A stretch of DNA of 45,823 bases from NCBI GenBank assembly GCA_964247135.1, contig CAXTTL010000003.1, positions 1 through 45,823 on the forward strand. Reading direction: 5' to 3'. Under the pieces are notes generated by a model that was not told where the DNA came from, did not search any database, and saw only the letters and a list, made by a program, of their open reading frames with translations. This document shows positions 1 to 45,823 of the stretch, piece by piece. Source of the stretch: an uncultured Deinococcales bacterium (GTDB lineage Bacteria > Deinococcota > Deinococci > Deinococcales > JAAFIG01). Within the stretch, counting starts at the first letter, position 1; every line of letters begins with the position of its first letter. Position numbers and translations under genes: made by a program.

Positions 1-1
1 C

Positions 2-1669
2 GGTTGTATCCTAAACTTGATAATCAATAATAATCACTGTGGTCATGCACTAGAATTTGGTGAGACGACTCAAGCCAAATCTATAATTGAAAAATCTTTT
101 CCCCAAATACGAACCCTAAATCAAAACGTAAATTTTCTCAATGTACTTGGCTTGACTGCCTATTATGCTGGGGATAGTCAAGAAGCCGCTCTCCTGTTTA
201 CTCAGATGCTCGATTTATTGCAAAGGAGTTCTGACCTCCGATTAAAAACGGTGGCACTTTACAATCGAAGTTTGGCTCGAGGACACTTGAATGACTACTT
301 TGGAAGTCTGGATGACCTTGAAACCGTGACTCGCCTTTGCGCCGAACTGGGAGACAACAAGCGATACGCACATGCTCAAGTTTTTGTTGGCAGAATACTG
401 ACAACACTTGGAGAATATGAAAGAGCCGAAGAAAAACTGGTGTCAAGTCAAGCGATTCTCGAGCCTCTAGGGTCGTCAAGTGCGCTGCTTGATTGCGTAC
501 GAAGCTTAAGTTCACTTTATTGCGATTGGCAACCTCCTTACGGCGGCACCCTGGCAATAAAATATGCGTCCATGGCTTTGCAGTATGCTCGATTTTTACA
601 AACCCCTTCAAAAGTCGCAATGGGTTTGTATGACTCGGCAATAGCGCAAGTTGTATTCGGTAATGCCGCTCATGGTTTGGAATTTGCTTTGGAAATGTTG
701 GAGCTGGCGCAATCGACCAAGCAACCAGAACTAATTCATTGTGCATATTTTTCGCAAGCGCTTTCTCTTAGTGCAATCCACCAACCAACCAAGGCGCTTG
801 CGGTTTTTGAACAGGCATTGGGTGTAGTGAAAGAACCACTACAGCAACATTTAACTGGTCTTGAAATGGCTCGACTCACCAACGATCTTGAGCGTGCCCA
901 AATCTCTCTTGCTTGGTTTAAAGATCACAATTTAATGAACGGTGTCAACATCGCACTCCGTTACTTTCCAGAACTCAAAGCCGAATCCCATCAAACACCA
1001 ACCACTCCAACATCAGAATCCATTCCGCAGCTCGAGGTGCTTGGTTCAATGCAAACCAGTCTCGAGTCCCAGATCACACCTGTGCGCGGTCGCAAACGCC
1101 AAGAACTTCTGGCACTCTTGCTCGAGGCTCGAATCTCTGGGCGCAACGAAGTTTCCAAACTCGAGCTTGCCGATAAACTGTATCCAGACACCGACGAAAT
1201 TCAAGCCAACGCGGGCTTGCGTGATGTGATTTACCAAATCCGCTCGAGCCTCGCTGAAACGGCGATCACCACCACCGCAAACGGTTACGCGCTGGGCGGT
1301 TTGAAGACGGATGTCGAAACCTTTTTACAGACTGGCAACACCAAACTTTGGCGCGGCGTGTACCTGGAAGGTCTGACGCTCGAAACTTCGGACACGGTGC
1401 GCGAAAGTCTTTATCTGGCACTCCGAACCCGTGCCCAAGCCTTGCTCGAGACTGATCCGCTCGAGGTGATTCGGATTGGTCGCTTGCTGTGCGAAGCTGA
1501 CCCTTACGATCTCGAGGCGCTGCGTTTGACGGTGATGGGTTTGCGGGCGGGACAAAATCACCGCAGCCTATCGCGGTTTTACGGGTCTGCCCGAACGAGG
1601 TTTCTCGAGATTGGTGAAGAACTGCCTGAAACCTGGCAGGAATTTCTTGCACCTGTTACGAGCGACTGA
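2..1669 (+). CDS. TPR protein with C-terminal SARP-like wHTH/BTAD module (5'-truncated by window edge); paralog of 31506..34646 and 35022..38144
   Basis: Frame is open from the window start. TPR-like helices are followed by motifs shared with the two paralogs: LYCDWQPPYGG-LAxKY, RYFPEL, LEVLGSMQ, RGRKRQELLALLLEARISG, TTANGYALG, LWRGVYL, EADPYDLE. Confidence 0.85.
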   Translation, partial: GCILNLIINNNHCGHALEFGETTQAKSIIEKSFPQIRTLNQNVNFLNVLGLTAYYAGDSQEAALLFTQMLDLLQRSSDLRLKTVALYNRSLARGHLNDYFGSLDDLETVTRLCAELGDNKRYAHAQVFVGRILTTLGEYERAEEKLVSSQAILEPLGSSSALLDCVRSLSSLYCDWQPPYGGTLAIKYASMALQYARFLQTPSKVAMGLYDSAIAQVVFGNAAHGLEFALEMLELAQSTKQPELIHCAYFSQALSLSAIHQPTKALAVFEQALGVVKEPLQQHLTGLEMARLTNDLERAQISLAWFKDHNLMNGVNIALRYFPELKAESHQTPTTPTSESIPQLEVLGSMQTSLESQITPVRGRKRQELLALLLEARISGRNEVSKLELADKLYPDTDEIQANAGLRDVIYQIRSSLAETAITTTANGYALGGLKTDVETFLQTGNTKLWRGVYLEGLTLETSDTVRESLYLALRTRAQALLETDPLEVIRIGRLLCEADPYDLEALRLTVMGLRAGQNHRSLSRFYGSARTRFLEIGEELPETWQEFLAPVTSD

Positions 1670-4031
1670 CGCGCACTTTTTCTGGGGTCAGGGCATACTC
1701 GAGGGCTTCGGAGTGGGTCATGGCACGACCACTGATCCAGGCGAGATTCCACTCGAGATCGGGAACGCGTTTTCTGGCTTCTTCCGTCCAGTGTTCAAAC
1801 CGCTCACGGTCAACAGGTGACCATTGATAACCGTTTATTTCATAGACCGCTTCGACATTGCCCCAAAGCCTTGCCGCCCTGAGCAGGTCTGAAGTGTTGG
1901 CTTCAGGATTGACCCACGAGGCGGCGAGGTCGGCTAAGGTGTCCGTCAACATCAACCTGCGCTCCATTTTCATTCCCAAGCGAAGGGCTTCTTTTAAAAA
2001 TGTTTGTGCTGTTTTGAAATCCTTGCGCTCCAGTGAGATTTCCCCCAAAACCCTGCACAACACCGGTTCCCAAAAAAAATCTGAATGTTTTCGACAGATC
2101 GCTAAACCTTCCTGGGCAAGTGTTTGTGCCTTGGCGTAATCTCCCAATGCCAATTTGGTATCTGCCAGCAAAAACAATGCTCCACACAAATGATAAGGAC
2201 TGCGAGGGTAGTGCAACCGTTTGTCAGGACCTGCCCTCACTTGAAAGAACGAAGACTTGTCATCAATTGGTGTGGATTGCTCAACCATCAATCGGCATAA
2301 ATCAAGCGCTGGCTCGAGTGCCTCGAGTGCCTCGTGGTGTAAGCCTTGCTCGAGTGCAACTTTGCCTGCCATTTGTAACATCACCACTTCCCAGTCGATG
2401 CGCCCGATCTGGCGACTGAGGGCAAGTCCTTCGGCAATCCAAGGCGGGGTCAACTCGAAAGCGCCAGTCTGCCAAGCGTAAGTACAGCCCATGTTAAGCG
2501 TCCAAATCCGCGATTCTGGTTCTATGTCCTGGCTGAGTGCCAATGTTGCTTTTAACCATTCAAGCCCTTCGCTTGGATAACCCCTACCTTGCCAGAACCA
2601 ATCCAATGACTGAACCAAATGCAGGAGTTGTTCAATTTTTGAGCTGTCCAAAGCCCTGCGAAGTGCCGCTCGTAAATTTCCGATTTCTGTTTCGTGCCAG
2701 TTTAAATCGACTTCTTTACTTATTTGTGCTTGGGAAATTTGCAAGTAATGCTCGAGGTGCGCGTCTCGAGCCGCTTCAAGTTCTTCACTCACCCTCAGTT
2801 GCTCGAGTGCGTACTCACGCAACGTCTCGAACAGGGTGTACCGTTCGCCATCATGTTGAATCAAATGCTCGTCCAAAAGTGCGTGTAAGTCCGTCTCTCG
2901 AGCCTCACAGAGGCTCAAGGCGGCTGTGGAGTCAAAGCCACCCACAAAGACACCCACATGTCTGAAAATTCGTTTTAAACGCACCTCGAGCCGTTCGTAA
3001 CTCCAGGCAATCGCGCCTTGCAAGGTGCGTTGGCGTTCGGAGTGGTCTGATGGTCCAGCACCCAAAGCGTTTAACACCTGGGCTTTGAGTTGCGCCGCAA
3101 GTTCTTCGGGGCTGGTGTGGCGCAAACGCACCGCCGCCAACTCGAGCGCGAGTGGTAAACCTTCAAGCCGTGTGACAATCTCGGCAATGGTGCTGGCGTT
3201 CTGAGCATTCAAACTGAACTTTGGGTCAAATGCCCGAACCCGCTCGAGGAACAATTGCACGGCTGGGTTGTCCGCAACGTGTGCCAACCCAGGCAGCTTC
3301 AAAGGCTCGAGCGCCCATTCTTGCTCGCCGTACAAACGCAAGGCAGTGCGGCTGGTCACCAGCACCCGCAAATCAGCACATTGCTCGAGCAAGCCCGAAA
3401 GTGCTGGGGCGGCGGTCAGCAAATGCTCGAAGTTGTCCAACACAAGCAACAACTGTTTGTCACGCAAAAAGTTTTGCAGTCGCAAAACCCGAGATTGCAC
3501 ACCACCATCCACCAAGCCAAGCCGTCGGATCACGCTTGGCAAAACCTGGTCAGGATGATCCAGGGCTGCCAATGGCACGACATAAACCCCATCGGCAAAG
3601 TGCGGCTGCAATTCGTGTGCCAGTTGCAACGCCAGTCGGGTTTTGCCCACCCCAGGCGCTCCGATCAGGGTCAACAACCGCGTTTGAGGTTGCAACATCA
3701 AATCTTGCAACCTCGAGAGTTCAGCCTCACGCCCAATTAAAGCGGTCAACGGCAACGGAATTTGACCCGACAGTATTTTGGCAGCGCTGGAGGCTCGAGC
3801 AACTGCGGGTTTGGCTTTTGCAAGGCGCAAAAAACGCTCGAGGTCGGCTGCTTCAATCTCGAGGTGCTGCGCCAAGGCTTCCGCCACCATGGGCGAGGGA
3901 CGGCGATGACCTTCCTCAATTTTTTGAATGGTGACAGGCGCACAACCGATCAGCTTCGCCAATTTCTTCTGGGTCAACCAGAGTTCCTTGCGCCGCTCGC
4001 GTACCCAATCGCCGATGGTCGTGCCTTCCAT
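1656..4031 (-). CDS. XRE-HTH + STAND (NB-ARC-like) ATPase + TPR transcriptional regulator
   Basis: N-terminal XRE HTH (LTQKKLAKLIGCAPVTIQKIEEGHRRPS), Walker A GAPGVGKT, Walker B LLLVLDNFEH, GLPLALELAA motif, C-terminal TPRs. Confidence 0.9.
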   Translation of the reverse strand: MEGTTIGDWVRERRKELWLTQKKLAKLIGCAPVTIQKIEEGHRRPSPMVAEALAQHLEIEAADLERFLRLAKAKPAVARASSAAKILSGQIPLPLTALIGREAELSRLQDLMLQPQTRLLTLIGAPGVGKTRLALQLAHELQPHFADGVYVVPLAALDHPDQVLPSVIRRLGLVDGGVQSRVLRLQNFLRDKQLLLVLDNFEHLLTAAPALSGLLEQCADLRVLVTSRTALRLYGEQEWALEPLKLPGLAHVADNPAVQLFLERVRAFDPKFSLNAQNASTIAEIVTRLEGLPLALELAAVRLRHTSPEELAAQLKAQVLNALGAGPSDHSERQRTLQGAIAWSYERLEVRLKRIFRHVGVFVGGFDSTAALSLCEARETDLHALLDEHLIQHDGERYTLFETLREYALEQLRVSEELEAARDAHLEHYLQISQAQISKEVDLNWHETEIGNLRAALRRALDSSKIEQLLHLVQSLDWFWQGRGYPSEGLEWLKATLALSQDIEPESRIWTLNMGCTYAWQTGAFELTPPWIAEGLALSRQIGRIDWEVVMLQMAGKVALEQGLHHEALEALEPALDLCRLMVEQSTPIDDKSSFFQVRAGPDKRLHYPRSPYHLCGALFLLADTKLALGDYAKAQTLAQEGLAICRKHSDFFWEPVLCRVLGEISLERKDFKTAQTFLKEALRLGMKMERRLMLTDTLADLAASWVNPEANTSDLLRAARLWGNVEAVYEINGYQWSPVDRERFEHWTEEARKRVPDLEWNLAWISGRAMTHSEALEYALTPEKVRVSRS

Positions 4032-4140
4032 ACCAAGTCAGTGTATGTCTTTTGGTACGACTTATGGTACGAAAAAAGCATTGCGCTGTCTGGCACGACT
4101 GATGTTCAATGTTCTTGTCCCAAAGGACAGGAGGATTTTG

Positions 4141-4638
4141 ATGAAAAAATTATTGATCGCTGGATTGTTGTTGACCGGTCTCTCGTTTGCCCAAACCCAA
4201 GCGCCCAGACAACCACTGGTGTCCTGCGAAGTTGGCAAGAATGCGCCCTGCATTGTCTTGGCGAACAAAACCGCAGACATGGCAGGCATCTGGAAGCAAT
4301 ACCAGAGCAATCCTGCTTTTGCGCCCTTGGGTGGCATGGGCTTTATTCGCTACAACACCAATGGAACGTTTGCCCTAGCTGATGCCCCAGAAAACACTGC
4401 CGCCCCGTACAAAACTTTCCCGCACGGTACGTTCAGTTTCCAGGGCAATCGAATGACCCTCAATGTGCAAGGTGTCGCTCCAACCATGCCCGAATGTGCT
4501 CGAGGTGTTTACGAGGTTCGAGTGATCCATCTTGGCGATCAATTGGTCGGAATGAGCTTCACAGCCATCGAGGACACCTGTAAACCGCGTCTTGGCGATA
4601 CCGCCCAAGTGCAACTTTATGTTGCTCCAGCGAATTAA
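4141..4638 (+). CDS. Secreted hypothetical protein
   Basis: RBS AGGAGG before ATG 4141; signal peptide MKKLLIAGLLLTGLSFA; four Cys; divergent from the XRE regulator. Confidence 0.8.
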   Translation: MKKLLIAGLLLTGLSFAQTQAPRQPLVSCEVGKNAPCIVLANKTADMAGIWKQYQSNPAFAPLGGMGFIRYNTNGTFALADAPENTAAPYKTFPHGTFSFQGNRMTLNVQGVAPTMPECARGVYEVRVIHLGDQLVGMSFTAIEDTCKPRLGDTAQVQLYVAPAN

Positions 4639-4674
4639 AACCTTCGAGCGTCATCGGCACAACCGTCATATTCC

Positions 4675-4706
4675 CGATTTCGATCTGACCGATGTATTGT
4701 TAATTT
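4675..4706 (+). promoter_or_regulatory. Direct-repeat box CGATT-N6-TGACC followed after 10 nt by -10-like TAATTT
   Basis: Same geometry as the boxes at 5918, 34660, 38158 and 41177. Confidence 0.55.
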
Positions 4707-4771
4707 GAATCAGGAATGAAATTGGGTTGCAACAAAAATCAAGTTCTGCATTCCAGCGAAAAGAGGATTCA

Positions 4772-5806
4772 ATGTCAACTCGAGCAAACAACAATAGCGA
4801 CAGTGGCAACGCTTTTGCAGACATGGCTTTTCTGGGCAGGGCTTATCAGGTTTCCAAAATGATTCAGGTGGCGGTGGCGCTCGAGTTGGCAGATCGGGTC
4901 GATGAAGGTTCAAAATCCATCAGCGACCTCGCGCTTGAGGCGGGCGCAGAACCTTCAATGTTGGGGCGTTTGTGTCGGGCTTTGGCGGCGTTTGGTATTT
5001 TTACCGTGGACAGCGACGGGAAGCTTGGCAACACCGCCCGCTCTGAATGCTTACGCAAAGCCGTCAAACCAACCCTTTATCATGCGGCAATGTACTGGAC
5101 ATCGCCTCATCTTTGGGCATCGTGGGCAAACCTCGAGCACGCTGTTCGGACTGGAGAATCAGCCTTTGACGCGGTGTTTGGAATGCCAAAATTTGAGTAC
5201 CTCAAAACGCATCCCGAAGAGGCTCAATTGTTCGACCTGTTCATGCAGAACAGCCCCGAGGATCGCCACGCGGCGGTGGTTGCGGCATATGACTTTTCAA
5301 AAGCAGGTTTGGTGGTTGACATTGGCGGCGGTAACGGTGCGCTGCTATTCGCAATCCTTAAAGCCAACCCTCAAGCTCGAGGGTTGCTGTTCGATCAAGA
5401 AAATGTGGTGGAGGCTGCCAATCAAGCGCTGAAAGATTTTGCGGGACGTTTGCAAGTTCAGGCTGGAAGTTTCTTTGAAAGCATTCCTGCTGGCGGTGAT
5501 GTTTACACCATGTCGCAAATTTTGCATGACTGGGACGACGAGCATTGCCTCAAGCTTCTGGCGAACACCCGCGCCGCAATGGGTTTGAATAAACGGCTGC
5601 TGGTGATTGAACGCCTGCTCGATCCAGAGGCAGGACAGACCAATCCGATGATTTACCTGGCAGACATCAACATGATGGTCAATTTGCATGGGCGCGAACG
5701 TAGCTTGTCCGAATTCACGCAACTCTTCACGGCTTGTAGATTCGGTGCACCGCAGATCACGCACACCACATCGCCCTTCTGCATTCTCGAGACGACCAGC
5801 ATCTGA
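4772..5806 (+). CDS. SAM-dependent O-methyltransferase (Methyltransf_2 with dimerisation domain)
   Basis: VVDIGGGNG SAM motif, GSFFES, ILHDWDDE; RBS AAGAGGA before ATG 4772. Confidence 0.9.
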   Translation: MSTRANNNSDSGNAFADMAFLGRAYQVSKMIQVAVALELADRVDEGSKSISDLALEAGAEPSMLGRLCRALAAFGIFTVDSDGKLGNTARSECLRKAVKPTLYHAAMYWTSPHLWASWANLEHAVRTGESAFDAVFGMPKFEYLKTHPEEAQLFDLFMQNSPEDRHAAVVAAYDFSKAGLVVDIGGGNGALLFAILKANPQARGLLFDQENVVEAANQALKDFAGRLQVQAGSFFESIPAGGDVYTMSQILHDWDDEHCLKLLANTRAAMGLNKRLLVIERLLDPEAGQTNPMIYLADINMMVNLHGRERSLSEFTQLFTACRFGAPQITHTTSPFCILETTSI

Positions 5807-5843
5807 GTTTGATTTTTAAAACGGCATCTCGAGAATTCAAAAC

Positions 5844-5912
5844 CTCGAGATTGGTGAAGTCTTGCCTACTGGTTGATGAGATGTCCTAACGTCAATCGGC
5901 ACAACTGCCCAA
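5844..5912 (+). pseudogene. Relic 3' tail of a deleted ATPase-TPR-BTAD regulator paralog
   Basis: Translates LEIGEVLPTG**DVLTSIGTTA, compared with intact C-termini LEIGEELPETWQEFL and LEVGEVLPSDWQAFL; begins at a CTCGAG. Confidence 0.6.
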
Positions 5913-5917
5913 ATTTC

Positions 5918-5949
5918 CGACTTCCATCTGACCGAGCCTGCTGTAAGGT
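5918..5949 (+). promoter_or_regulatory. Direct-repeat box CGACT-N6-TGACC followed after 10 nt by -10-like TAAGGT
   Basis: Conserved geometry; lies upstream of RBS AGGAGG of the zinc-ribbon gene. Confidence 0.55.
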
Positions 5950-5964
5950 CTGGACAAAGGAGGC

Positions 5965-6231
5965 GTGAATCTTGTGGAAGATTCGGGGGATTTCTGGGAA
6001 GGTCGGCGACAGGCGGCGACGCTGCGTTACCGATTGTGTCCAAGTTGCTTTAGGGCGGTGCCAGCCAGCTCGAGCGAACGGTACTGCATCAACGACGGCT
6101 CGTGGTTGCTCGAGGCTTGCCCGCTGTGCAATACCAGCATCACCAACCCGTATGCCCGTTACTGCGCCACATGCGGGCTGGAATTCGCAACGCTCGAGCA
6201 AGCAAAGATTGCACCAGAGTCTCGAGCGTAG
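5965..6231 (+). CDS. Small double zinc-ribbon protein
   Basis: CPSC..C-I-N-D..CPLC..CATC; RBS AAGGAGG + GTG; paralog of 41346..41561. Confidence 0.75.
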   Translation: MNLVEDSGDFWEGRRQAATLRYRLCPSCFRAVPASSSERYCINDGSWLLEACPLCNTSITNPYARYCATCGLEFATLEQAKIAPESRA

Positions 6232-6242
6232 GAGGTCAGTCT

Positions 6243-6554
6243 ATGAACCGATTTGCTTTATGGAAAGCCTTGATTTTCGTAGCACTAAAATTGCCCAAGG
6301 CTCGACTTTTGAAGCTCGAGCGCAAATAAAGTTGGGTGGCGTTCGTTGTGAAAACCTTAAAAGACCGTAAGTACGCCCAACGCGCCCGCAGACGATTTTG
6401 CAAAGGCACTTGTTTTGTCGCCCCCGTGGATTTGGTCTTGACTGGAAAACGTACCCTCGAGCAATGGGCGACCATTTTGAGTGAAGAACGTGACCTTGCG
6501 TTGGAAGCCAATGCAACCCAAGTCAACAAGCACTTCAGCATCACCCGAACCTAA
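6243..6554 (+). pseudogene. Probable degenerate gene with internal stop
   Basis: Strong RBS AGGAGG, ATG 6243 (MNRFALWKALIFVAL), in-frame TAA at 6327-6329, then the same frame continues to 6554. Confidence 0.35.
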
Positions 6555-6571
6555 CCTTCCCTAAACACAAC

Positions 6572-6645
6572 CTCGAGATTCCCGTGTGATTCGCTCGAGA
6601 TTCGTGAATTCTCCTCACCCAGAGAGCCTGAACACGGGCAGGCTC
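6572..6645 (+). ncRNA. Candidate kissing-loop cis RNA element, copy A
   Basis: Hairpin CTCGAG/CTCGAG with loop CCCGTGT; hairpin GAGCCTG/CAGGCTC with loop AACACGGG, complementary to the first loop; homologous to 43703..43779. Confidence 0.55.
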
Positions 6646-6682
6646 GAGATTCAACCTCAGCCTATTTTGAAAGGAACCATTC

Positions 6683-7483
6683 ATGCTCAACATCAACCGC
6701 CGCGATGCAATCAAACTTTTGGGCACAGCCGCCTTTGGGCTGATCTCGAGCCAGAATGCTGGTCTCGCCCAGAACGCCCGAATTGGCAAATTAACGGGAG
6801 CACCCGTTTTTGCCAAATACCCCGAATCGTTTGTCAACCTCAAAGTCCCCGCCGACAAGCCGCACACCACCGCTTACGCCGGTGAAACGCCGCAAGAAAG
6901 CACCTTGCTGCTGCGCACCCAAACCCGTCGGGCGTTCCATTACCACCAGAGTAAACTCGAGGTGGCGTACATCTGGCAGGGCGTCGGGGAAACGCTGGTC
7001 GGCAATGATCGCTATCCGATTGGTCCTGGGCAGGGCTGGGTCTTCGAGCCGCGCACCTCGCACGGTTTCGAGGGAAAGTTCGACATCATGGCGGTCTTCA
7101 CGCCGCAATTTCAAGCCGATGCGGTCAACATTGCCCAAGGCACCGGTCCGATGGAGGGACACGCCGTGCCGTTCACCTTTCAAGCGCCCAACTTGGAGGC
7201 AGGCTTGCCATTTGCGGCGAAGCTGCTGGTTGAGGTTCCCTCCGCGACGGTTGCGGCGCTCAAAGTGGATACCCTTCAAGCCTGGCATTATCATGTCAGC
7301 AAGGACGAAATGCTGATGGTGGTGGCTGGAACTGGTTACATTCAAGCCGAAACCAGCCGCCGAAAAGTTGAGCCTGGCAGCATCGCCATGATTCCCGCTG
7401 GGGCGTTGCATAAAATTCAGGGAAAACTCGAGTTGATCTCAATTACGACTCCGGCGCAGGCTGGTGATGTCAGGTTCGTTTAA
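6683..7483 (+). CDS. Tat-exported bicupin protein
   Basis: Tat motif NRRDAIKLLG; two cupin motifs (FHYH..LE..H; WHYH..DE..H). Confidence 0.8.
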   Translation: MLNINRRDAIKLLGTAAFGLISSQNAGLAQNARIGKLTGAPVFAKYPESFVNLKVPADKPHTTAYAGETPQESTLLLRTQTRRAFHYHQSKLEVAYIWQGVGETLVGNDRYPIGPGQGWVFEPRTSHGFEGKFDIMAVFTPQFQADAVNIAQGTGPMEGHAVPFTFQAPNLEAGLPFAAKLLVEVPSATVAALKVDTLQAWHYHVSKDEMLMVVAGTGYIQAETSRRKVEPGSIAMIPAGALHKIQGKLELISITTPAQAGDVRFV

Positions 7484-7560
7484 GGCAGGATGCCGCAATT
7501 CATTGAAGCCCTAAGTCGTGATCTCGAGCGAGAGCAATTTTGGTTTACGGAGGTTTGTAC

Positions 7561-9141
7561 ATGAATCAATTCTGGATGAAAACCCTGTCCGTTCCGTTTC
7601 TGATCGCCATGCTTGTGGCTTGTCCAGCAATTGTCACCGACAAGATCACAGGCATCGACGCGAGCGCCACGCCAGCCACGATTGCCTCCGCTGCCAGCTC
7701 GAGCTTGACGGCAACAGTCAGCGGCACTGGGACGTTTAACGCTGCGGTGGGTTGGAGTATTCTTTCCGGCGGCGGCAGCCTGTCCGCCACCACCGGCTCG
7801 AGCGTGACCTACACCGCACCCACCGTCACGGCAACCACCCCAGTGCAGATCAAGGCGACGGCGGCGGGTGACTCGAGCGTTTCCAAAACGGTTCAGGTGA
7901 CGGTGAGCACTTCAGCACCCACTGGCACTTTAACGTTGAACATCGCTGGACCAGTCGGCTCGACTGGGTTTGTCCCAAATGTCAGTGTCAGCGGGGTTAC
8001 CGCACCAGTCACCAGCCTTGGGGAACAGAGCCTGACCGTGCCCGTTGGCAACATCACAATAACCGTCAACAGTGTCACCAAAGCGGGCGCGTTCGTGGAT
8101 CGTGTGTTCTCTGGGTATATTTTCGGTGCGGGCAATCCAACCTCCAGCACGGTCAGCATTGCCCAAGGCGCTGTGACCAAGTTGACTATATTTTATGACG
8201 TTGGTGGTTTCAGCGGCAAGCTGTGGCTCACCAAAAGCGGTCCAAAATTCTACGGCATTGACGACGCCGTGCTGGCGGGTCCTGGAGGTTCCATCACGCC
8301 AGGCTCGAGCCTTGGTGCGGGAACAAATTACGACGATATCGCTTTTGATAAAAGCGGTAATTTATGGATCACCGACGGTGGGGCGAACGTCGTGCAGGAG
8401 TGGAGCCAAAATCAAAACTCGACTCCGCTTCAGACCATCACGACAAACAGCAAGGGTTCGATAGGTGGTCCGGTGGGGCTTGCTTTTGATGCTCAGGGCA
8501 ACTTATGGGTTTCAAACTACTTCAAGCACACCCTCGTCAGGTACAACAAATCTGTCCTCGACACTGCGACGGGAACCAACGCCCTCGAGCCAGACGCCAC
8601 TATTGATACGGTCGGTTTGGCAGGATATCAGCAGATCGCTTTTGACGCGACTGGCAATTTGTGGGCAATGGATTACAGAATCGGCAGCGGTTCACCCGAT
8701 TACCTCTACAAGTTTGACGCCGCCAAGTTGACCGCCAACCCAGCCCCGAGCGTCAACGTTACCTTGGAGTCGGATTTTTCTTCCGGCATCACGTTTGACA
8801 GTGCGGGCAGGTTGTGGATCACCGACGCGGGCGGCGTCAAAAAGTACGACCCGCCAACCGCCAGTGGTAAGCCAGCACCCCTGTTGACCCTGAACCGCTC
8901 TGCCGGTTCTGGCGGTCCTGCCACTGACGGTTTTGTCAACCCAAGTGCAACCGCATTTGACAAGGCGGGCAACCTATGGGTTCACGACAATTATGGCATC
9001 TACGAATTCACCGTGGCGCAAACTACGACACCCAAAACGGTTCTCGTCGCCACCCCAGATCAAAAACTTCTTTTTAGTGACATCAATAACTACACCTTGC
9101 GGTTTTATCCAATTCCAGCCAACTCGCCTTTGTACCACTAA
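7561..9141 (+). CDS. Lipoprotein with Ig-like domains and C-terminal NHL-like beta-propeller
   Basis: RBS GGAGG, lipobox LVAC, Thr-rich Ig-like repeats, repeated (I/L)AFDxxGNLW blades; paralog of 43810..45606. Confidence 0.85.
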   Translation: MNQFWMKTLSVPFLIAMLVACPAIVTDKITGIDASATPATIASAASSSLTATVSGTGTFNAAVGWSILSGGGSLSATTGSSVTYTAPTVTATTPVQIKATAAGDSSVSKTVQVTVSTSAPTGTLTLNIAGPVGSTGFVPNVSVSGVTAPVTSLGEQSLTVPVGNITITVNSVTKAGAFVDRVFSGYIFGAGNPTSSTVSIAQGAVTKLTIFYDVGGFSGKLWLTKSGPKFYGIDDAVLAGPGGSITPGSSLGAGTNYDDIAFDKSGNLWITDGGANVVQEWSQNQNSTPLQTITTNSKGSIGGPVGLAFDAQGNLWVSNYFKHTLVRYNKSVLDTATGTNALEPDATIDTVGLAGYQQIAFDATGNLWAMDYRIGSGSPDYLYKFDAAKLTANPAPSVNVTLESDFSSGITFDSAGRLWITDAGGVKKYDPPTASGKPAPLLTLNRSAGSGGPATDGFVNPSATAFDKAGNLWVHDNYGIYEFTVAQTTTPKTVLVATPDQKLLFSDINNYTLRFYPIPANSPLYH

Positions 9142-9167
9142 AGCTTTCGAGCAAAAATTAAGTCAGC

Positions 9168-9258
9168 CAACTCGAGCTTGATCGCATTCAAGCTCGAGTT
9201 GATGGTGGAGGCTCGAGGGATTGTTATTTCCCTCGAGCTTTGAATTTCAAAGCTCGGG
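9168..9258. terminator. Cluster of CTCGAG-based inverted repeats between convergent genes (likely bidirectional terminator)
   Basis: CAACTCGAGCTTGA/TCAAGCTCGAGTTG (14 bp), GCTCGAGGGA/TCCCTCGAGC (10 bp), CTCGAGCTTTGA/TCAAAGCTCGGG. Confidence 0.6.
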
Positions 9259-9259
9259 C

Positions 9260-9577
9260 TTATGGTGATTGAAGGTTTGTGGTGCTCGAGAACAGCACCA
9301 GTACGTGTTCGGTAAAGAATTTTTGTGTTGCTGCGTCTTGATCTTCTTCAGGCAAAAGCATGATTTTTCCTGCCGCCTGATACAAATCATATGCCAAATC
9401 TGCATATGCCTCGCTATGATGGACTTCCCATTCGGCTCGAGTTATTCCTCTGCGTTTCAGTTCTTTTTTCTTGATTTCGCGGCATAAATCAATTTTATTC
9501 CTCCAGCCTGCCAGCAGGTCGAGCAAAGCTGTGGTTTTGTCCACGCCGTTTGGAAAAACGCTTGGGAGTTGTGACAT
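9260..9577 (-). CDS. Hypothetical helical protein (105 aa)
   Basis: ATG 9577 preceded by leaderless-type TAAGCT-N7; plausible amphipathic-helix composition. Confidence 0.55.
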   Translation of the reverse strand: MSQLPSVFPNGVDKTTALLDLLAGWRNKIDLCREIKKKELKRRGITRAEWEVHHSEAYADLAYDLYQAAGKIMLLPEEDQDAATQKFFTEHVLVLFSSTTNLQSP

Positions 9578-9735
9578 GCGCCTGAGCTTAAGGCGGACTG
9601 AAGTCTTGTGCAATAGGTTATTTTGCGCATTCCACAGCGCTTCTCGAGGCGGTAGGCTATGGTTTTTGATGCCCAACAATTGAAATGAACCAAAAGCTCG
9701 AGCAACCTGATGACCTGAATTTGACACTTTTATGA

Positions 9736-9752
9736 TTATGCTTGCAACATAA
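9736..9752. promoter_or_regulatory. 17-bp palindromic operator TTATGCTTGCAACATAA (RDRM/DdrO-box-like)
   Basis: TTATG-N7-CATAA palindrome matching the Deinococcus RDRM pattern; overlaps the -35 of the downstream promoter. Confidence 0.55.
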
Positions 9753-9770
9753 ACTCGAGTGCGGTATAAC
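9742..9770 (+). promoter_or_regulatory. Sigma70-type promoter of the BNR-MoaD-DinB operon
   Basis: TTGCAA-17 nt-TATAAC. Confidence 0.6.
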
Positions 9771-9807
9771 ATAGAACAAAGACAGTCAAAGCACTGAAAG
9801 GGGCATC

Positions 9808-10923
9808 ATGGGCAAGGTCAGGGTCTTGGTCGGAACGCGCAAGGGCGCGTTTATCCTCAACAGCGACGAAAAACGCGAACACTGGCAGGTCGAAGGTCCG
9901 CACTTTCCAGGCTGGGAGGTCTACCACCTCAAAGGCTCACCCGCCAACCCAGAGCGCATTTACGTCTCGCAGAGCACGGGTTGGTTCGGGCAACTGATTC
10001 AACGTTCCGACGACGCGGGAAAAACCTGGGCTGCGGTCAGCAACGAATTCAAATACGACGGCGTTCCGGGCACGCACCAGTGGTACGACGGTACACCCCA
10101 CCCCTGGGATTTCAAACGCGTCTGGCATCTCGAGCCTTCACTGACCGACCCTGACACGGTGTACGCCGGAATCGAAGACGCCGCGTTGTTCAAATCCACC
10201 GACGCCGGCGCGTCTTGGACCGAGCTTTCTGGCTTGCGCGAGCACACCACAGGCTCGAGCTGGCAACCTGGCGCGGGCGGTTTGTGCCTGCACACGATTT
10301 TGCTCGACCCAAACGACCCCAATCGCATTTACACCGCCATCTCGGCGGCGGGTGCTTTCCGCAGCGACGACGCGGGCGAAACCTGGAAACCGATCAACAA
10401 AGGTTTGGTGTCTGGGCATATTCCCGACCCTGATGCCGAGGTTGGACATTGTGTGCATCGTCTGGCAATGAACCCAGCGCAACCGAATGTCTTGTTCATG
10501 CAAAAACACTGGGATGTCATGCGCAGCGACAACGCGGGCGACACCTGGACCGAGGTCAGCGGCAATTTGCCCACCGATTTTGGTTTTGTGATCGACGTTC
10601 ACGCGCACGAACCGAACACGATTTTTGTTGTGCCGATCAAAAGTGATTCCGAACACTTCCCAATCGACGGGCAACTGAAAGTCTATCGCAGCAAAACGGG
10701 TGGCAACGACTGGGAGGCAATGACCGACGGATTGCCGCAAAAGGATTGTTACGTCAACGTGCTGCGCGACGCGATGGCAGTCGATACACTCGAGTCTTGC
10801 GGGGTGTACTTTGGCACGACGGGCGGGCAGGTTTACGTTTCCCCCAACGGTGGCGACAGTTGGCAGGCTATCGTCCACGACCTGCCAGCCGTGCTTTCGG
10901 TCGAAGTCCAAACACTTTCATGA
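9808..10923 (+). CDS. BNR/Asp-box beta-propeller protein (sialidase-like fold)
   Basis: Multiple Asp-boxes ([48 protein letters not shown]); no signal peptide. Confidence 0.9.
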
Positions 10924-11216
10924 TTCGGATCGCGTTGCCGTACCACTTGCAAACCCTGGCACAAGTCGGCAAAGAAATCTCGCTCGAGGTTGAGGGCGCA
11001 ATCACCCAACGCGCGGTGTTGAACGCGCTCGAGGACAAGTACCCAATGCTGCGCGGCACCATCCGTGACCACACGACCCAAATGCGCCGCCCGTTCCTGC
11101 GGTTTTTTGCGCTCGAGCAAGACCTCAGTTTTGATGCGCCCGATGACCCACTGCCCGAGGCGGTCGCTCGAGGAACTGAGCCTTTGCTGGTGGTGGGCGC
11201 AATTGTGGGTGGTTAA
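10920..11216 (+). CDS. MoaD/ThiS-family ubiquitin-like protein
   Basis: ATGA overlap with the BNR gene; MIRIALP..; C-terminal AIVGG di-glycine. Confidence 0.9.
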
Positions 11217-11740
11217 TGTCAAAAACATCCGACCAAAACTTGCTCGAGGCGGTGCTGGACTCCTGGGATCGCAACAACACAATCATGGTCGGTCTGCTTC
11301 GCGCCGTGCCAAAATCCGGATTGGAGGCTCAAGCAACCTCGAGCGGTCCATCTGTTGCCGCGTTGTTCTCGCATGTTTGCCATGTTCGGGTCTGCACAAT
11401 CTGCGAAACCAAAACCGAATTTGCCAGAACCCACCTCGAGTTAATCCCAGCCGACAGTCAAGAATGGTTCGAGGAATTTGACCTCGAGCGGCTTGAAAAC
11501 AGTTTGAACGACAGCGCCAAACTGGTGCGTGACGCCGTGCGAATTTGGCTCGAGGCTGGCATCGGCAGGTCGGAACTCGGTTACGATCATCCGATGTTAA
11601 TGCTGCAACACCTGCTCTGGCACGAGGCGTATCACGTTGGGCAGATCAAACTTTCCCTGAAATTAACGGGCAACCCAATGACCGATCAGGAAGCGGGCGC
11701 AGTGACCTGGAACGTTTGGCGGCAGCACAAAAATTCATGA
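11216..11740 (+). CDS. DinB-family protein
   Basis: SVAALFSHV..; QHLLWHEAYHVGQI metal-binding His motif. Confidence 0.85.
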   Translation: MSKTSDQNLLEAVLDSWDRNNTIMVGLLRAVPKSGLEAQATSSGPSVAALFSHVCHVRVCTICETKTEFARTHLELIPADSQEWFEEFDLERLENSLNDSAKLVRDAVRIWLEAGIGRSELGYDHPMLMLQHLLWHEAYHVGQIKLSLKLTGNPMTDQEAGAVTWNVWRQHKNS

Positions 11741-11783
11741 TTGAAATTACCTACCTCGAGAAACAAATTCAAAAGGAGCCAGC

Positions 11784-12272
11784 ATGTTACTTGACGAATT
11801 GAAAATGTTTTTGCTGCGCGATATCGCCGCCCTGGAACGCGAACTCGAGCTTTACCCCGACGACTCGAGCGTTTGGCAAAGCGTCACTGGACTCCCCAAT
11901 TCGGCGGGGAATTTGATCTTGCACGTTTCTGGAAGTTTGCAACATTTTTTTGGGGCGTTGCTTGGCAACAGCGGTTATCTGCGAAACCGTGAGGCAGAAT
12001 TTAGCAGGCGCGACGTTCCACGCAGCGAACTCAGGCAAGAACTTGCCGCAGCAAGAAAAGGTGTGCTTGCGGGTTTTGAGCACTTAACAGAACAAAGTCT
12101 CGAGCAACCTTTTCCTGCCAGAATCACCGATTCTGACCTTTCGACCAGACTGACGATTTTGCAATTTGTGACGCACTTGGCGTATCACCTGGGGCAAATT
12201 GATTATCACCGCCGCATGGTGACGGGCAATCCTGCGTCGGCTGACACGATTGCCGCACCAAAGGTAGTGTGA
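11784..12272 (+). CDS. DinB-family (DUF1572-like) protein
   Basis: NSAGNLILHVSG, RNREAEF, HLAYHLGQIDYHRR. Confidence 0.85.
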   Translation: MLLDELKMFLLRDIAALERELELYPDDSSVWQSVTGLPNSAGNLILHVSGSLQHFFGALLGNSGYLRNREAEFSRRDVPRSELRQELAAARKGVLAGFEHLTEQSLEQPFPARITDSDLSTRLTILQFVTHLAYHLGQIDYHRRMVTGNPASADTIAAPKVV

Positions 12273-12302
12273 GACTGTGTTTTGCAGCTTTAAGGGGTGC
12301 CA

Positions 12303-12833
12303 ATGAAAACTGAATATTTTTATCAATACTTAACAAAAACGCGCCGCGAACTTTGGGATTCCTTGCGTGAATTGTCGGATGAGGAACTTTCCAAACCCGT
12401 TGTTCCCACCGACGGCGCACGCTGCATCAAAGACCTGATCGCCCACATTGCCATGGTGGAAGACGGTTGGTTTCGCGGTGATCTGCTGGGTCAGCCCCTG
12501 GTGATGGATCAGATGGGCAGAGAACCCACTTTAGACGACGCGTACTGGCATCATCAAGACGAGTCACTCGAGTCGTTGCTTGGGTATTGGGAAGCCGTAG
12601 AAAAAGACACCTTGGCACGTTGGTCGGATTTGATGAAATTGGTTGACGCCAACCACCGTGTTCCTGCGAATGACAATAAACCCGAACTCACCATCACTGC
12701 CGATGAGGTGATTTGGCATGTCATGCAACATGAGGTTCGTCACAGCGCCCATATCGTTCAGATGATTCGGTTGCTTGGACACAAACCCCCCTCCCTCGAT
12801 TTGGTGTTTTTTGCCGCCCCTGACGACACTTAA
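12303..12833 (+). CDS. DinB-family protein
   Basis: IKDLIAHIAMVEDGW; WHVMQHEVRHSAHI. Confidence 0.85.
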   Translation: MKTEYFYQYLTKTRRELWDSLRELSDEELSKPVVPTDGARCIKDLIAHIAMVEDGWFRGDLLGQPLVMDQMGREPTLDDAYWHHQDESLESLLGYWEAVEKDTLARWSDLMKLVDANHRVPANDNKPELTITADEVIWHVMQHEVRHSAHIVQMIRLLGHKPPSLDLVFFAAPDDT

Positions 12834-12910
12834 GGCAAGACGAAAATGGTTTTCAAAACTCGAACTGCCTGACTTTTGAGTTCTGAGAACATCTCGAGTA
12901 GACTTTATTC

Positions 12911-13483
12911 ATGCTTCGAGAAGCACCCGTCAAAACCGCTTCGACTTTCGGTGAATACCTCGAGTTTGAAGTGCAAAGTCAAGAACGCCACGAGTTTGTG
13001 GATGGTAACTTGTTTGTCATGGCAGGCGGAACGACACAACACAATGTCTATGCGCTCATTTTAATTTCGATGATGATGCAACATGCCCTTCAACGTGGTT
13101 ACATCATTTGCAACGATGTCATTCTCGAGACGCCGCTCGGTCGTGGTTATTATCCAGATGCTTATGTTGTTCCGCGCACATCTGATTTGGCTGCTCGAGT
13201 TCAACATCACCCCATCATCATCATTGAAGTGATCTCACAAAGCACCGAAGCCATAGATCGCGGCGAAAAATGGCAAGCCTATCAGCAGATTGCCAGCCTC
13301 GAGCAGTACGTATTGTTGTCGCAAAACGAAGCTGTTGCCGAAGTTTTTTTCAGGGACGGCAGCGAGTGGCGTTACAAAAAACTCGAGGGTGACGCTGCAT
13401 TGGTGTTTCCAAAACTCGAGTTTGAAATTGTGCTTTCAAGTTTGTACGCGCAATTGCCAGCGCTCGAATCAGGTCAAAGCTGA
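12911..13483 (+). CDS. Uma2-family putative restriction-like endonuclease
   Basis: RHEFVDG-MAGGT-H, YYPD, IIEVISQSTEAIDRGEK, YVLLSQ. Confidence 0.88.
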   Translation: MLREAPVKTASTFGEYLEFEVQSQERHEFVDGNLFVMAGGTTQHNVYALILISMMMQHALQRGYIICNDVILETPLGRGYYPDAYVVPRTSDLAARVQHHPIIIIEVISQSTEAIDRGEKWQAYQQIASLEQYVLLSQNEAVAEVFFRDGSEWRYKKLEGDAALVFPKLEFEIVLSSLYAQLPALESGQS

Positions 13484-14193
13484 ACTCGAGCTTCGGGCAT
13501 TTTCAGTTTAATGATTCTGGCTTTGGTCTCGAGCGCGTCAAAAAACCATAATTTCCCGTACAGCGTCTCGAGTCCGACCAGATGCTTTAAAGCTTGGCTC
13601 GCCATGATCGAACCGACCACGCCCAAGAGTGGACCGTGAACGCCCAGTGTATCGCAGTCGTCGGGTTGGTCTGGCGGTTCTGGGAAGGCGTCGCGCAAGC
13701 TGAGTTGGTGGTCAAACACGCTCGCCATGCCTTCCCAGCGCACTGCTCCGCCCCAAACACAGGGTTTCTCGAGCGTCACGGTTGTATCCGAAATCAAGTA
13801 TCTCGCTTTGATGTTGTCCGTGCCGTCAACGATCAGGTCGTAACCAGCCAGGGTGTCTCGAGCGTTCGATTCCTCGAGCTTTTCGTGTAATTCCAGTTTG
13901 ATGTTCGGGTTGACCAATGCCAGATGCTCGAGCGCCACCTCGAGCTTTGAACGTCCCACATCGGGCGTGGTGTACAAGGTTTGGCGCTGCAAATTATGAA
14001 TCTCGAGTTGGTCGTATTCGCACAAGCCAATTCTGCCTATGCCAGCCGCCACCAAATACTGCGCGATGGGCGAACCCAAACCGCCCAAACCAACAATCAA
14101 TACACTCGAGTTCTTTAGTTTTTCTTGCCCTTCCAAACCAATTTCGGGCAGGATAATTTGTCTGGCGTAACGGCGAATCTCATGGCGTTCCAT
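13474..14193 (-). CDS. moeB: MoeB/ThiF-family adenylyltransferase (E1-like)
   Basis: RYARQIIL, GLGGLGS, NLQRQ, DGTDN; retains the DDCDTLGV Cys but lacks the CxxC zinc motifs. Confidence 0.88.
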   Translation of the reverse strand: MERHEIRRYARQIILPEIGLEGQEKLKNSSVLIVGLGGLGSPIAQYLVAAGIGRIGLCEYDQLEIHNLQRQTLYTTPDVGRSKLEVALEHLALVNPNIKLELHEKLEESNARDTLAGYDLIVDGTDNIKARYLISDTTVTLEKPCVWGGAVRWEGMASVFDHQLSLRDAFPEPPDQPDDCDTLGVHGPLLGVVGSIMASQALKHLVGLETLYGKLWFFDALETKARIIKLKMPEARVQL

Positions 14194-14245
14194 GACCAGA
14201 GTTTAGCCCAAGATTTTTCTGGAGGCTCGAGTTAAAATTTCAATC

Positions 14246-14632
14246 GTGGATGCCAAGTTTGAAACCATTGACGATTACATTGCGGGTTTTCCAGAGCACA
14301 TTCAAGCCATCCTTCAAGAAATACGGCTGACCATTGCAAGCGCCGCGCCCGAAGCCAGCGAAAGGATCAGCTATGCCATGCCAACGTTTGCGCTCGAGGG
14401 CAATCTGGTGCATTTTGCCGCGTTCAAAAATCACATTGGTTTTTATCCCACCTCGTCTGGAACAGCCAAATTTCAAACCGAAATCTCGAGGTTTAAAAAT
14501 TCAAAAGGCGCGATTCAATTTCCGATCAGTCAACCCGTGCCTTTTGATTTGATCGCCCAGATTGTCAAATTTCGGCTTGAGGAGAATTTGGCGAAAGCCG
14601 CCAGCAAAGCAAAGAAAAACATCGGTTCATAA
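14246..14632 (+). CDS. DUF1801/YdhG-like (iron chaperone-like) protein
   Basis: TIDDYIA, ISYAMPTF, LVHFAAFKNHIGFYP, SKGAIQFP. Confidence 0.85.
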   Translation: MDAKFETIDDYIAGFPEHIQAILQEIRLTIASAAPEASERISYAMPTFALEGNLVHFAAFKNHIGFYPTSSGTAKFQTEISRFKNSKGAIQFPISQPVPFDLIAQIVKFRLEENLAKAASKAKKNIGS

Positions 14633-14726
14633 CAACCCAGCTCGAGACAAAATGACTTTGATCTGGTGCGCCGCCATGGGCTTTTTGTCAAGTGTCGGTC
14701 AATCCAGTTAAGGTAAAGTCAATCTT

Positions 14727-15356
14727 ATGAATGATGCCGAATCCGAATTTCCTGAACTGAAGCTTTATCTTGGTTTTGAAACTTGGTCGATACGGTTCGT
14801 TGTTGTGCTCGGGTTTTCACTTTTGCTGTTGGGATCGTTGAGCTGGTTGGTTTACCTGATTTTTACAACCCAAGTCTCAGAAGAATGGGGTTTTGAACTG
14901 TTTTTGGGCTTGCTGGTTGTTGTCTGTTGGTCTTTTGTTTTACGCAAGGCGATACGAGGATTCTCGAGACTTGACAATTATCTTCGGCTCAACCAAAGCG
15001 GTTTGACCTGTGTGAACTTTGGCATCAGCACATTCTGGGCTTGGAACGAGATCAATGGATTTTTAGGCATCCGCCTTCGTTGGACTCTGGTGGGAATTTG
15101 GGTGCATCTGAAGGGATCAAAAGCGCAACCCTTCATTTCCTTTCGACTGCCACAACCCACCAACCTGGAACCCTATGTTGTCCTGGGACAAACCGACTCG
15201 AGTTTAAAGAACGTATTGAACCGGTGGCTCGAGCGTTACGGTTCACCAGAACCTGAATTTTTGAAAACGCAGGATGAAAACGCCCAATGGTTTCGCCTTG
15301 AGGACCGAATCAACCGATTTTTTGGTATTTCAAGCAGCGATCACAATCAGCAGTGA
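14727..15356 (+). CDS. Membrane protein (two TM helices plus soluble domain)
   Basis: Two hydrophobic segments in the N-terminal part; leaderless-type TAAAGT-N7-ATG. Confidence 0.65.
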   Translation: MNDAESEFPELKLYLGFETWSIRFVVVLGFSLLLLGSLSWLVYLIFTTQVSEEWGFELFLGLLVVVCWSFVLRKAIRGFSRLDNYLRLNQSGLTCVNFGISTFWAWNEINGFLGIRLRWTLVGIWVHLKGSKAQPFISFRLPQPTNLEPYVVLGQTDSSLKNVLNRWLERYGSPEPEFLKTQDENAQWFRLEDRINRFFGISSSDHNQQ

Positions 15357-15419
15357 AGCGGAGTGCCACAAAGTTAACATCGAAACGTTTTTTCGGGCAC
15401 TTGCCTGTAAACTGTTCTC

Positions 15420-16370
15420 GTGCTGAGCATCCGCGAATTTGAGTTTCACGACTGGGATTACGAACGGCTCGCCTGGCTCGAGAATGCCCTGTTCGGTGGT
15501 CAAACCAATCCCGAAGAACTCCAAGCCCGCGACCAGCACCGCGACCCGAGTCTGGGTTTTGTGCGTCTGGTTGCCCTGGATGCCAGCCACAACATGGTTG
15601 GGGTCATCGAAGCCACCCAGCGCCCCGCACCCTGGTTCTCGAGGGGCGAGGTGCGTCTGGCGGTGCGTCAGGACATGCGGCGGCGCGGCATCGGCGGGGT
15701 TTTGCTCGGAGAACTCGAGACGCTGCTGCGTGATCGTGGCGGGGACACGGTCATGCTCTACACCAGCGAGAGCGACGCGGGCATCAACCAATTCTTGGGG
15801 CATCACGGCTATGCAGAATCGTTTCGCGGCTATCAACAATGGCTGCCACTGCACGGATTTGACCCAGACCGATTCGACCCAAATTGGAATCGACTGCTCG
15901 AGCACGGCATTCATTTGCGTTCACTCGCACAAATTCGTGAGGGTTGGGACACCGCGCAAAAATTTTACGACCTCTACATCACCCTCGAGCGTGACGCCCC
16001 CAGAGCCGACGAATACTTTGTTGCCACCAGTTTTGAAGAATTTAGCGCCAACCAGTACGACAGCCCCTCGAGTTTCTTTGCTGGTGTGACGTTTGCGGTG
16101 AAAGACGATAATCTGATCGGTCTGAACATTCTTTACCGTGACAGTCACTCGAGCGTCTTTCACAACGGTTTAACTGGGGTGCGCCGCGAATTTCGTGGGC
16201 TTGGTTTGGCACTGGCACTCAAACTCGAGGGCATCCGTGTGGCGTTGGCGCACGGCGGTGAGGGCATCACCAGTTACAACGCCAGCACCAACACGCCCAT
16301 TTTAAAACTCAACGAAAAACTTGGTTTTCAGCGCAGTCCCGCCACGCTCGAATGGCGCAAAAACCTGTAG
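15420..16370 (+). CDS. Tandem GNAT acetyltransferase
   Basis: Two acetyl-CoA motifs (MRRRGIGG; FRGLGLALALK); N..ILKLNEKLGF. Confidence 0.88.
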   Translation: MLSIREFEFHDWDYERLAWLENALFGGQTNPEELQARDQHRDPSLGFVRLVALDASHNMVGVIEATQRPAPWFSRGEVRLAVRQDMRRRGIGGVLLGELETLLRDRGGDTVMLYTSESDAGINQFLGHHGYAESFRGYQQWLPLHGFDPDRFDPNWNRLLEHGIHLRSLAQIREGWDTAQKFYDLYITLERDAPRADEYFVATSFEEFSANQYDSPSSFFAGVTFAVKDDNLIGLNILYRDSHSSVFHNGLTGVRREFRGLGLALALKLEGIRVALAHGGEGITSYNASTNTPILKLNEKLGFQRSPATLEWRKNL

Positions 16371-16426
16371 GGCACATGCGACCATGCCCGTAAGGTGCGT
16401 TTTATGGTCAAGAAGGCAATGCGCCC

Positions 16427-17740
16427 CTACTTCCCAGAATTTCCGCCCCGAGTTGAACGCCCTCGAAAACCGCTTGAAGCTCGAGTTTGATTGGGTTGCA
16501 ATTTTTTGGCTTGGTTGGGACTGGTCATGCCTTTGGCTTGCACTTGCTCGCGTTTGATGGGTGCGCGGTGCTCGTTCGCGCCGCGTTTTGGCGCGGGTTG
16601 CTGCACTTCTTTGGGAATGGTTTGCGTGTAATCAAAACCTGCCACTTTGGCTTTCGGGATTTTTAAAGAAATCGCTTTTTCGATGTCGCGCAAATCCGAT
16701 TCCTCTTCCGGCGAGACAAACGTCAACGCCTCACCCGTGCGCTCTGCCCGAGCGGTGCGTCCGACGCGGTGAATATAATCCTCTGGCACGTTCGGCACGT
16801 CAAAGTTGATCACATGCTCGAGCGCGGCAATGTCGATTCCTCTGGCGGCAATGTCGGTGGCGACCAGCACGCGGTATTTGCCCGATTTAAAACCCGCCAG
16901 CGCTTCGGTGCGCTGCCCCTGCGAACGGTCACCGTGAATCCGTTCGGCGTTGACACCGTGACCGACCAAAAATTTTGCCAAACGGTTCGCGCGGTGTTTG
17001 GTGCGGGTAAACACGATCACGCTGCCGAGTTCCTCGAGCAACTTCAGCAACAAGCCCGATTTTAAATCTTGCGGCACGGGATAAACCCATTGCGTGATGC
17101 CGCTGGCGGGCATGGCTTGGCGATCAACGTTGATGGTGACTGGTTGATGCAGCAAATCTTTTGCCAGTTGCGAAATCAGATTTGGCATGGTCGCCGAAAA
17201 AAACAGGGTTTGATCTGGTTTGGGGATGTGCTTTAAGACCCGTTTGATGTCGGGCAAAAATCCCATGTCGAGCATCCGATCCGCCTCATCCATCACCAGC
17301 ACCTCGAGATGCTCGAGTTTGGCGTAACGGTTTTTGAAGTGATCCAGAAGGCGTCCTGGCGTGGCAACAATGATTTCTGTACCATTTTCAAACGCCCTGG
17401 TCTGGGCTTGCATCGAAACCCCACCAAAAATCGCGGTGCTGCGAATGCCCGTGTGCTTGCCGAGTTGCTCGAATTGGGTTTGAACTTGCGCCGCCAACTC
17501 TCGGGTTGGCACGAGCACCAATGCCCGCGTGACGCGTCTGGGCAGATGCAAGATGCGTTGCAAGACGGGCAGCACGAACGCCGCCGTTTTGCCACTGCCA
17601 GTCATGGCGCACGCCAGCAAATCCCGACCCTCGAGCGCGGGCGGAATGGCTTTCTCCTGAATTTCGGTGGGGGTGGTGTAACCGCTGTCGATGATGGCTC
17701 GCATCAACGATGAATCGAGTTTGAACTGCATAAATGTCAT
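16427..17740 (-). CDS. DEAD-box RNA helicase (RhlE-like)
   Basis: PTEIQ Q-motif, TGSGKT, PTRELA, TPGR, DEAD, SAT, ARGID, HRVGRTAR; basic C-terminal tail; start MTFMQF at 17740. Confidence 0.95.
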   Translation of the reverse strand: MTFMQFKLDSSLMRAIIDSGYTTPTEIQEKAIPPALEGRDLLACAMTGSGKTAAFVLPVLQRILHLPRRVTRALVLVPTRELAAQVQTQFEQLGKHTGIRSTAIFGGVSMQAQTRAFENGTEIIVATPGRLLDHFKNRYAKLEHLEVLVMDEADRMLDMGFLPDIKRVLKHIPKPDQTLFFSATMPNLISQLAKDLLHQPVTINVDRQAMPASGITQWVYPVPQDLKSGLLLKLLEELGSVIVFTRTKHRANRLAKFLVGHGVNAERIHGDRSQGQRTEALAGFKSGKYRVLVATDIAARGIDIAALEHVINFDVPNVPEDYIHRVGRTARAERTGEALTFVSPEEESDLRDIEKAISLKIPKAKVAGFDYTQTIPKEVQQPAPKRGANEHRAPIKREQVQAKGMTSPNQAKKLQPNQTRASSGFRGRSTRGGNSGK

Positions 17741-18030
17741 GGTCAAGCCTTTGCAACCGCGACAACCCAATTCAAGGCGGGTTTCGGGTGTTGTGACGAG
17801 GGGAAACCTGACTGGGGTCAGGACGGACAGCCGCCCTGATGCAGCCCGCAACGCCAGCGCGATTTCGCGCAAACGAGGGTTCAGCGTACAACAAATCCAG
17901 GCTGTTGTCTGGAAAGTGCTACAAGCCCTGCAAACTCGAGCCTCAATTCTTGTCTTGTTCACGCGCTAAAAGCAACATCCAACACCAAATGCAACCCGTT
18001 TTTCTTGCGCACAAGACAGCACCTGATGGA

Positions 18031-18272
18031 CTATTCGCGCTCAATGCCCCAATAAAACCTTACTGCACGCATTACTCGCTCTGCTTCGGTTGGAAGACTC
18101 GTGATAAAAAATCGATCCTCAACACTCAGGACCCCATTGACTTCTCGAGTCCCTTGAAACCTCACCACGGCGTTCAAATCCCGCCAAGGTCCTCGTTCAT
18201 CCAAAATCTCAAGATCAGATAAAACCCAACATTCTCGAGTTCCAACCCGTCCATGCCCTTGATCCAAAGTGG
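18031..18272 (-). mobile_element. ISAs1-family transposase fragment
   Basis: GHGRVGTRECWV...RFFITSL...VRFYWGIE matches ISAs1 hallmark motifs (GHGRxExR; Y-I-SSL; HWxIEN); truncated at both ends. Confidence 0.75.
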
Positions 18273-18442
18273 CATTCGGAATCTGTTGTTGGTCGAATGC
18301 TTTCTCGGATGCGGTCAATTTCGACTTGATGGCGGTAAAGCGGAGGCGCTTCCCAGACGGGTAAACCATTGATGATCTCGAGCCTGAAACCTGCCGCATC
18401 GGCTTGTAAGAGCAATTGCAATGTTGGGCTTTGAAGGTTCAT
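18270..18442 (-). pseudogene. Truncated Uma2-family gene joined to the ISAs1 fragment
   Basis: GFRLEIINGLPVWEAPPLYRHQVEIDRIRESI resembles a Uma2 N-terminus; the rest is replaced by IS sequence. Confidence 0.6.
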
Positions 18443-18470
18443 GTGTAATTTAAACCTTTGGGGTGGTGTT

Positions 18471-18875
18471 TCAAAACCGTAAATCCCAAAGCACACCAAC
18501 CGCTTGCGTCAACTCCCACGACCTGACCAGCACCACATCGGTTTTATAAGTGCTGTACGCCATGATGCTCACGCCAGCCTGCGCCAAAGCACCCGTGAGT
18601 TTTGCCATCACACCCACCGTCTCGAGCGGAAAATCTTGCGAGAGCCGAATGGCGCGGTAACCACGCCCAACTTTGGCAGAAAGGTGTTGGGCTGCAATTT
18701 TTTCCCAAGCACTCACCTCGAGCACCAACGTGATTTCCACAGGGTCATGAATGGCGATTTTCAGGTTGCCACCGACAGGCAATATCAGGCTCGAGTCGGC
18801 GGGCAGGCTGATGAGTGCGTATTCACCCTCGAGCACTTGAATGACATCTTGACCTCGGGATTTCTTGCTTTCCAT
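18471..18875 (-). CDS. ACT-domain protein
   Basis: VGVMAKLTGALAQAGVSIMAYSTYKTDVVLV (ACT_7-like). Confidence 0.8.
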   Translation of the reverse strand: MESKKSRGQDVIQVLEGEYALISLPADSSLILPVGGNLKIAIHDPVEITLVLEVSAWEKIAAQHLSAKVGRGYRAIRLSQDFPLETVGVMAKLTGALAQAGVSIMAYSTYKTDVVLVRSWELTQAVGVLWDLRF

Positions 18876-18908
18876 GATTTCCCCCTCGAGATGCTTGATG
18901 CGCTGCGT

Positions 18909-19304
18909 TCAGTTTAACCGTTGCCCTTTGCTAAACCAGAAGAAGATGTATCCCAGAATGGCTGCAAAGCACCATCCCATGCCTTGCGCCATGCCTTGCG
19001 GGATTTTGGGCGGGTTGGTCAGGATGCGCCACATGAAGCCTCCTGGCAGCAAGCCTCGGGTGTACAGAACGCCAAGTCCGACGTAAACCAGCAGGTACTC
19101 GAAAACGTAACGCATTCCAAGTTGACCACCGCCAGCGATCAGGGCGTTCACAAAATTGAGGGCGTAAATGCTGTGGGTGACGTTCATGATGCTCGAGTAA
19201 TACGGCGGTAATTCGGTTTTTTGAAGGTTGAGGAGCGCCAGGATGCACAAGCCCGCGAAGGCGACCAGAAGCACAATGCTGAGGGGAAGAATCAATCCTG
19301 CCAT
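18909..19304 (-). CDS. Small multi-pass membrane protein
   Basis: About four hydrophobic segments; leaderless-type TAGAAT-N6-ATG. Confidence 0.65.
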   Translation of the reverse strand: MAGLILPLSIVLLVAFAGLCILALLNLQKTELPPYYSSIMNVTHSIYALNFVNALIAGGGQLGMRYVFEYLLVYVGLGVLYTRGLLPGGFMWRILTNPPKIPQGMAQGMGWCFAAILGYIFFWFSKGQRLN

Positions 19305-19481
19305 GTGGGTATTCTATCGTTTTTCAGTGGCGGTGTTCACGGCTTAAAAATAACAACTCGAGCTTTGATTTTTGATTTCTCGAAAAACCCTGTGCCTGAC
19401 GTGTTTTTTTATTGCATCAAAACGCGTGCTGTACAACTTCCTCGAGAGAAGAATAATGCGTTCAGCACGCAAATAAATTGC

Positions 19482-19510
19482 TTGCAAGATCAGGTCTTGT
19501 GGGGTATAAT
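19482..19510 (+). promoter_or_regulatory. gyrB promoter
   Basis: TTGCAA-17 nt-TATAAT. Confidence 0.65.
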
Positions 19511-19564
19511 TCTGTTTCAGGCTAAAAGCAGTCTGAATTCAACGCACTCGAGCCTCGAGATTGA

Positions 19565-21700
<2,136 letters not shown>

Positions 21701-21774
21701 AAAGTATTGCTGTTGTGTCTCTCGGGTTTTTAAAGCTCGAGAGATTTTTTTGATTTGTGCAGTAATCTTGAGAC

Positions 21775-21942
21775 ATGAAAAAAGTTTTAAAACCAACCAA
21801 ACCAAAAATGTCGCTCGAACCGTCGGCGCGTGAGGCTCGAGAGAAACTTCTGGACTCGCTTCATGGCAAGTACGCAACGCCAGGGCGCTCACTTGCCGCC
21901 GAATTGCACGATGAGCGACAAGCTGAAGTGCGAAAAAAGTAA
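21775..21942 (+). CDS. Small protein resembling the C-terminal (toxin-binding) part of AbrB/VapB-type antitoxins
   Basis: 55 aa MKKVLKPT...GKYATPGRSLAAELHDERQAEVRKK; TAATCT-N6-ATG; below the ORF-track cutoff. Confidence 0.5.
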   Translation: MKKVLKPTKPKMSLEPSAREAREKLLDSLHGKYATPGRSLAAELHDERQAEVRKK

Positions 21943-22001
21943 CGGCTCGAGATTGCATGATTTGGGGCTTTCCTTGAATTGCTCGAGCAAGGAGTTTGAC
22001 C

Positions 22002-22277
22002 ATGCCTGAAGATTCTATTTGGGAATTTGAAAAAGCGAAATCCAGATTTTCCGAACTCGTAAAGCTTGCCGAACATGAACCTCAGATTGTGAGCAAAAAC
22101 GGAAAACCTATTGTGGCAGTCATCAATTTTGAGGATTATCAAAAATGGCAAGCCAGCAAAATGACCGCTTTCGAGGCATTGATGCCTCCAGTTGGTGGGA
22201 TTCTGACCGACGAAGAAGTGGATATTTTGTTTAAACGTGACCGTGACAATCGTTTACGGGAAATTGATTTTGAGTGA
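22002..22277 (+). CDS. Phd/YefM-family antitoxin (no adjacent toxin)
   Basis: WEFEKAKSRFSELVKLA-EPQIVSKNGKPIVAVI; RBS AAGGAG. Confidence 0.85.
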   Translation: MPEDSIWEFEKAKSRFSELVKLAEHEPQIVSKNGKPIVAVINFEDYQKWQASKMTAFEALMPPVGGILTDEEVDILFKRDRDNRLREIDFE

Positions 22278-22356
22278 TGAAATGATACGCAACGAACATC
22301 AACATTGAAAATTCAAACTCGAGATTCTCTGTCCGTTCAAAGGTAAACTAACCCCG

Positions 22357-23514
22357 ATGAACACCGTCACCCTTTCCGCTCGAGGCACTGAACGCCAAAA
22401 ATCTGGACATCCTTGGATTTACCGTTCCGACGTGAGCAGCGCACCCGAACAACCTGGGTTGTATGCGGTGAAAAGCGCGGCTGGAAAGCACTTGGGTTGG
22501 GCGGCGGTCAACAAAAAATCTGAGATCACGGTGCGGATGTTAACGCGGTTTGAGGCAGTTGCAGACGAGGCATTGCTTTTAAGACGACTCTCGAGCACGA
22601 TTGAAGCTCGAGTTCGTGCAAAGATTGACGCGGATTCGTACCGTGTGGTGCATTCGGACGCAGATGGACTGCCTGGTTTAACGATTGACAAGTACGCGGA
22701 TATTCTGGTGGTGCAAAGCAATTGCGCGGCGCTCGAGCCGTTCTTGGATGCGTTGCTCGAGGTGCTGATTGAACGGTTTAAACCTGTGGGTGTGCTTGCA
22801 CGGTTTGATTCAAAAACAAGGTTGCTCGAGGGTTTGGAGCAGAATGTTTTTGAGGCATTTGGTCGCGTTCCAGAATCAGTTATCGCTCGAGAGGGCAGCG
22901 TCAAGTTCTTGGTTGATCCGTGGCACGGGCAGAAAACAGGGGCGTTTCTGGATCAACGTGACAACCGCTTGGCGCTCGAGCGTTATGCCAAAGGAAACGC
23001 GCTGGATGTGTTCAGTTATCACGCGAGTTTTGGGCTGCACCTGGCGAAAGTTTGTGAATCTGTCGAATGCGTGGATTCCAGCGCGGCGGCACTCGAGCGC
23101 GGGGCAGAAAATGCGAAACTGAACAACCTCGAGAACATGAAATTCACCAATGCGAATGCCTTTGAATTCTTGCGTGAACGCGAACAAGCAAGTGCGAAGT
23201 ACCAAACCATCAGTTTAGACCCGCCGGCGCTTGCCAAAGCCCGCCGTGACCTCGACAGCGCGTACCGTGCGTACAAGGAAATCAACCTTCGCGCTTTAAA
23301 ACTGCTCGAGCCTGGAGGCATTCTTGGCACGGCAAGTTGCAGTTTTCATGTTTCTGAAAGCGATTTTTACATCATGCTGACCGACGCCGCCAAAGATTCG
23401 GGACGGAGTGTGCGCGTGCTCGAGCGGCGCGGGCAAAGTGCGGATCATCCCGAGTTGCTGCTCTTGCCCGAATCTCGGTACTTAAAATACGCGATTCTCG
23501 AGGTGATGGAATGA
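22357..23514 (+). CDS. RlmI-like PUA-domain class I SAM rRNA methyltransferase
   Basis: GHPWIYRSD, DADGLPGL, GQKTGAFLDQRDNR, LDPPA, SCS, YLK. Confidence 0.92.
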   Translation: MNTVTLSARGTERQKSGHPWIYRSDVSSAPEQPGLYAVKSAAGKHLGWAAVNKKSEITVRMLTRFEAVADEALLLRRLSSTIEARVRAKIDADSYRVVHSDADGLPGLTIDKYADILVVQSNCAALEPFLDALLEVLIERFKPVGVLARFDSKTRLLEGLEQNVFEAFGRVPESVIAREGSVKFLVDPWHGQKTGAFLDQRDNRLALERYAKGNALDVFSYHASFGLHLAKVCESVECVDSSAAALERGAENAKLNNLENMKFTNANAFEFLREREQASAKYQTISLDPPALAKARRDLDSAYRAYKEINLRALKLLEPGGILGTASCSFHVSESDFYIMLTDAAKDSGRSVRVLERRGQSADHPELLLLPESRYLKYAILEVME

Positions 23515-23933
23515 TGGAACTTTCCAAAGACCCGCGCTCGAGTTTTTCGCATGTGATTACGGTTGTCCAAGCTGACTTGGATGAACTCGGGCATGTCAAC
23601 AACGCGGTCTACTTGAGGTTTATGGAAGACACGGCTCGAGCGCACTCGCTTCATATCGGCATGGGTTTACCCGTAATGCAATCGCACGGGGTTGTGCCAG
23701 TGGCGCGAAAGACCATCATCACCTACCACCGTCCGGCGTTACTGGGCGACCAACTCGAGATTTCCACGTTCACCAACAACAGGGGCGTGCGGGCGTACCG
23801 GCGTTACGAGATTCGCTTTTTGGATGGGCGTTTGGCGGTCGAGGCAGACACCGAATGGGTTTGGGTTGACCCGATTCGGATGCGTCCAAAAAATCCACCA
23901 AAGCCCGTGCTCGAGGCGTTTGGTTTAGCGTGA
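23511..23933 (+). CDS. Acyl-CoA thioesterase (4HBT hotdog fold)
   Basis: DLDELGHVNNAVYLRFME. Confidence 0.9.
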   Translation: MMELSKDPRSSFSHVITVVQADLDELGHVNNAVYLRFMEDTARAHSLHIGMGLPVMQSHGVVPVARKTIITYHRPALLGDQLEISTFTNNRGVRAYRRYEIRFLDGRLAVEADTEWVWVDPIRMRPKNPPKPVLEAFGLA

Positions 23934-23983
23934 ATCACTTAGGGGATGGTCTTGGACCATCCCTTACAACAAGGAAGGCAGAT

Positions 23984-24598
23984 ATGATTTTTTCAAAACA
24001 CCAACGGATTGTTTTTGACGGCGACAGCATCACCGACGCGGGGCGTGACCGCAACGATTTTGACTCGTATGGCTTCGGCTACGTGGCGCTGGTAATCGAG
24101 CATTTGCAAACGCACCACGCGAATCTCGAGTTGCAATTCTTAAATCGTGGCGTGGGTGGTGACACGACCCGCAACTTGCTGATGCGTTTTGACCGTGACA
24201 TTGTGGCACATAAACCGGACTGGGTTTCGATGGCGATTGGGGTCAATGATGTCTGGCGGTTTTTTGATGATCGTCCGAACGATGCGGTCTTGATTGATGA
24301 ATTTGAAGCCAATTACCGAAAATTGCTCGAGCCTCTGCGTGGCAAAGCGGGTTTGATTCTGGTTTCACCATTTTTGATCGAACCCAACCTTCAAGACCCA
24401 TTTCGTGCTCGGTTGGATGAGTACGCGCTCGTGGTCAAACGTTTGGCGCTCGAGTTTGGGGCGGTGTTTGTGCCGTTCCAGGAGGCGTTTGATGCCAGTT
24501 CGCTCGAGCCGTCGGCATTCAGTGATGACCGCGTGCATCCGACTGAAGCTGGTTCAAGGTTGATGGCACAAACCTTTTTGCGTACCATTGGCGCTTAA
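23984..24598 (+). CDS. SGNH/GDSL hydrolase
   Basis: GDSIT, NRGVGG, IGVND, DRVHP; start placed at MIFSK after AAGGAAGG. Confidence 0.9.
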   Translation: MIFSKHQRIVFDGDSITDAGRDRNDFDSYGFGYVALVIEHLQTHHANLELQFLNRGVGGDTTRNLLMRFDRDIVAHKPDWVSMAIGVNDVWRFFDDRPNDAVLIDEFEANYRKLLEPLRGKAGLILVSPFLIEPNLQDPFRARLDEYALVVKRLALEFGAVFVPFQEAFDASSLEPSAFSDDRVHPTEAGSRLMAQTFLRTIGA

Positions 24599-24647
24599 GA
24601 CCTGTACTCGAGTTGATACAACGCGCTCAATCGGCTAGTTTGAAACC

Positions 24648-25898
24648 ATGAAAATCTCGAGCTTCGTGTCTTTGGCGTTGTTGAGTGCCGGCGTGCTTAT
24701 CTTGGGTTTGGTGGTGGCTCGAGCACCCGCACACGCCCAAGCGACACCATCGGGTTTTACGGTGGTGAACAACGATGGGGCGCTGGATGCGGGTCGTCCA
24801 AGTTTGGTGATGACCAAGAAAAATGTTTTGATGGTCGCGTTTATCGAAACCGTGAATGGTGTCTACAACGCCTTCGTCAAACGCTGGAACGGCAAAACCT
24901 GGGAAGGCGTGGGAACGTCGCTGAATGTGAACAAGAATTTTAATTCCTTCGATGTGACCCTCAAGCTCGATCACAACGATTCGCCGGTGGTGGCTTGGAC
25001 GGAACGCAGCAACATCAACAAGGGCAAAGCCAGTGGTCCCGGCAAAATTTACGTGGCGCGTTGGACAGGAAAAAGTTGGCAGCAATTTGGAAATAGCCCC
25101 AGCAAGTCCAAAAACTCCGCGCCAGACAACCCGATCCTCGCCATTGACGCTCAAAGTTATCCGTTGTTGGGCTTCAGCGAGGTATCCCCCGATGGCAACG
25201 TGGACGATTTTCTGGTCAAACGCTGGGACGGCAAGGCGTGGCAAGTGATCGACAAGGGGTCACTGAGTGCCGACATGAGCGATTCGAGCCGCTCGAGGGA
25301 CATTGGCGTGACCAAATCGGGCACGGCGATTCTGACGTACTCTCGAGCCTATTTTGTGCCTGGGGTGGGGCGCACCGATTTTAATGTTTTTGCTGGCACT
25401 TGGACGGGCAAAGCTTGGAATAAGTTTGGTGGTAAGTCTTTAAATATGGACAACAACCATTACGCGGGCATGATCGCCATGCAGCTCGATGCCGAGGATC
25501 GACCGGTGATTGCCTGGGCGGAGGCGAACAAGGGTTTTGATGTCAGCGTCAAGCGGTTTGATGGTAAAACCTGGCAGCCTTTTGGCAACACGGTCAACGG
25601 TGAAACGGGCGCGGCGAGCAACCCGAAAATTGCCTTGAATGCGGGTGGCAATCCAACGGTGGCTTGGATCGAAAGCACGATGGTCGATAACGTCTTGGTG
25701 CGTTCCTGGAACGGCGAGGCGTGGCTCAGTGTTGGCAGTCAGATCAAAATCGATCCCAAGAACAACGCCGATTCGTGCAGCATTGTGCTCGATTCGACCG
25801 GCAACCCGATCATCGCCTGGCGCGAGGGTCTAAAAAAGTCGCATCGGGTTTTGATCAGGCGCTTTGACTCTCAGTCTTGGGGGTCACTCGAGCGATAA
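24648..25898 (+). CDS. Secreted beta-propeller repeat protein
   Basis: Signal peptide; about seven repeats of P-V-(V/I)AW...V(K/R)RW(N/D)GxxW. Confidence 0.8.
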   Translation: MKISSFVSLALLSAGVLILGLVVARAPAHAQATPSGFTVVNNDGALDAGRPSLVMTKKNVLMVAFIETVNGVYNAFVKRWNGKTWEGVGTSLNVNKNFNSFDVTLKLDHNDSPVVAWTERSNINKGKASGPGKIYVARWTGKSWQQFGNSPSKSKNSAPDNPILAIDAQSYPLLGFSEVSPDGNVDDFLVKRWDGKAWQVIDKGSLSADMSDSSRSRDIGVTKSGTAILTYSRAYFVPGVGRTDFNVFAGTWTGKAWNKFGGKSLNMDNNHYAGMIAMQLDAEDRPVIAWAEANKGFDVSVKRFDGKTWQPFGNTVNGETGAASNPKIALNAGGNPTVAWIESTMVDNVLVRSWNGEAWLSVGSQIKIDPKNNADSCSIVLDSTGNPIIAWREGLKKSHRVLIRRFDSQSWGSLER

Positions 25899-25953
25899 AT
25901 CTGGTTAGGTTAGACTTCTCGAATTTTCCGCAATTTCACGCATAATAAAAGCC

Positions 25954-28887
25954 ATGCTTCGGCTACTCGGCACACCGCGCTTTGAAGGCACCCAAACCGG
26001 CGAACTCTCGCTCGAGCGACCGCTGTGGTTGGTGGCGTTCCTGGCGGCTCGAGAAACCTGGGTGTCGCGCGAAGAATTGGTCTTGCTGTTCTGGTCCGAA
26101 GCCGATGAGGCGTCGGGGCGCCAGAGTTTACGTCAATTGCTCTACCGCGCCAGAAGTTTGGTCTTTGGGCAACACCTCGAGACTGAGACGCTGCGGGTAC
26201 GTTACAACGGCGCGAGTGACATTGCCCTGTTTAAAAAAGCCTTGCATCTTCAGGATTGGGCGGCGGCGCTCGAGTTGTACACGGCTGAGTTTTTGCTGAA
26301 CATCAACCCTGCGGGTTCGCTCGAGTTTGAATCCTGGCTCGAGTTTGAACGCGAGGAATTGCAATCGGGTTGGCGCAACGCGGTCTTGCAACGGGCGGCG
26401 CAACTGGAAGGCTTGAACGAATTTGTGGCGGGTTTTCAATGCCTGGACACCGCGTTAAAGCACGATCCTTTAAACGATGAATTCGTGCGTGCCATGCTGA
26501 AATTGGCGAGGAGTGCCAAACTCGAGCAGGTCGGTTTGAGTATTTTTGAACGCTTCGGGCGCGAGTTTAAACACGTGCTCGAGCTGGACGTGCCAGAGGA
26601 CATTCGTGAATTGGCTTCCAATTTGCGCACCGGTTTGAACCCCTTGCCAATTGCTGAGAATACCTTGCCGCGCGAAGCCAAAACATTGTCAAGCCAGAAC
26701 AGCCTGCCCATCAACATGACGGCTTTCGTCGGGCGGCAAAACGAGTTGCTCGAGGTGCGAAAGCGTGTCCTTGACCCAGAATGTCGCCTGCTGACTTTGG
26801 TTGGCGCGGGCGGAATTGGCAAAACCCGTTTGGCGCTCGAGGTCGCCAGGCAATCGGAAAACGAATTTCGAGATGGCGTGATCTTCGTTTCACTCGCGCC
26901 ACTCGAGAATCCGGCGCTGCTTGAAGCCACGATTCTTGAGGCGCTCGGTTTGAAAATTGCCGGTGATAAGGCGCAACAACAACTCATTGAAAACCTGCGC
27001 GACAAAAACTTGCTGTTGGTGCTCGACAATTTCGAGCACCTTCTCGAAGTCAGCAATGTGGTCAGCATCATCCTCGAGCACGCCCTGGGTGTCCGGGTGC
27101 TCGCCACCAGCCGCGAAGCGCTGGGCTTGCGCGGCGAATGGGTGATCGAACTCGAGGGGCTGCCGAGTCCAGACCATTTCAGTGCGCTGGAAAGCCAAGA
27201 CGCCGCCAACCTCTTTGGCACCAGCGCCCGCCGCGTCAACAGCGCTTTTAAGCTCGAGCTTGGCGACCTGCCAGATTTTTCGCGCATCTGCAAAGCCGTG
27301 GCGGGAATGCCGCTCGGACTCGAGATCGCCTCGAGTTGGACGCGCGTTTTGTCCTTGGGCGAGATTGCCGAGGAACTCGAGCGCGACCCCGATTCGCTCG
27401 AGATTTCATCGCGCGACCTGCCAATGCGGCAACGCAGCCTGCGGGCGGTGTTTGAACATTCCTGGAATTTACTGCGCCCCGTTGAGCAAGCCATTCTGGC
27501 ACGGTTGTCGGTCTTCAGGGGCGGTTTTGACCGCGATGCTGCGCTGGAAGTTGCTGGGGCGCGACTGCCGAGTTTGCTGGCGTTGGTGCAAAAATCCTTG
27601 GTGCAAAAAAATCCCGAAAAACGTTTTGAACTTCACAGCATCGTGCGCCAATATTCTGAACGTAAACTCGAGGTTGGCGAGCGTCAGGGCACCCTGGCAA
27701 AACACGCTCAGTATTACCTCAAAAACCTCGAGCAGGCGGGGCGCGGTCTGGTCGGACCGCAAATGCAACTCGTGCTTGAAGCCATCAACCTCGAGCATGA
27801 CAACTTTCGCGCCGCGCTCGAGTTTGGACTTCAATTCGACCCCGTTGGCGGCGCAAAAATGTGTCACAACCTCGAATCGTTCTGGTATGTGCGCGGGCAT
27901 CATACCGAAGGGCTAACCTGGGCGAAACGTTACCTCGAGCATCCAGATTTGCAGCAACCCGACGCCACCCGCGTCAAAATTCTGTTTTGCGCCTCGAGCC
28001 TGTCCAAAGAACTCGGCTATTACCAGGACGCAAGGGCTTGGAGTTTGGAACGCCTGATGCTCTGTCAACAACTGGGTGATGCGGCGGGTGAAGCCAAGAC
28101 CGAGCGCTTTTTGGGCGTGCTCGCCCGCGAACAAGGGAACCTCGCCGAAGCCCGCGAGCGCCTGGAACGCGCCGTGGCGCAAAGCCAAGACCTGAACGAG
28201 CCGATGGAACACTCGATAGCTTATAACGACCTTGGCATCGTGTATGCCTACCAAGACGAGCCTTTAAAAGCCCAAGATTGCTTTCAAAAAAGCCTGTCCA
28301 TCAAACGCGAGCTGGGCGACCAGCAAGGCATCGCCTACGCTCTGGGCAACCTCGCGCAGATCGCTTTTGAGCTGGGCAATATTGAGCACGCGCACCATAT
28401 CGAACTCGAGAGTCTGGCGTTAAAACGCGAACTGGGCGACCTGCAAGGCATCGCCAACTCGCTCGCCAATTTGGGTCAAAACGCCCTGAACGACAACGAT
28501 TACGACCAAGCCAGAAGTTACTTCGATGAAAGCCTGAGCATTTTACGCAGTCTCGGCAGGCGCTTTACCATCGGCGAGCTGTTCCAAAGTTACGTCGAAC
28601 TGGCACGGCGCGAAGGGCAATTTGAACGCAGCGTGCGCTTGATTGGCGCGATCCGCAACCTGGACCGCAGCCTCGGGGCGCAAATCAGACCCGAAAAACA
28701 AGAAAAACACGAACGTATTCTGAACGAGGCTCGAGCGCACCTGGACAACCCCAAGCTCGAGCAAGTGAAATCTGAGGGCGAGAACGCCAATCTGGACACC
28801 ATGATCGCTTACGCCCTGCGCGAACCCGAGATCAAACAACGCCGCTCGAGCGAGGTGAGAGCTGGTGTCAGCCCACTGATCGGTTGA
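25954..28887 (+). CDS. SARP-type regulator: N-terminal wHTH + BTAD, STAND ATPase, TPRs
   Basis: LRLLGTP, REELVLLFW, LRQLLYR; GAGGIGKT; LLVLDNFEH; GMPLGLEIA; C-terminal TPRs. Confidence 0.92.
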   Translation: MLRLLGTPRFEGTQTGELSLERPLWLVAFLAARETWVSREELVLLFWSEADEASGRQSLRQLLYRARSLVFGQHLETETLRVRYNGASDIALFKKALHLQDWAAALELYTAEFLLNINPAGSLEFESWLEFEREELQSGWRNAVLQRAAQLEGLNEFVAGFQCLDTALKHDPLNDEFVRAMLKLARSAKLEQVGLSIFERFGREFKHVLELDVPEDIRELASNLRTGLNPLPIAENTLPREAKTLSSQNSLPINMTAFVGRQNELLEVRKRVLDPECRLLTLVGAGGIGKTRLALEVARQSENEFRDGVIFVSLAPLENPALLEATILEALGLKIAGDKAQQQLIENLRDKNLLLVLDNFEHLLEVSNVVSIILEHALGVRVLATSREALGLRGEWVIELEGLPSPDHFSALESQDAANLFGTSARRVNSAFKLELGDLPDFSRICKAVAGMPLGLEIASSWTRVLSLGEIAEELERDPDSLEISSRDLPMRQRSLRAVFEHSWNLLRPVEQAILARLSVFRGGFDRDAALEVAGARLPSLLALVQKSLVQKNPEKRFELHSIVRQYSERKLEVGERQGTLAKHAQYYLKNLEQAGRGLVGPQMQLVLEAINLEHDNFRAALEFGLQFDPVGGAKMCHNLESFWYVRGHHTEGLTWAKRYLEHPDLQQPDATRVKILFCASSLSKELGYYQDARAWSLERLMLCQQLGDAAGEAKTERFLGVLAREQGNLAEARERLERAVAQSQDLNEPMEHSIAYNDLGIVYAYQDEPLKAQDCFQKSLSIKRELGDQQGIAYALGNLAQIAFELGNIEHAHHIELESLALKRELGDLQGIANSLANLGQNALNDNDYDQARSYFDESLSILRSLGRRFTIGELFQSYVELARREGQFERSVRLIGAIRNLDRSLGAQIRPEKQEKHERILNEARAHLDNPKLEQVKSEGENANLDTMIAYALREPEIKQRRSSEVRAGVSPLIG

Positions 28888-28911
28888 TCTGCGTGCTGTA
28901 AACTTGAGGGC

Positions 28912-30669
28912 ATGATTAAAAATATGCTCACTCGAGCCGGCATTTTAAGTGTTGTGGTTCTGGCAGCTTTGGCTGTGGCGCAAGTGGCAACGGTCATGAC
29001 GGTCAATGACCAACCTGTCCTGAGCACCGAGTTGGACAGAATCAAAACCCAGAATCAACTTTTTGCAACCCCAACCAAAGGTTTTGTCAAGACAGACCTG
29101 AATAACCTGCTGGTCAATCAACTGATTTTGGTGACGGCTGCGCGTCAAGATGCAAATAACGCAGAAATCAGTGAAGATCAGGTCAACCAGTACATCATTG
29201 ACCTTCGCAGGCAACGCGGGATCGAAACGGATGCAGATTACACAACATTTTTGCAATCGGTTGGCTATAACCAAATCGATTTTCGTGAGGCTGTTATGAC
29301 GCAATTAAAACTCACCAATCGCATCGAAGAAATCCAAAAAGGCGAAGATGTCTCCGATGTCGAACTGGAACTTTACTTTGAACTGTACAAAAACAATTAT
29401 GCCATTCCAGCCAGCATTCAAGCGCGTCAAATTGTGGTTGCGAGCCTGAAAGAAGCCCAACAAATTTTAAAAAGCCTCAAAGCGGGTGCAAACTTTGCCG
29501 CCCTGGCTCGAGCAAAATCGTTTCTGGGCAGCAAGCAAGACGGTGCGATTGCTGCCAAACCTGGCGAGACAACACCGCAAGCCATTGGCAAATTTGAATT
29601 GCCCAAAGTTCTTGCCGATGCCGCATTTGGACTTCAGAAAACCGGTGTGACCGGCATTATCGCTTTTGCAAATCGGTTTTATATTATTAAAGTCGAAAAA
29701 TTCACTGCCGAGCGCACTCCCAGCTTTCAAGAGGCGATCACCAAACTCGAGGCTGACGGCAAAACCAACAAACTCCGAACAGATGCTCAAACCGTCAAAA
29801 GCAACGGCGCCATTGAAAACTGGGTTCTGGACTTACAACGCGGCGCCATCATCAACATTCCTGAAGGCTCAAACCTCGAGTTTTATGACCCTGTGGTGGC
29901 TCGAGTTGAAGGCACTGACATAATGCTGTCCGAATTAAACCGTGTCGTGTACAGCAATCAACAGATTGTTCAATTCTTGTCCCAGACAGATGGCTCATCG
30001 GTGCTTCGGGGGTTTTTAAAACCACAAAGTTTGAATAACCTGATTGACCAAGCGGTGGCGCTCGAGCTTGCCAGAAAACTTGATTTGCCATTTATTGGTG
30101 CTGCTGCCGATGTGTTTGATGCGGTTAAGCGTTACCAAGTTCGGAATGTCAAAATGACCGAAGCCGAAGCCAAAGTTTTTTATCAAAACAACCTTAACGC
30201 TTATAAAGTACGTGCTCGTGCCGACTTGACCAGCATCACCTTCAGAAATCAAAAAGCCGCAGAACAATTTCGGGCGGCACTCAAAAAACCCCGAGAAACA
30301 CTTTCAAAGCTTGCCAGTCGTTTTAAAGGTACGCTCAACGAATTGGGAACAACCGAGTCAATTGATATTCCCTTTGGTGCCCTCAATGCAATTTTCAACA
30401 CCAAGCTCGGTGCTTCAAAATTTGGCGCGTATACGACCACCCTCAAAATTGGCTCGGGTTTTGTGGTGTACGTGGTTAACAACTTGAAAGCAAGGCAAAC
30501 CCCTCCATTTGCCGAAATTAAATCGCTTGTGACCGCGCAAGCTTTGGCAGAAAAACAAGCCCATGCAGGAGAAAATGCGATTAAAGACGCACGCAAAACC
30601 CTGCAAATCAAAAATTTCTTGGACGCCGTGACCCAAGAATCTGAAACTTTGGGAAACCGTAAACCCTAA
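28912..30669 (+). CDS. SurA/PrsA-like peptidylprolyl isomerase (foldase)
   Basis: Signal peptide, SurA-N-like region, parvulin motif ARQIVV..GANFAALARAKS; duplicated architecture. Confidence 0.8.
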   Translation: MIKNMLTRAGILSVVVLAALAVAQVATVMTVNDQPVLSTELDRIKTQNQLFATPTKGFVKTDLNNLLVNQLILVTAARQDANNAEISEDQVNQYIIDLRRQRGIETDADYTTFLQSVGYNQIDFREAVMTQLKLTNRIEEIQKGEDVSDVELELYFELYKNNYAIPASIQARQIVVASLKEAQQILKSLKAGANFAALARAKSFLGSKQDGAIAAKPGETTPQAIGKFELPKVLADAAFGLQKTGVTGIIAFANRFYIIKVEKFTAERTPSFQEAITKLEADGKTNKLRTDAQTVKSNGAIENWVLDLQRGAIINIPEGSNLEFYDPVVARVEGTDIMLSELNRVVYSNQQIVQFLSQTDGSSVLRGFLKPQSLNNLIDQAVALELARKLDLPFIGAAADVFDAVKRYQVRNVKMTEAEAKVFYQNNLNAYKVRARADLTSITFRNQKAAEQFRAALKKPRETLSKLASRFKGTLNELGTTESIDIPFGALNAIFNTKLGASKFGAYTTTLKIGSGFVVYVVNNLKARQTPPFAEIKSLVTAQALAEKQAHAGENAIKDARKTLQIKNFLDAVTQESETLGNRKP

Positions 30670-30744
30670 CCAACCCAAGTCCAACTCGAGAAGGTAGGTG
30701 TGGTGGCTTCTTCTTGATCCCAAGACGCACCTGACGGGCGGGAT

Positions 30745-31487
30745 CGCTACCAACTCAAAAACGGTTGCAATTGGAATGACCTACCCAGGGATTTACCACC
30801 GTACTCCACGGTGTACTGGCATTACAAACAATGGCGAGATGATGGTACGCTCGAGATCATCCTGCAAAAATTGCATGAATTGGTACGGCTCAAAGCTCAA
30901 AAAAACCGAAGTGGACGAGGTTGATGCTGGTTGACTCTCAAGCCGTGAAGAACACTTGCAATGCCAGTATTGAAAGCAAAGGCTTTTGTCATTACAAAGC
31001 CACGAATGGGATCAAACGACATTTGGCAGTGGATACGCTCGGATTTCCTTTTTTCACGCACTGTACGAAAGCGAGTGTGTCTGACGATCAAGGATTGATT
31101 CAAATGTTCGAGAAGAACATCGAGTATTTCAAAAGCAAACCTGTGAACATTGCCAAGATCACGATTTTGTTGGATTACGGATATCACTTGGAAACGATCA
31201 AAGCTGGGCTGGTCAAGGTTTATCCAAGTATTTTGAGTAAGGTTCGTTTTGAGCAGTCTGAAAAGCCTTCAAAGGCTCAGAAGCGAGCCTTGGGAAAATC
31301 TGGGTTTGTGCCTGCGAAATGGCGTTGGGTGATTGAACGGTCGAATGCTTGGGTGGAGCGGTGCAAGAGCTTGGTCAAGAACTTCGAGTGGAGTCTGGCG
31401 AATGCGACGGCGAAATTGAATTTGTGTTTTATTCGGTTGATGTTGAAGCGCTTGGCAGCATCATGAAAAGATACCAAATAGGTTCTA
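30745..31487 (+). mobile_element. 5'-truncated IS5-family element (two ORFs joined by -1 frameshift)
   Basis: orfA remnant YQLKNGCNWNDLPRDLPPYSTVYWHYKQW; A7 slippery site 30899-30905; orfB DSQAVKN, KRHLAVDTLG, RWVIERSNAW; putative right end ..ATACCAAATAGGTTCTA; no left end. Confidence 0.85.
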
Positions 31488-31505
31488 TAGCAGGTGTCCT
31501 TGTGT

Positions 31506-34500
31506 ATGATTCAACTTAAGACATCGCAAATTAAGGGGGGCAACCTGAGCATCACGACACGCGAAAGTATCACCCTGATCGGTCAGCGCCTTCGCGGCTT
31601 AAAAACGCCCCGTAAAGGTGTCGTGCTGGGCTTGTGGGGCGAAGCTGGCATTGGTAAAACTTGGACGCTCGAGCGAATCTTGCAATCCACGGGTTTTGGG
31701 CATGTCAAAGTGAATATCAACATTCCACTTGCCGCTTTGATTCGTGTCCTGCCGCGTCCAAAACGTTTACCGATCTGGGCGCAGCGTTTGCTCGAGAAGC
31801 TGGAACGAGGCGAGCATGTTGCCACCTCGAGTATTTCCGATGCCCTTGGCGCGTTGCTGAGGGCGCAAGCGCCGATGATCTTGTGCTTTGAAGATTTACA
31901 CGAAGCCAGCCCAGAACGCCTCGAGTTGCTGCTTGCACTCTCGCAACTTGTGTTGCGTTCCGCTGGTGTGGCGATTGTTGTCACCAGCCGAAACGCACCA
32001 CCCGAACCTTTTGAGGCGTTCAAACTCGAGCCGTTGACCAGTGCCGAATCCAAAGCCCTGCTCGAGACTCAGATCAATGCCGATTTACCACTTCAGACAA
32101 GCGATTGGATTTATGCGCGAGCGAGAGGCAATCCGCTTTTCACGCTCGAGTTTTTGCGGTTTCTGACCCGAGACGGTTACGTCTGGGGCGATGGCAGTCG
32201 CTGGCATTGGCGCGTGCCACCCGATGACTTGATGCCCGTGACGGTCGAGGCGTTGATTGAACATCTGCTCGATCAATCCGTGCATTCGGGGATGGTACAA
32301 GATGCGCTCGAGGCAAAGGCTTTGCTTGGTTTGGGTGTAACGCAGCAACTTTGGGCACAGGTAGCAGGGTTGACGCTCGAGGCTTTGCTGGCAGCTCAAC
32401 ACGAACTCGAGCAACACAACTTGCTGGTCAACCTCGAGTTTGCCCATCCGTTGTTTGCCGAAGTGACCCTAAAGAGATTGACGCTCGAGCGCAGTCAGGT
32501 TTTGGCGAGACGAGGATTGCTTGCCTTGCAGGATGATCCGATAGCGGCGGCTGGGTTTGTGGAAAACGCTGGACTCGAGCCAGAAATGGCATTGGCATGG
32601 TTGAAACGGGCGGTAGAAAGCGCGAAAGCGCAGGGCAACGAGGTGCAAGCTGCACAATTTCAAGCTCGAGGGGTGGTGTTTGCCATTGGCGAGGAACGGG
32701 GTCGTTTGGCATTTGAGGCGGTGCAGCATTTACAACATGTGGATTTACCAGAAGCTTCACGTTTGGCAGACATTGCCCTCGAGCTTCACCCGCATGACAA
32801 GGAAACAATTTTGCTGCGTGCCAGCTTGTTTGCCACCTTGGGGCAAGGTGCCCAGGTGGATCGTGTGCTCGAACGACTGCCAGACAGTGAAAAAAGCGGC
32901 AGCGATTGGCTGGGCGTGCGCATACGAATGCGCATGGGGCAACACGATGTGGTCGGCGTCTTGAAAATTTGTCAGGAACACCCTGAACTCTTTGAGTCCA
33001 CCAAACCAGAAATCTGTAACAACATCGGCTGGGCATTGACAAGTTGCGGTGAGAGCGAACGTGCCCGCAGCTTGGTGCAACGTGTCTTGGCGCAACCCGA
33101 CTTGACGCTCGAGCAATCCGTGCGACTCACCAATCTGGCTGCGGTGGTCTGCGACAATTTGGGAGACTTGGATGCAGCCCAAGCGTATTGCACCCAAGCC
33201 ATCAGCCTGGCACACCAGGCTGGGCGCTTGCACAGCGCGGCGGTGGCACATTTCAACCGAGCACTCGCCAGACAAAAAAATGGTTTCTATCAGGATGTCG
33301 TCCCCGACGTGCAAGAAGCCCTGAACCTGTGGGGACAGTTGGGCGATGCCAGGGGCTGCGCCCAAGCTCAGGTGGTTCTGGCGCAAGAACTGATGCGGGT
33401 CGCCGAGTATGAACGCGCCGAGGAATTGCTGCTCGAGGCGAGGCGCACCCTTGAACAGATTGGCAACGCATCGCGGCAGATTGATCTTGCAAACGTGCTG
33501 TGCTTGTTGTACCTGGATTGGCAAACACCGCACAGCCACATGCTGGCACTGAAGTACGTGCAGTCGGCGTTGGCAGCGGCTCGAGTGCATGGCAATCCCG
33601 TCTTGCTGGTACGAACCCTCGCCTGTGCCGCGTTGGTGTATGCCCTGACCGGTCAGGGGCGGCGCGGGCTTGAGTTGATTGATGAAATGAAAGCGCTGCT
33701 GCCATCAATCGATCACAACCGACTCGAGAGCGAAGCGCTGTTTGCCGAAGCATCAACGCTCGAGGCAGTGGGACGCCGTGATGAAGCGATTTTGTTGTTT
33801 GGTCGGTCGGTGCAAGCACCGAGTGGGGTGGAAAGCCAGCAATTGCATGAACTCGAGTTGGATCGGCTGACCCAAGACCTCGAGCGTGCTCGGGTGCGGC
33901 TGGCGTGGTTTGAAGCGCGAGGCTTGAAAAGCGCTGCGAATCGAGTTCGGCGGTACTTCCCCGAACTCGATGCTGTACCCAGCCGCGAAGTGGAAACGTC
34001 CGGCTTGCGGCTCGAGGTGCTTGGCGTCATGCAAATTGTGGACGCCAGTGGACCCAAAGCCATGCGCGGTCAAAAACGCAAAGAATTGCTGGCGTACTTG
34101 CTCGAGGCACGCATTGGCGGACGAAACGAAGTGCGGGTTTTCGAGTTGCTCGAGTTTTTATATCCCGAAGTTTCACCCGATGAAGCCGCCGATTCGCTCA
34201 AGCAACTCGTGTTTCAAATCCGCTCGGGTTTTGGTGCGTCGGTCATCCTCACCACGGGCAACGGTTACGCGCTCGGCGCCATCGGTTCGGACGCAGAACT
34301 TTTTCTCGAGCATTCAGATACCAGTTTGTGGCGCGGCGCGTACTTGTCCGATGTTGGACAGGGGCGCGACGAGAATGTGCGCGAGGCACTGTATCAGGCA
34401 CTCCGCTCGAGCATCGCCGCAACTTTGGAGCGCGAACCGAAAGAAGCCATCCGTGTTGGGAAAATTCTGTGCGAGGCTGAGCCTTATGATCTCGAGGCAC

Positions 34501-34646
34501 TCGCCCTGACCTTGCGGGCGTTTCGCGCCAATGGCGATCACCGAGGACTCTCGAGGTTGTTCGGCATTGCCCGTTCGCGCCTGCTCGAGGTTGCTGAGGT
34601 GCTGCCCGAACGTTGGCAAGATTTTCTGGCGGCACAATCGGCATAA
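31506..34646 (+). CDS. STAND ATPase-TPR regulator with C-terminal SARP-like wHTH/BTAD (start uncertain: 31494, 31506 or CTG 31545)
   Basis: Walker A GEAGIGKT, Walker B LCFEDLH, GNPLF, FAHPLF, TPRs, C-terminal module shared with paralogs. Confidence 0.88.
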   Translation: MIQLKTSQIKGGNLSITTRESITLIGQRLRGLKTPRKGVVLGLWGEAGIGKTWTLERILQSTGFGHVKVNINIPLAALIRVLPRPKRLPIWAQRLLEKLERGEHVATSSISDALGALLRAQAPMILCFEDLHEASPERLELLLALSQLVLRSAGVAIVVTSRNAPPEPFEAFKLEPLTSAESKALLETQINADLPLQTSDWIYARARGNPLFTLEFLRFLTRDGYVWGDGSRWHWRVPPDDLMPVTVEALIEHLLDQSVHSGMVQDALEAKALLGLGVTQQLWAQVAGLTLEALLAAQHELEQHNLLVNLEFAHPLFAEVTLKRLTLERSQVLARRGLLALQDDPIAAAGFVENAGLEPEMALAWLKRAVESAKAQGNEVQAAQFQARGVVFAIGEERGRLAFEAVQHLQHVDLPEASRLADIALELHPHDKETILLRASLFATLGQGAQVDRVLERLPDSEKSGSDWLGVRIRMRMGQHDVVGVLKICQEHPELFESTKPEICNNIGWALTSCGESERARSLVQRVLAQPDLTLEQSVRLTNLAAVVCDNLGDLDAAQAYCTQAISLAHQAGRLHSAAVAHFNRALARQKNGFYQDVVPDVQEALNLWGQLGDARGCAQAQVVLAQELMRVAEYERAEELLLEARRTLEQIGNASRQIDLANVLCLLYLDWQTPHSHMLALKYVQSALAAARVHGNPVLLVRTLACAALVYALTGQGRRGLELIDEMKALLPSIDHNRLESEALFAEASTLEAVGRRDEAILLFGRSVQAPSGVESQQLHELELDRLTQDLERARVRLAWFEARGLKSAANRVRRYFPELDAVPSREVETSGLRLEVLGVMQIVDASGPKAMRGQKRKELLAYLLEARIGGRNEVRVFELLEFLYPEVSPDEAADSLKQLVFQIRSGFGASVILTTGNGYALGAIGSDAELFLEHSDTSLWRGAYLSDVGQGRDENVREALYQALRSSIAATLEREPKEAIRVGKILCEAEPYDLEALALTLRAFRANGDHRGLSRLFGIARSRLLEVAEVLPERWQDFLAAQSA

Positions 34647-34659
34647 GTGGCGGTTTTTA

Positions 34660-34691
34660 TTACCTCGGTATGACCGGTCCTTGCGTATTGT
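34660..34691 (+). promoter_or_regulatory. TTACC-N6-TGACC direct repeat + N10 + -10-like TATTGT
   Basis: Starts 13 bp after the regulator stop; 11-bp periodic repeat. Confidence 0.6.
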
Positions 34692-34755
34692 TTAAGGGCA
34701 AGTTGAAATGCTTTGGCATCGTCAGGTCAAACAAGATCACCCTCGGGAGGAAGTC

Positions 34756-34881
34756 ATGAACAGCAAAAATCTGAAGCGCGGTTTGGTCGCAATCGTCATC
34801 GCAATGCTTTGTGTATCTGGTTTGGCGACTGCTGGTGGCATTTCAATCAAATGCGCTTATGCGCCAATTTGCAGCAACTGA
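34756..34881 (+). CDS. 41-aa secreted peptide precursor MNSKNLKRGLVAIVIAMLCVSGLATA-GGISIKCAYAPICSN
   Basis: RBS GGGAGG, basic N-region, hydrophobic core, A-T-A signal peptidase site; not in the ORF track. Confidence 0.7.
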   Translation: MNSKNLKRGLVAIVIAMLCVSGLATAGGISIKCAYAPICSN

Positions 34882-35021
34882 TCAGGCAATCTGATTGGGT
34901 ACAACCCGCAACTGCCTTGAAGCAAGACTCGAGTCGGTTGCGGGTACGTTTGTGACGACTCAAAAACCCATCAAAAGATTCAGCCGCTCGAGATGCCCTA
35001 CACTTGAGGCTGTGAGAGGAC

Positions 35022-38000
35022 ATGACCGAACTTCCAACTGGTCGCCTTGAGGGGCTGACCGCACGCTTTCGTTTGGTGCTGACCCGACGCTCGAGTTTGG
35101 CACTCGGCGTGTCTGGCGACCCTGGTGTTGGAAAATCCTTTGAGGTCAAACAACTCCTCGATTCCGTTGGCTGTCAACACTTCACCATGAACGCCAATGC
35201 GACGGTTCTCGAGTGGCTGCGTGGTTTGCCTCGACCTGACAAGCTGCCGTTTTGGGCGCTCCGTGCCGTCCAGCGACTCGAGCAAGCTGAAAGCCTCGAA
35301 ACGAGCGCCGTGTGTGCCGCCATCACGAGCTTGCTGCTTGCCCTGTCTCCAGTGGTTTGGGTACTCGAGGATGTACATGAAGCCGATTCAGATCGGCTTG
35401 GGTTCCTTGGCGACTTGGCTCGAGCCGTCAAACGCACGCGGGGCATCGCTTTGGTTTTGACCAGTCGAGTCGCGCTGCCCGAACCTTTCGAGGTATTTCA
35501 ACTCCAGGCGCTTTCGTCCAAAACCTCCAAAACATTGCTCGAACAAACCCTGGGCGCTCCAGTACCATCCCAGACCGCCGTTTGGATTGAGGCTCGAGCT
35601 TGCGGCAACCCGTTGTTTGCACTCGAGTACCTGCGTTACCTGGCGCGAACGGGTCACCTCTGGAGTGATGGTCAGGCGTGGCATTGGCGTGAACCACCCG
35701 AAAGCACCATGCCCGCCACCATTGAGGCATTGATCGAACGGCTGCTCGAGCAAGCCAAGAACGCCGTGGGTCAAGAGGCGCTTGAAGCGGCGGCAGTCTT
35801 GCTGCCCAAAACGCCAGCAGCAATTTGGGCGCACGTCGCAGGACTTTCCCTGGAAGCGCTTGCAGAGCAACAAACCGATCTCGAGCGTCACGGTTTGTTC
35901 AGGGCTGGTTGGTTTGCCCACCCGCTGTTTCGTGAGGTGGCGGCTCGAGGGCTTTCCTCAGAACGCCGCCGTGATCTGGCGCGTCGTGCCGTGAGCGCCC
36001 TCGAGGTCAATGACCCACAAACGGCAGCAGCCTACGTGGACACGGCTCAACTCGAGGATGAGGTTGCACTGGTGCTGCTCGAGCGGGCTGCCAAGGAAGC
36101 CCGAAATCGTGGCAATACGATTGGGGCGGCACGTTTCACCGCTCAGGCGGCAAATCGTGCGACGGGTGACACCCGTGATCGACTGGCACTCGAGGCGGCA
36201 ATTGAGCTGCAAGAAGCAGACCTTCCTTACGCTCAAAGGTTGCTCGAGCAAATCGTAATTGCTGGATCAAATGAACCTCGGGCGCTGTACTTGCTGGCTG
36301 AGTTGCTGGCACGGCAGGGTCGTGGCATTGAGGCTGAAAAAATGCTTGCACGGGTTGCCCAAGTCAACCGCGACCCGAGTGACCATATTCGGCAACAATT
36401 GCGTGTCCGAACGTTGGCACAGGATTTTGCAGGGGTGATTGCTTTGTACGAGCAACACGCAACCTTGCTCGAGACTGCCAATGCGGAACTGCTCAACCAA
36501 ATCGCATGGTCATTCTTTCTTCAAGGTGATGCCGAGCGTGCAAATACGATCATTCTCAGATCGCTCGAGAATCCTGATTTGATTGACCTCGATAAAGCCG
36601 ACCTCTCGAGTGTCCTGGCGATGCTTGAAAATGCTCGAGGCAATCAAACTCGAGCCGAAACCCTGCTAAACGATGCAATCAATGCTTACCGAGAAGCCGG
36701 TCGCAACATTGCATTGAGCGAAACCTTGTACAATCGCGCCCGTGCCCATCACAGCGCAGGGCGTTACCGCGATGCCATGACCGACCTCGAACAGGCGGCA
36801 CAACTCGAGGCAGAGCGCGGTGACGGACATGCACAAGCCATCACCCAAATTTTTATGGCGGAATTGCAAACCGAATTTGGTGAGTTTGCAACAGCCGAAC
36901 AACTGTTGATCGCCGCCAAAGCAATCCTCGAGCATCATGGGGATTGGGCAGCGCTGGTCGCGTGTGAAGCCAACCTGTCGTTGTTGTACCGTGCCTGGGA
37001 TTCACCTTACGGTGGTGTGCTGGCGCTCAAATACGCCCAGACGGCGCTCAAACTGGCGCATCAAACAGACCAACAAATGTTGCTTTTACAGGCACTCAAG
37101 GCGGCAGCAAGCGCAGAGGCATGGTCTGCTCAGGGCACACGTGCGCTCGAGTACGCCCATCAAGCCCTCGAGATTGCAAACGCACTGGCGCAACCCAAAG
37201 CGCTCGTCTGGGCGAGGGCAACCCTGGCGCTGGCGCTCGAAAGCACTGGCGCAGCCGAACAAGCTCAAATTGAATATCAAGCTGCGATTGATCTGGCTGA
37301 ACAGATCAACTTGGGTTTTGAAGTCAACCGTTATGGTCTCGAGGTTGACCGACTGACCCACGACACGGCAAGCGCCAAACAACGACTCGATTGGTTTCAG
37401 GCTCATGGTTTGCAGCACTGTGCCAAGCTGAGCCAAAAGTATTTTCCAGAATTAAACGTTTTTGAAAACCAACCCGCCACCGCAACCTCAGTTGTCGTAC
37501 CGCGACTCGAGGTGCTGGGATCAATGCAACTGCGTCAAGACCAGACCAGCCAAGCCATTCGCGGGCACAAACGCAAAGAATTGCTGGTGCTGTTACTCGA
37601 GGCACGAATTTCTGGCAAACCCGAGATTCCACAATTCGAGTTGTGCGAAAACCTCTATCCAGAATCCAATCCTGAAGAGTCTGGGGTTTCGCTCAAACAA
37701 CTGGTCTTTCAAATTCGCTCGGGTTTTGGTCAGGCTGCCATCAGCACCACCAGCAATGGTTACGCGCTCGGTGCTTTTGATTCAGATGCCGAAGCGTTCT
37801 TGCAGTCGGGCAACAGCCAACTCTGGCGCGGAATCTACCTCGAAGATGCGGCACCCGAGCCTCGAGATGAAACGGTGAGCGACGCACTTTATGGGGCGTT
37901 GCGTTCAAAAATTGAAAGCCTCTCGCAAACCGATACCAAAGAGGCGGCGCGGCTTGGCAGAATCCTGCTCGAAGCCGAACCGTATGACCTCGAGGTGCTG

Positions 38001-38144
38001 CGGTTGTGCTTGAGCGCTTTGCGAAACGAAAAGAATCACCGCACGCTCTCGAGGGTCTATGCCAGCGCTTGCACGCGAATGCTCGAGGTTGGTGAAGTGC
38101 TACCGAGCGATTGGCAAGCATTCTTAAAACCTTCAACGGCATAA
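35022..38144 (+). CDS. STAND ATPase-TPR regulator with C-terminal SARP-like wHTH/BTAD
   Basis: GDPGVGKS, WVLEDVH, GNPLF, FAHPLF, TPRs, conserved C-terminal module; RBS GAGAGGA. Confidence 0.9.
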   Translation: MTELPTGRLEGLTARFRLVLTRRSSLALGVSGDPGVGKSFEVKQLLDSVGCQHFTMNANATVLEWLRGLPRPDKLPFWALRAVQRLEQAESLETSAVCAAITSLLLALSPVVWVLEDVHEADSDRLGFLGDLARAVKRTRGIALVLTSRVALPEPFEVFQLQALSSKTSKTLLEQTLGAPVPSQTAVWIEARACGNPLFALEYLRYLARTGHLWSDGQAWHWREPPESTMPATIEALIERLLEQAKNAVGQEALEAAAVLLPKTPAAIWAHVAGLSLEALAEQQTDLERHGLFRAGWFAHPLFREVAARGLSSERRRDLARRAVSALEVNDPQTAAAYVDTAQLEDEVALVLLERAAKEARNRGNTIGAARFTAQAANRATGDTRDRLALEAAIELQEADLPYAQRLLEQIVIAGSNEPRALYLLAELLARQGRGIEAEKMLARVAQVNRDPSDHIRQQLRVRTLAQDFAGVIALYEQHATLLETANAELLNQIAWSFFLQGDAERANTIILRSLENPDLIDLDKADLSSVLAMLENARGNQTRAETLLNDAINAYREAGRNIALSETLYNRARAHHSAGRYRDAMTDLEQAAQLEAERGDGHAQAITQIFMAELQTEFGEFATAEQLLIAAKAILEHHGDWAALVACEANLSLLYRAWDSPYGGVLALKYAQTALKLAHQTDQQMLLLQALKAAASAEAWSAQGTRALEYAHQALEIANALAQPKALVWARATLALALESTGAAEQAQIEYQAAIDLAEQINLGFEVNRYGLEVDRLTHDTASAKQRLDWFQAHGLQHCAKLSQKYFPELNVFENQPATATSVVVPRLEVLGSMQLRQDQTSQAIRGHKRKELLVLLLEARISGKPEIPQFELCENLYPESNPEESGVSLKQLVFQIRSGFGQAAISTTSNGYALGAFDSDAEAFLQSGNSQLWRGIYLEDAAPEPRDETVSDALYGALRSKIESLSQTDTKEAARLGRILLEAEPYDLEVLRLCLSALRNEKNHRTLSRVYASACTRMLEVGEVLPSDWQAFLKPSTA

Positions 38145-38157
38145 ACAGCCCGAACCC

Positions 38158-38189
38158 TAACCGAGGTGTTACCACCGTTGGCGCAAACT
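38158..38189 (+). promoter_or_regulatory. TAACC-N6-TTACC direct repeat + N10 + -10-like CAAACT
   Basis: Starts 13 bp after the regulator stop, identical geometry to 34660. Confidence 0.6.
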
Positions 38190-38461
38190 TTGCGCAGTCG
38201 GGTTCAGGTTCAGATGTCGCTTGAATTGCTTGTCATTCACTCGAGTTTTCGGGGTGACGGGCGGGTGATGGCTTGATCCAAACTTGTCCCAAGAAGGAGG
38301 AATTCATGAAATTTGTTTTGATAATCGGATGTTAGTTGCAGCGCAGAAACCTCACCACCGCAAAACCCAAACTCGCGCACTGTGTCTGACGAAAGAGGTA
38401 CGTGGGTTTGGCAGAAGAGCAGGTTTCACTTCATTCAGGGGATTCCCAAGGAGGTATTTGG

Positions 38462-39361
38462 ATGGCGAACATCGTTGCGGGAAACGCATTGGCGCTCAGG
38501 TGTCTGGGCAACGTCGAGGGACCACGCTTCTTGGATGGCAGAACAGGAGATGGGTCTGTGGGTCTCGCGCCGAGTACCGACCTACCCTTTACGGGAACGC
38601 GCTGGGTCGCGGTTGATGAGGGCATCGCGGGTCAGGTCATCCTAAAATGCCTTGGTGACGTTGATGGTCCGAGGTTCCTGAACGGTCGAACTGTCTCCGG
38701 TGAGGTGGATTTGGTGCCCAGCACCAAGCCGCCGTTTTCGGGAACCCGATGGGCGGTGATGGACGATGGTCAAACTGGAACCACGCTGAAATGCCTGGGA
38801 GACCTCGACGGTTTACGGTTCCTTGATGGCAGAACCCGTGATGGTTCAGTGGGTCTCGCACCTGGCACGGAGCCTCCGTTTACCGGAACACACTGGGAGG
38901 TAATCGACCTGGGTCGTTTGGGGTTCGTGAATTACGATTCGGGACCGATCACTTCGGGTCTGCCGCTCGGAGGCTCCGTCCACGTCACCCTGGCAAGCAA
39001 TGGTAGCTTCACGTTCTCGTCGCACGCGCACGATTCGGGTATTGACAATATCGATTACACGATCTCCGCCGTCCTGATGGCTCCAACCGGTGTGGCTTTC
39101 ACTTTTCAGCACGCGGGTCATGTCGAGGGAACTGTTGCAGGTCTGCCGTTCGGAACCCCAAACCGCAACGACGAGTTCACGACGGGCGGAACGAACGCGC
39201 TCATCAGCGATAATTGGGCGGGACTCGTCGGCGGCGTCCTTCTGGCGAGGCTCGATGGGCGAGACACGACCGCCGCTGCAATCGGCGATCTCCTGGGGCA
39301 GGTCGCCGCCGAGGTGGGCAAAGCCGCCGCCACACAAGCCATCGCCTTGGTGTTCGGCTGA
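38462..39361 (+). CDS. Protein with three ~51-aa repeats (beta-trefoil/fascin-like) and a C-terminal domain
   Basis: 3x LxCLGxxxGxRFL(D/N)GRTxxGxVxLxPxTxxPF(T/S)GTxW; RBS AAGGAGG before ATG 38462. Confidence 0.8.
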   Translation: MANIVAGNALALRCLGNVEGPRFLDGRTGDGSVGLAPSTDLPFTGTRWVAVDEGIAGQVILKCLGDVDGPRFLNGRTVSGEVDLVPSTKPPFSGTRWAVMDDGQTGTTLKCLGDLDGLRFLDGRTRDGSVGLAPGTEPPFTGTHWEVIDLGRLGFVNYDSGPITSGLPLGGSVHVTLASNGSFTFSSHAHDSGIDNIDYTISAVLMAPTGVAFTFQHAGHVEGTVAGLPFGTPNRNDEFTTGGTNALISDNWAGLVGGVLLARLDGRDTTAAAIGDLLGQVAAEVGKAAATQAIALVFG

Positions 39362-39729
39362 TCGCAATGCCTCGTGGGTTTGATCTCATACCAAATTGCG
39401 GGGAACAGTCATGCTTTATCGACTGTTCCCCCGACCAACGGGAGTGGCAAAAGTACGGAATCAACGAGGTTAACGGAGTTGTGGAGTGAAGCGGAATAAT
39501 GGAGTGTTCTCGTTAATTCCGTATCACCCATGCCATCGGCAGTGTTATCGGCATGATTCATTTTTTCGGTGAAACCCTTCCAAGCTGGATTCGCCTCTAC
39601 CAAAGGTGTCGCAAGGCTTTTTAAGGACGAATCGGCGTAAGTCTCTCGAAATCTCACTGGGGTATCACGAGCGCAGAGGCAGGCTGTCGTGAGAAGGTGA
39701 CGCGCACTTTCGTGGTTTGTGGAGGACAC

Positions 39730-40767
39730 ATGAAAATCTTGGTATCGATACTGGTTTGTTTTTGGTGGATGGGGATGGTCACGCTGGCTGCCCCCAGCAT
39801 CACCCTTCAACCATCCGCCCGTTTCGTCAATGGAATCGTGCCACTGATGGCAACCGTCACCGGTGCAATTCCAAAAGCGGTCGATTATTTGCTGGACGGC
39901 GTTCGGGTGGCTCGAGTTTCAAAAGCACCGTTTTTGTTCAATTGGGACACCCGAAAAACCCCAGAGAAACAGCATCAGGTGGTGGCTCGAGCCTCTTTAA
40001 AATCAAGACCTCCGATGCGATCATTGGACTGGGCAGTGTTGCCAGATTCCAACTCGCAATGGATGCTTGATTTTCAATCTGCTGGCAATTCAGAATTTGC
40101 TGGGACTTCTTTTTCGGGTACAAACAAATTGGCAATCACAATCAAAGACAATCAATTCTCCCAAACGCGTCTCGGTAAGGCACTAAACGTGTTGAAGCAC
40201 AAAGAAGTTCATGATGTCACCATGTGGTTTAACGCTGAAGACTTACCAAGACTGATCCTGGATATTGATGATGGCACATTGCGCTGCGTTTTTGAAAAAC
40301 AAGGCATAAAAGGCTTGAACCTGATTGGAAAAGCGTATCGGGGATATTTTGAACTTGGCATTCAATTCCATCTGGTTCAAACACCTTGTCGCTTGAGCCT
40401 GGTGAAACAAGGAACCGCCATGCTGGTCAGTGAACGGCGCAGCATAACGGTTGATCGAACATCCCCACGTATCGTGAAGATCACACCCGATCCGCTTTCC
40501 AATCCACTGAAGGCAGGCGGACAGTTCGTGATTGTCTTCTCCGAACCCGTGACTCGAGGTTTTGGCTACGATTATTACGGCGCGGCTGGATGCCCCTGTG
40601 ACAGCGTTTGGTCTGCCGATGGTTTGACCTTGACCATAGACCGTCCAGAAAGCTCGTGGAAACCAGATGACGATTTCCCTTTCGTATTGCTGCTGACTGA
40701 CACGACCGATCTGGCTGGAAACAAGCTTTTGCAAAAAAGCATCACCTTCAAATATTGCTGCACCTGA
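39730..40767 (+). CDS. Secreted protein with N- and C-terminal Ig-like domains
   Basis: RBS GGAGG; signal peptide; VDYLLDG..APFLFNWDT; DRTSPRIV..IVFSEPV..TDLAGN. Confidence 0.75.
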   Translation: MKILVSILVCFWWMGMVTLAAPSITLQPSARFVNGIVPLMATVTGAIPKAVDYLLDGVRVARVSKAPFLFNWDTRKTPEKQHQVVARASLKSRPPMRSLDWAVLPDSNSQWMLDFQSAGNSEFAGTSFSGTNKLAITIKDNQFSQTRLGKALNVLKHKEVHDVTMWFNAEDLPRLILDIDDGTLRCVFEKQGIKGLNLIGKAYRGYFELGIQFHLVQTPCRLSLVKQGTAMLVSERRSITVDRTSPRIVKITPDPLSNPLKAGGQFVIVFSEPVTRGFGYDYYGAAGCPCDSVWSADGLTLTIDRPESSWKPDDDFPFVLLLTDTTDLAGNKLLQKSITFKYCCT

Positions 40768-40905
40768 AGCTGGCACTCGAGTGCTGGGTGAGCACCAGAG
40801 GGCACATTACGCAAAGTTATGACTTTGTTGTTGACGACTCGAGGTTCAACCATGAATCGTGTCCGGTTGACGGCACCTGTCATCAAAGTGTCTTGGGAGA
40901 AATTT

Positions 40906-41097
40906 ATGAATCAAACCAAACCCGAAATCCCGACGATAAACCTGGAATCTCAAACGAAAATTCACAGGCTCGAGCATTCAACCACGGCACAAGCTGCCCA
41001 AATTGCGATGCCAGAACAACGCCAAAATTATGGGACTCCCAAACTCGAGATTCATCGCAATCTCAAGCTGTGGATTGGCGTTACTGAACGCAGTTGA
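40906..41097 (+). CDS. Small protein with YxxPxL motif (RiPP-leader-like)
   Basis: RBS GGGAGA; ...QNYGTPKLEIHRNLKLWIGVTERS. Confidence 0.4.
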   Translation: MNQTKPEIPTINLESQTKIHRLEHSTTAQAAQIAMPEQRQNYGTPKLEIHRNLKLWIGVTERS

Positions 41098-41176
41098 TCC
41101 GAAGACTTTGAATCAACGGAAGTATTCTTGTCCACCGTTTGTACAGCTCGGGGAGCGGCACAAATCGCTCGAGGGC

Positions 41177-41208
41177 TAACCGAAATATCACCAGGCTTGC
41201 GGCACGAT
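41177..41208 (+). promoter_or_regulatory. TAACC-N6-TCACC direct repeat + N10 + -10-like CACGAT
   Basis: Same geometry as 34660 and 38158. Confidence 0.55.
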
Positions 41209-41229
41209 AAGGACACGAGGAGGTCTTTC

Positions 41230-41313
41230 ATGAACACGTTTTTAGCAAACCAAAAAGCGGGCATCGGAAGCTCGAGGTTGACGTGCAAAGCGAAACGGGT
41301 CACCAGAACTTAA
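41230..41313 (+). CDS. Putative 27-aa peptide MNTFLANQKAGIGSSRLTCKAKRVTRT
   Basis: Perfect RBS GAGGAGG directly behind the conserved promoter box; function unknown. Confidence 0.35.
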   Translation: MNTFLANQKAGIGSSRLTCKAKRVTRT

Positions 41314-41345
41314 ACCGTGAAACTCGAGGGGGAGGAGTCGCGCCC

Positions 41346-41561
41346 ATGTCTGAATTGCTGGTCAAGTACCGCCTGTGTCCGGTTTGTTACCGTGCCGTGC
41401 CTGCCGCATTGGACGAAAAATTCTGCCCGAACGACGGCACCAAAATGCTCGAGGTTTGTCCGAAATGCAAGACGCCGATCACCTCGCCGTATGCACGGTA
41501 TTGCGTGAAATGCGGGACAGATTTTGGTCAAAAACCAAAATTGAACGCGCAAGTCAAATAA
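41346..41561 (+). CDS. Small double zinc-ribbon protein
   Basis: CPVC..CPND..CPKC..CVKC; RBS GGAGGAG; paralog of 5965..6231. Confidence 0.8.
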   Translation: MSELLVKYRLCPVCYRAVPAALDEKFCPNDGTKMLEVCPKCKTPITSPYARYCVKCGTDFGQKPKLNAQVK

Positions 41562-41595
41562 AGCCCGATCACAAGTTGTTCAAAGGAGAGTCCCG

Positions 41596-43686
41596 ATGAA
41601 ATTATCATTGTTTGGAGTTGCTGGGGTGCTGGCTGTTTCGCTGACCGCCTGCTGGACTGAAACACCACCTCCACTACCGAATTCTGAAACCATCATTCCC
41701 GTGACCACCAAAGTGGCAGACCAGAGCACCAAAAACGCACTGACCGGATTTGATCTCAAAACAGGCATCATGCGCTTCTCGCAGAACACTTCGGTGTTGC
41801 AGGCGCTCAAAGCAGGCGATGTGCTTTCAGGGGGACGCTCGAACAATGCGCCAGATGGCTTTTTGCGCAAGGTCACAGCCATCAAAAACGCAAACGGCGA
41901 AACCGTGCTCGAGACGACCCAAGCCATGCTGACCGATGCCATCTCCAAGGGAAAGATTGATGTGAGTGGCACACTCACCGCCGCCAACCTGCACAGCACC
42001 GCGCTCCGACCAGGTGTCGCCCTGCGAACGGGCAGGTTTCGTGGTGGTTTCAACCAAGAAGCCAACTTGGATGTCGTGTACCATCCCGACGCACCCGGCA
42101 CAGGCGAGGTTCATATTACAGGTTTGGTGGATTTTAACCTGGGCTACCACATCGGCGTGGACATTGACTTTTGCTTTATTCCACCCGTTTGCCTGAACCA
42201 TTTTGATGCCAGCGTGGGTTTCGATCAACTCGCGGATTTGAAGGTCACGGGTCATCTCGAGACGCCCATCAAAAAAGACATCGAAATTGCCTCAAGCGAT
42301 TATTGGACGACCATTTCGATTTTGGACATCGAAATTCCTGTGGATTTCAAGGTGACACTCTCAATTGGTTTGGACGGCAAAGCCAGCGTGCAATTCAGTT
42401 ACCAAGGCACGCAGAGCGCCGCCTTAAAAGTTGGCGAAGAGTACAACGATGGTCGCGGTTGGAGTCCAATCGCCGAGAAAAATTTCACGCTCTTGCCAGG
42501 CGCACCGCAAGTCACGGGCAGCGTCGAGGTGCAAGCCACCACCGACTTCGAGACTCAGGTGTTGCTGATTGGTTTTGTCGGTCCTGGTCTGAAAGCCTCG
42601 GCGGGTTTGGAATTGAACGGGGAAATCCCGAGAAACCCGATCTGGACACTTTCAGGGCTGGCAAGTTTGGATGTCACCTTCGTGGTGGACGTGCCGGTGA
42701 TTGGCAAGATTGTCGATTACAGCGCCAATATTTTGAAGTGGAGCAGCGAACTGGCACGTTCGCAAAACACAGCGCCCACCATCAGCCTTCAGACCAACCA
42801 GAGCCACCTCGAGTTTGGCAGACCGTTTTACTTTGCGAGCGGTTATCCAATGTATGCCGCCAGCGACCTCGAGGATGGCACGGTCAACAACTTTAAATTG
42901 AGTTCGGACAAAGACGGCGCAATCGACACCAACCATGTTTTTAGCGGCGTCGGCTCGAGGCTAATCACCGTGACCGCCACCGACAGCCAGGGGGCAAGCT
43001 CGAGCGCCAATTTCACGCTAAATGTGATTAACACCCCGCCCAAAGTCAGCTTGACCACCTCGAGCAACCTGCCAGTGTACGTGGGCATTCCCACAGAACT
43101 TTCTGGTTTTGCCACAGAGATCAACCCCGTGACCGGGCAACCCAACCTGCCTGTGCCGTGCAATCGCATGTACTGGACGAGCAGCAATGCAACTGATGTT
43201 GTCCCCTCGAGTTGCAACGGTTCAGCAACTTTTACCAGCAGTGGTGTACGAACACTGACGTTGACTGCCGTTGGGCAAAACGGGGCTTTGGGAATAGCCG
43301 AAGTGCTGATTGCCGTGACCGACCCACCAGATAACATTGCACCCATCATTGATGAAATGCACGTCAAAGACAACACGGGCACTGACGTGACTGCCAGCCA
43401 GACCGTGGCAACAGGTGCTCCATTGCTGTTGTCGGTCAAAGCGCACGACCCCGAAAACGACCCAATTCACTACCAATGGGCTGCCTGTTTGCCAAGTTGG
43501 ACGCCATTGCAATGCAGTCTCTATGGTGACTTGCCCACGAATGCCGATGGTACGGCAACCTTTGATTTCCTCAGTCGTTTTGGCAACTACGGCACGTATA
43601 CCCTCTGGATCACCGCCGACGATGGACACCACACGTTTGCGACCATTGGTTCCATCACCATCACCATCACCCCAAAAATCAATTAA
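41596..43686 (+). CDS. Large beta-rich lipoprotein with C-terminal Ig/PKD-like domains
   Basis: RBS AAGGAG, lipobox LTAC, NTAP..ASDLEDG, NTPP, NIAP..AHDPENDPI repeats. Confidence 0.85.
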   Translation: MKLSLFGVAGVLAVSLTACWTETPPPLPNSETIIPVTTKVADQSTKNALTGFDLKTGIMRFSQNTSVLQALKAGDVLSGGRSNNAPDGFLRKVTAIKNANGETVLETTQAMLTDAISKGKIDVSGTLTAANLHSTALRPGVALRTGRFRGGFNQEANLDVVYHPDAPGTGEVHITGLVDFNLGYHIGVDIDFCFIPPVCLNHFDASVGFDQLADLKVTGHLETPIKKDIEIASSDYWTTISILDIEIPVDFKVTLSIGLDGKASVQFSYQGTQSAALKVGEEYNDGRGWSPIAEKNFTLLPGAPQVTGSVEVQATTDFETQVLLIGFVGPGLKASAGLELNGEIPRNPIWTLSGLASLDVTFVVDVPVIGKIVDYSANILKWSSELARSQNTAPTISLQTNQSHLEFGRPFYFASGYPMYAASDLEDGTVNNFKLSSDKDGAIDTNHVFSGVGSRLITVTATDSQGASSSANFTLNVINTPPKVSLTTSSNLPVYVGIPTELSGFATEINPVTGQPNLPVPCNRMYWTSSNATDVVPSSCNGSATFTSSGVRTLTLTAVGQNGALGIAEVLIAVTDPPDNIAPIIDEMHVKDNTGTDVTASQTVATGAPLLLSVKAHDPENDPIHYQWAACLPSWTPLQCSLYGDLPTNADGTATFDFLSRFGNYGTYTLWITADDGHHTFATIGSITITITPKIN

Positions 43687-43702
43687 CCAATATCAACGAA
43701 AC

Positions 43703-43779
43703 CTCGAGTCCCCACGTGTTGTACTCGAGCTTTGTTCCTCGCACCCTCACTCAGAGAAGCCCGAACGTGGGCGGGCTTC
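43703..43779 (+). ncRNA. Candidate kissing-loop cis RNA element, copy B
   Basis: CTCGAGT/ACTCGAG stem with loop CCCACGT; GAAGCCCG/CGGGCTTC stem with loop AACGTGGG; compensatory changes relative to copy A. Confidence 0.55.
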
Positions 43780-43809
43780 AAAATGCTCCCAACACCCAAG
43801 GAGACGCCT

Positions 43810-45606
43810 ATGCGAAAGTTTTTCATGCCTTTTTTATTGGTCTTGTTGCTGAGTGCCTGTCGCACCCCACCCATGATCTCGAACTTCCAGGCAACACCCG
43901 CGAACCTGCCTGCGGGCGGCGGCAGCGTCAAGCTCGAGTGGGGGGTCAGCGATGCCGATTTGCTCTCGTTGGATCAGGGGGTTGGTGTGGTCGGTGGCAC
44001 TTCAACCACCGTAAATGTCACAACCTCAAAGACCTTTACCTTGACCGCCACAAACACGAGCGGTTTGACGACCGCAAGTGTGGGTGTTGCCGTTGAAACA
44101 TCTGCCTTGACGATCACACCTGCCAGCCTGACATTGACGGCGGGCAGCCCCGCGCAAACCTTCAGCACAACGGCAAACAATGGCGGAACAATCACTTGGA
44201 GTTTGAATCCTGCCGTTGGTGCGGGCAGCCTCAGTGCCACCACGGGGGCAAGCACGGTTTACACGCCCCCCTCGAGCGTGACCGCCACGACCACCGTCAC
44301 CCTCACGGCAACACTGGAAGGCTCGAGCGCCGTTGCCCATGCGAACATCACCCTGAATCCAGCCCCGCCGAGTACGGGCAGCCTTCAAGTCAACATTTCG
44401 GGTTTGCCTTCAGGCGTTGCGGGCAATGTCAGCATCGCTGGACCAAATGGTTTTACCCGAACGCTGGTTGCCAGTGATAACCTGAGCGCCTTGACCCCAG
44501 GCAGTTACACGCTCAGTCCAGCCTCGGTTTCAAAATTGGCAGCCTTCACCGATTCGATCTTTAGCTCGAGTACCACCACCGCCACGGTCAGCGTAGGCAA
44601 TACGGCAACGGTGGAGATTGCTTACGCGCAACTTCCAGGCAGTGGCAAGTTATGGATTGCGTTCAACTATTCCATTGGGGCTTACGATGAATCTCAACTG
44701 ACCTCGGGAACGACACAACCCCCACTGATCGCCTTTGCTGGCGGTGACATTGGTGTCCTCAAGGCACTGGCATTCGATAAAGCTGGCAACCTCTGGACTT
44801 CTGACGGGAATTTCTGCCACCTGTCACGGTTCGCCGCCCACGATCTTGGCAAGATTGGCACGGTCACACCCGATGTCATCATTGGAAACGGCAGGACTTG
44901 CACTGCGGACAAAATTTCCAGCCCGCAAGGTTTGGCATTTGATAAAAACGGCAACCTCTGGGTGGCAGAATATGGCAGTTCTGCGTTGACCATGTACAGC
45001 GCCGCTCAACTGAGCAGCAGCGGAGACCCAACCCCGCTCAAGATCACCAGCACCGCCTTAAAAACACCGCTCTGTCTGGCATTTGACTCGAGCGGCAATT
45101 TGTGGGTCAGCAACTTTGCCGCCCATAACGTCCTGATGTTCGCCCCAGACAAACTCGCTGCCGGAGGGGTGCTCACACCAACACGGACGCTCGAGACACC
45201 CGCGTTTTCTGCACCTTCGGGCGCTGGTCTGCCAGCGGGTCTGGCTTTTGACAAAAATGGCAACCTCTGGGTGAGCAACAACACAAACAAGACACTGTTA
45301 ATGTTCACACCCAGCAAACTTCAGGTTGGTGGCACACAAGCCCCCGACAAAACCGTCAGCCCAAACGTGCCCACACCCGACGCCAGCGGACCAGGTTCAT
45401 TGGCACTGGACAAAGCAGGTAACCTTTGGGTGACGTATGGGTCAAATGCTGCCAACATTGCCGATCACAAAACCGTGCGAATCAACGCGTCCGATCTGAC
45501 AGACGGCGCTGCGCCCAAACCGGCTGCCGAACTGAACGGTTATCAATTTATCAGCCTTGGAGGTTTGGCATTCTATCCAACTCCAGCAGGCTTACCAATC
45601 AATTAA
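43810..45606 (+). CDS. Lipoprotein with Ig-like domains and NHL-like beta-propeller
   Basis: RBS AAGGAG, lipobox LSAC, repeated LAFDxxGNLWV blades, terminal FYPTPAGLP like FYPIPANSP of the paralog. Confidence 0.88.
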   Translation: MRKFFMPFLLVLLLSACRTPPMISNFQATPANLPAGGGSVKLEWGVSDADLLSLDQGVGVVGGTSTTVNVTTSKTFTLTATNTSGLTTASVGVAVETSALTITPASLTLTAGSPAQTFSTTANNGGTITWSLNPAVGAGSLSATTGASTVYTPPSSVTATTTVTLTATLEGSSAVAHANITLNPAPPSTGSLQVNISGLPSGVAGNVSIAGPNGFTRTLVASDNLSALTPGSYTLSPASVSKLAAFTDSIFSSSTTTATVSVGNTATVEIAYAQLPGSGKLWIAFNYSIGAYDESQLTSGTTQPPLIAFAGGDIGVLKALAFDKAGNLWTSDGNFCHLSRFAAHDLGKIGTVTPDVIIGNGRTCTADKISSPQGLAFDKNGNLWVAEYGSSALTMYSAAQLSSSGDPTPLKITSTALKTPLCLAFDSSGNLWVSNFAAHNVLMFAPDKLAAGGVLTPTRTLETPAFSAPSGAGLPAGLAFDKNGNLWVSNNTNKTLLMFTPSKLQVGGTQAPDKTVSPNVPTPDASGPGSLALDKAGNLWVTYGSNAANIADHKTVRINASDLTDGAAPKPAAELNGYQFISLGGLAFYPTPAGLPIN

Positions 45607-45628
45607 CATCAATCCGCAAAAGGTTTTT

Positions 45629-45814
45629 ATGACGCCCAATCTCGAGCAAATTCAAAACGCACGCTCGGGTTTCCTCGAGGCATTCAACGAGCTTGACTGG
45701 CAACGGTTTTGCGCCTGCTTTGCCGATGATGCCACAGTCTTTCATCCCGACAACCCCGAAACCATCAACCTCGAGTGGCTTGAAGGACGCGCCGCTCGAG
45801 CCACCCGCGCATGA
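45629..45814 (+). pseudogene. Truncated SnoaL/NTF2-like gene
   Basis: FLEAFNELDW..CFADDATVFHP..GRAA, then a stop after only 61 aa, just past a CTCGAG. Confidence 0.55.
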
Positions 45815-45823
45815 ATTCTTGGT

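What the first reader, a model, noticed from the sequence alone, without database searches (positions are those of the whole stretch)
6572..6645. Covarying kissing-loop RNA in the leaders of two unrelated exported-protein genes (second copy 43703..43779)
Both copies have hairpin 1 built from two CTCGAG palindromes, a linker with CCTCACnCAGAGA, and hairpin 2 ending 30-40 nt before the start codon. Loop1/loop2 pairing is CCCGTGT:ACACGGG in copy A and CCCACGT:ACGTGGG in copy B, i.e. compensatory changes. Stem 2 also covaries (GAGCCTG/CAGGCTC vs GAAGCCCG/CGGGCTTC). I recognise no named riboswitch. It could be a nuclease-blocking stabiliser or a regulatory switch within polycistronic mRNAs.
Basis: seen in the sequence. 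Interest (0 to 1): 0.75.

Follow-up and report, generated by a model that had tools for sequence, protein, structure and literature searches.

The report
New intercistronic kissing-loop RNA motif
A conserved 86-base stretch that can fold into two hairpins clasped loop-to-loop sits between genes, mostly in front of exported-protein genes, in one uncultured Deinococcus-related genus; it looks like an undescribed RNA control or processing element, but its function is untested.

Summary
It is a real, selected element, not just a by-product of this genome's hyper-abundant CTCGAG palindrome. Covariance-model, BLAST and pattern searches found 11 copies, all in 5 of 6 genomes of one Deinococcales genus. 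None was found in the other genera, the order, or the metagenome and viral scans, and Rfam has no match.

Paired segments and a 12-nt single-stranded block (CCCUCACUCAGA) keep 72-89% pairwise identity. Internal spacers (35-43%) and flanks (27-29%) have decayed. The 7-bp loop-loop helix is the longest conserved helix in an unbiased column scan.

Covariation is thin: about five independent compensatory events, and two copies have a weakened loop-loop helix.

Every copy lies between co-oriented genes. It starts 3-25 nt after a stop codon in 10 of 11 and ends 19-41 nt before a start codon in the 9 measured.

Downstream genes are a Tat bicupin, lipoproteins and eCIS_core proteins.

My best reading is a cis-acting intercistronic mRNA element for selective processing/stabilisation or protein-responsive control. 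No expression data exist.

The parts
6566..6649 (+). Copy A of the element (whole covariance-model match)
   Evidence: 92.5 bits, E 1.6e-19; nhmmer E 2.4e-20
6572..6599 (+). Copy A hairpin 1: CTCGAG arms 6572-6577 / 6594-6599. The 16-nt loop carries the loop-loop strand CCCGTGT (6581-6587).
6613..6625 (+). Copy A conserved single-stranded linker CCTCACCCAGAGA
   Evidence: linker block has 82% mean pairwise identity over 11 copies
6624..6645 (+). Copy A hairpin 2: GAGCCTG / CAGGCTC. The 8-nt loop holds ACACGGG (6632-6638), which pairs with 6581-6587. A third CTCGAG at 6643-6648 overlaps the 3' arm.
43697..43782 (+). Copy B of the element (whole covariance-model match)
   Evidence: 87.3 bits, E 3.4e-18; nhmmer E 3.8e-17
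43703..43729 (+). Copy B hairpin 1: CTCGAG arms 43703-43708 / 43724-43729. The loop carries CCCACGT (43711-43717).
43745..43757 (+). Copy B conserved linker CCTCACTCAGAGA
43756..43779 (+). Copy B hairpin 2: GAAGCCCG / CGGGCTTC. The loop holds ACGTGGG (43765-43771), which pairs with 43711-43717.
6348..6554 (+). Small conserved ORF (68 aa from the GTG at 6348) whose stop lies 11 nt before copy A. The same subfamily precedes 6 of the 11 copies.
   Evidence: Synonymous third-position variation among 6 loci; family search; no Pfam or NCBIfam hit; AlphaFold2 three-helix model, pLDDT 82
6683..7483 (+). Gene downstream of copy A: bicupin with an N-terminal twin-arginine motif
   Evidence: Cupin_2 E 3.1e-16; RR motif read in the translation
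41596..43686 (+). Gene upstream of copy B: PKD/Ig-like repeat protein; its stop lies 10 nt before the element
43810..45606 (+). Gene downstream of copy B: NHL-repeat beta-propeller lipoprotein (lipobox LSAC read by eye)
   Evidence: NHL E 2.7e-15

Best explanation
The element is a cis-acting structured RNA carried inside polycistronic mRNAs, between two co-oriented genes.

Fold: hairpin 1 (6-12 bp, built around CTCGAG) and hairpin 2 (6-8 bp) are clasped by a 7-bp loop-loop (kissing) helix. A near-invariant 12-nt single strand (CCCUCACUCAGA) is left exposed between them.

I think it most likely works post-transcriptionally as a selective processing/stabilisation signal. An endonuclease or other factor would recognise the fold or the exposed strand. 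The compact fold would then protect one or both flanking mRNA segments from exonucleases. This uncouples the amount of the downstream, mostly exported-protein, cistron from the upstream one.

Shown: the element is homologous across copies, under purifying selection block by block, structured in potential, orientation-locked and intercistronic.

Inferred: that it is transcribed, that the three helices form together, and the whole processing/stability mechanism.

My odds: about 0.7 that it is a functional cis-acting RNA element of some kind, and about 0.35-0.4 for this specific mechanism.
For: 1. Family. 11 copies at E 2.8e-21 to 4.4e-7 in 5 of 6 genomes of one genus, and 0 of 13 genomes of the other four genera of the family. 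The same 11 are the only strong hits in 121 genomes of the order. The own genome has exactly 2 (nhmmer --max).

2. Mosaic conservation over all 55 pairs of copies.
- Helix arms: 72-89% identity.
- Loop-loop strands: 72% and 76%.
- Linker block: 82%.
- Three internal spacers: 35-43%.
- 30-nt flanks: 27-29%.
Decayed spacers inside a conserved frame argue for old copies under selection, not recent copying.

3. Helices.
- An unbiased scan of all column pairs puts the loop-loop helix first (7 pairs, 88% of cells paired), then hairpin 2 (6 pairs, 97%), then the hairpin-1 core (6 pairs, 91%).
- For the named structure, 87.4% of 247 cells pair, against 21-42% when the partners are slid by 1-3 columns.
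- 5 pairs (9 cells) changed on both sides.
- 0 of 500 shuffles reach the observed covariation score.

4. Compensation.
- GU/AC became AC/GU at two adjacent loop-loop pairs.
- U-A became C-G in stem 2.
- A-U became G-C or C-G in the outer part of hairpin 1.
- In the G005 copy-B orthologue the first CTCGAG arm is altered, and a 7-bp outer extension of hairpin 1 (my reading of the sequence printed) keeps the stem.

5. Placement.
- All 11 copies are co-oriented with both neighbouring genes.
- The gap from the upstream stop to the element is 3-25 nt in 10 of 11 and 56 nt in one (copy A read).
- The gap from the element to the start codon is 19-41 nt in the 9 copies measured, each with a Shine-Dalgarno sequence.
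- On one relative's contig two copies bracket a 213-codon gene.

6. No sigma-70 promoter-like site and no terminator-like site at either copy.

7. Selection. The motif is 88% and 93% identical between the G000/G005 orthologous loci, against 77% and 84% at four-fold sites of the adjacent genes. In the G001/G003 pair the downstream eCIS_core genes are saturated (33% aa identity, 27% at four-fold sites), yet both loci match the element model strongly.

8. Precedent. Intergenic stem-loops act as cleavage signals and stabilisers in an operon for extracellular proteins (PMC10311766, abstract read).
Against: - No expression or RNA-end data. No RNA run holds the locus.
- RNAalifold on the 11 copies predicts only hairpin 2, with -7.5 kcal/mol and a covariation term near 0.
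- Single-sequence folding is only weakly better than shuffles: copy A z = -2.26, copy B z = -0.75. Copy A's MFE is a different, nested fold that uses the third CTCGAG.
- Independent compensatory events are few, about five. The loop-loop double change arose once.
- Two copies (G003_C679, G004_C22) keep only 5 loop-loop pairs, and three others have one mismatch.
- Wobble statistics give no strand signal: 9 G-U against 17 A-C cells.
- The element is dispensable. In G002 a small ORF of the same subfamily abuts an eCIS_core gene with no element between them.
- The same architecture arises about 100 times by chance in this CTCGAG-rich genome.
- The shuffle control does not correct for relatedness.
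- The model searches scored only 150 or 49 first-look candidates per genome.
Confidence: 0.38

Rival explanations
1. Protein-responsive leader. The small basic three-helix protein encoded just upstream in 6 of 11 loci binds the fold or its exposed CCCUCACUCAGA strand. It would control the downstream cistron in cis, and the orphan copies in trans. The layout resembles hutP followed by its target RNA, or pyrR and its attenuators (layout recalled; HutP abstract seen, PMC2425495).
For: - The stop of the small ORF lies 3-11 nt before the element in 6 of 11 copies.
- Every genome with the element has at least one such pair. G002, which lacks the element, has only a 60%-identical paralogue.
- The protein is a real gene: variation in its conserved core among six loci is mostly at third codon positions. 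It is basic at the N-terminus and helical.
Against: - The same subfamily occurs without the element (G002:C330 and G005:C7).
- The eight other matches to this ORF in the genome have no element.
- 5 of 11 copies have no small ORF nearby.
- No nucleic-acid-binding family or fold was found.
- The adjacency may simply reflect duplication of a two-part module.
Confidence: 0.15
2. DNA-level element: a low-copy mobile or recombination-associated repeat (MITE/REP-like or cassette junction). Its inverted repeats are kept by DNA processes, not by RNA function.
For: - It sits at junctions where unrelated accessory genes are joined to a conserved module, and the same sORF is followed by different genes.
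- It shows presence/absence polymorphism.
- Flanking genes are accessory. The bicupin and the NHL lipoprotein occur only in G000 and G005.
- A-type copies begin and end with CTCGAG.
- There is no wobble strand bias.
Against: - Only 1-4 copies per genome.
- Internal spacers have decayed to 35-43% identity while stems are kept, which is the opposite of recent transposition.
- I saw no target-site duplication, and no terminal inverted repeat beyond the ubiquitous CTCGAG, when reading the flanks.
- Orientation is strictly locked to transcription, 11 of 11.
- B-type copies lack the terminal CTCGAG.
- No match in 48 viral stretches.
Confidence: 0.12
3. Small-molecule or ion riboswitch. The linker and kissing loops would form a binding pocket that gates translation of the downstream gene.
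For: - Conserved unpaired nucleotides are framed by covarying helices and a tertiary loop-loop contact, as in purine and lysine riboswitch aptamers (abstracts listed).
- It lies 19-41 nt upstream of start codons.
Against: - The downstream genes share no metabolic theme: bicupin, propeller lipoproteins, Ig-like lipoproteins, eCIS_core proteins.
- No conserved expression platform. The Shine-Dalgarno sequence is not consistently sequestered in 9 folded leaders.
- No terminator.
- Restricted to one genus.
Confidence: 0.06
4. No function of its own. The sequence is a leftover of duplicated intergenic DNA, kept similar by gene conversion or by the CTCGAG-generating process.
For: - Narrow distribution and few copies.
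- Two decaying copies (G004_C22, G003_C92b).
- Thermodynamic z-scores are unremarkable.
Against: - Block-wise conservation that coincides with complementary segments.
- Sharp common boundaries at the outer ends of the two hairpins in copies with unrelated flanks.
- Compensatory changes.
- CTCGAG explains only 12-18 of about 50 conserved positions.
Confidence: 0.08

Closest known systems
Intercistronic stem-loops of selective RNA processing and stabilisation (e.g. the cip-cel cellulosome operon of Ruminiclostridium cellulolyticum, PMC10311766; cggR-gapA of B. subtilis, recalled)
   Same: Structured elements in short gaps between co-oriented genes of operons that encode extracellular proteins. 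They lie close behind a stop codon and ahead of the next ribosome-binding site.
   Different: Those are simple GC-rich stem-loops without sequence homology between sites. Here there is one homologous 86-nt family with two hairpins, a conserved loop-loop helix and an invariant single strand. Cleavage and stabilisation are not shown here.
Loop-loop (kissing) tertiary contacts of purine and lysine riboswitch aptamers (PMC1802621, PMC3082890; listing and abstracts only)
   Same: Two hairpins of one RNA are joined by Watson-Crick pairing between their loops, with conserved unpaired nucleotides between them, upstream of a coding region.
   Different: No closing P1 helix or multi-way junction was found in the unbiased helix scan. 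There is a 25-35-nt linker instead of a tight junction, a 7-bp contiguous loop-loop helix, no coherent regulon and no Rfam match.
Guanidine-II (mini-ykkC) riboswitch (recalled from memory)
   Same: Two tandem hairpins upstream of a gene that interact loop to loop.
   Different: mini-ykkC has two near-identical hairpins with ACGR tetraloops. Here the loops are 16-20 nt and 8 nt, unlike each other, and paired over 7 bp. No Rfam hit at E<=10.
HutP / PyrR-type operon leaders (PMC2425495 abstract; PyrR recalled)
   Same: A small regulator gene is followed directly by a structured RNA and then the regulated genes. Extra copies of the RNA lie elsewhere.
   Different: No terminator hairpin with a U-tract. 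The small protein has no detectable relation to any RNA-binding family, and binding is untested.
REP / REPIN / MITE-type intergenic repeats (earlier notes e1-2315113 and e1-2315114 on this genome)
   Same: A short, palindrome-containing intergenic repeat found after stop codons.
   Different: 2 copies per genome instead of tens to hundreds. Orientation is locked to transcription, internal spacers have decayed, and no GTAG head, TIR or TSD was seen.

Membership tests
Any Rfam 15 family | Covariance-model match at the family's gathering score | tested here: not met
   0 matches on the whole window. On three loci at E<=10 there were only three chance hits elsewhere and none on the element.
Purine-riboswitch-like aptamer | Closing helix P1 that forms a three-way junction with the two kissing hairpins | tested here: not met
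   The unbiased scan of all column pairs finds no helix joining the 5' end to the 3' tail.
Guanidine-II (mini-ykkC) | Two similar hairpins capped by ACGR tetraloops | tested here: not met
   Loops are 16-20 nt and 8 nt. No Rfam hit. The definition of the feature is recalled.
Intrinsic terminator / attenuator | GC-rich hairpin followed by a U-tract | tested here: not met
   No terminator-like site at either copy. Hairpin 2 is followed by CGAGAUUCAA in copy A and by AAAAUGCUCC in copy B.
REP/REPIN/MITE | Many near-identical copies per genome | tested here: not met
   2 copies in 5.09 Mb by nhmmer --max; 1-4 per relative; spacers 35-43% identical.
REP/REPIN/MITE | Terminal inverted repeats and target-site duplication | tested here: inconclusive
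   Flanks were read by eye only. I saw nothing beyond CTCGAG at both ends of A-type copies. No strictly orthologous empty site is available.
Selective-processing intercistronic stem-loop | Lies between co-transcribed genes of one operon | tested here: inconclusive
   Same strand and short gaps in 11 of 11 copies; no promoter or terminator predicted. Co-transcription itself is not testable because there is no RNA run.
Selective-processing intercistronic stem-loop | Endonucleolytic cleavage at or near the structure, and different stability of the flanking segments | not testable with these tools
   Needs 5'/3'-end mapping and half-life measurements.
HutP/PyrR-type protein-responsive leader | Regulator protein binds the RNA | not testable with these tools
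   Only adjacency is known (6 of 11 copies). The protein has no known family or fold match.

The most novel reading that the evidence does not exclude
The clasped two-hairpin fold is a bacterial counterpart of exoribonuclease-resistant RNAs, or a self-processing module. In the first case it is a compact kissing-loop knot that stops a 5'-3' (RNase J-type) or 3'-5' exonuclease at a defined point. In the second it cuts itself. Either way it divides polycistronic mRNAs for secreted proteins into segments with different lifetimes. The invariant CCCUCACUCAGA strand would be the catalytic or recognition core.
Probability: 0.1. Interest if true: 0.75.

Novelty: new variant of a known kind. Interest (0 to 1): 0.45.

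Why it matters
If real, this adds an undescribed structured RNA family from a poorly studied, uncultured branch of Deinococcales. Its architecture is rare for bacterial mRNA elements: a long contiguous intramolecular loop-loop helix, placed between cistrons rather than at a 5' end.

It marks a set of fast-evolving accessory genes for exported, surface and eCIS-related proteins as co-regulated. It also links them to an uncharacterised small-protein family that is expanded in this lineage.

The two natural loop variants (A-type and B-type) provide a ready-made compensatory-mutation experiment.

The impact is limited by the narrow distribution (five MAGs), the small number of copies and the absence of any functional data.

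Tried and rejected
- **Rfam:** gathering thresholds and E<=10 gave nothing.
- **Expression:** no RNA holder was listed for window 6200-7000.
- **Metagenome pattern scan:** the pattern was too loose. None matched the whole element by nhmmer (best E 0.0018, partial). This neither shows nor excludes further homologues.
- **Viral contigs:** 48 stretches, none a full match.
- **Strict pattern over the GTDB species genomes:** 6 stretches, all in Deinococcales MAGs already found.
- **Promoter reading:** no sigma-70 site. I also considered, by eye, an ECF-type -35 'GAAC' in loop 2. I rejected it because the implied start site would cut off the Shine-Dalgarno sequences.
- **Anti-SD sequestration by the CCUC of the linker:** not seen in 9 folded leaders.
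- **Trans partner:** the complement of the linker occurs only at scattered, unrelated places.
- **Divergent members by architecture alone:** 109 raw hits, no further family members evident on reading them, many driven by CTCGAG.
- **P2-like repeat family in the genome:** none.
- **Diversity-generating retroelement context:** no reverse-transcriptase family among the Pfam hits for the 36 window ORFs scanned.
- **Empty-site comparison:** the bicupin and the NHL lipoprotein exist only in G000 and G005.
- **Small ORF:** no Pfam, NCBIfam, PDB-fold or Atlas lead.
- **Earlier notes of this scan:** none on the element or the small ORF by sequence or by words.
- **Literature:** full-text searches with 'intramolecular kissing / loop-loop / riboswitch / bacterial / leader' and 'Deinococcus / structured RNA / intergenic regions / motif / pseudoknot' listed no paper on such an element. 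I saw listings and abstract starts only.

Full report
**1. The observation**

Both stretches are as described.

| Feature | Copy A | Copy B |
|---|---|---|
| Whole element | 6566-6649 | 43697-43782 |
| Hairpin 1 arms (CTCGAG) | 6572-6577 / 6594-6599 | 43703-43708 / 43724-43729 |
| Loop-1 strand | CCCGTGT, 6581-6587 | CCCACGT, 43711-43717 |
| Loop-2 strand | ACACGGG, 6632-6638 | ACGTGGG, 43765-43771 |
| Linker | CCTCACCCAGAGA, 6613-6625 | CCTCACTCAGAGA, 43745-43757 |
| Hairpin 2 | 6624-6630 / 6639-6645 | 43756-43763 / 43772-43779 |
| Start codon | 6683 (37 nt on) | 43810 (30 nt on) |

- The loop strands are exact 7-nt complements in both copies.
- The copies are 77% identical over 170 columns.
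- The linker word occurs nowhere else in the 5.09-Mb assembly.

**2.

- CTCGAG is hyper-abundant in this genome: 33,925 copies, 6.7 per kb. It is by far the commonest hexamer.
- The window has 42 CTCGAG pairs spaced 8-30 nt apart, against 0.05 expected.
- A loose two-hairpin-plus-7-bp-loop-match descriptor gives 109 raw hits genome-wide.
- So hairpin 1 as such, and the architecture of one copy, are not significant. The case rests on homologues.

**3. Homologues and distribution**

- BLAST with copy A found five related stretches in three genomes of the same genus, among 41 genomes searched.
- Copy B found only its orthologue in G005, among 21 genomes.
- A covariance model from 8 sequences found 11 copies in the 19 genomes of the family. 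The counts were G000 2, G005 2, G001 2, G003 4, G004 1 and G002 0. The 13 genomes of the four other genera had none.
- A second model of the 3' half found the same 11, plus four weak hits (E 0.009-0.04), in 121 genomes of the order.
- Caveat: only 150 or 49 first-look candidates per genome were scored in these two searches.
- nhmmer with all filters off finds exactly two copies in the own genome.
- A strict pattern over one genome per GTDB species hit six stretches, all titled Deinococcales MAGs.
- The metagenome and viral scans gave only chance matches.
- Rfam has no match.

**4. Is it under selection, and as a structure?**

Mean pairwise identity by segment over all 55 pairs of the 11 copies:

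| Segment | Identity |
|---|---|
| Hairpin-1 arms | 78% and 72% |
| Loop-loop strands | 72% and 76% |
| Conserved linker | 82% |
| Hairpin-2 arms | 78% and 89% |
| Three internal spacers | 35-43% |
| 30-nt flanks | 27-29% |

- This mosaic means old copies with block-wise constraint, not recent copying.
- An unbiased scan of every column pair ranks the loop-loop helix first (7 pairs, 88% paired). Hairpin 2 follows (6 pairs, 97%), then the hairpin-1 core (6 pairs, 91%).
- For the three named helices, 87.4% of 247 cells pair, against 21-42% when partners are slid.
- Five pairs (9 cells) changed on both sides, and no shuffle of 500 reaches the covariation score. That control ignores relatedness.

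Compensatory events:
- Two adjacent loop-loop pairs changed together (A-type to B-type). The B-type is seen in G000_B, its orthologue, and G003_C92c. G003_C92c sits one column out of register in the alignment, so it was counted as unpaired.
- One stem-2 pair changed from U-A to C-G.
- Two outer hairpin-1 pairs changed.
- In the G005 orthologue of copy B the first CTCGAG arm is altered. A 7-bp outer extension of hairpin 1 keeps the stem (my reading of the sequence printed).

Against:
- RNAalifold alone returns only hairpin 2.
- Folding z-scores are -2.26 and -0.75.
- Copy A's MFE is a nested alternative that uses a third CTCGAG (6643-6648).
- Two copies keep only 5 loop-loop pairs and three have one mismatch.
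- There are 9 G-U against 17 A-C cells, so wobble gives no strand signal.

**5. Setting**

- All 11 copies lie between genes on the same strand as the element.
- The element begins 3-25 nt after the upstream stop in 10 copies and 56 nt after it in one (copy A read).
- It ends 19-41 nt before a start codon with a Shine-Dalgarno sequence in the 9 copies measured.
- One copy is cut by a contig end. One has its next ORF about 240 nt away.

Upstream genes:
- In 6 copies it is a small ORF (window 6348-6554). Variation in its conserved core among six loci is mostly at third codon positions.
- In the others it is a PKD/Ig protein (copy B, G005_C72, G003_C92a), a Peptidase_S74 protein (G003_C92c), or a 213-aa protein.

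Downstream genes:
- A twin-arginine bicupin (A).
- An NHL-propeller lipoprotein (B).
- Two eCIS_core proteins.
- Three further lipoproteins.
- Most are unrelated to each other.

Other context:
- On one G003 contig two copies bracket the 213-codon gene.
- No sigma-70 promoter and no terminator-like site lies at either window copy.
- The bicupin and the NHL lipoprotein occur only in G000 and G005, so these are accessory genes.

**6. The small ORF**

- Its family has 9 matches in G000; a paralogue used as query found 11.
- It is present in 19 of 19 genomes of the family, but in only 7 of 82 genomes of a neighbouring family.
- It has no Pfam or NCBIfam match.
- AlphaFold2 gives three helices (pLDDT 82), with no PDB fold match.
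- The eight other matches in G000 are not followed by the element.
- In G002 and G005, ORFs of the same subfamily abut an eCIS_core gene or a secreted-protein gene without it.
- The element is therefore optional at such junctions.

**7. Reading**

- Orientation lock, intercistronic placement, block-wise conservation of complementary segments and the lack of promoter or terminator point to an RNA element inside polycistronic mRNAs.
- Of the possible mechanisms I favour selective processing/stabilisation. Intergenic stem-loops do this in an operon for extracellular proteins (PMC10311766, abstract).
- A protein-responsive leader that uses the adjacent small protein is the main rival.
- A metabolite riboswitch is unlikely. 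The downstream genes share no theme and no expression platform is conserved.
- A mobile DNA repeat is unlikely because of the decayed spacers and low copy number.
- None of this is tested at the RNA level. No RNA run holds the locus.

**8. Novelty and score**

- The element is not in Rfam 15.
- Two full-text searches listed nothing like it.
- It is a new family of a known kind of thing (a structured cis-acting mRNA element) with an unusual architecture and placement.
- It has thin covariation, a one-genus range and no functional data.
- Interest: 0.45.

Noticed in passing
whole genome; window 1-45823: CTCGAG occurs 33,925 times in 5.09 Mb (303 times in the window). That is about 27 times the count expected if all hexamers were equally frequent (my arithmetic), and ten times the next palindromic hexamer.
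   Followed up: partly
window 6348-6554 (+); paralogues on G000 contigs C6, C8, C28, C170, C197, C222, C341, C358: An uncharacterised family of 65-80-aa proteins (consensus about MKRxxYMKRAxxRFLxGTxFRxPVEAVEAGxRTLExWADxLAEERELE). It has 9-11 copies in this genome, is present in all 19 genomes of the family, and is sporadic in a neighbouring family. No Pfam or NCBIfam match; predicted three-helix fold without a PDB match.
   Followed up: partly
L258 (G002:C308) about 550-600: Right after a stop codon and ahead of an ABC-permease-like gene lies a perfect 14-bp hairpin (AACCTCGAGCCTGA / TCAGGCTCGAGGTT). Its sequence resembles the linker plus hairpin 2 of the element, but it lacks hairpin 1 and the loop-loop partner. 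It scores 17.4 bits with the model on that stretch. It may be a reduced relative or a chance resemblance.
   Followed up: partly
L036 (G002:C330) and L051 (G005:C7): Small ORFs of the same CxGTC subfamily are followed directly by an eCIS_core gene (gap about 20 nt) or by a secreted-protein gene, with no element between them.
   Followed up: partly
window 1656-4031 (-), 25954-28887, 31494-34646, 35022-38144 (+): Four large STAND-type NTPase-TPR proteins (HTH + NB-ARC + TPR; AAA_16 + TPR) lie near both element-bearing gene clusters. Whether they regulate those clusters is unknown.
   Followed up: no
window 11216-12833 (+): Three DinB-family genes in a row.
   Followed up: no
window 30921-31466 (+): A 181-aa ORF with a DDE_Tnp_1 transposase domain, probably a fragment.
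   Followed up: no
window 5965-6330 (+): A double-zinc-ribbon protein (5965-6231) and a 28-codon ORF (6244-6330, read) lie just upstream of the small ORF. They are possibly part of the same transcription unit.
   Followed up: no

Follow-up and report, generated by a model that had tools for sequence, protein, structure and literature searches.

The analysed DNA, a 45,823-nucleotide stretch of contig CAXTTL010000003.1 from an uncultured Deinococcales bacterium (hereafter the window), carries two large regulator genes in tandem, and all features described here lie on its forward (+) strand. The first gene, reg1 (31494..34646), has a GTG start codon and an in-frame ATG at 31506, the start taken in the original prediction. 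Its product comprises an N-terminal STAND NTPase (about 31506-32525; Pfam AAA_16, Walker A), a helical/TPR sensor (about 32538-33971; Pfam TPRs) and, behind a flexible linker, a C-terminal SARP module (about 34008-34643) that matches AfsR both by profile and in Foldseek searches. The second gene, reg2 (35022..38144), encodes a paralog with the same architecture. In an alignment of 1028 residues, the two proteins share 42% identity, with 44% in the ATPase (residues 1-340), 32% in the TPR middle (341-830) and 55% in the C-terminal module (831-1050), in agreement with the original prediction that the TPR parts diverge while the flanking parts are kept. Reg1 has the Walker A motif GEAGIGKT and also a Walker-B-like MILCFEDLH, Reg2 has the Walker A motif GDPGVGKS, and the AAA_16 scores of the two proteins (30.7 and 32.5 bits) fall just under the cut-off of 32.6. 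Neither Reg1 nor Reg2 contains a signal peptide or a membrane segment.

Structure predictions for Reg1 place it in the STAND class and identify its output module. The AF2 model of full-length Reg1 (pLDDT 88.3; confidence is low in the linker, residues 823-831) has the STAND/TPR protein PH0952 (PDB 6mfv) as its best fold match (E 1.6e-12), followed by Avs3 (4e-9) and Apaf-1 (3e-6), and combines a P-loop NTPase with helical/winged-helix parts and a repeat sensor, as is characteristic of MalT/PH0952-like STAND proteins. The C-terminal 220 residues of Reg1, modelled with a pLDDT of 94.3, retrieve the AfsR SARP chains (E 6e-8 to 5e-7) and EmbR (1e-5) in Foldseek, with alignments of about 245 columns that span both sub-domains. 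Similarly, a profile built from 28 C-terminal modules of the family finds AfsR (2.9e-8) and EmbR (1.5e-4), whereas the signal from the Pfam BTAD model by itself is weak: just 6 of the 28 modules attain E<=0.1, and Reg1 remains below cut-off. Profile and fold thus agree on an OmpR-type winged helix directly followed by a BTAD, the arrangement that defines SARPs, and the predicted tandem of STAND-TPR-BTAD regulators is borne out by Pfam, profile and fold evidence. In Reg1, which has 1046 residues, the SARP module comes after the NTPase and the TPRs, at residues about 835-1046, and therefore departs from the N-terminal placing typical of the SARP family. As far as the accessible text of PMC10972967 goes, the SARP domain is N-terminal in small, medium, large and SARP-LAL SARPs alike, so that Reg1 and Reg2, with their SARP module C-terminal behind the sensor, have an order reversed relative to AfsR and other large SARPs.

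Each regulator gene is followed by a copy of one DNA motif. Box1 (34658..34693; PWM score 21.1) consists of TATTACC (34658-34664), the spacer tcgg, TATGACC (34669-34675) and, after 10 nt, the -10-like TATTGT (34686-34691). Box2 (38156..38191; PWM score 21.6) consists of CCTAACC (38156-38162), the spacer gagg, TGTTACC (38167-38173) and, again after 10 nt, the -10-like CAAACT (38184-38189). The two cannot be aligned as plain DNA, but they are instances of a single PWM motif, in keeping with the claim that the same conserved box stands behind both stop codons. In either case, two TRACC heptamers lie 11 nt apart from start to start, the 3' one is 8 nt away from the -10, a -35 element is absent, and no sigma-70 -35/-10 pair was found in 34600-35100. 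This geometry matches the published SARP promoter rule. According to the available portion of PMC10936776, the repeats of SARP target promoters are spaced by 11 or 22 bp, and a distance of 8 bp separates the 3' one from the -10, while AfsR-type promoters carry two direct repeats 11 bp apart that replace the -35 element, the 3' one 8 bp from a weak -10; the boxes described here likewise contain heptamers repeated directly at a spacing of one helical turn, 8 bp away from the -10.

The motif exceeds chance expectation in the genome and recurs across the family. At a PWM score >=21, the genome contains 14 sites, compared to 0-2 in each of five shuffles, and at a score >=17 it contains 26, compared to 4-11, these genome-scan scores being slightly circular because five of the PWM training flanks came from this genome. 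Among the 88 flanks downstream of family members, 32 contain a 7-mer that matches itself at offset 11, as against 4-16 at offsets 7-20 and 12 of 83 in a control region. The box itself was detected in 34 flanks, which represent 32 distinct sequence clusters, and 19 of these 34 boxes begin no more than 18 nt from the stop codon. When sites were picked by their repeats alone, 23 of 25 showed A-N3-T at the fixed -10 position, compared to 0-5 of 25 at 12 other offsets. The PWM did not find a box in 54 of the 88 flanks, including 9 zinc-ribbon loci; part of this number is explained by the flank scan, which cuts off boxes that overlap the stop codon. In a strain with about 92% identity, the differences listed for Box1 affect only the 4-nt spacer (34666 and 34668). 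At the level of sequence, the boxes behind reg1 and reg2 are thus genuine predicted operator/promoters.

The boxes also appear to be matched to their regulators. Across the family, box distance correlates with the distance between recognition helices (r 0.39), and this relationship persists when the rest of the module is taken into account (partial r 0.386; none of 2000 permutations as high), whereas the remainder of the module shows no such correlation (r 0.08). The recognition helix thus co-varies with the adjacent box, as judged from sequence comparison. Reg1 and Reg2 share the same recognition helix, and the TTACC heptamer that is common to Box1 and Box2 is rare, occurring once per repeat position among the 34 boxes. 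Most likely, each regulator adjoins the promoter that it would switch on and, since the box lies a few nucleotides after the stop codon of its own regulator, would activate the transcription unit directly downstream.

Behind Box1, this unit opens with a reading frame of 41 codons (34756..34881), preceded at a distance of 5 nt by the Shine-Dalgarno sequence GGGAGG (34745..34750), which reads AGGAGG in a variant strain (34745 G>A). As claimed by the original prediction, its product has a Sec-like leader (residues 1-26) ending in A-T-A, judged as such by n/h/c-region rules only, and a 15-residue tail with two cysteines (C-x5-C). The single homolog in the databases is 78% identical and keeps both cysteines and the AxA motif, and none was found in 18 other genomes of the GTDB family. 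In a third allele (from runs X2-X4), the reading frame, both cysteines, AxA and the stop codon are retained (TGA>TAA), so that length, both cysteines, AxA, Shine-Dalgarno sequence and stop are kept in all three known alleles. Positions -3 and -1 are small (A-x-A) in each of them, with variation at -2 (T, D or L), and the alleles differ mainly at mature position 8 and in the last two residues. The variant strain shows at least 11 differences in the 126 nt of the reading frame, at least five residue changes being among those listed, compared to at least 56-57 differences in 701 nt of flanking DNA; the frame does not have clearly fewer differences than its flanks, and purifying selection is therefore not demonstrated. 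On balance, the 41-codon frame looks like a real gene. It is followed by a strong hairpin (34904..34945) with a weak U tail, a possible terminator or attenuator ahead of reg2. The hairpin region (34878-34965) has a folding energy of -34.5 kcal/mol (z -3.9; none of 200 shuffles as good), and a scan for consensus terminators did not call the hairpin, which lacks a U tract.

The region behind Box2 is organised differently. A strong AAGGAGG (38294-38300) precedes a mini-ORF of 9 codons, MKFVLIIGC (38306..38335; stop codon at 38333-38335). The proposed short hydrophobic ORF with its strong ribosome-binding site thus exists, but with only 9 codons it is too short for a Sec pre-peptide and was rejected as one. 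A candidate gene for a tiny secreted Cys-peptide, as originally described, lies behind the Reg1 box. Further downstream follow a weaker box-like site (38350..38385; -10-like CACTGT at 38378-38383; PWM score 17.5), which is uncertain in view of the shuffled sites found above 17, and a gene for a 299-residue protein with about six 48-residue repeats (38462..39361), as seen in the ORF translation. This protein has no match in Pfam, NCBIfam, PDB or Atlas, and its gene is likely the first sizeable target of Reg2. Two other boxes in the window precede double-zinc-ribbon genes: one (5916-5951; PWM score 24.7), without a regulator directly upstream, lies before the gene at 5965-6231 (Pfam DZR 4.2e-6; together 5916..6231), and the other (41175-41210; PWM score 28.1) before the gene at 41283-41561 (DZR 3.3e-8; together 41175..41561), which is followed by PKD/Ig and NHL-propeller proteins (Pfam PKD/Big_9, NHL).

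The system most resembles large SARPs, MalT/LAL-type STAND regulators and RRNPP receptors. AfsR and other large Streptomyces SARPs (SARP plus NB-ARC/NOD plus TPR) contain the same three kinds of module, and the SARP module of AfsR resembles that of Reg1 in profile and fold. The gene afsS adjoins afsR, and AfsR activates this small ORF through a box of 22 bp that contains two 11-bp repeats, an arrangement that the geometry and adjacency of the Reg1 box would fit; AfsS is not known to have a Sec-like leader such as that of the Reg1 peptide. Other differences are the NTPase, which is of the AAA_16/MalT-PH0952 kind instead of NB-ARC, the heptamer, which is TRACC here and of the TCGAG type in AfsR and large SARPs, and the host, a member of the Deinococcales instead of Streptomyces. 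MalT/LAL-type STAND proteins such as PH0952, the best whole-protein fold match of Reg1 and also a profile match (4e-13), share the order of NTPase, arm, TPR-like sensor and C-terminal DNA-binding effector. In the MalT layout, this effector is a LuxR-type HTH, whereas Reg1 and Reg2 carry a SARP module in its place.

We consider it probable that Reg1 and Reg2 are reversed-order "large SARPs" of the Deinococcota, acting as cytoplasmic one-component STAND-class sensors that activate the adjacent operon. Binding of a ligand by the TPR sensor would release the NTPase switch, and two SARP modules would then bind next to each other at the two TRACC heptamers, one helical turn apart. There, with the heptamers standing in for a -35 element, they would recruit RNA polymerase to the -10 located 8 nt downstream. 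The Reg1 unit would open with the 41-residue pre-peptide, which signal peptidase I probably cleaves behind A-T-A, and the released 15-residue peptide, if secreted, could close a C-x5-C disulfide loop. Transcription from Box1 may pass the hairpin into reg2, and the Reg2 unit would comprise a leader with the 9-codon mini-ORF and then the cluster of repeat, Ig-like and beta-propeller proteins. As placed by this scheme, the peptide is an output of the Reg1 system, and we think it improbable that it is a ligand of the regulators.

Its role as a ligand was central to the original prediction, which viewed the whole family as peptide-sensing. In RRNPP systems (Rap/Phr, PlcR/PapR, NprR/NprX, AimR/AimP), a TPR protein is followed by the gene of a roughly 40-residue Sec-type pre-peptide with an operator nearby, as for Reg1, and by analogy with PlcR/PapR-type pairs, the pre-peptide could be secreted, processed, re-imported and bound by the TPR parts of Reg1 or Reg2, which would then activate its promoter in a positive feedback loop. 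The variation of the three alleles at mature position 8 and the last two residues would suit such a loop. So would the Reg1 sensor, which is only 30-40% identical to that of the ortholog P0004 (compared to 56-88% for the NTPase and 59-78% for the SARP module), has no database relative above 34% identity and is thus lineage-specific, as far as alignments tell, beside a near-orphan peptide; this coincidence of sensor and peptide amounts to a single case, and the Reg2 ortholog P0006 is 62% identical over its whole length. The flanks of the family speak against the loop. Only 1 of the 88, that of the window itself, has a small signal-peptide ORF as its first gene, and only 2 have such an ORF at any position up to 450 nt (none on the opposite-strand control). 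Homologous regulators without secreted small ORFs behind them were what the original prediction had itself named as a refutation, so that peptide sensing is not supported as a family-wide logic and a secreted pre-peptide gene beside the receptor, usual in RRNPP systems, is the exception here. The commonest first gene, in 24 of 88 flanks, encodes a cytoplasmic double-zinc-ribbon protein, accompanied by a lipoprotein, and this usual cargo argues that the ligands of the family are generally something other than such a peptide. RRNPP receptors have an N-terminal HTH or phosphatase output and no NTPase, whereas in Reg1 and Reg2 a STAND NTPase lies at the N-terminus and the SARP output at the C-terminus, and the TPR profile similarity to Rap105, NprR and RapJ (6.3e-10 to 1.5e-8) does not exceed that to many unrelated TPR proteins. 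Moreover, as the regulators are cytoplasmic, the peptide, once exported and perhaps closed by a disulfide, would need to re-enter the cell, and the window contains no oligopeptide permease. Given also the lack of peptide homologs in the other family genomes, we regard such a loop as unlikely.

The target of Box1 could instead be reg2 itself, in a regulatory cascade in which the 41-codon and 9-codon frames are functionless leader uORFs and the hairpin is an attenuator. Consistent with this possibility, reg2 begins only 140 nt past the peptide frame on the same strand, without a promoter-like site ahead of it, and the intervening hairpin, lacking a U tract, was not called as a terminator. Moreover, the frame diverges at a rate similar to its flanks, and tandem regulators occur elsewhere in the family, as at locus L046, where one regulator gene is directly followed by a second. 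However, the three alleles all maintain the n/h/c organisation, both cysteines, AxA and the stop codon, with the Shine-Dalgarno sequence kept or improved, which exceeds the needs of a mere leader ORF and makes the cascade, too, a minor possibility. The 41-residue product might also stay uncleaved as an N-in/C-out single-pass membrane protein with a 15-residue outside tail, as its hydrophobic stretch GLVAIVIAMLCVSGL has the length needed to cross the membrane. Signal peptidase I sites require small residues at -3 and -1, and the conservation of the A-x-A residues in three alleles while -2 varies bears this signature, leaving an uncleaved product very unlikely.

Collectively, our analysis indicates that the Reg1-type regulators are a real family that is expanded in the Deinococcota. 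Should the pre-peptide, encoded under the SARP box of its receptor, be secreted as an autoinducer and recognised by Reg1 through its lineage-specific, swapped TPR sensor, or else by Reg2, which we consider quite unlikely, a STAND/SARP receptor would for the first time be seen to sense a peptide, and the Deinococcota would have their first peptide quorum-sensing circuit, with allele-specific "pherotypes" at the peptide tail. Reg1 and Reg2, more probably reversed-order large SARPs, unite the domain order of MalT/LAL proteins with the DNA-binding module of AfsR.

Reg1 (31494..34646, + strand, with the ATG at 31506 originally taken as its start lying in frame) and Reg2 (35022..38144, +) are encoded by long ORFs on contig C3, the window, of a 5.09-Mb genome assembly that comprises 386 contigs and is 84% complete. 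The two proteins share 42% identity over their whole length, and this similarity is distributed as predicted, with divergent TPR middles (32% at residues 341-830) flanked by more conserved ends (44% at residues 1-340 and 55% at residues 831-1050). In Pfam, the regulators match AAA_16 (30.7 and 32.5 bits at a cut-off of 32.6) and TPR repeats, while the last 220 residues give a sub-threshold match to BTAD alone (E 0.008). Twenty-eight C-terminal modules, taken from this genome and its relatives, were combined into a profile (A2) that identified AfsR (E 2.9e-8) and EmbR (1.5e-4) among the PDB sequences. Similarly, a Foldseek search with an AlphaFold2 model of the C-terminal module of Reg1 (pLDDT 94.3) returned six chains at E <= 0.001, derived from AfsR (6e-8 to 5e-7) and EmbR (1e-5 to 3e-5), whose alignments span about 245 columns and extend over the winged helix as well as the BTAD domain. 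The full-length model, built on a 43-sequence alignment (A4), reached a pLDDT of 88.3, with a low-confidence linker (residues 823-831) ahead of the SARP module. Its top structural match was PH0952 (PDB 6mfv), a STAND protein with a TPR sensor (E 1.6e-12, 727 columns), followed by Avs3 (4e-9) and, lower in the list, Apaf-1 (3e-6). Given these Pfam, profile and structural matches, together with the Walker A motif found in both proteins, Reg1 and Reg2 are composed of a STAND NTPase, a TPR sensor and a C-terminal SARP module (winged helix-turn-helix plus BTAD), in agreement with the architecture originally proposed.

Searches with the C-terminal module detected seven places in the same genome and gave matches in 25 of the 40 relatives examined, among them all 18 that belong to the GTDB family of this genome, a group of uncultured Deinococcales. 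Within this group, each genome contains 1-16 matches (1-14 where contamination is under 5%), and nearly all of these lie in frames that stay open for about 1030-1050 codons. When 5.8 billion proteins were searched, 119 clusters were recovered. Their members have about 1010-1110 residues; the exceptions are a few with 620-986 residues and a single distant match with 964. Named sources are Calidithermus roseus, C. timidus, Meiothermus sp., Deinococcus navajonensis and a plasmid of D. psychrotolerans. The database names are all automatic ("tetratricopeptide repeat protein" or "AAA family ATPase"), with some JGI records reading "DNA-binding SARP family transcriptional activator". The genome also contains a second expanded STAND family with the domain order of AfsR, i.e., a weak N-terminal BTAD match (E 6e-4), NB-ARC and TPR, which is represented in the window by the ORF at 25954..28887 (+) and by about 20 tblastn matches genome-wide; the NCBIfam AfsR model matches it partially (1.9e-22), far under the cut-off.

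The conserved operator/promoter predicted behind each regulator was borne out by the DNA past the stop codons of 88 family members. In a motif-free test, a 7-mer recurring at an 11-nt offset with no more than one mismatch was present within the first 130 nt of 32/88 flanks, compared with 4-16 flanks for each of the other offsets between 7 and 20 nt and with 12/83 for a control region 500 nt further downstream. An iterated weight matrix then defined the motif y-n-T-R-A-C-C, 4 nt, y-n-T-R-A-C-C, 10 nt, y-A-n-n-n-T in 34/88 flanks, a lower bound because the scan started at the stop codon, with which some boxes overlap. As the loci come from kindred genomes, counts taken over them are not independent of one another. 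These 34 boxes fall into 32 distinct sequence clusters, and 19 of them start at most 18 nt from the stop codon. Among 25 sites picked by the two repeats only, 23 show an A and a T four positions apart at a fixed distance, as against 0-5 for each of 12 other offsets, pointing to a -10 element. When the heptamers are read as TRACCnn, they are spaced by 11 bp, with 8 bp separating the 3' repeat from the -10 hexamer, a predicted promoter geometry that is the same as that of SARP-type promoters (PMC10936776). Consistent with an activator-dependent promoter, for which this is expected, a consensus scan of 34600-35100 detected no -35/-10 pair. Box1 (34658-34693, behind Reg1) and Box2 (38156-38191, behind Reg2) obtained matrix scores of 21.1 and 21.6, respectively. 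Both exceed the mark of 21 reached by 14 sites in the genome and by 0-2 sites in each of five shuffled genomes, figures that are slightly circular because the training flanks include five from this genome. Some of the genomic boxes away from C-terminal-SARP regulators may belong to the family with AfsR order. A plain alignment of the two intergenic regions showed no common block, and the box is visible only as an 11-nt direct repeat. At its left end, the window harbors two more, convergent STAND regulators, namely an HTH_3 + NB-ARC + TPR protein (1656..4031, -) and the last 555 residues of a further paralog with a C-terminal SARP module (2..1669, +), which has no box because the convergent gene comes next.

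An unrelated peculiarity of the window is the palindrome CTCGAG, which occurs at 303 sites (e.g., 276, 458 and 1031) in 45,823 nt, or about once per 151 nt, in genic and intergenic DNA, compared with 8.7 +/- 2.8 sites (maximum 17) in dinucleotide shuffles. It is also frequent, by eye, in the loci of relatives and resembles the hyper-abundant palindromes exemplified by HIP1 of cyanobacteria. TCGAG is the core of the classical Streptomyces SARP heptamer, and its presence inside CTCGAG is taken as coincidence.

The boxes vary in concert with the regulators that precede them. For the 34 box-bearing loci, we aligned the C-terminal modules and compared distances between boxes (14 heptamer positions) with those between recognition helices (16 columns around SLKQLVFQIRSGFG), obtaining an r of 0.39. 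With the remaining module held constant, the partial r was 0.386, a value reached in 0/2000 permutations, although this figure overstates the significance because the sequences are kin. The informative part is the contrast to the remaining module, whose correlation with box distance was 0.08 (partial r -0.02). This pattern suggests that each regulator probably binds its adjoining box. The recognition helices of Reg1 and Reg2 are nearly identical, and a TTACC heptamer is exclusive to these two among the 34 loci, forming the 5' repeat of Box1 and the 3' repeat of Box2, so that cross-talk of the two regulators at both boxes is likely on sequence grounds.

The commonest gene after family regulators encodes a double-zinc-ribbon protein of 66-92 residues. 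In 24/88 flanks, the same strand carries its motif (CxxC..CxNDG..CxxC..CxxCG) no more than 700 nt away; 15 of these flanks have a scored box, and the gene is usually followed by one for a lipoprotein or by genes for Ig-like/propeller proteins. Other first genes encode a 136-residue protein, O-methyltransferase-like, WD40 and Xaa-Pro peptidase-like proteins, lipoproteins or another regulator. The two boxes of the window that have no regulator directly upstream, at 5916 and 41175, also precede zinc-ribbon genes (5965..6231 and 41283..41561), the latter followed by genes for PKD/Ig-like and NHL-propeller proteins. The double-zinc-ribbon proteins might, for example, act as co-factors of the regulators or as their partners in feedback. 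Small secreted products are rare in these positions: a rule-based screen of the 88 flanks for ORFs of 20-75 codons with a Shine-Dalgarno sequence and a signal-peptide-like start within 450 nt retrieved two candidates, and its opposite-strand control none. One is the peptide ORF behind Box1; the other, at a related locus (L019, G011:C1), has 43 codons and a lipoprotein-like leader ending in LLTAC, starts about 312 nt past the regulator stop behind a zinc-ribbon gene and is dissimilar to the window peptide. With 1/88 as first gene behind a box and 2/88 within 450 nt, homologous regulators thus generally lack secreted small ORFs, a result that the original prediction had itself named as refuting its signalling proposal.

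The peptide ORF itself (41 codons, 34756..34881) translates exactly as initially described and has a GGGAGG sequence 5 nt upstream. Gene callers prefer an in-frame ATG at 34708, which would give a 57-residue form; because this codon lies only about 9 nt past the predicted transcription start and its stretch is more divergent (8 changes in 48 nt), 34756 is taken as the start. The ORF is followed by a strong hairpin (34904-34945; -34.5 kcal/mol over 88 nt, z -3.9) that has no U tract and is not called by a terminator scan. In the 18 other genomes of the GTDB family, the peptide gave no match with an E value under 0.3. Searches of Pfam, NCBIfam and the ESM Atlas were equally negative, and no relative of greater length was detected. 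The single relative among 5.8 billion proteins, P0002 (78% identity), differs at 10/41 residues, counted from the common MNSK start, and keeps both Cys residues, the GGIS mature start, the YAPIC segment and small -3/-1 residues (A-D-A for A-T-A); its coding DNA had no match in two metagenome scans. A third allele is present on contigs from three sequencing runs of one study (X2-X4), whose DNA is about 92% identical and of which one, 5020 nt long, covers 34400-35100. Its listed differences, a possibly incomplete set that leaves 20 further ones unlisted, are confined in Box1 to the 4-nt spacer (34666, 34668), convert the Shine-Dalgarno sequence from GGGAGG to AGGAGG (34745) and comprise, within the ORF, synonymous substitutions at codons 6, 24 and 31, five residue changes (V14I, T25L, A34S, S40G and N41M) and a change of the stop codon from TGA to TAA. 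Purifying selection on the peptide ORF is not demonstrated, since the listed changes are at least as dense there (11 per 126 nt) as they are on average in the flanks (56-57 per 701 nt).

A further peculiarity of Reg1 concerns its sensor. Two database proteins encoded on one 9465-nt contig, P0004 and P0006, are orthologues of Reg1 (57% identity) and Reg2 (62%), respectively. Measured in 50-residue steps, identity between Reg2 and P0006 stays at 44-82% over the full length. For Reg1 and P0004 it is 56-88% across the NTPase and 59-78% across the SARP module, but only 30-40%, the background level of the family, in the sensor (residues ~400-800). The P0004 sensor has relatives at 75-76% identity (P0005 and P0007), while none above 34% was found for the Reg1 sensor in the database matches or the 18 family genomes. 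With the sensor at background identity and both flanking parts orthologous to P0004, the sensor of Reg1 is, judged by these comparisons, a replaced and lineage-specific module. Directly upstream of Reg1 lies a DDE transposase fragment (30921..31466, +; 181 codons, PF01609, 1.6e-9), and the G+C content at 29000-31000 is locally low (46-47% vs ~55%); either feature may relate to the rearrangement behind the foreign sensor.

We consider it fairly probable that Reg1 and Reg2 act as switches on the promoters just downstream. The STAND switch would be ligand-gated, two SARP modules would fill the two heptamers and bring RNA polymerase to a promoter that lacks a -35 element and directly follows their own gene, and the 41-residue product would represent an exported output of Reg1. 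The lineage-specific sensor of Reg1 adjoins a near-orphan peptide gene, and this single case is the only observation that speaks, beyond gene layout, for a signalling role of the peptide. However, an RRNPP-like autoinducing loop appears unlikely with a small secreted ORF first behind the box in only 1/88 flanks, and the family is not part of RRNPP, because its output type and its NTPase both differ. A complex prediction that paired the 41-residue pre-peptide with the sensor of Reg1 (500 residues, alignment of 22 rows) scored 0.00 and was counted neither way. Peptide signalling as such is an unproven and improbable proposition.

Other readings assign the small ORFs different roles. The ORF originally noted at 38306, behind Box2, does have a very strong ribosome-binding site (AAGGAGG) but comprises only nine codons; inspection by eye of the three frames of 38196-38460 gave no similarity that would make it the remnant of a lipoprotein or zinc-ribbon gene. 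It is followed by a gene (38462..39361, +) for a 299-residue protein of about six 48-residue repeats (LKCLGDVDGPRFLDGRT...) that has no signal peptide and no match in Pfam, NCBIfam, the PDB sequences or the ESM Atlas. That such small ORFs serve as leader ORFs in a cascade leading from Reg1 to Reg2 is rather unlikely. For the ORF behind Box1, the reading frame, the Cys pair, the AxA motif and a stop codon are kept in all three alleles, and we regard it as highly improbable that its product is an uncleaved small membrane protein.

The family resembles large SARPs such as AfsR at the promoter and MalT/LAL regulators in the order of its parts. In the examined passages of PMC10972967, SARPs figure as regulators that control antibiotic synthesis in actinomycetes, and an N-terminal SARP domain, which contains the DNA-binding module, is a defining feature of every class described, whereas the family described here carries it at the C-terminus and lies outside the actinomycetes. 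Literature searches with a selection of spellings listed no paper on a C-terminal SARP or STAND-TPR-SARP architecture; the "SARP domain" of PMC1274311 refers to an unrelated eukaryotic family.

Collectively, our findings place a SARP module and a SARP-like promoter geometry at the tail of MalT-like STAND sensors in Deinococcota, and the family also occurs in Calidithermus, Meiothermus and Deinococcus. Since each regulator is adjoined by an operator whose heptamer varies with the recognition helix, it provides ready-made natural protein-DNA specificity pairs, and it also maps a regulon of secreted and surface proteins. Moreover, the great diversity of its sensors, of which at least one has been exchanged between orthologues, makes it well suited for studying how STAND sensors gain new ligands, with the small peptide as the one case in which an output could double as an input.
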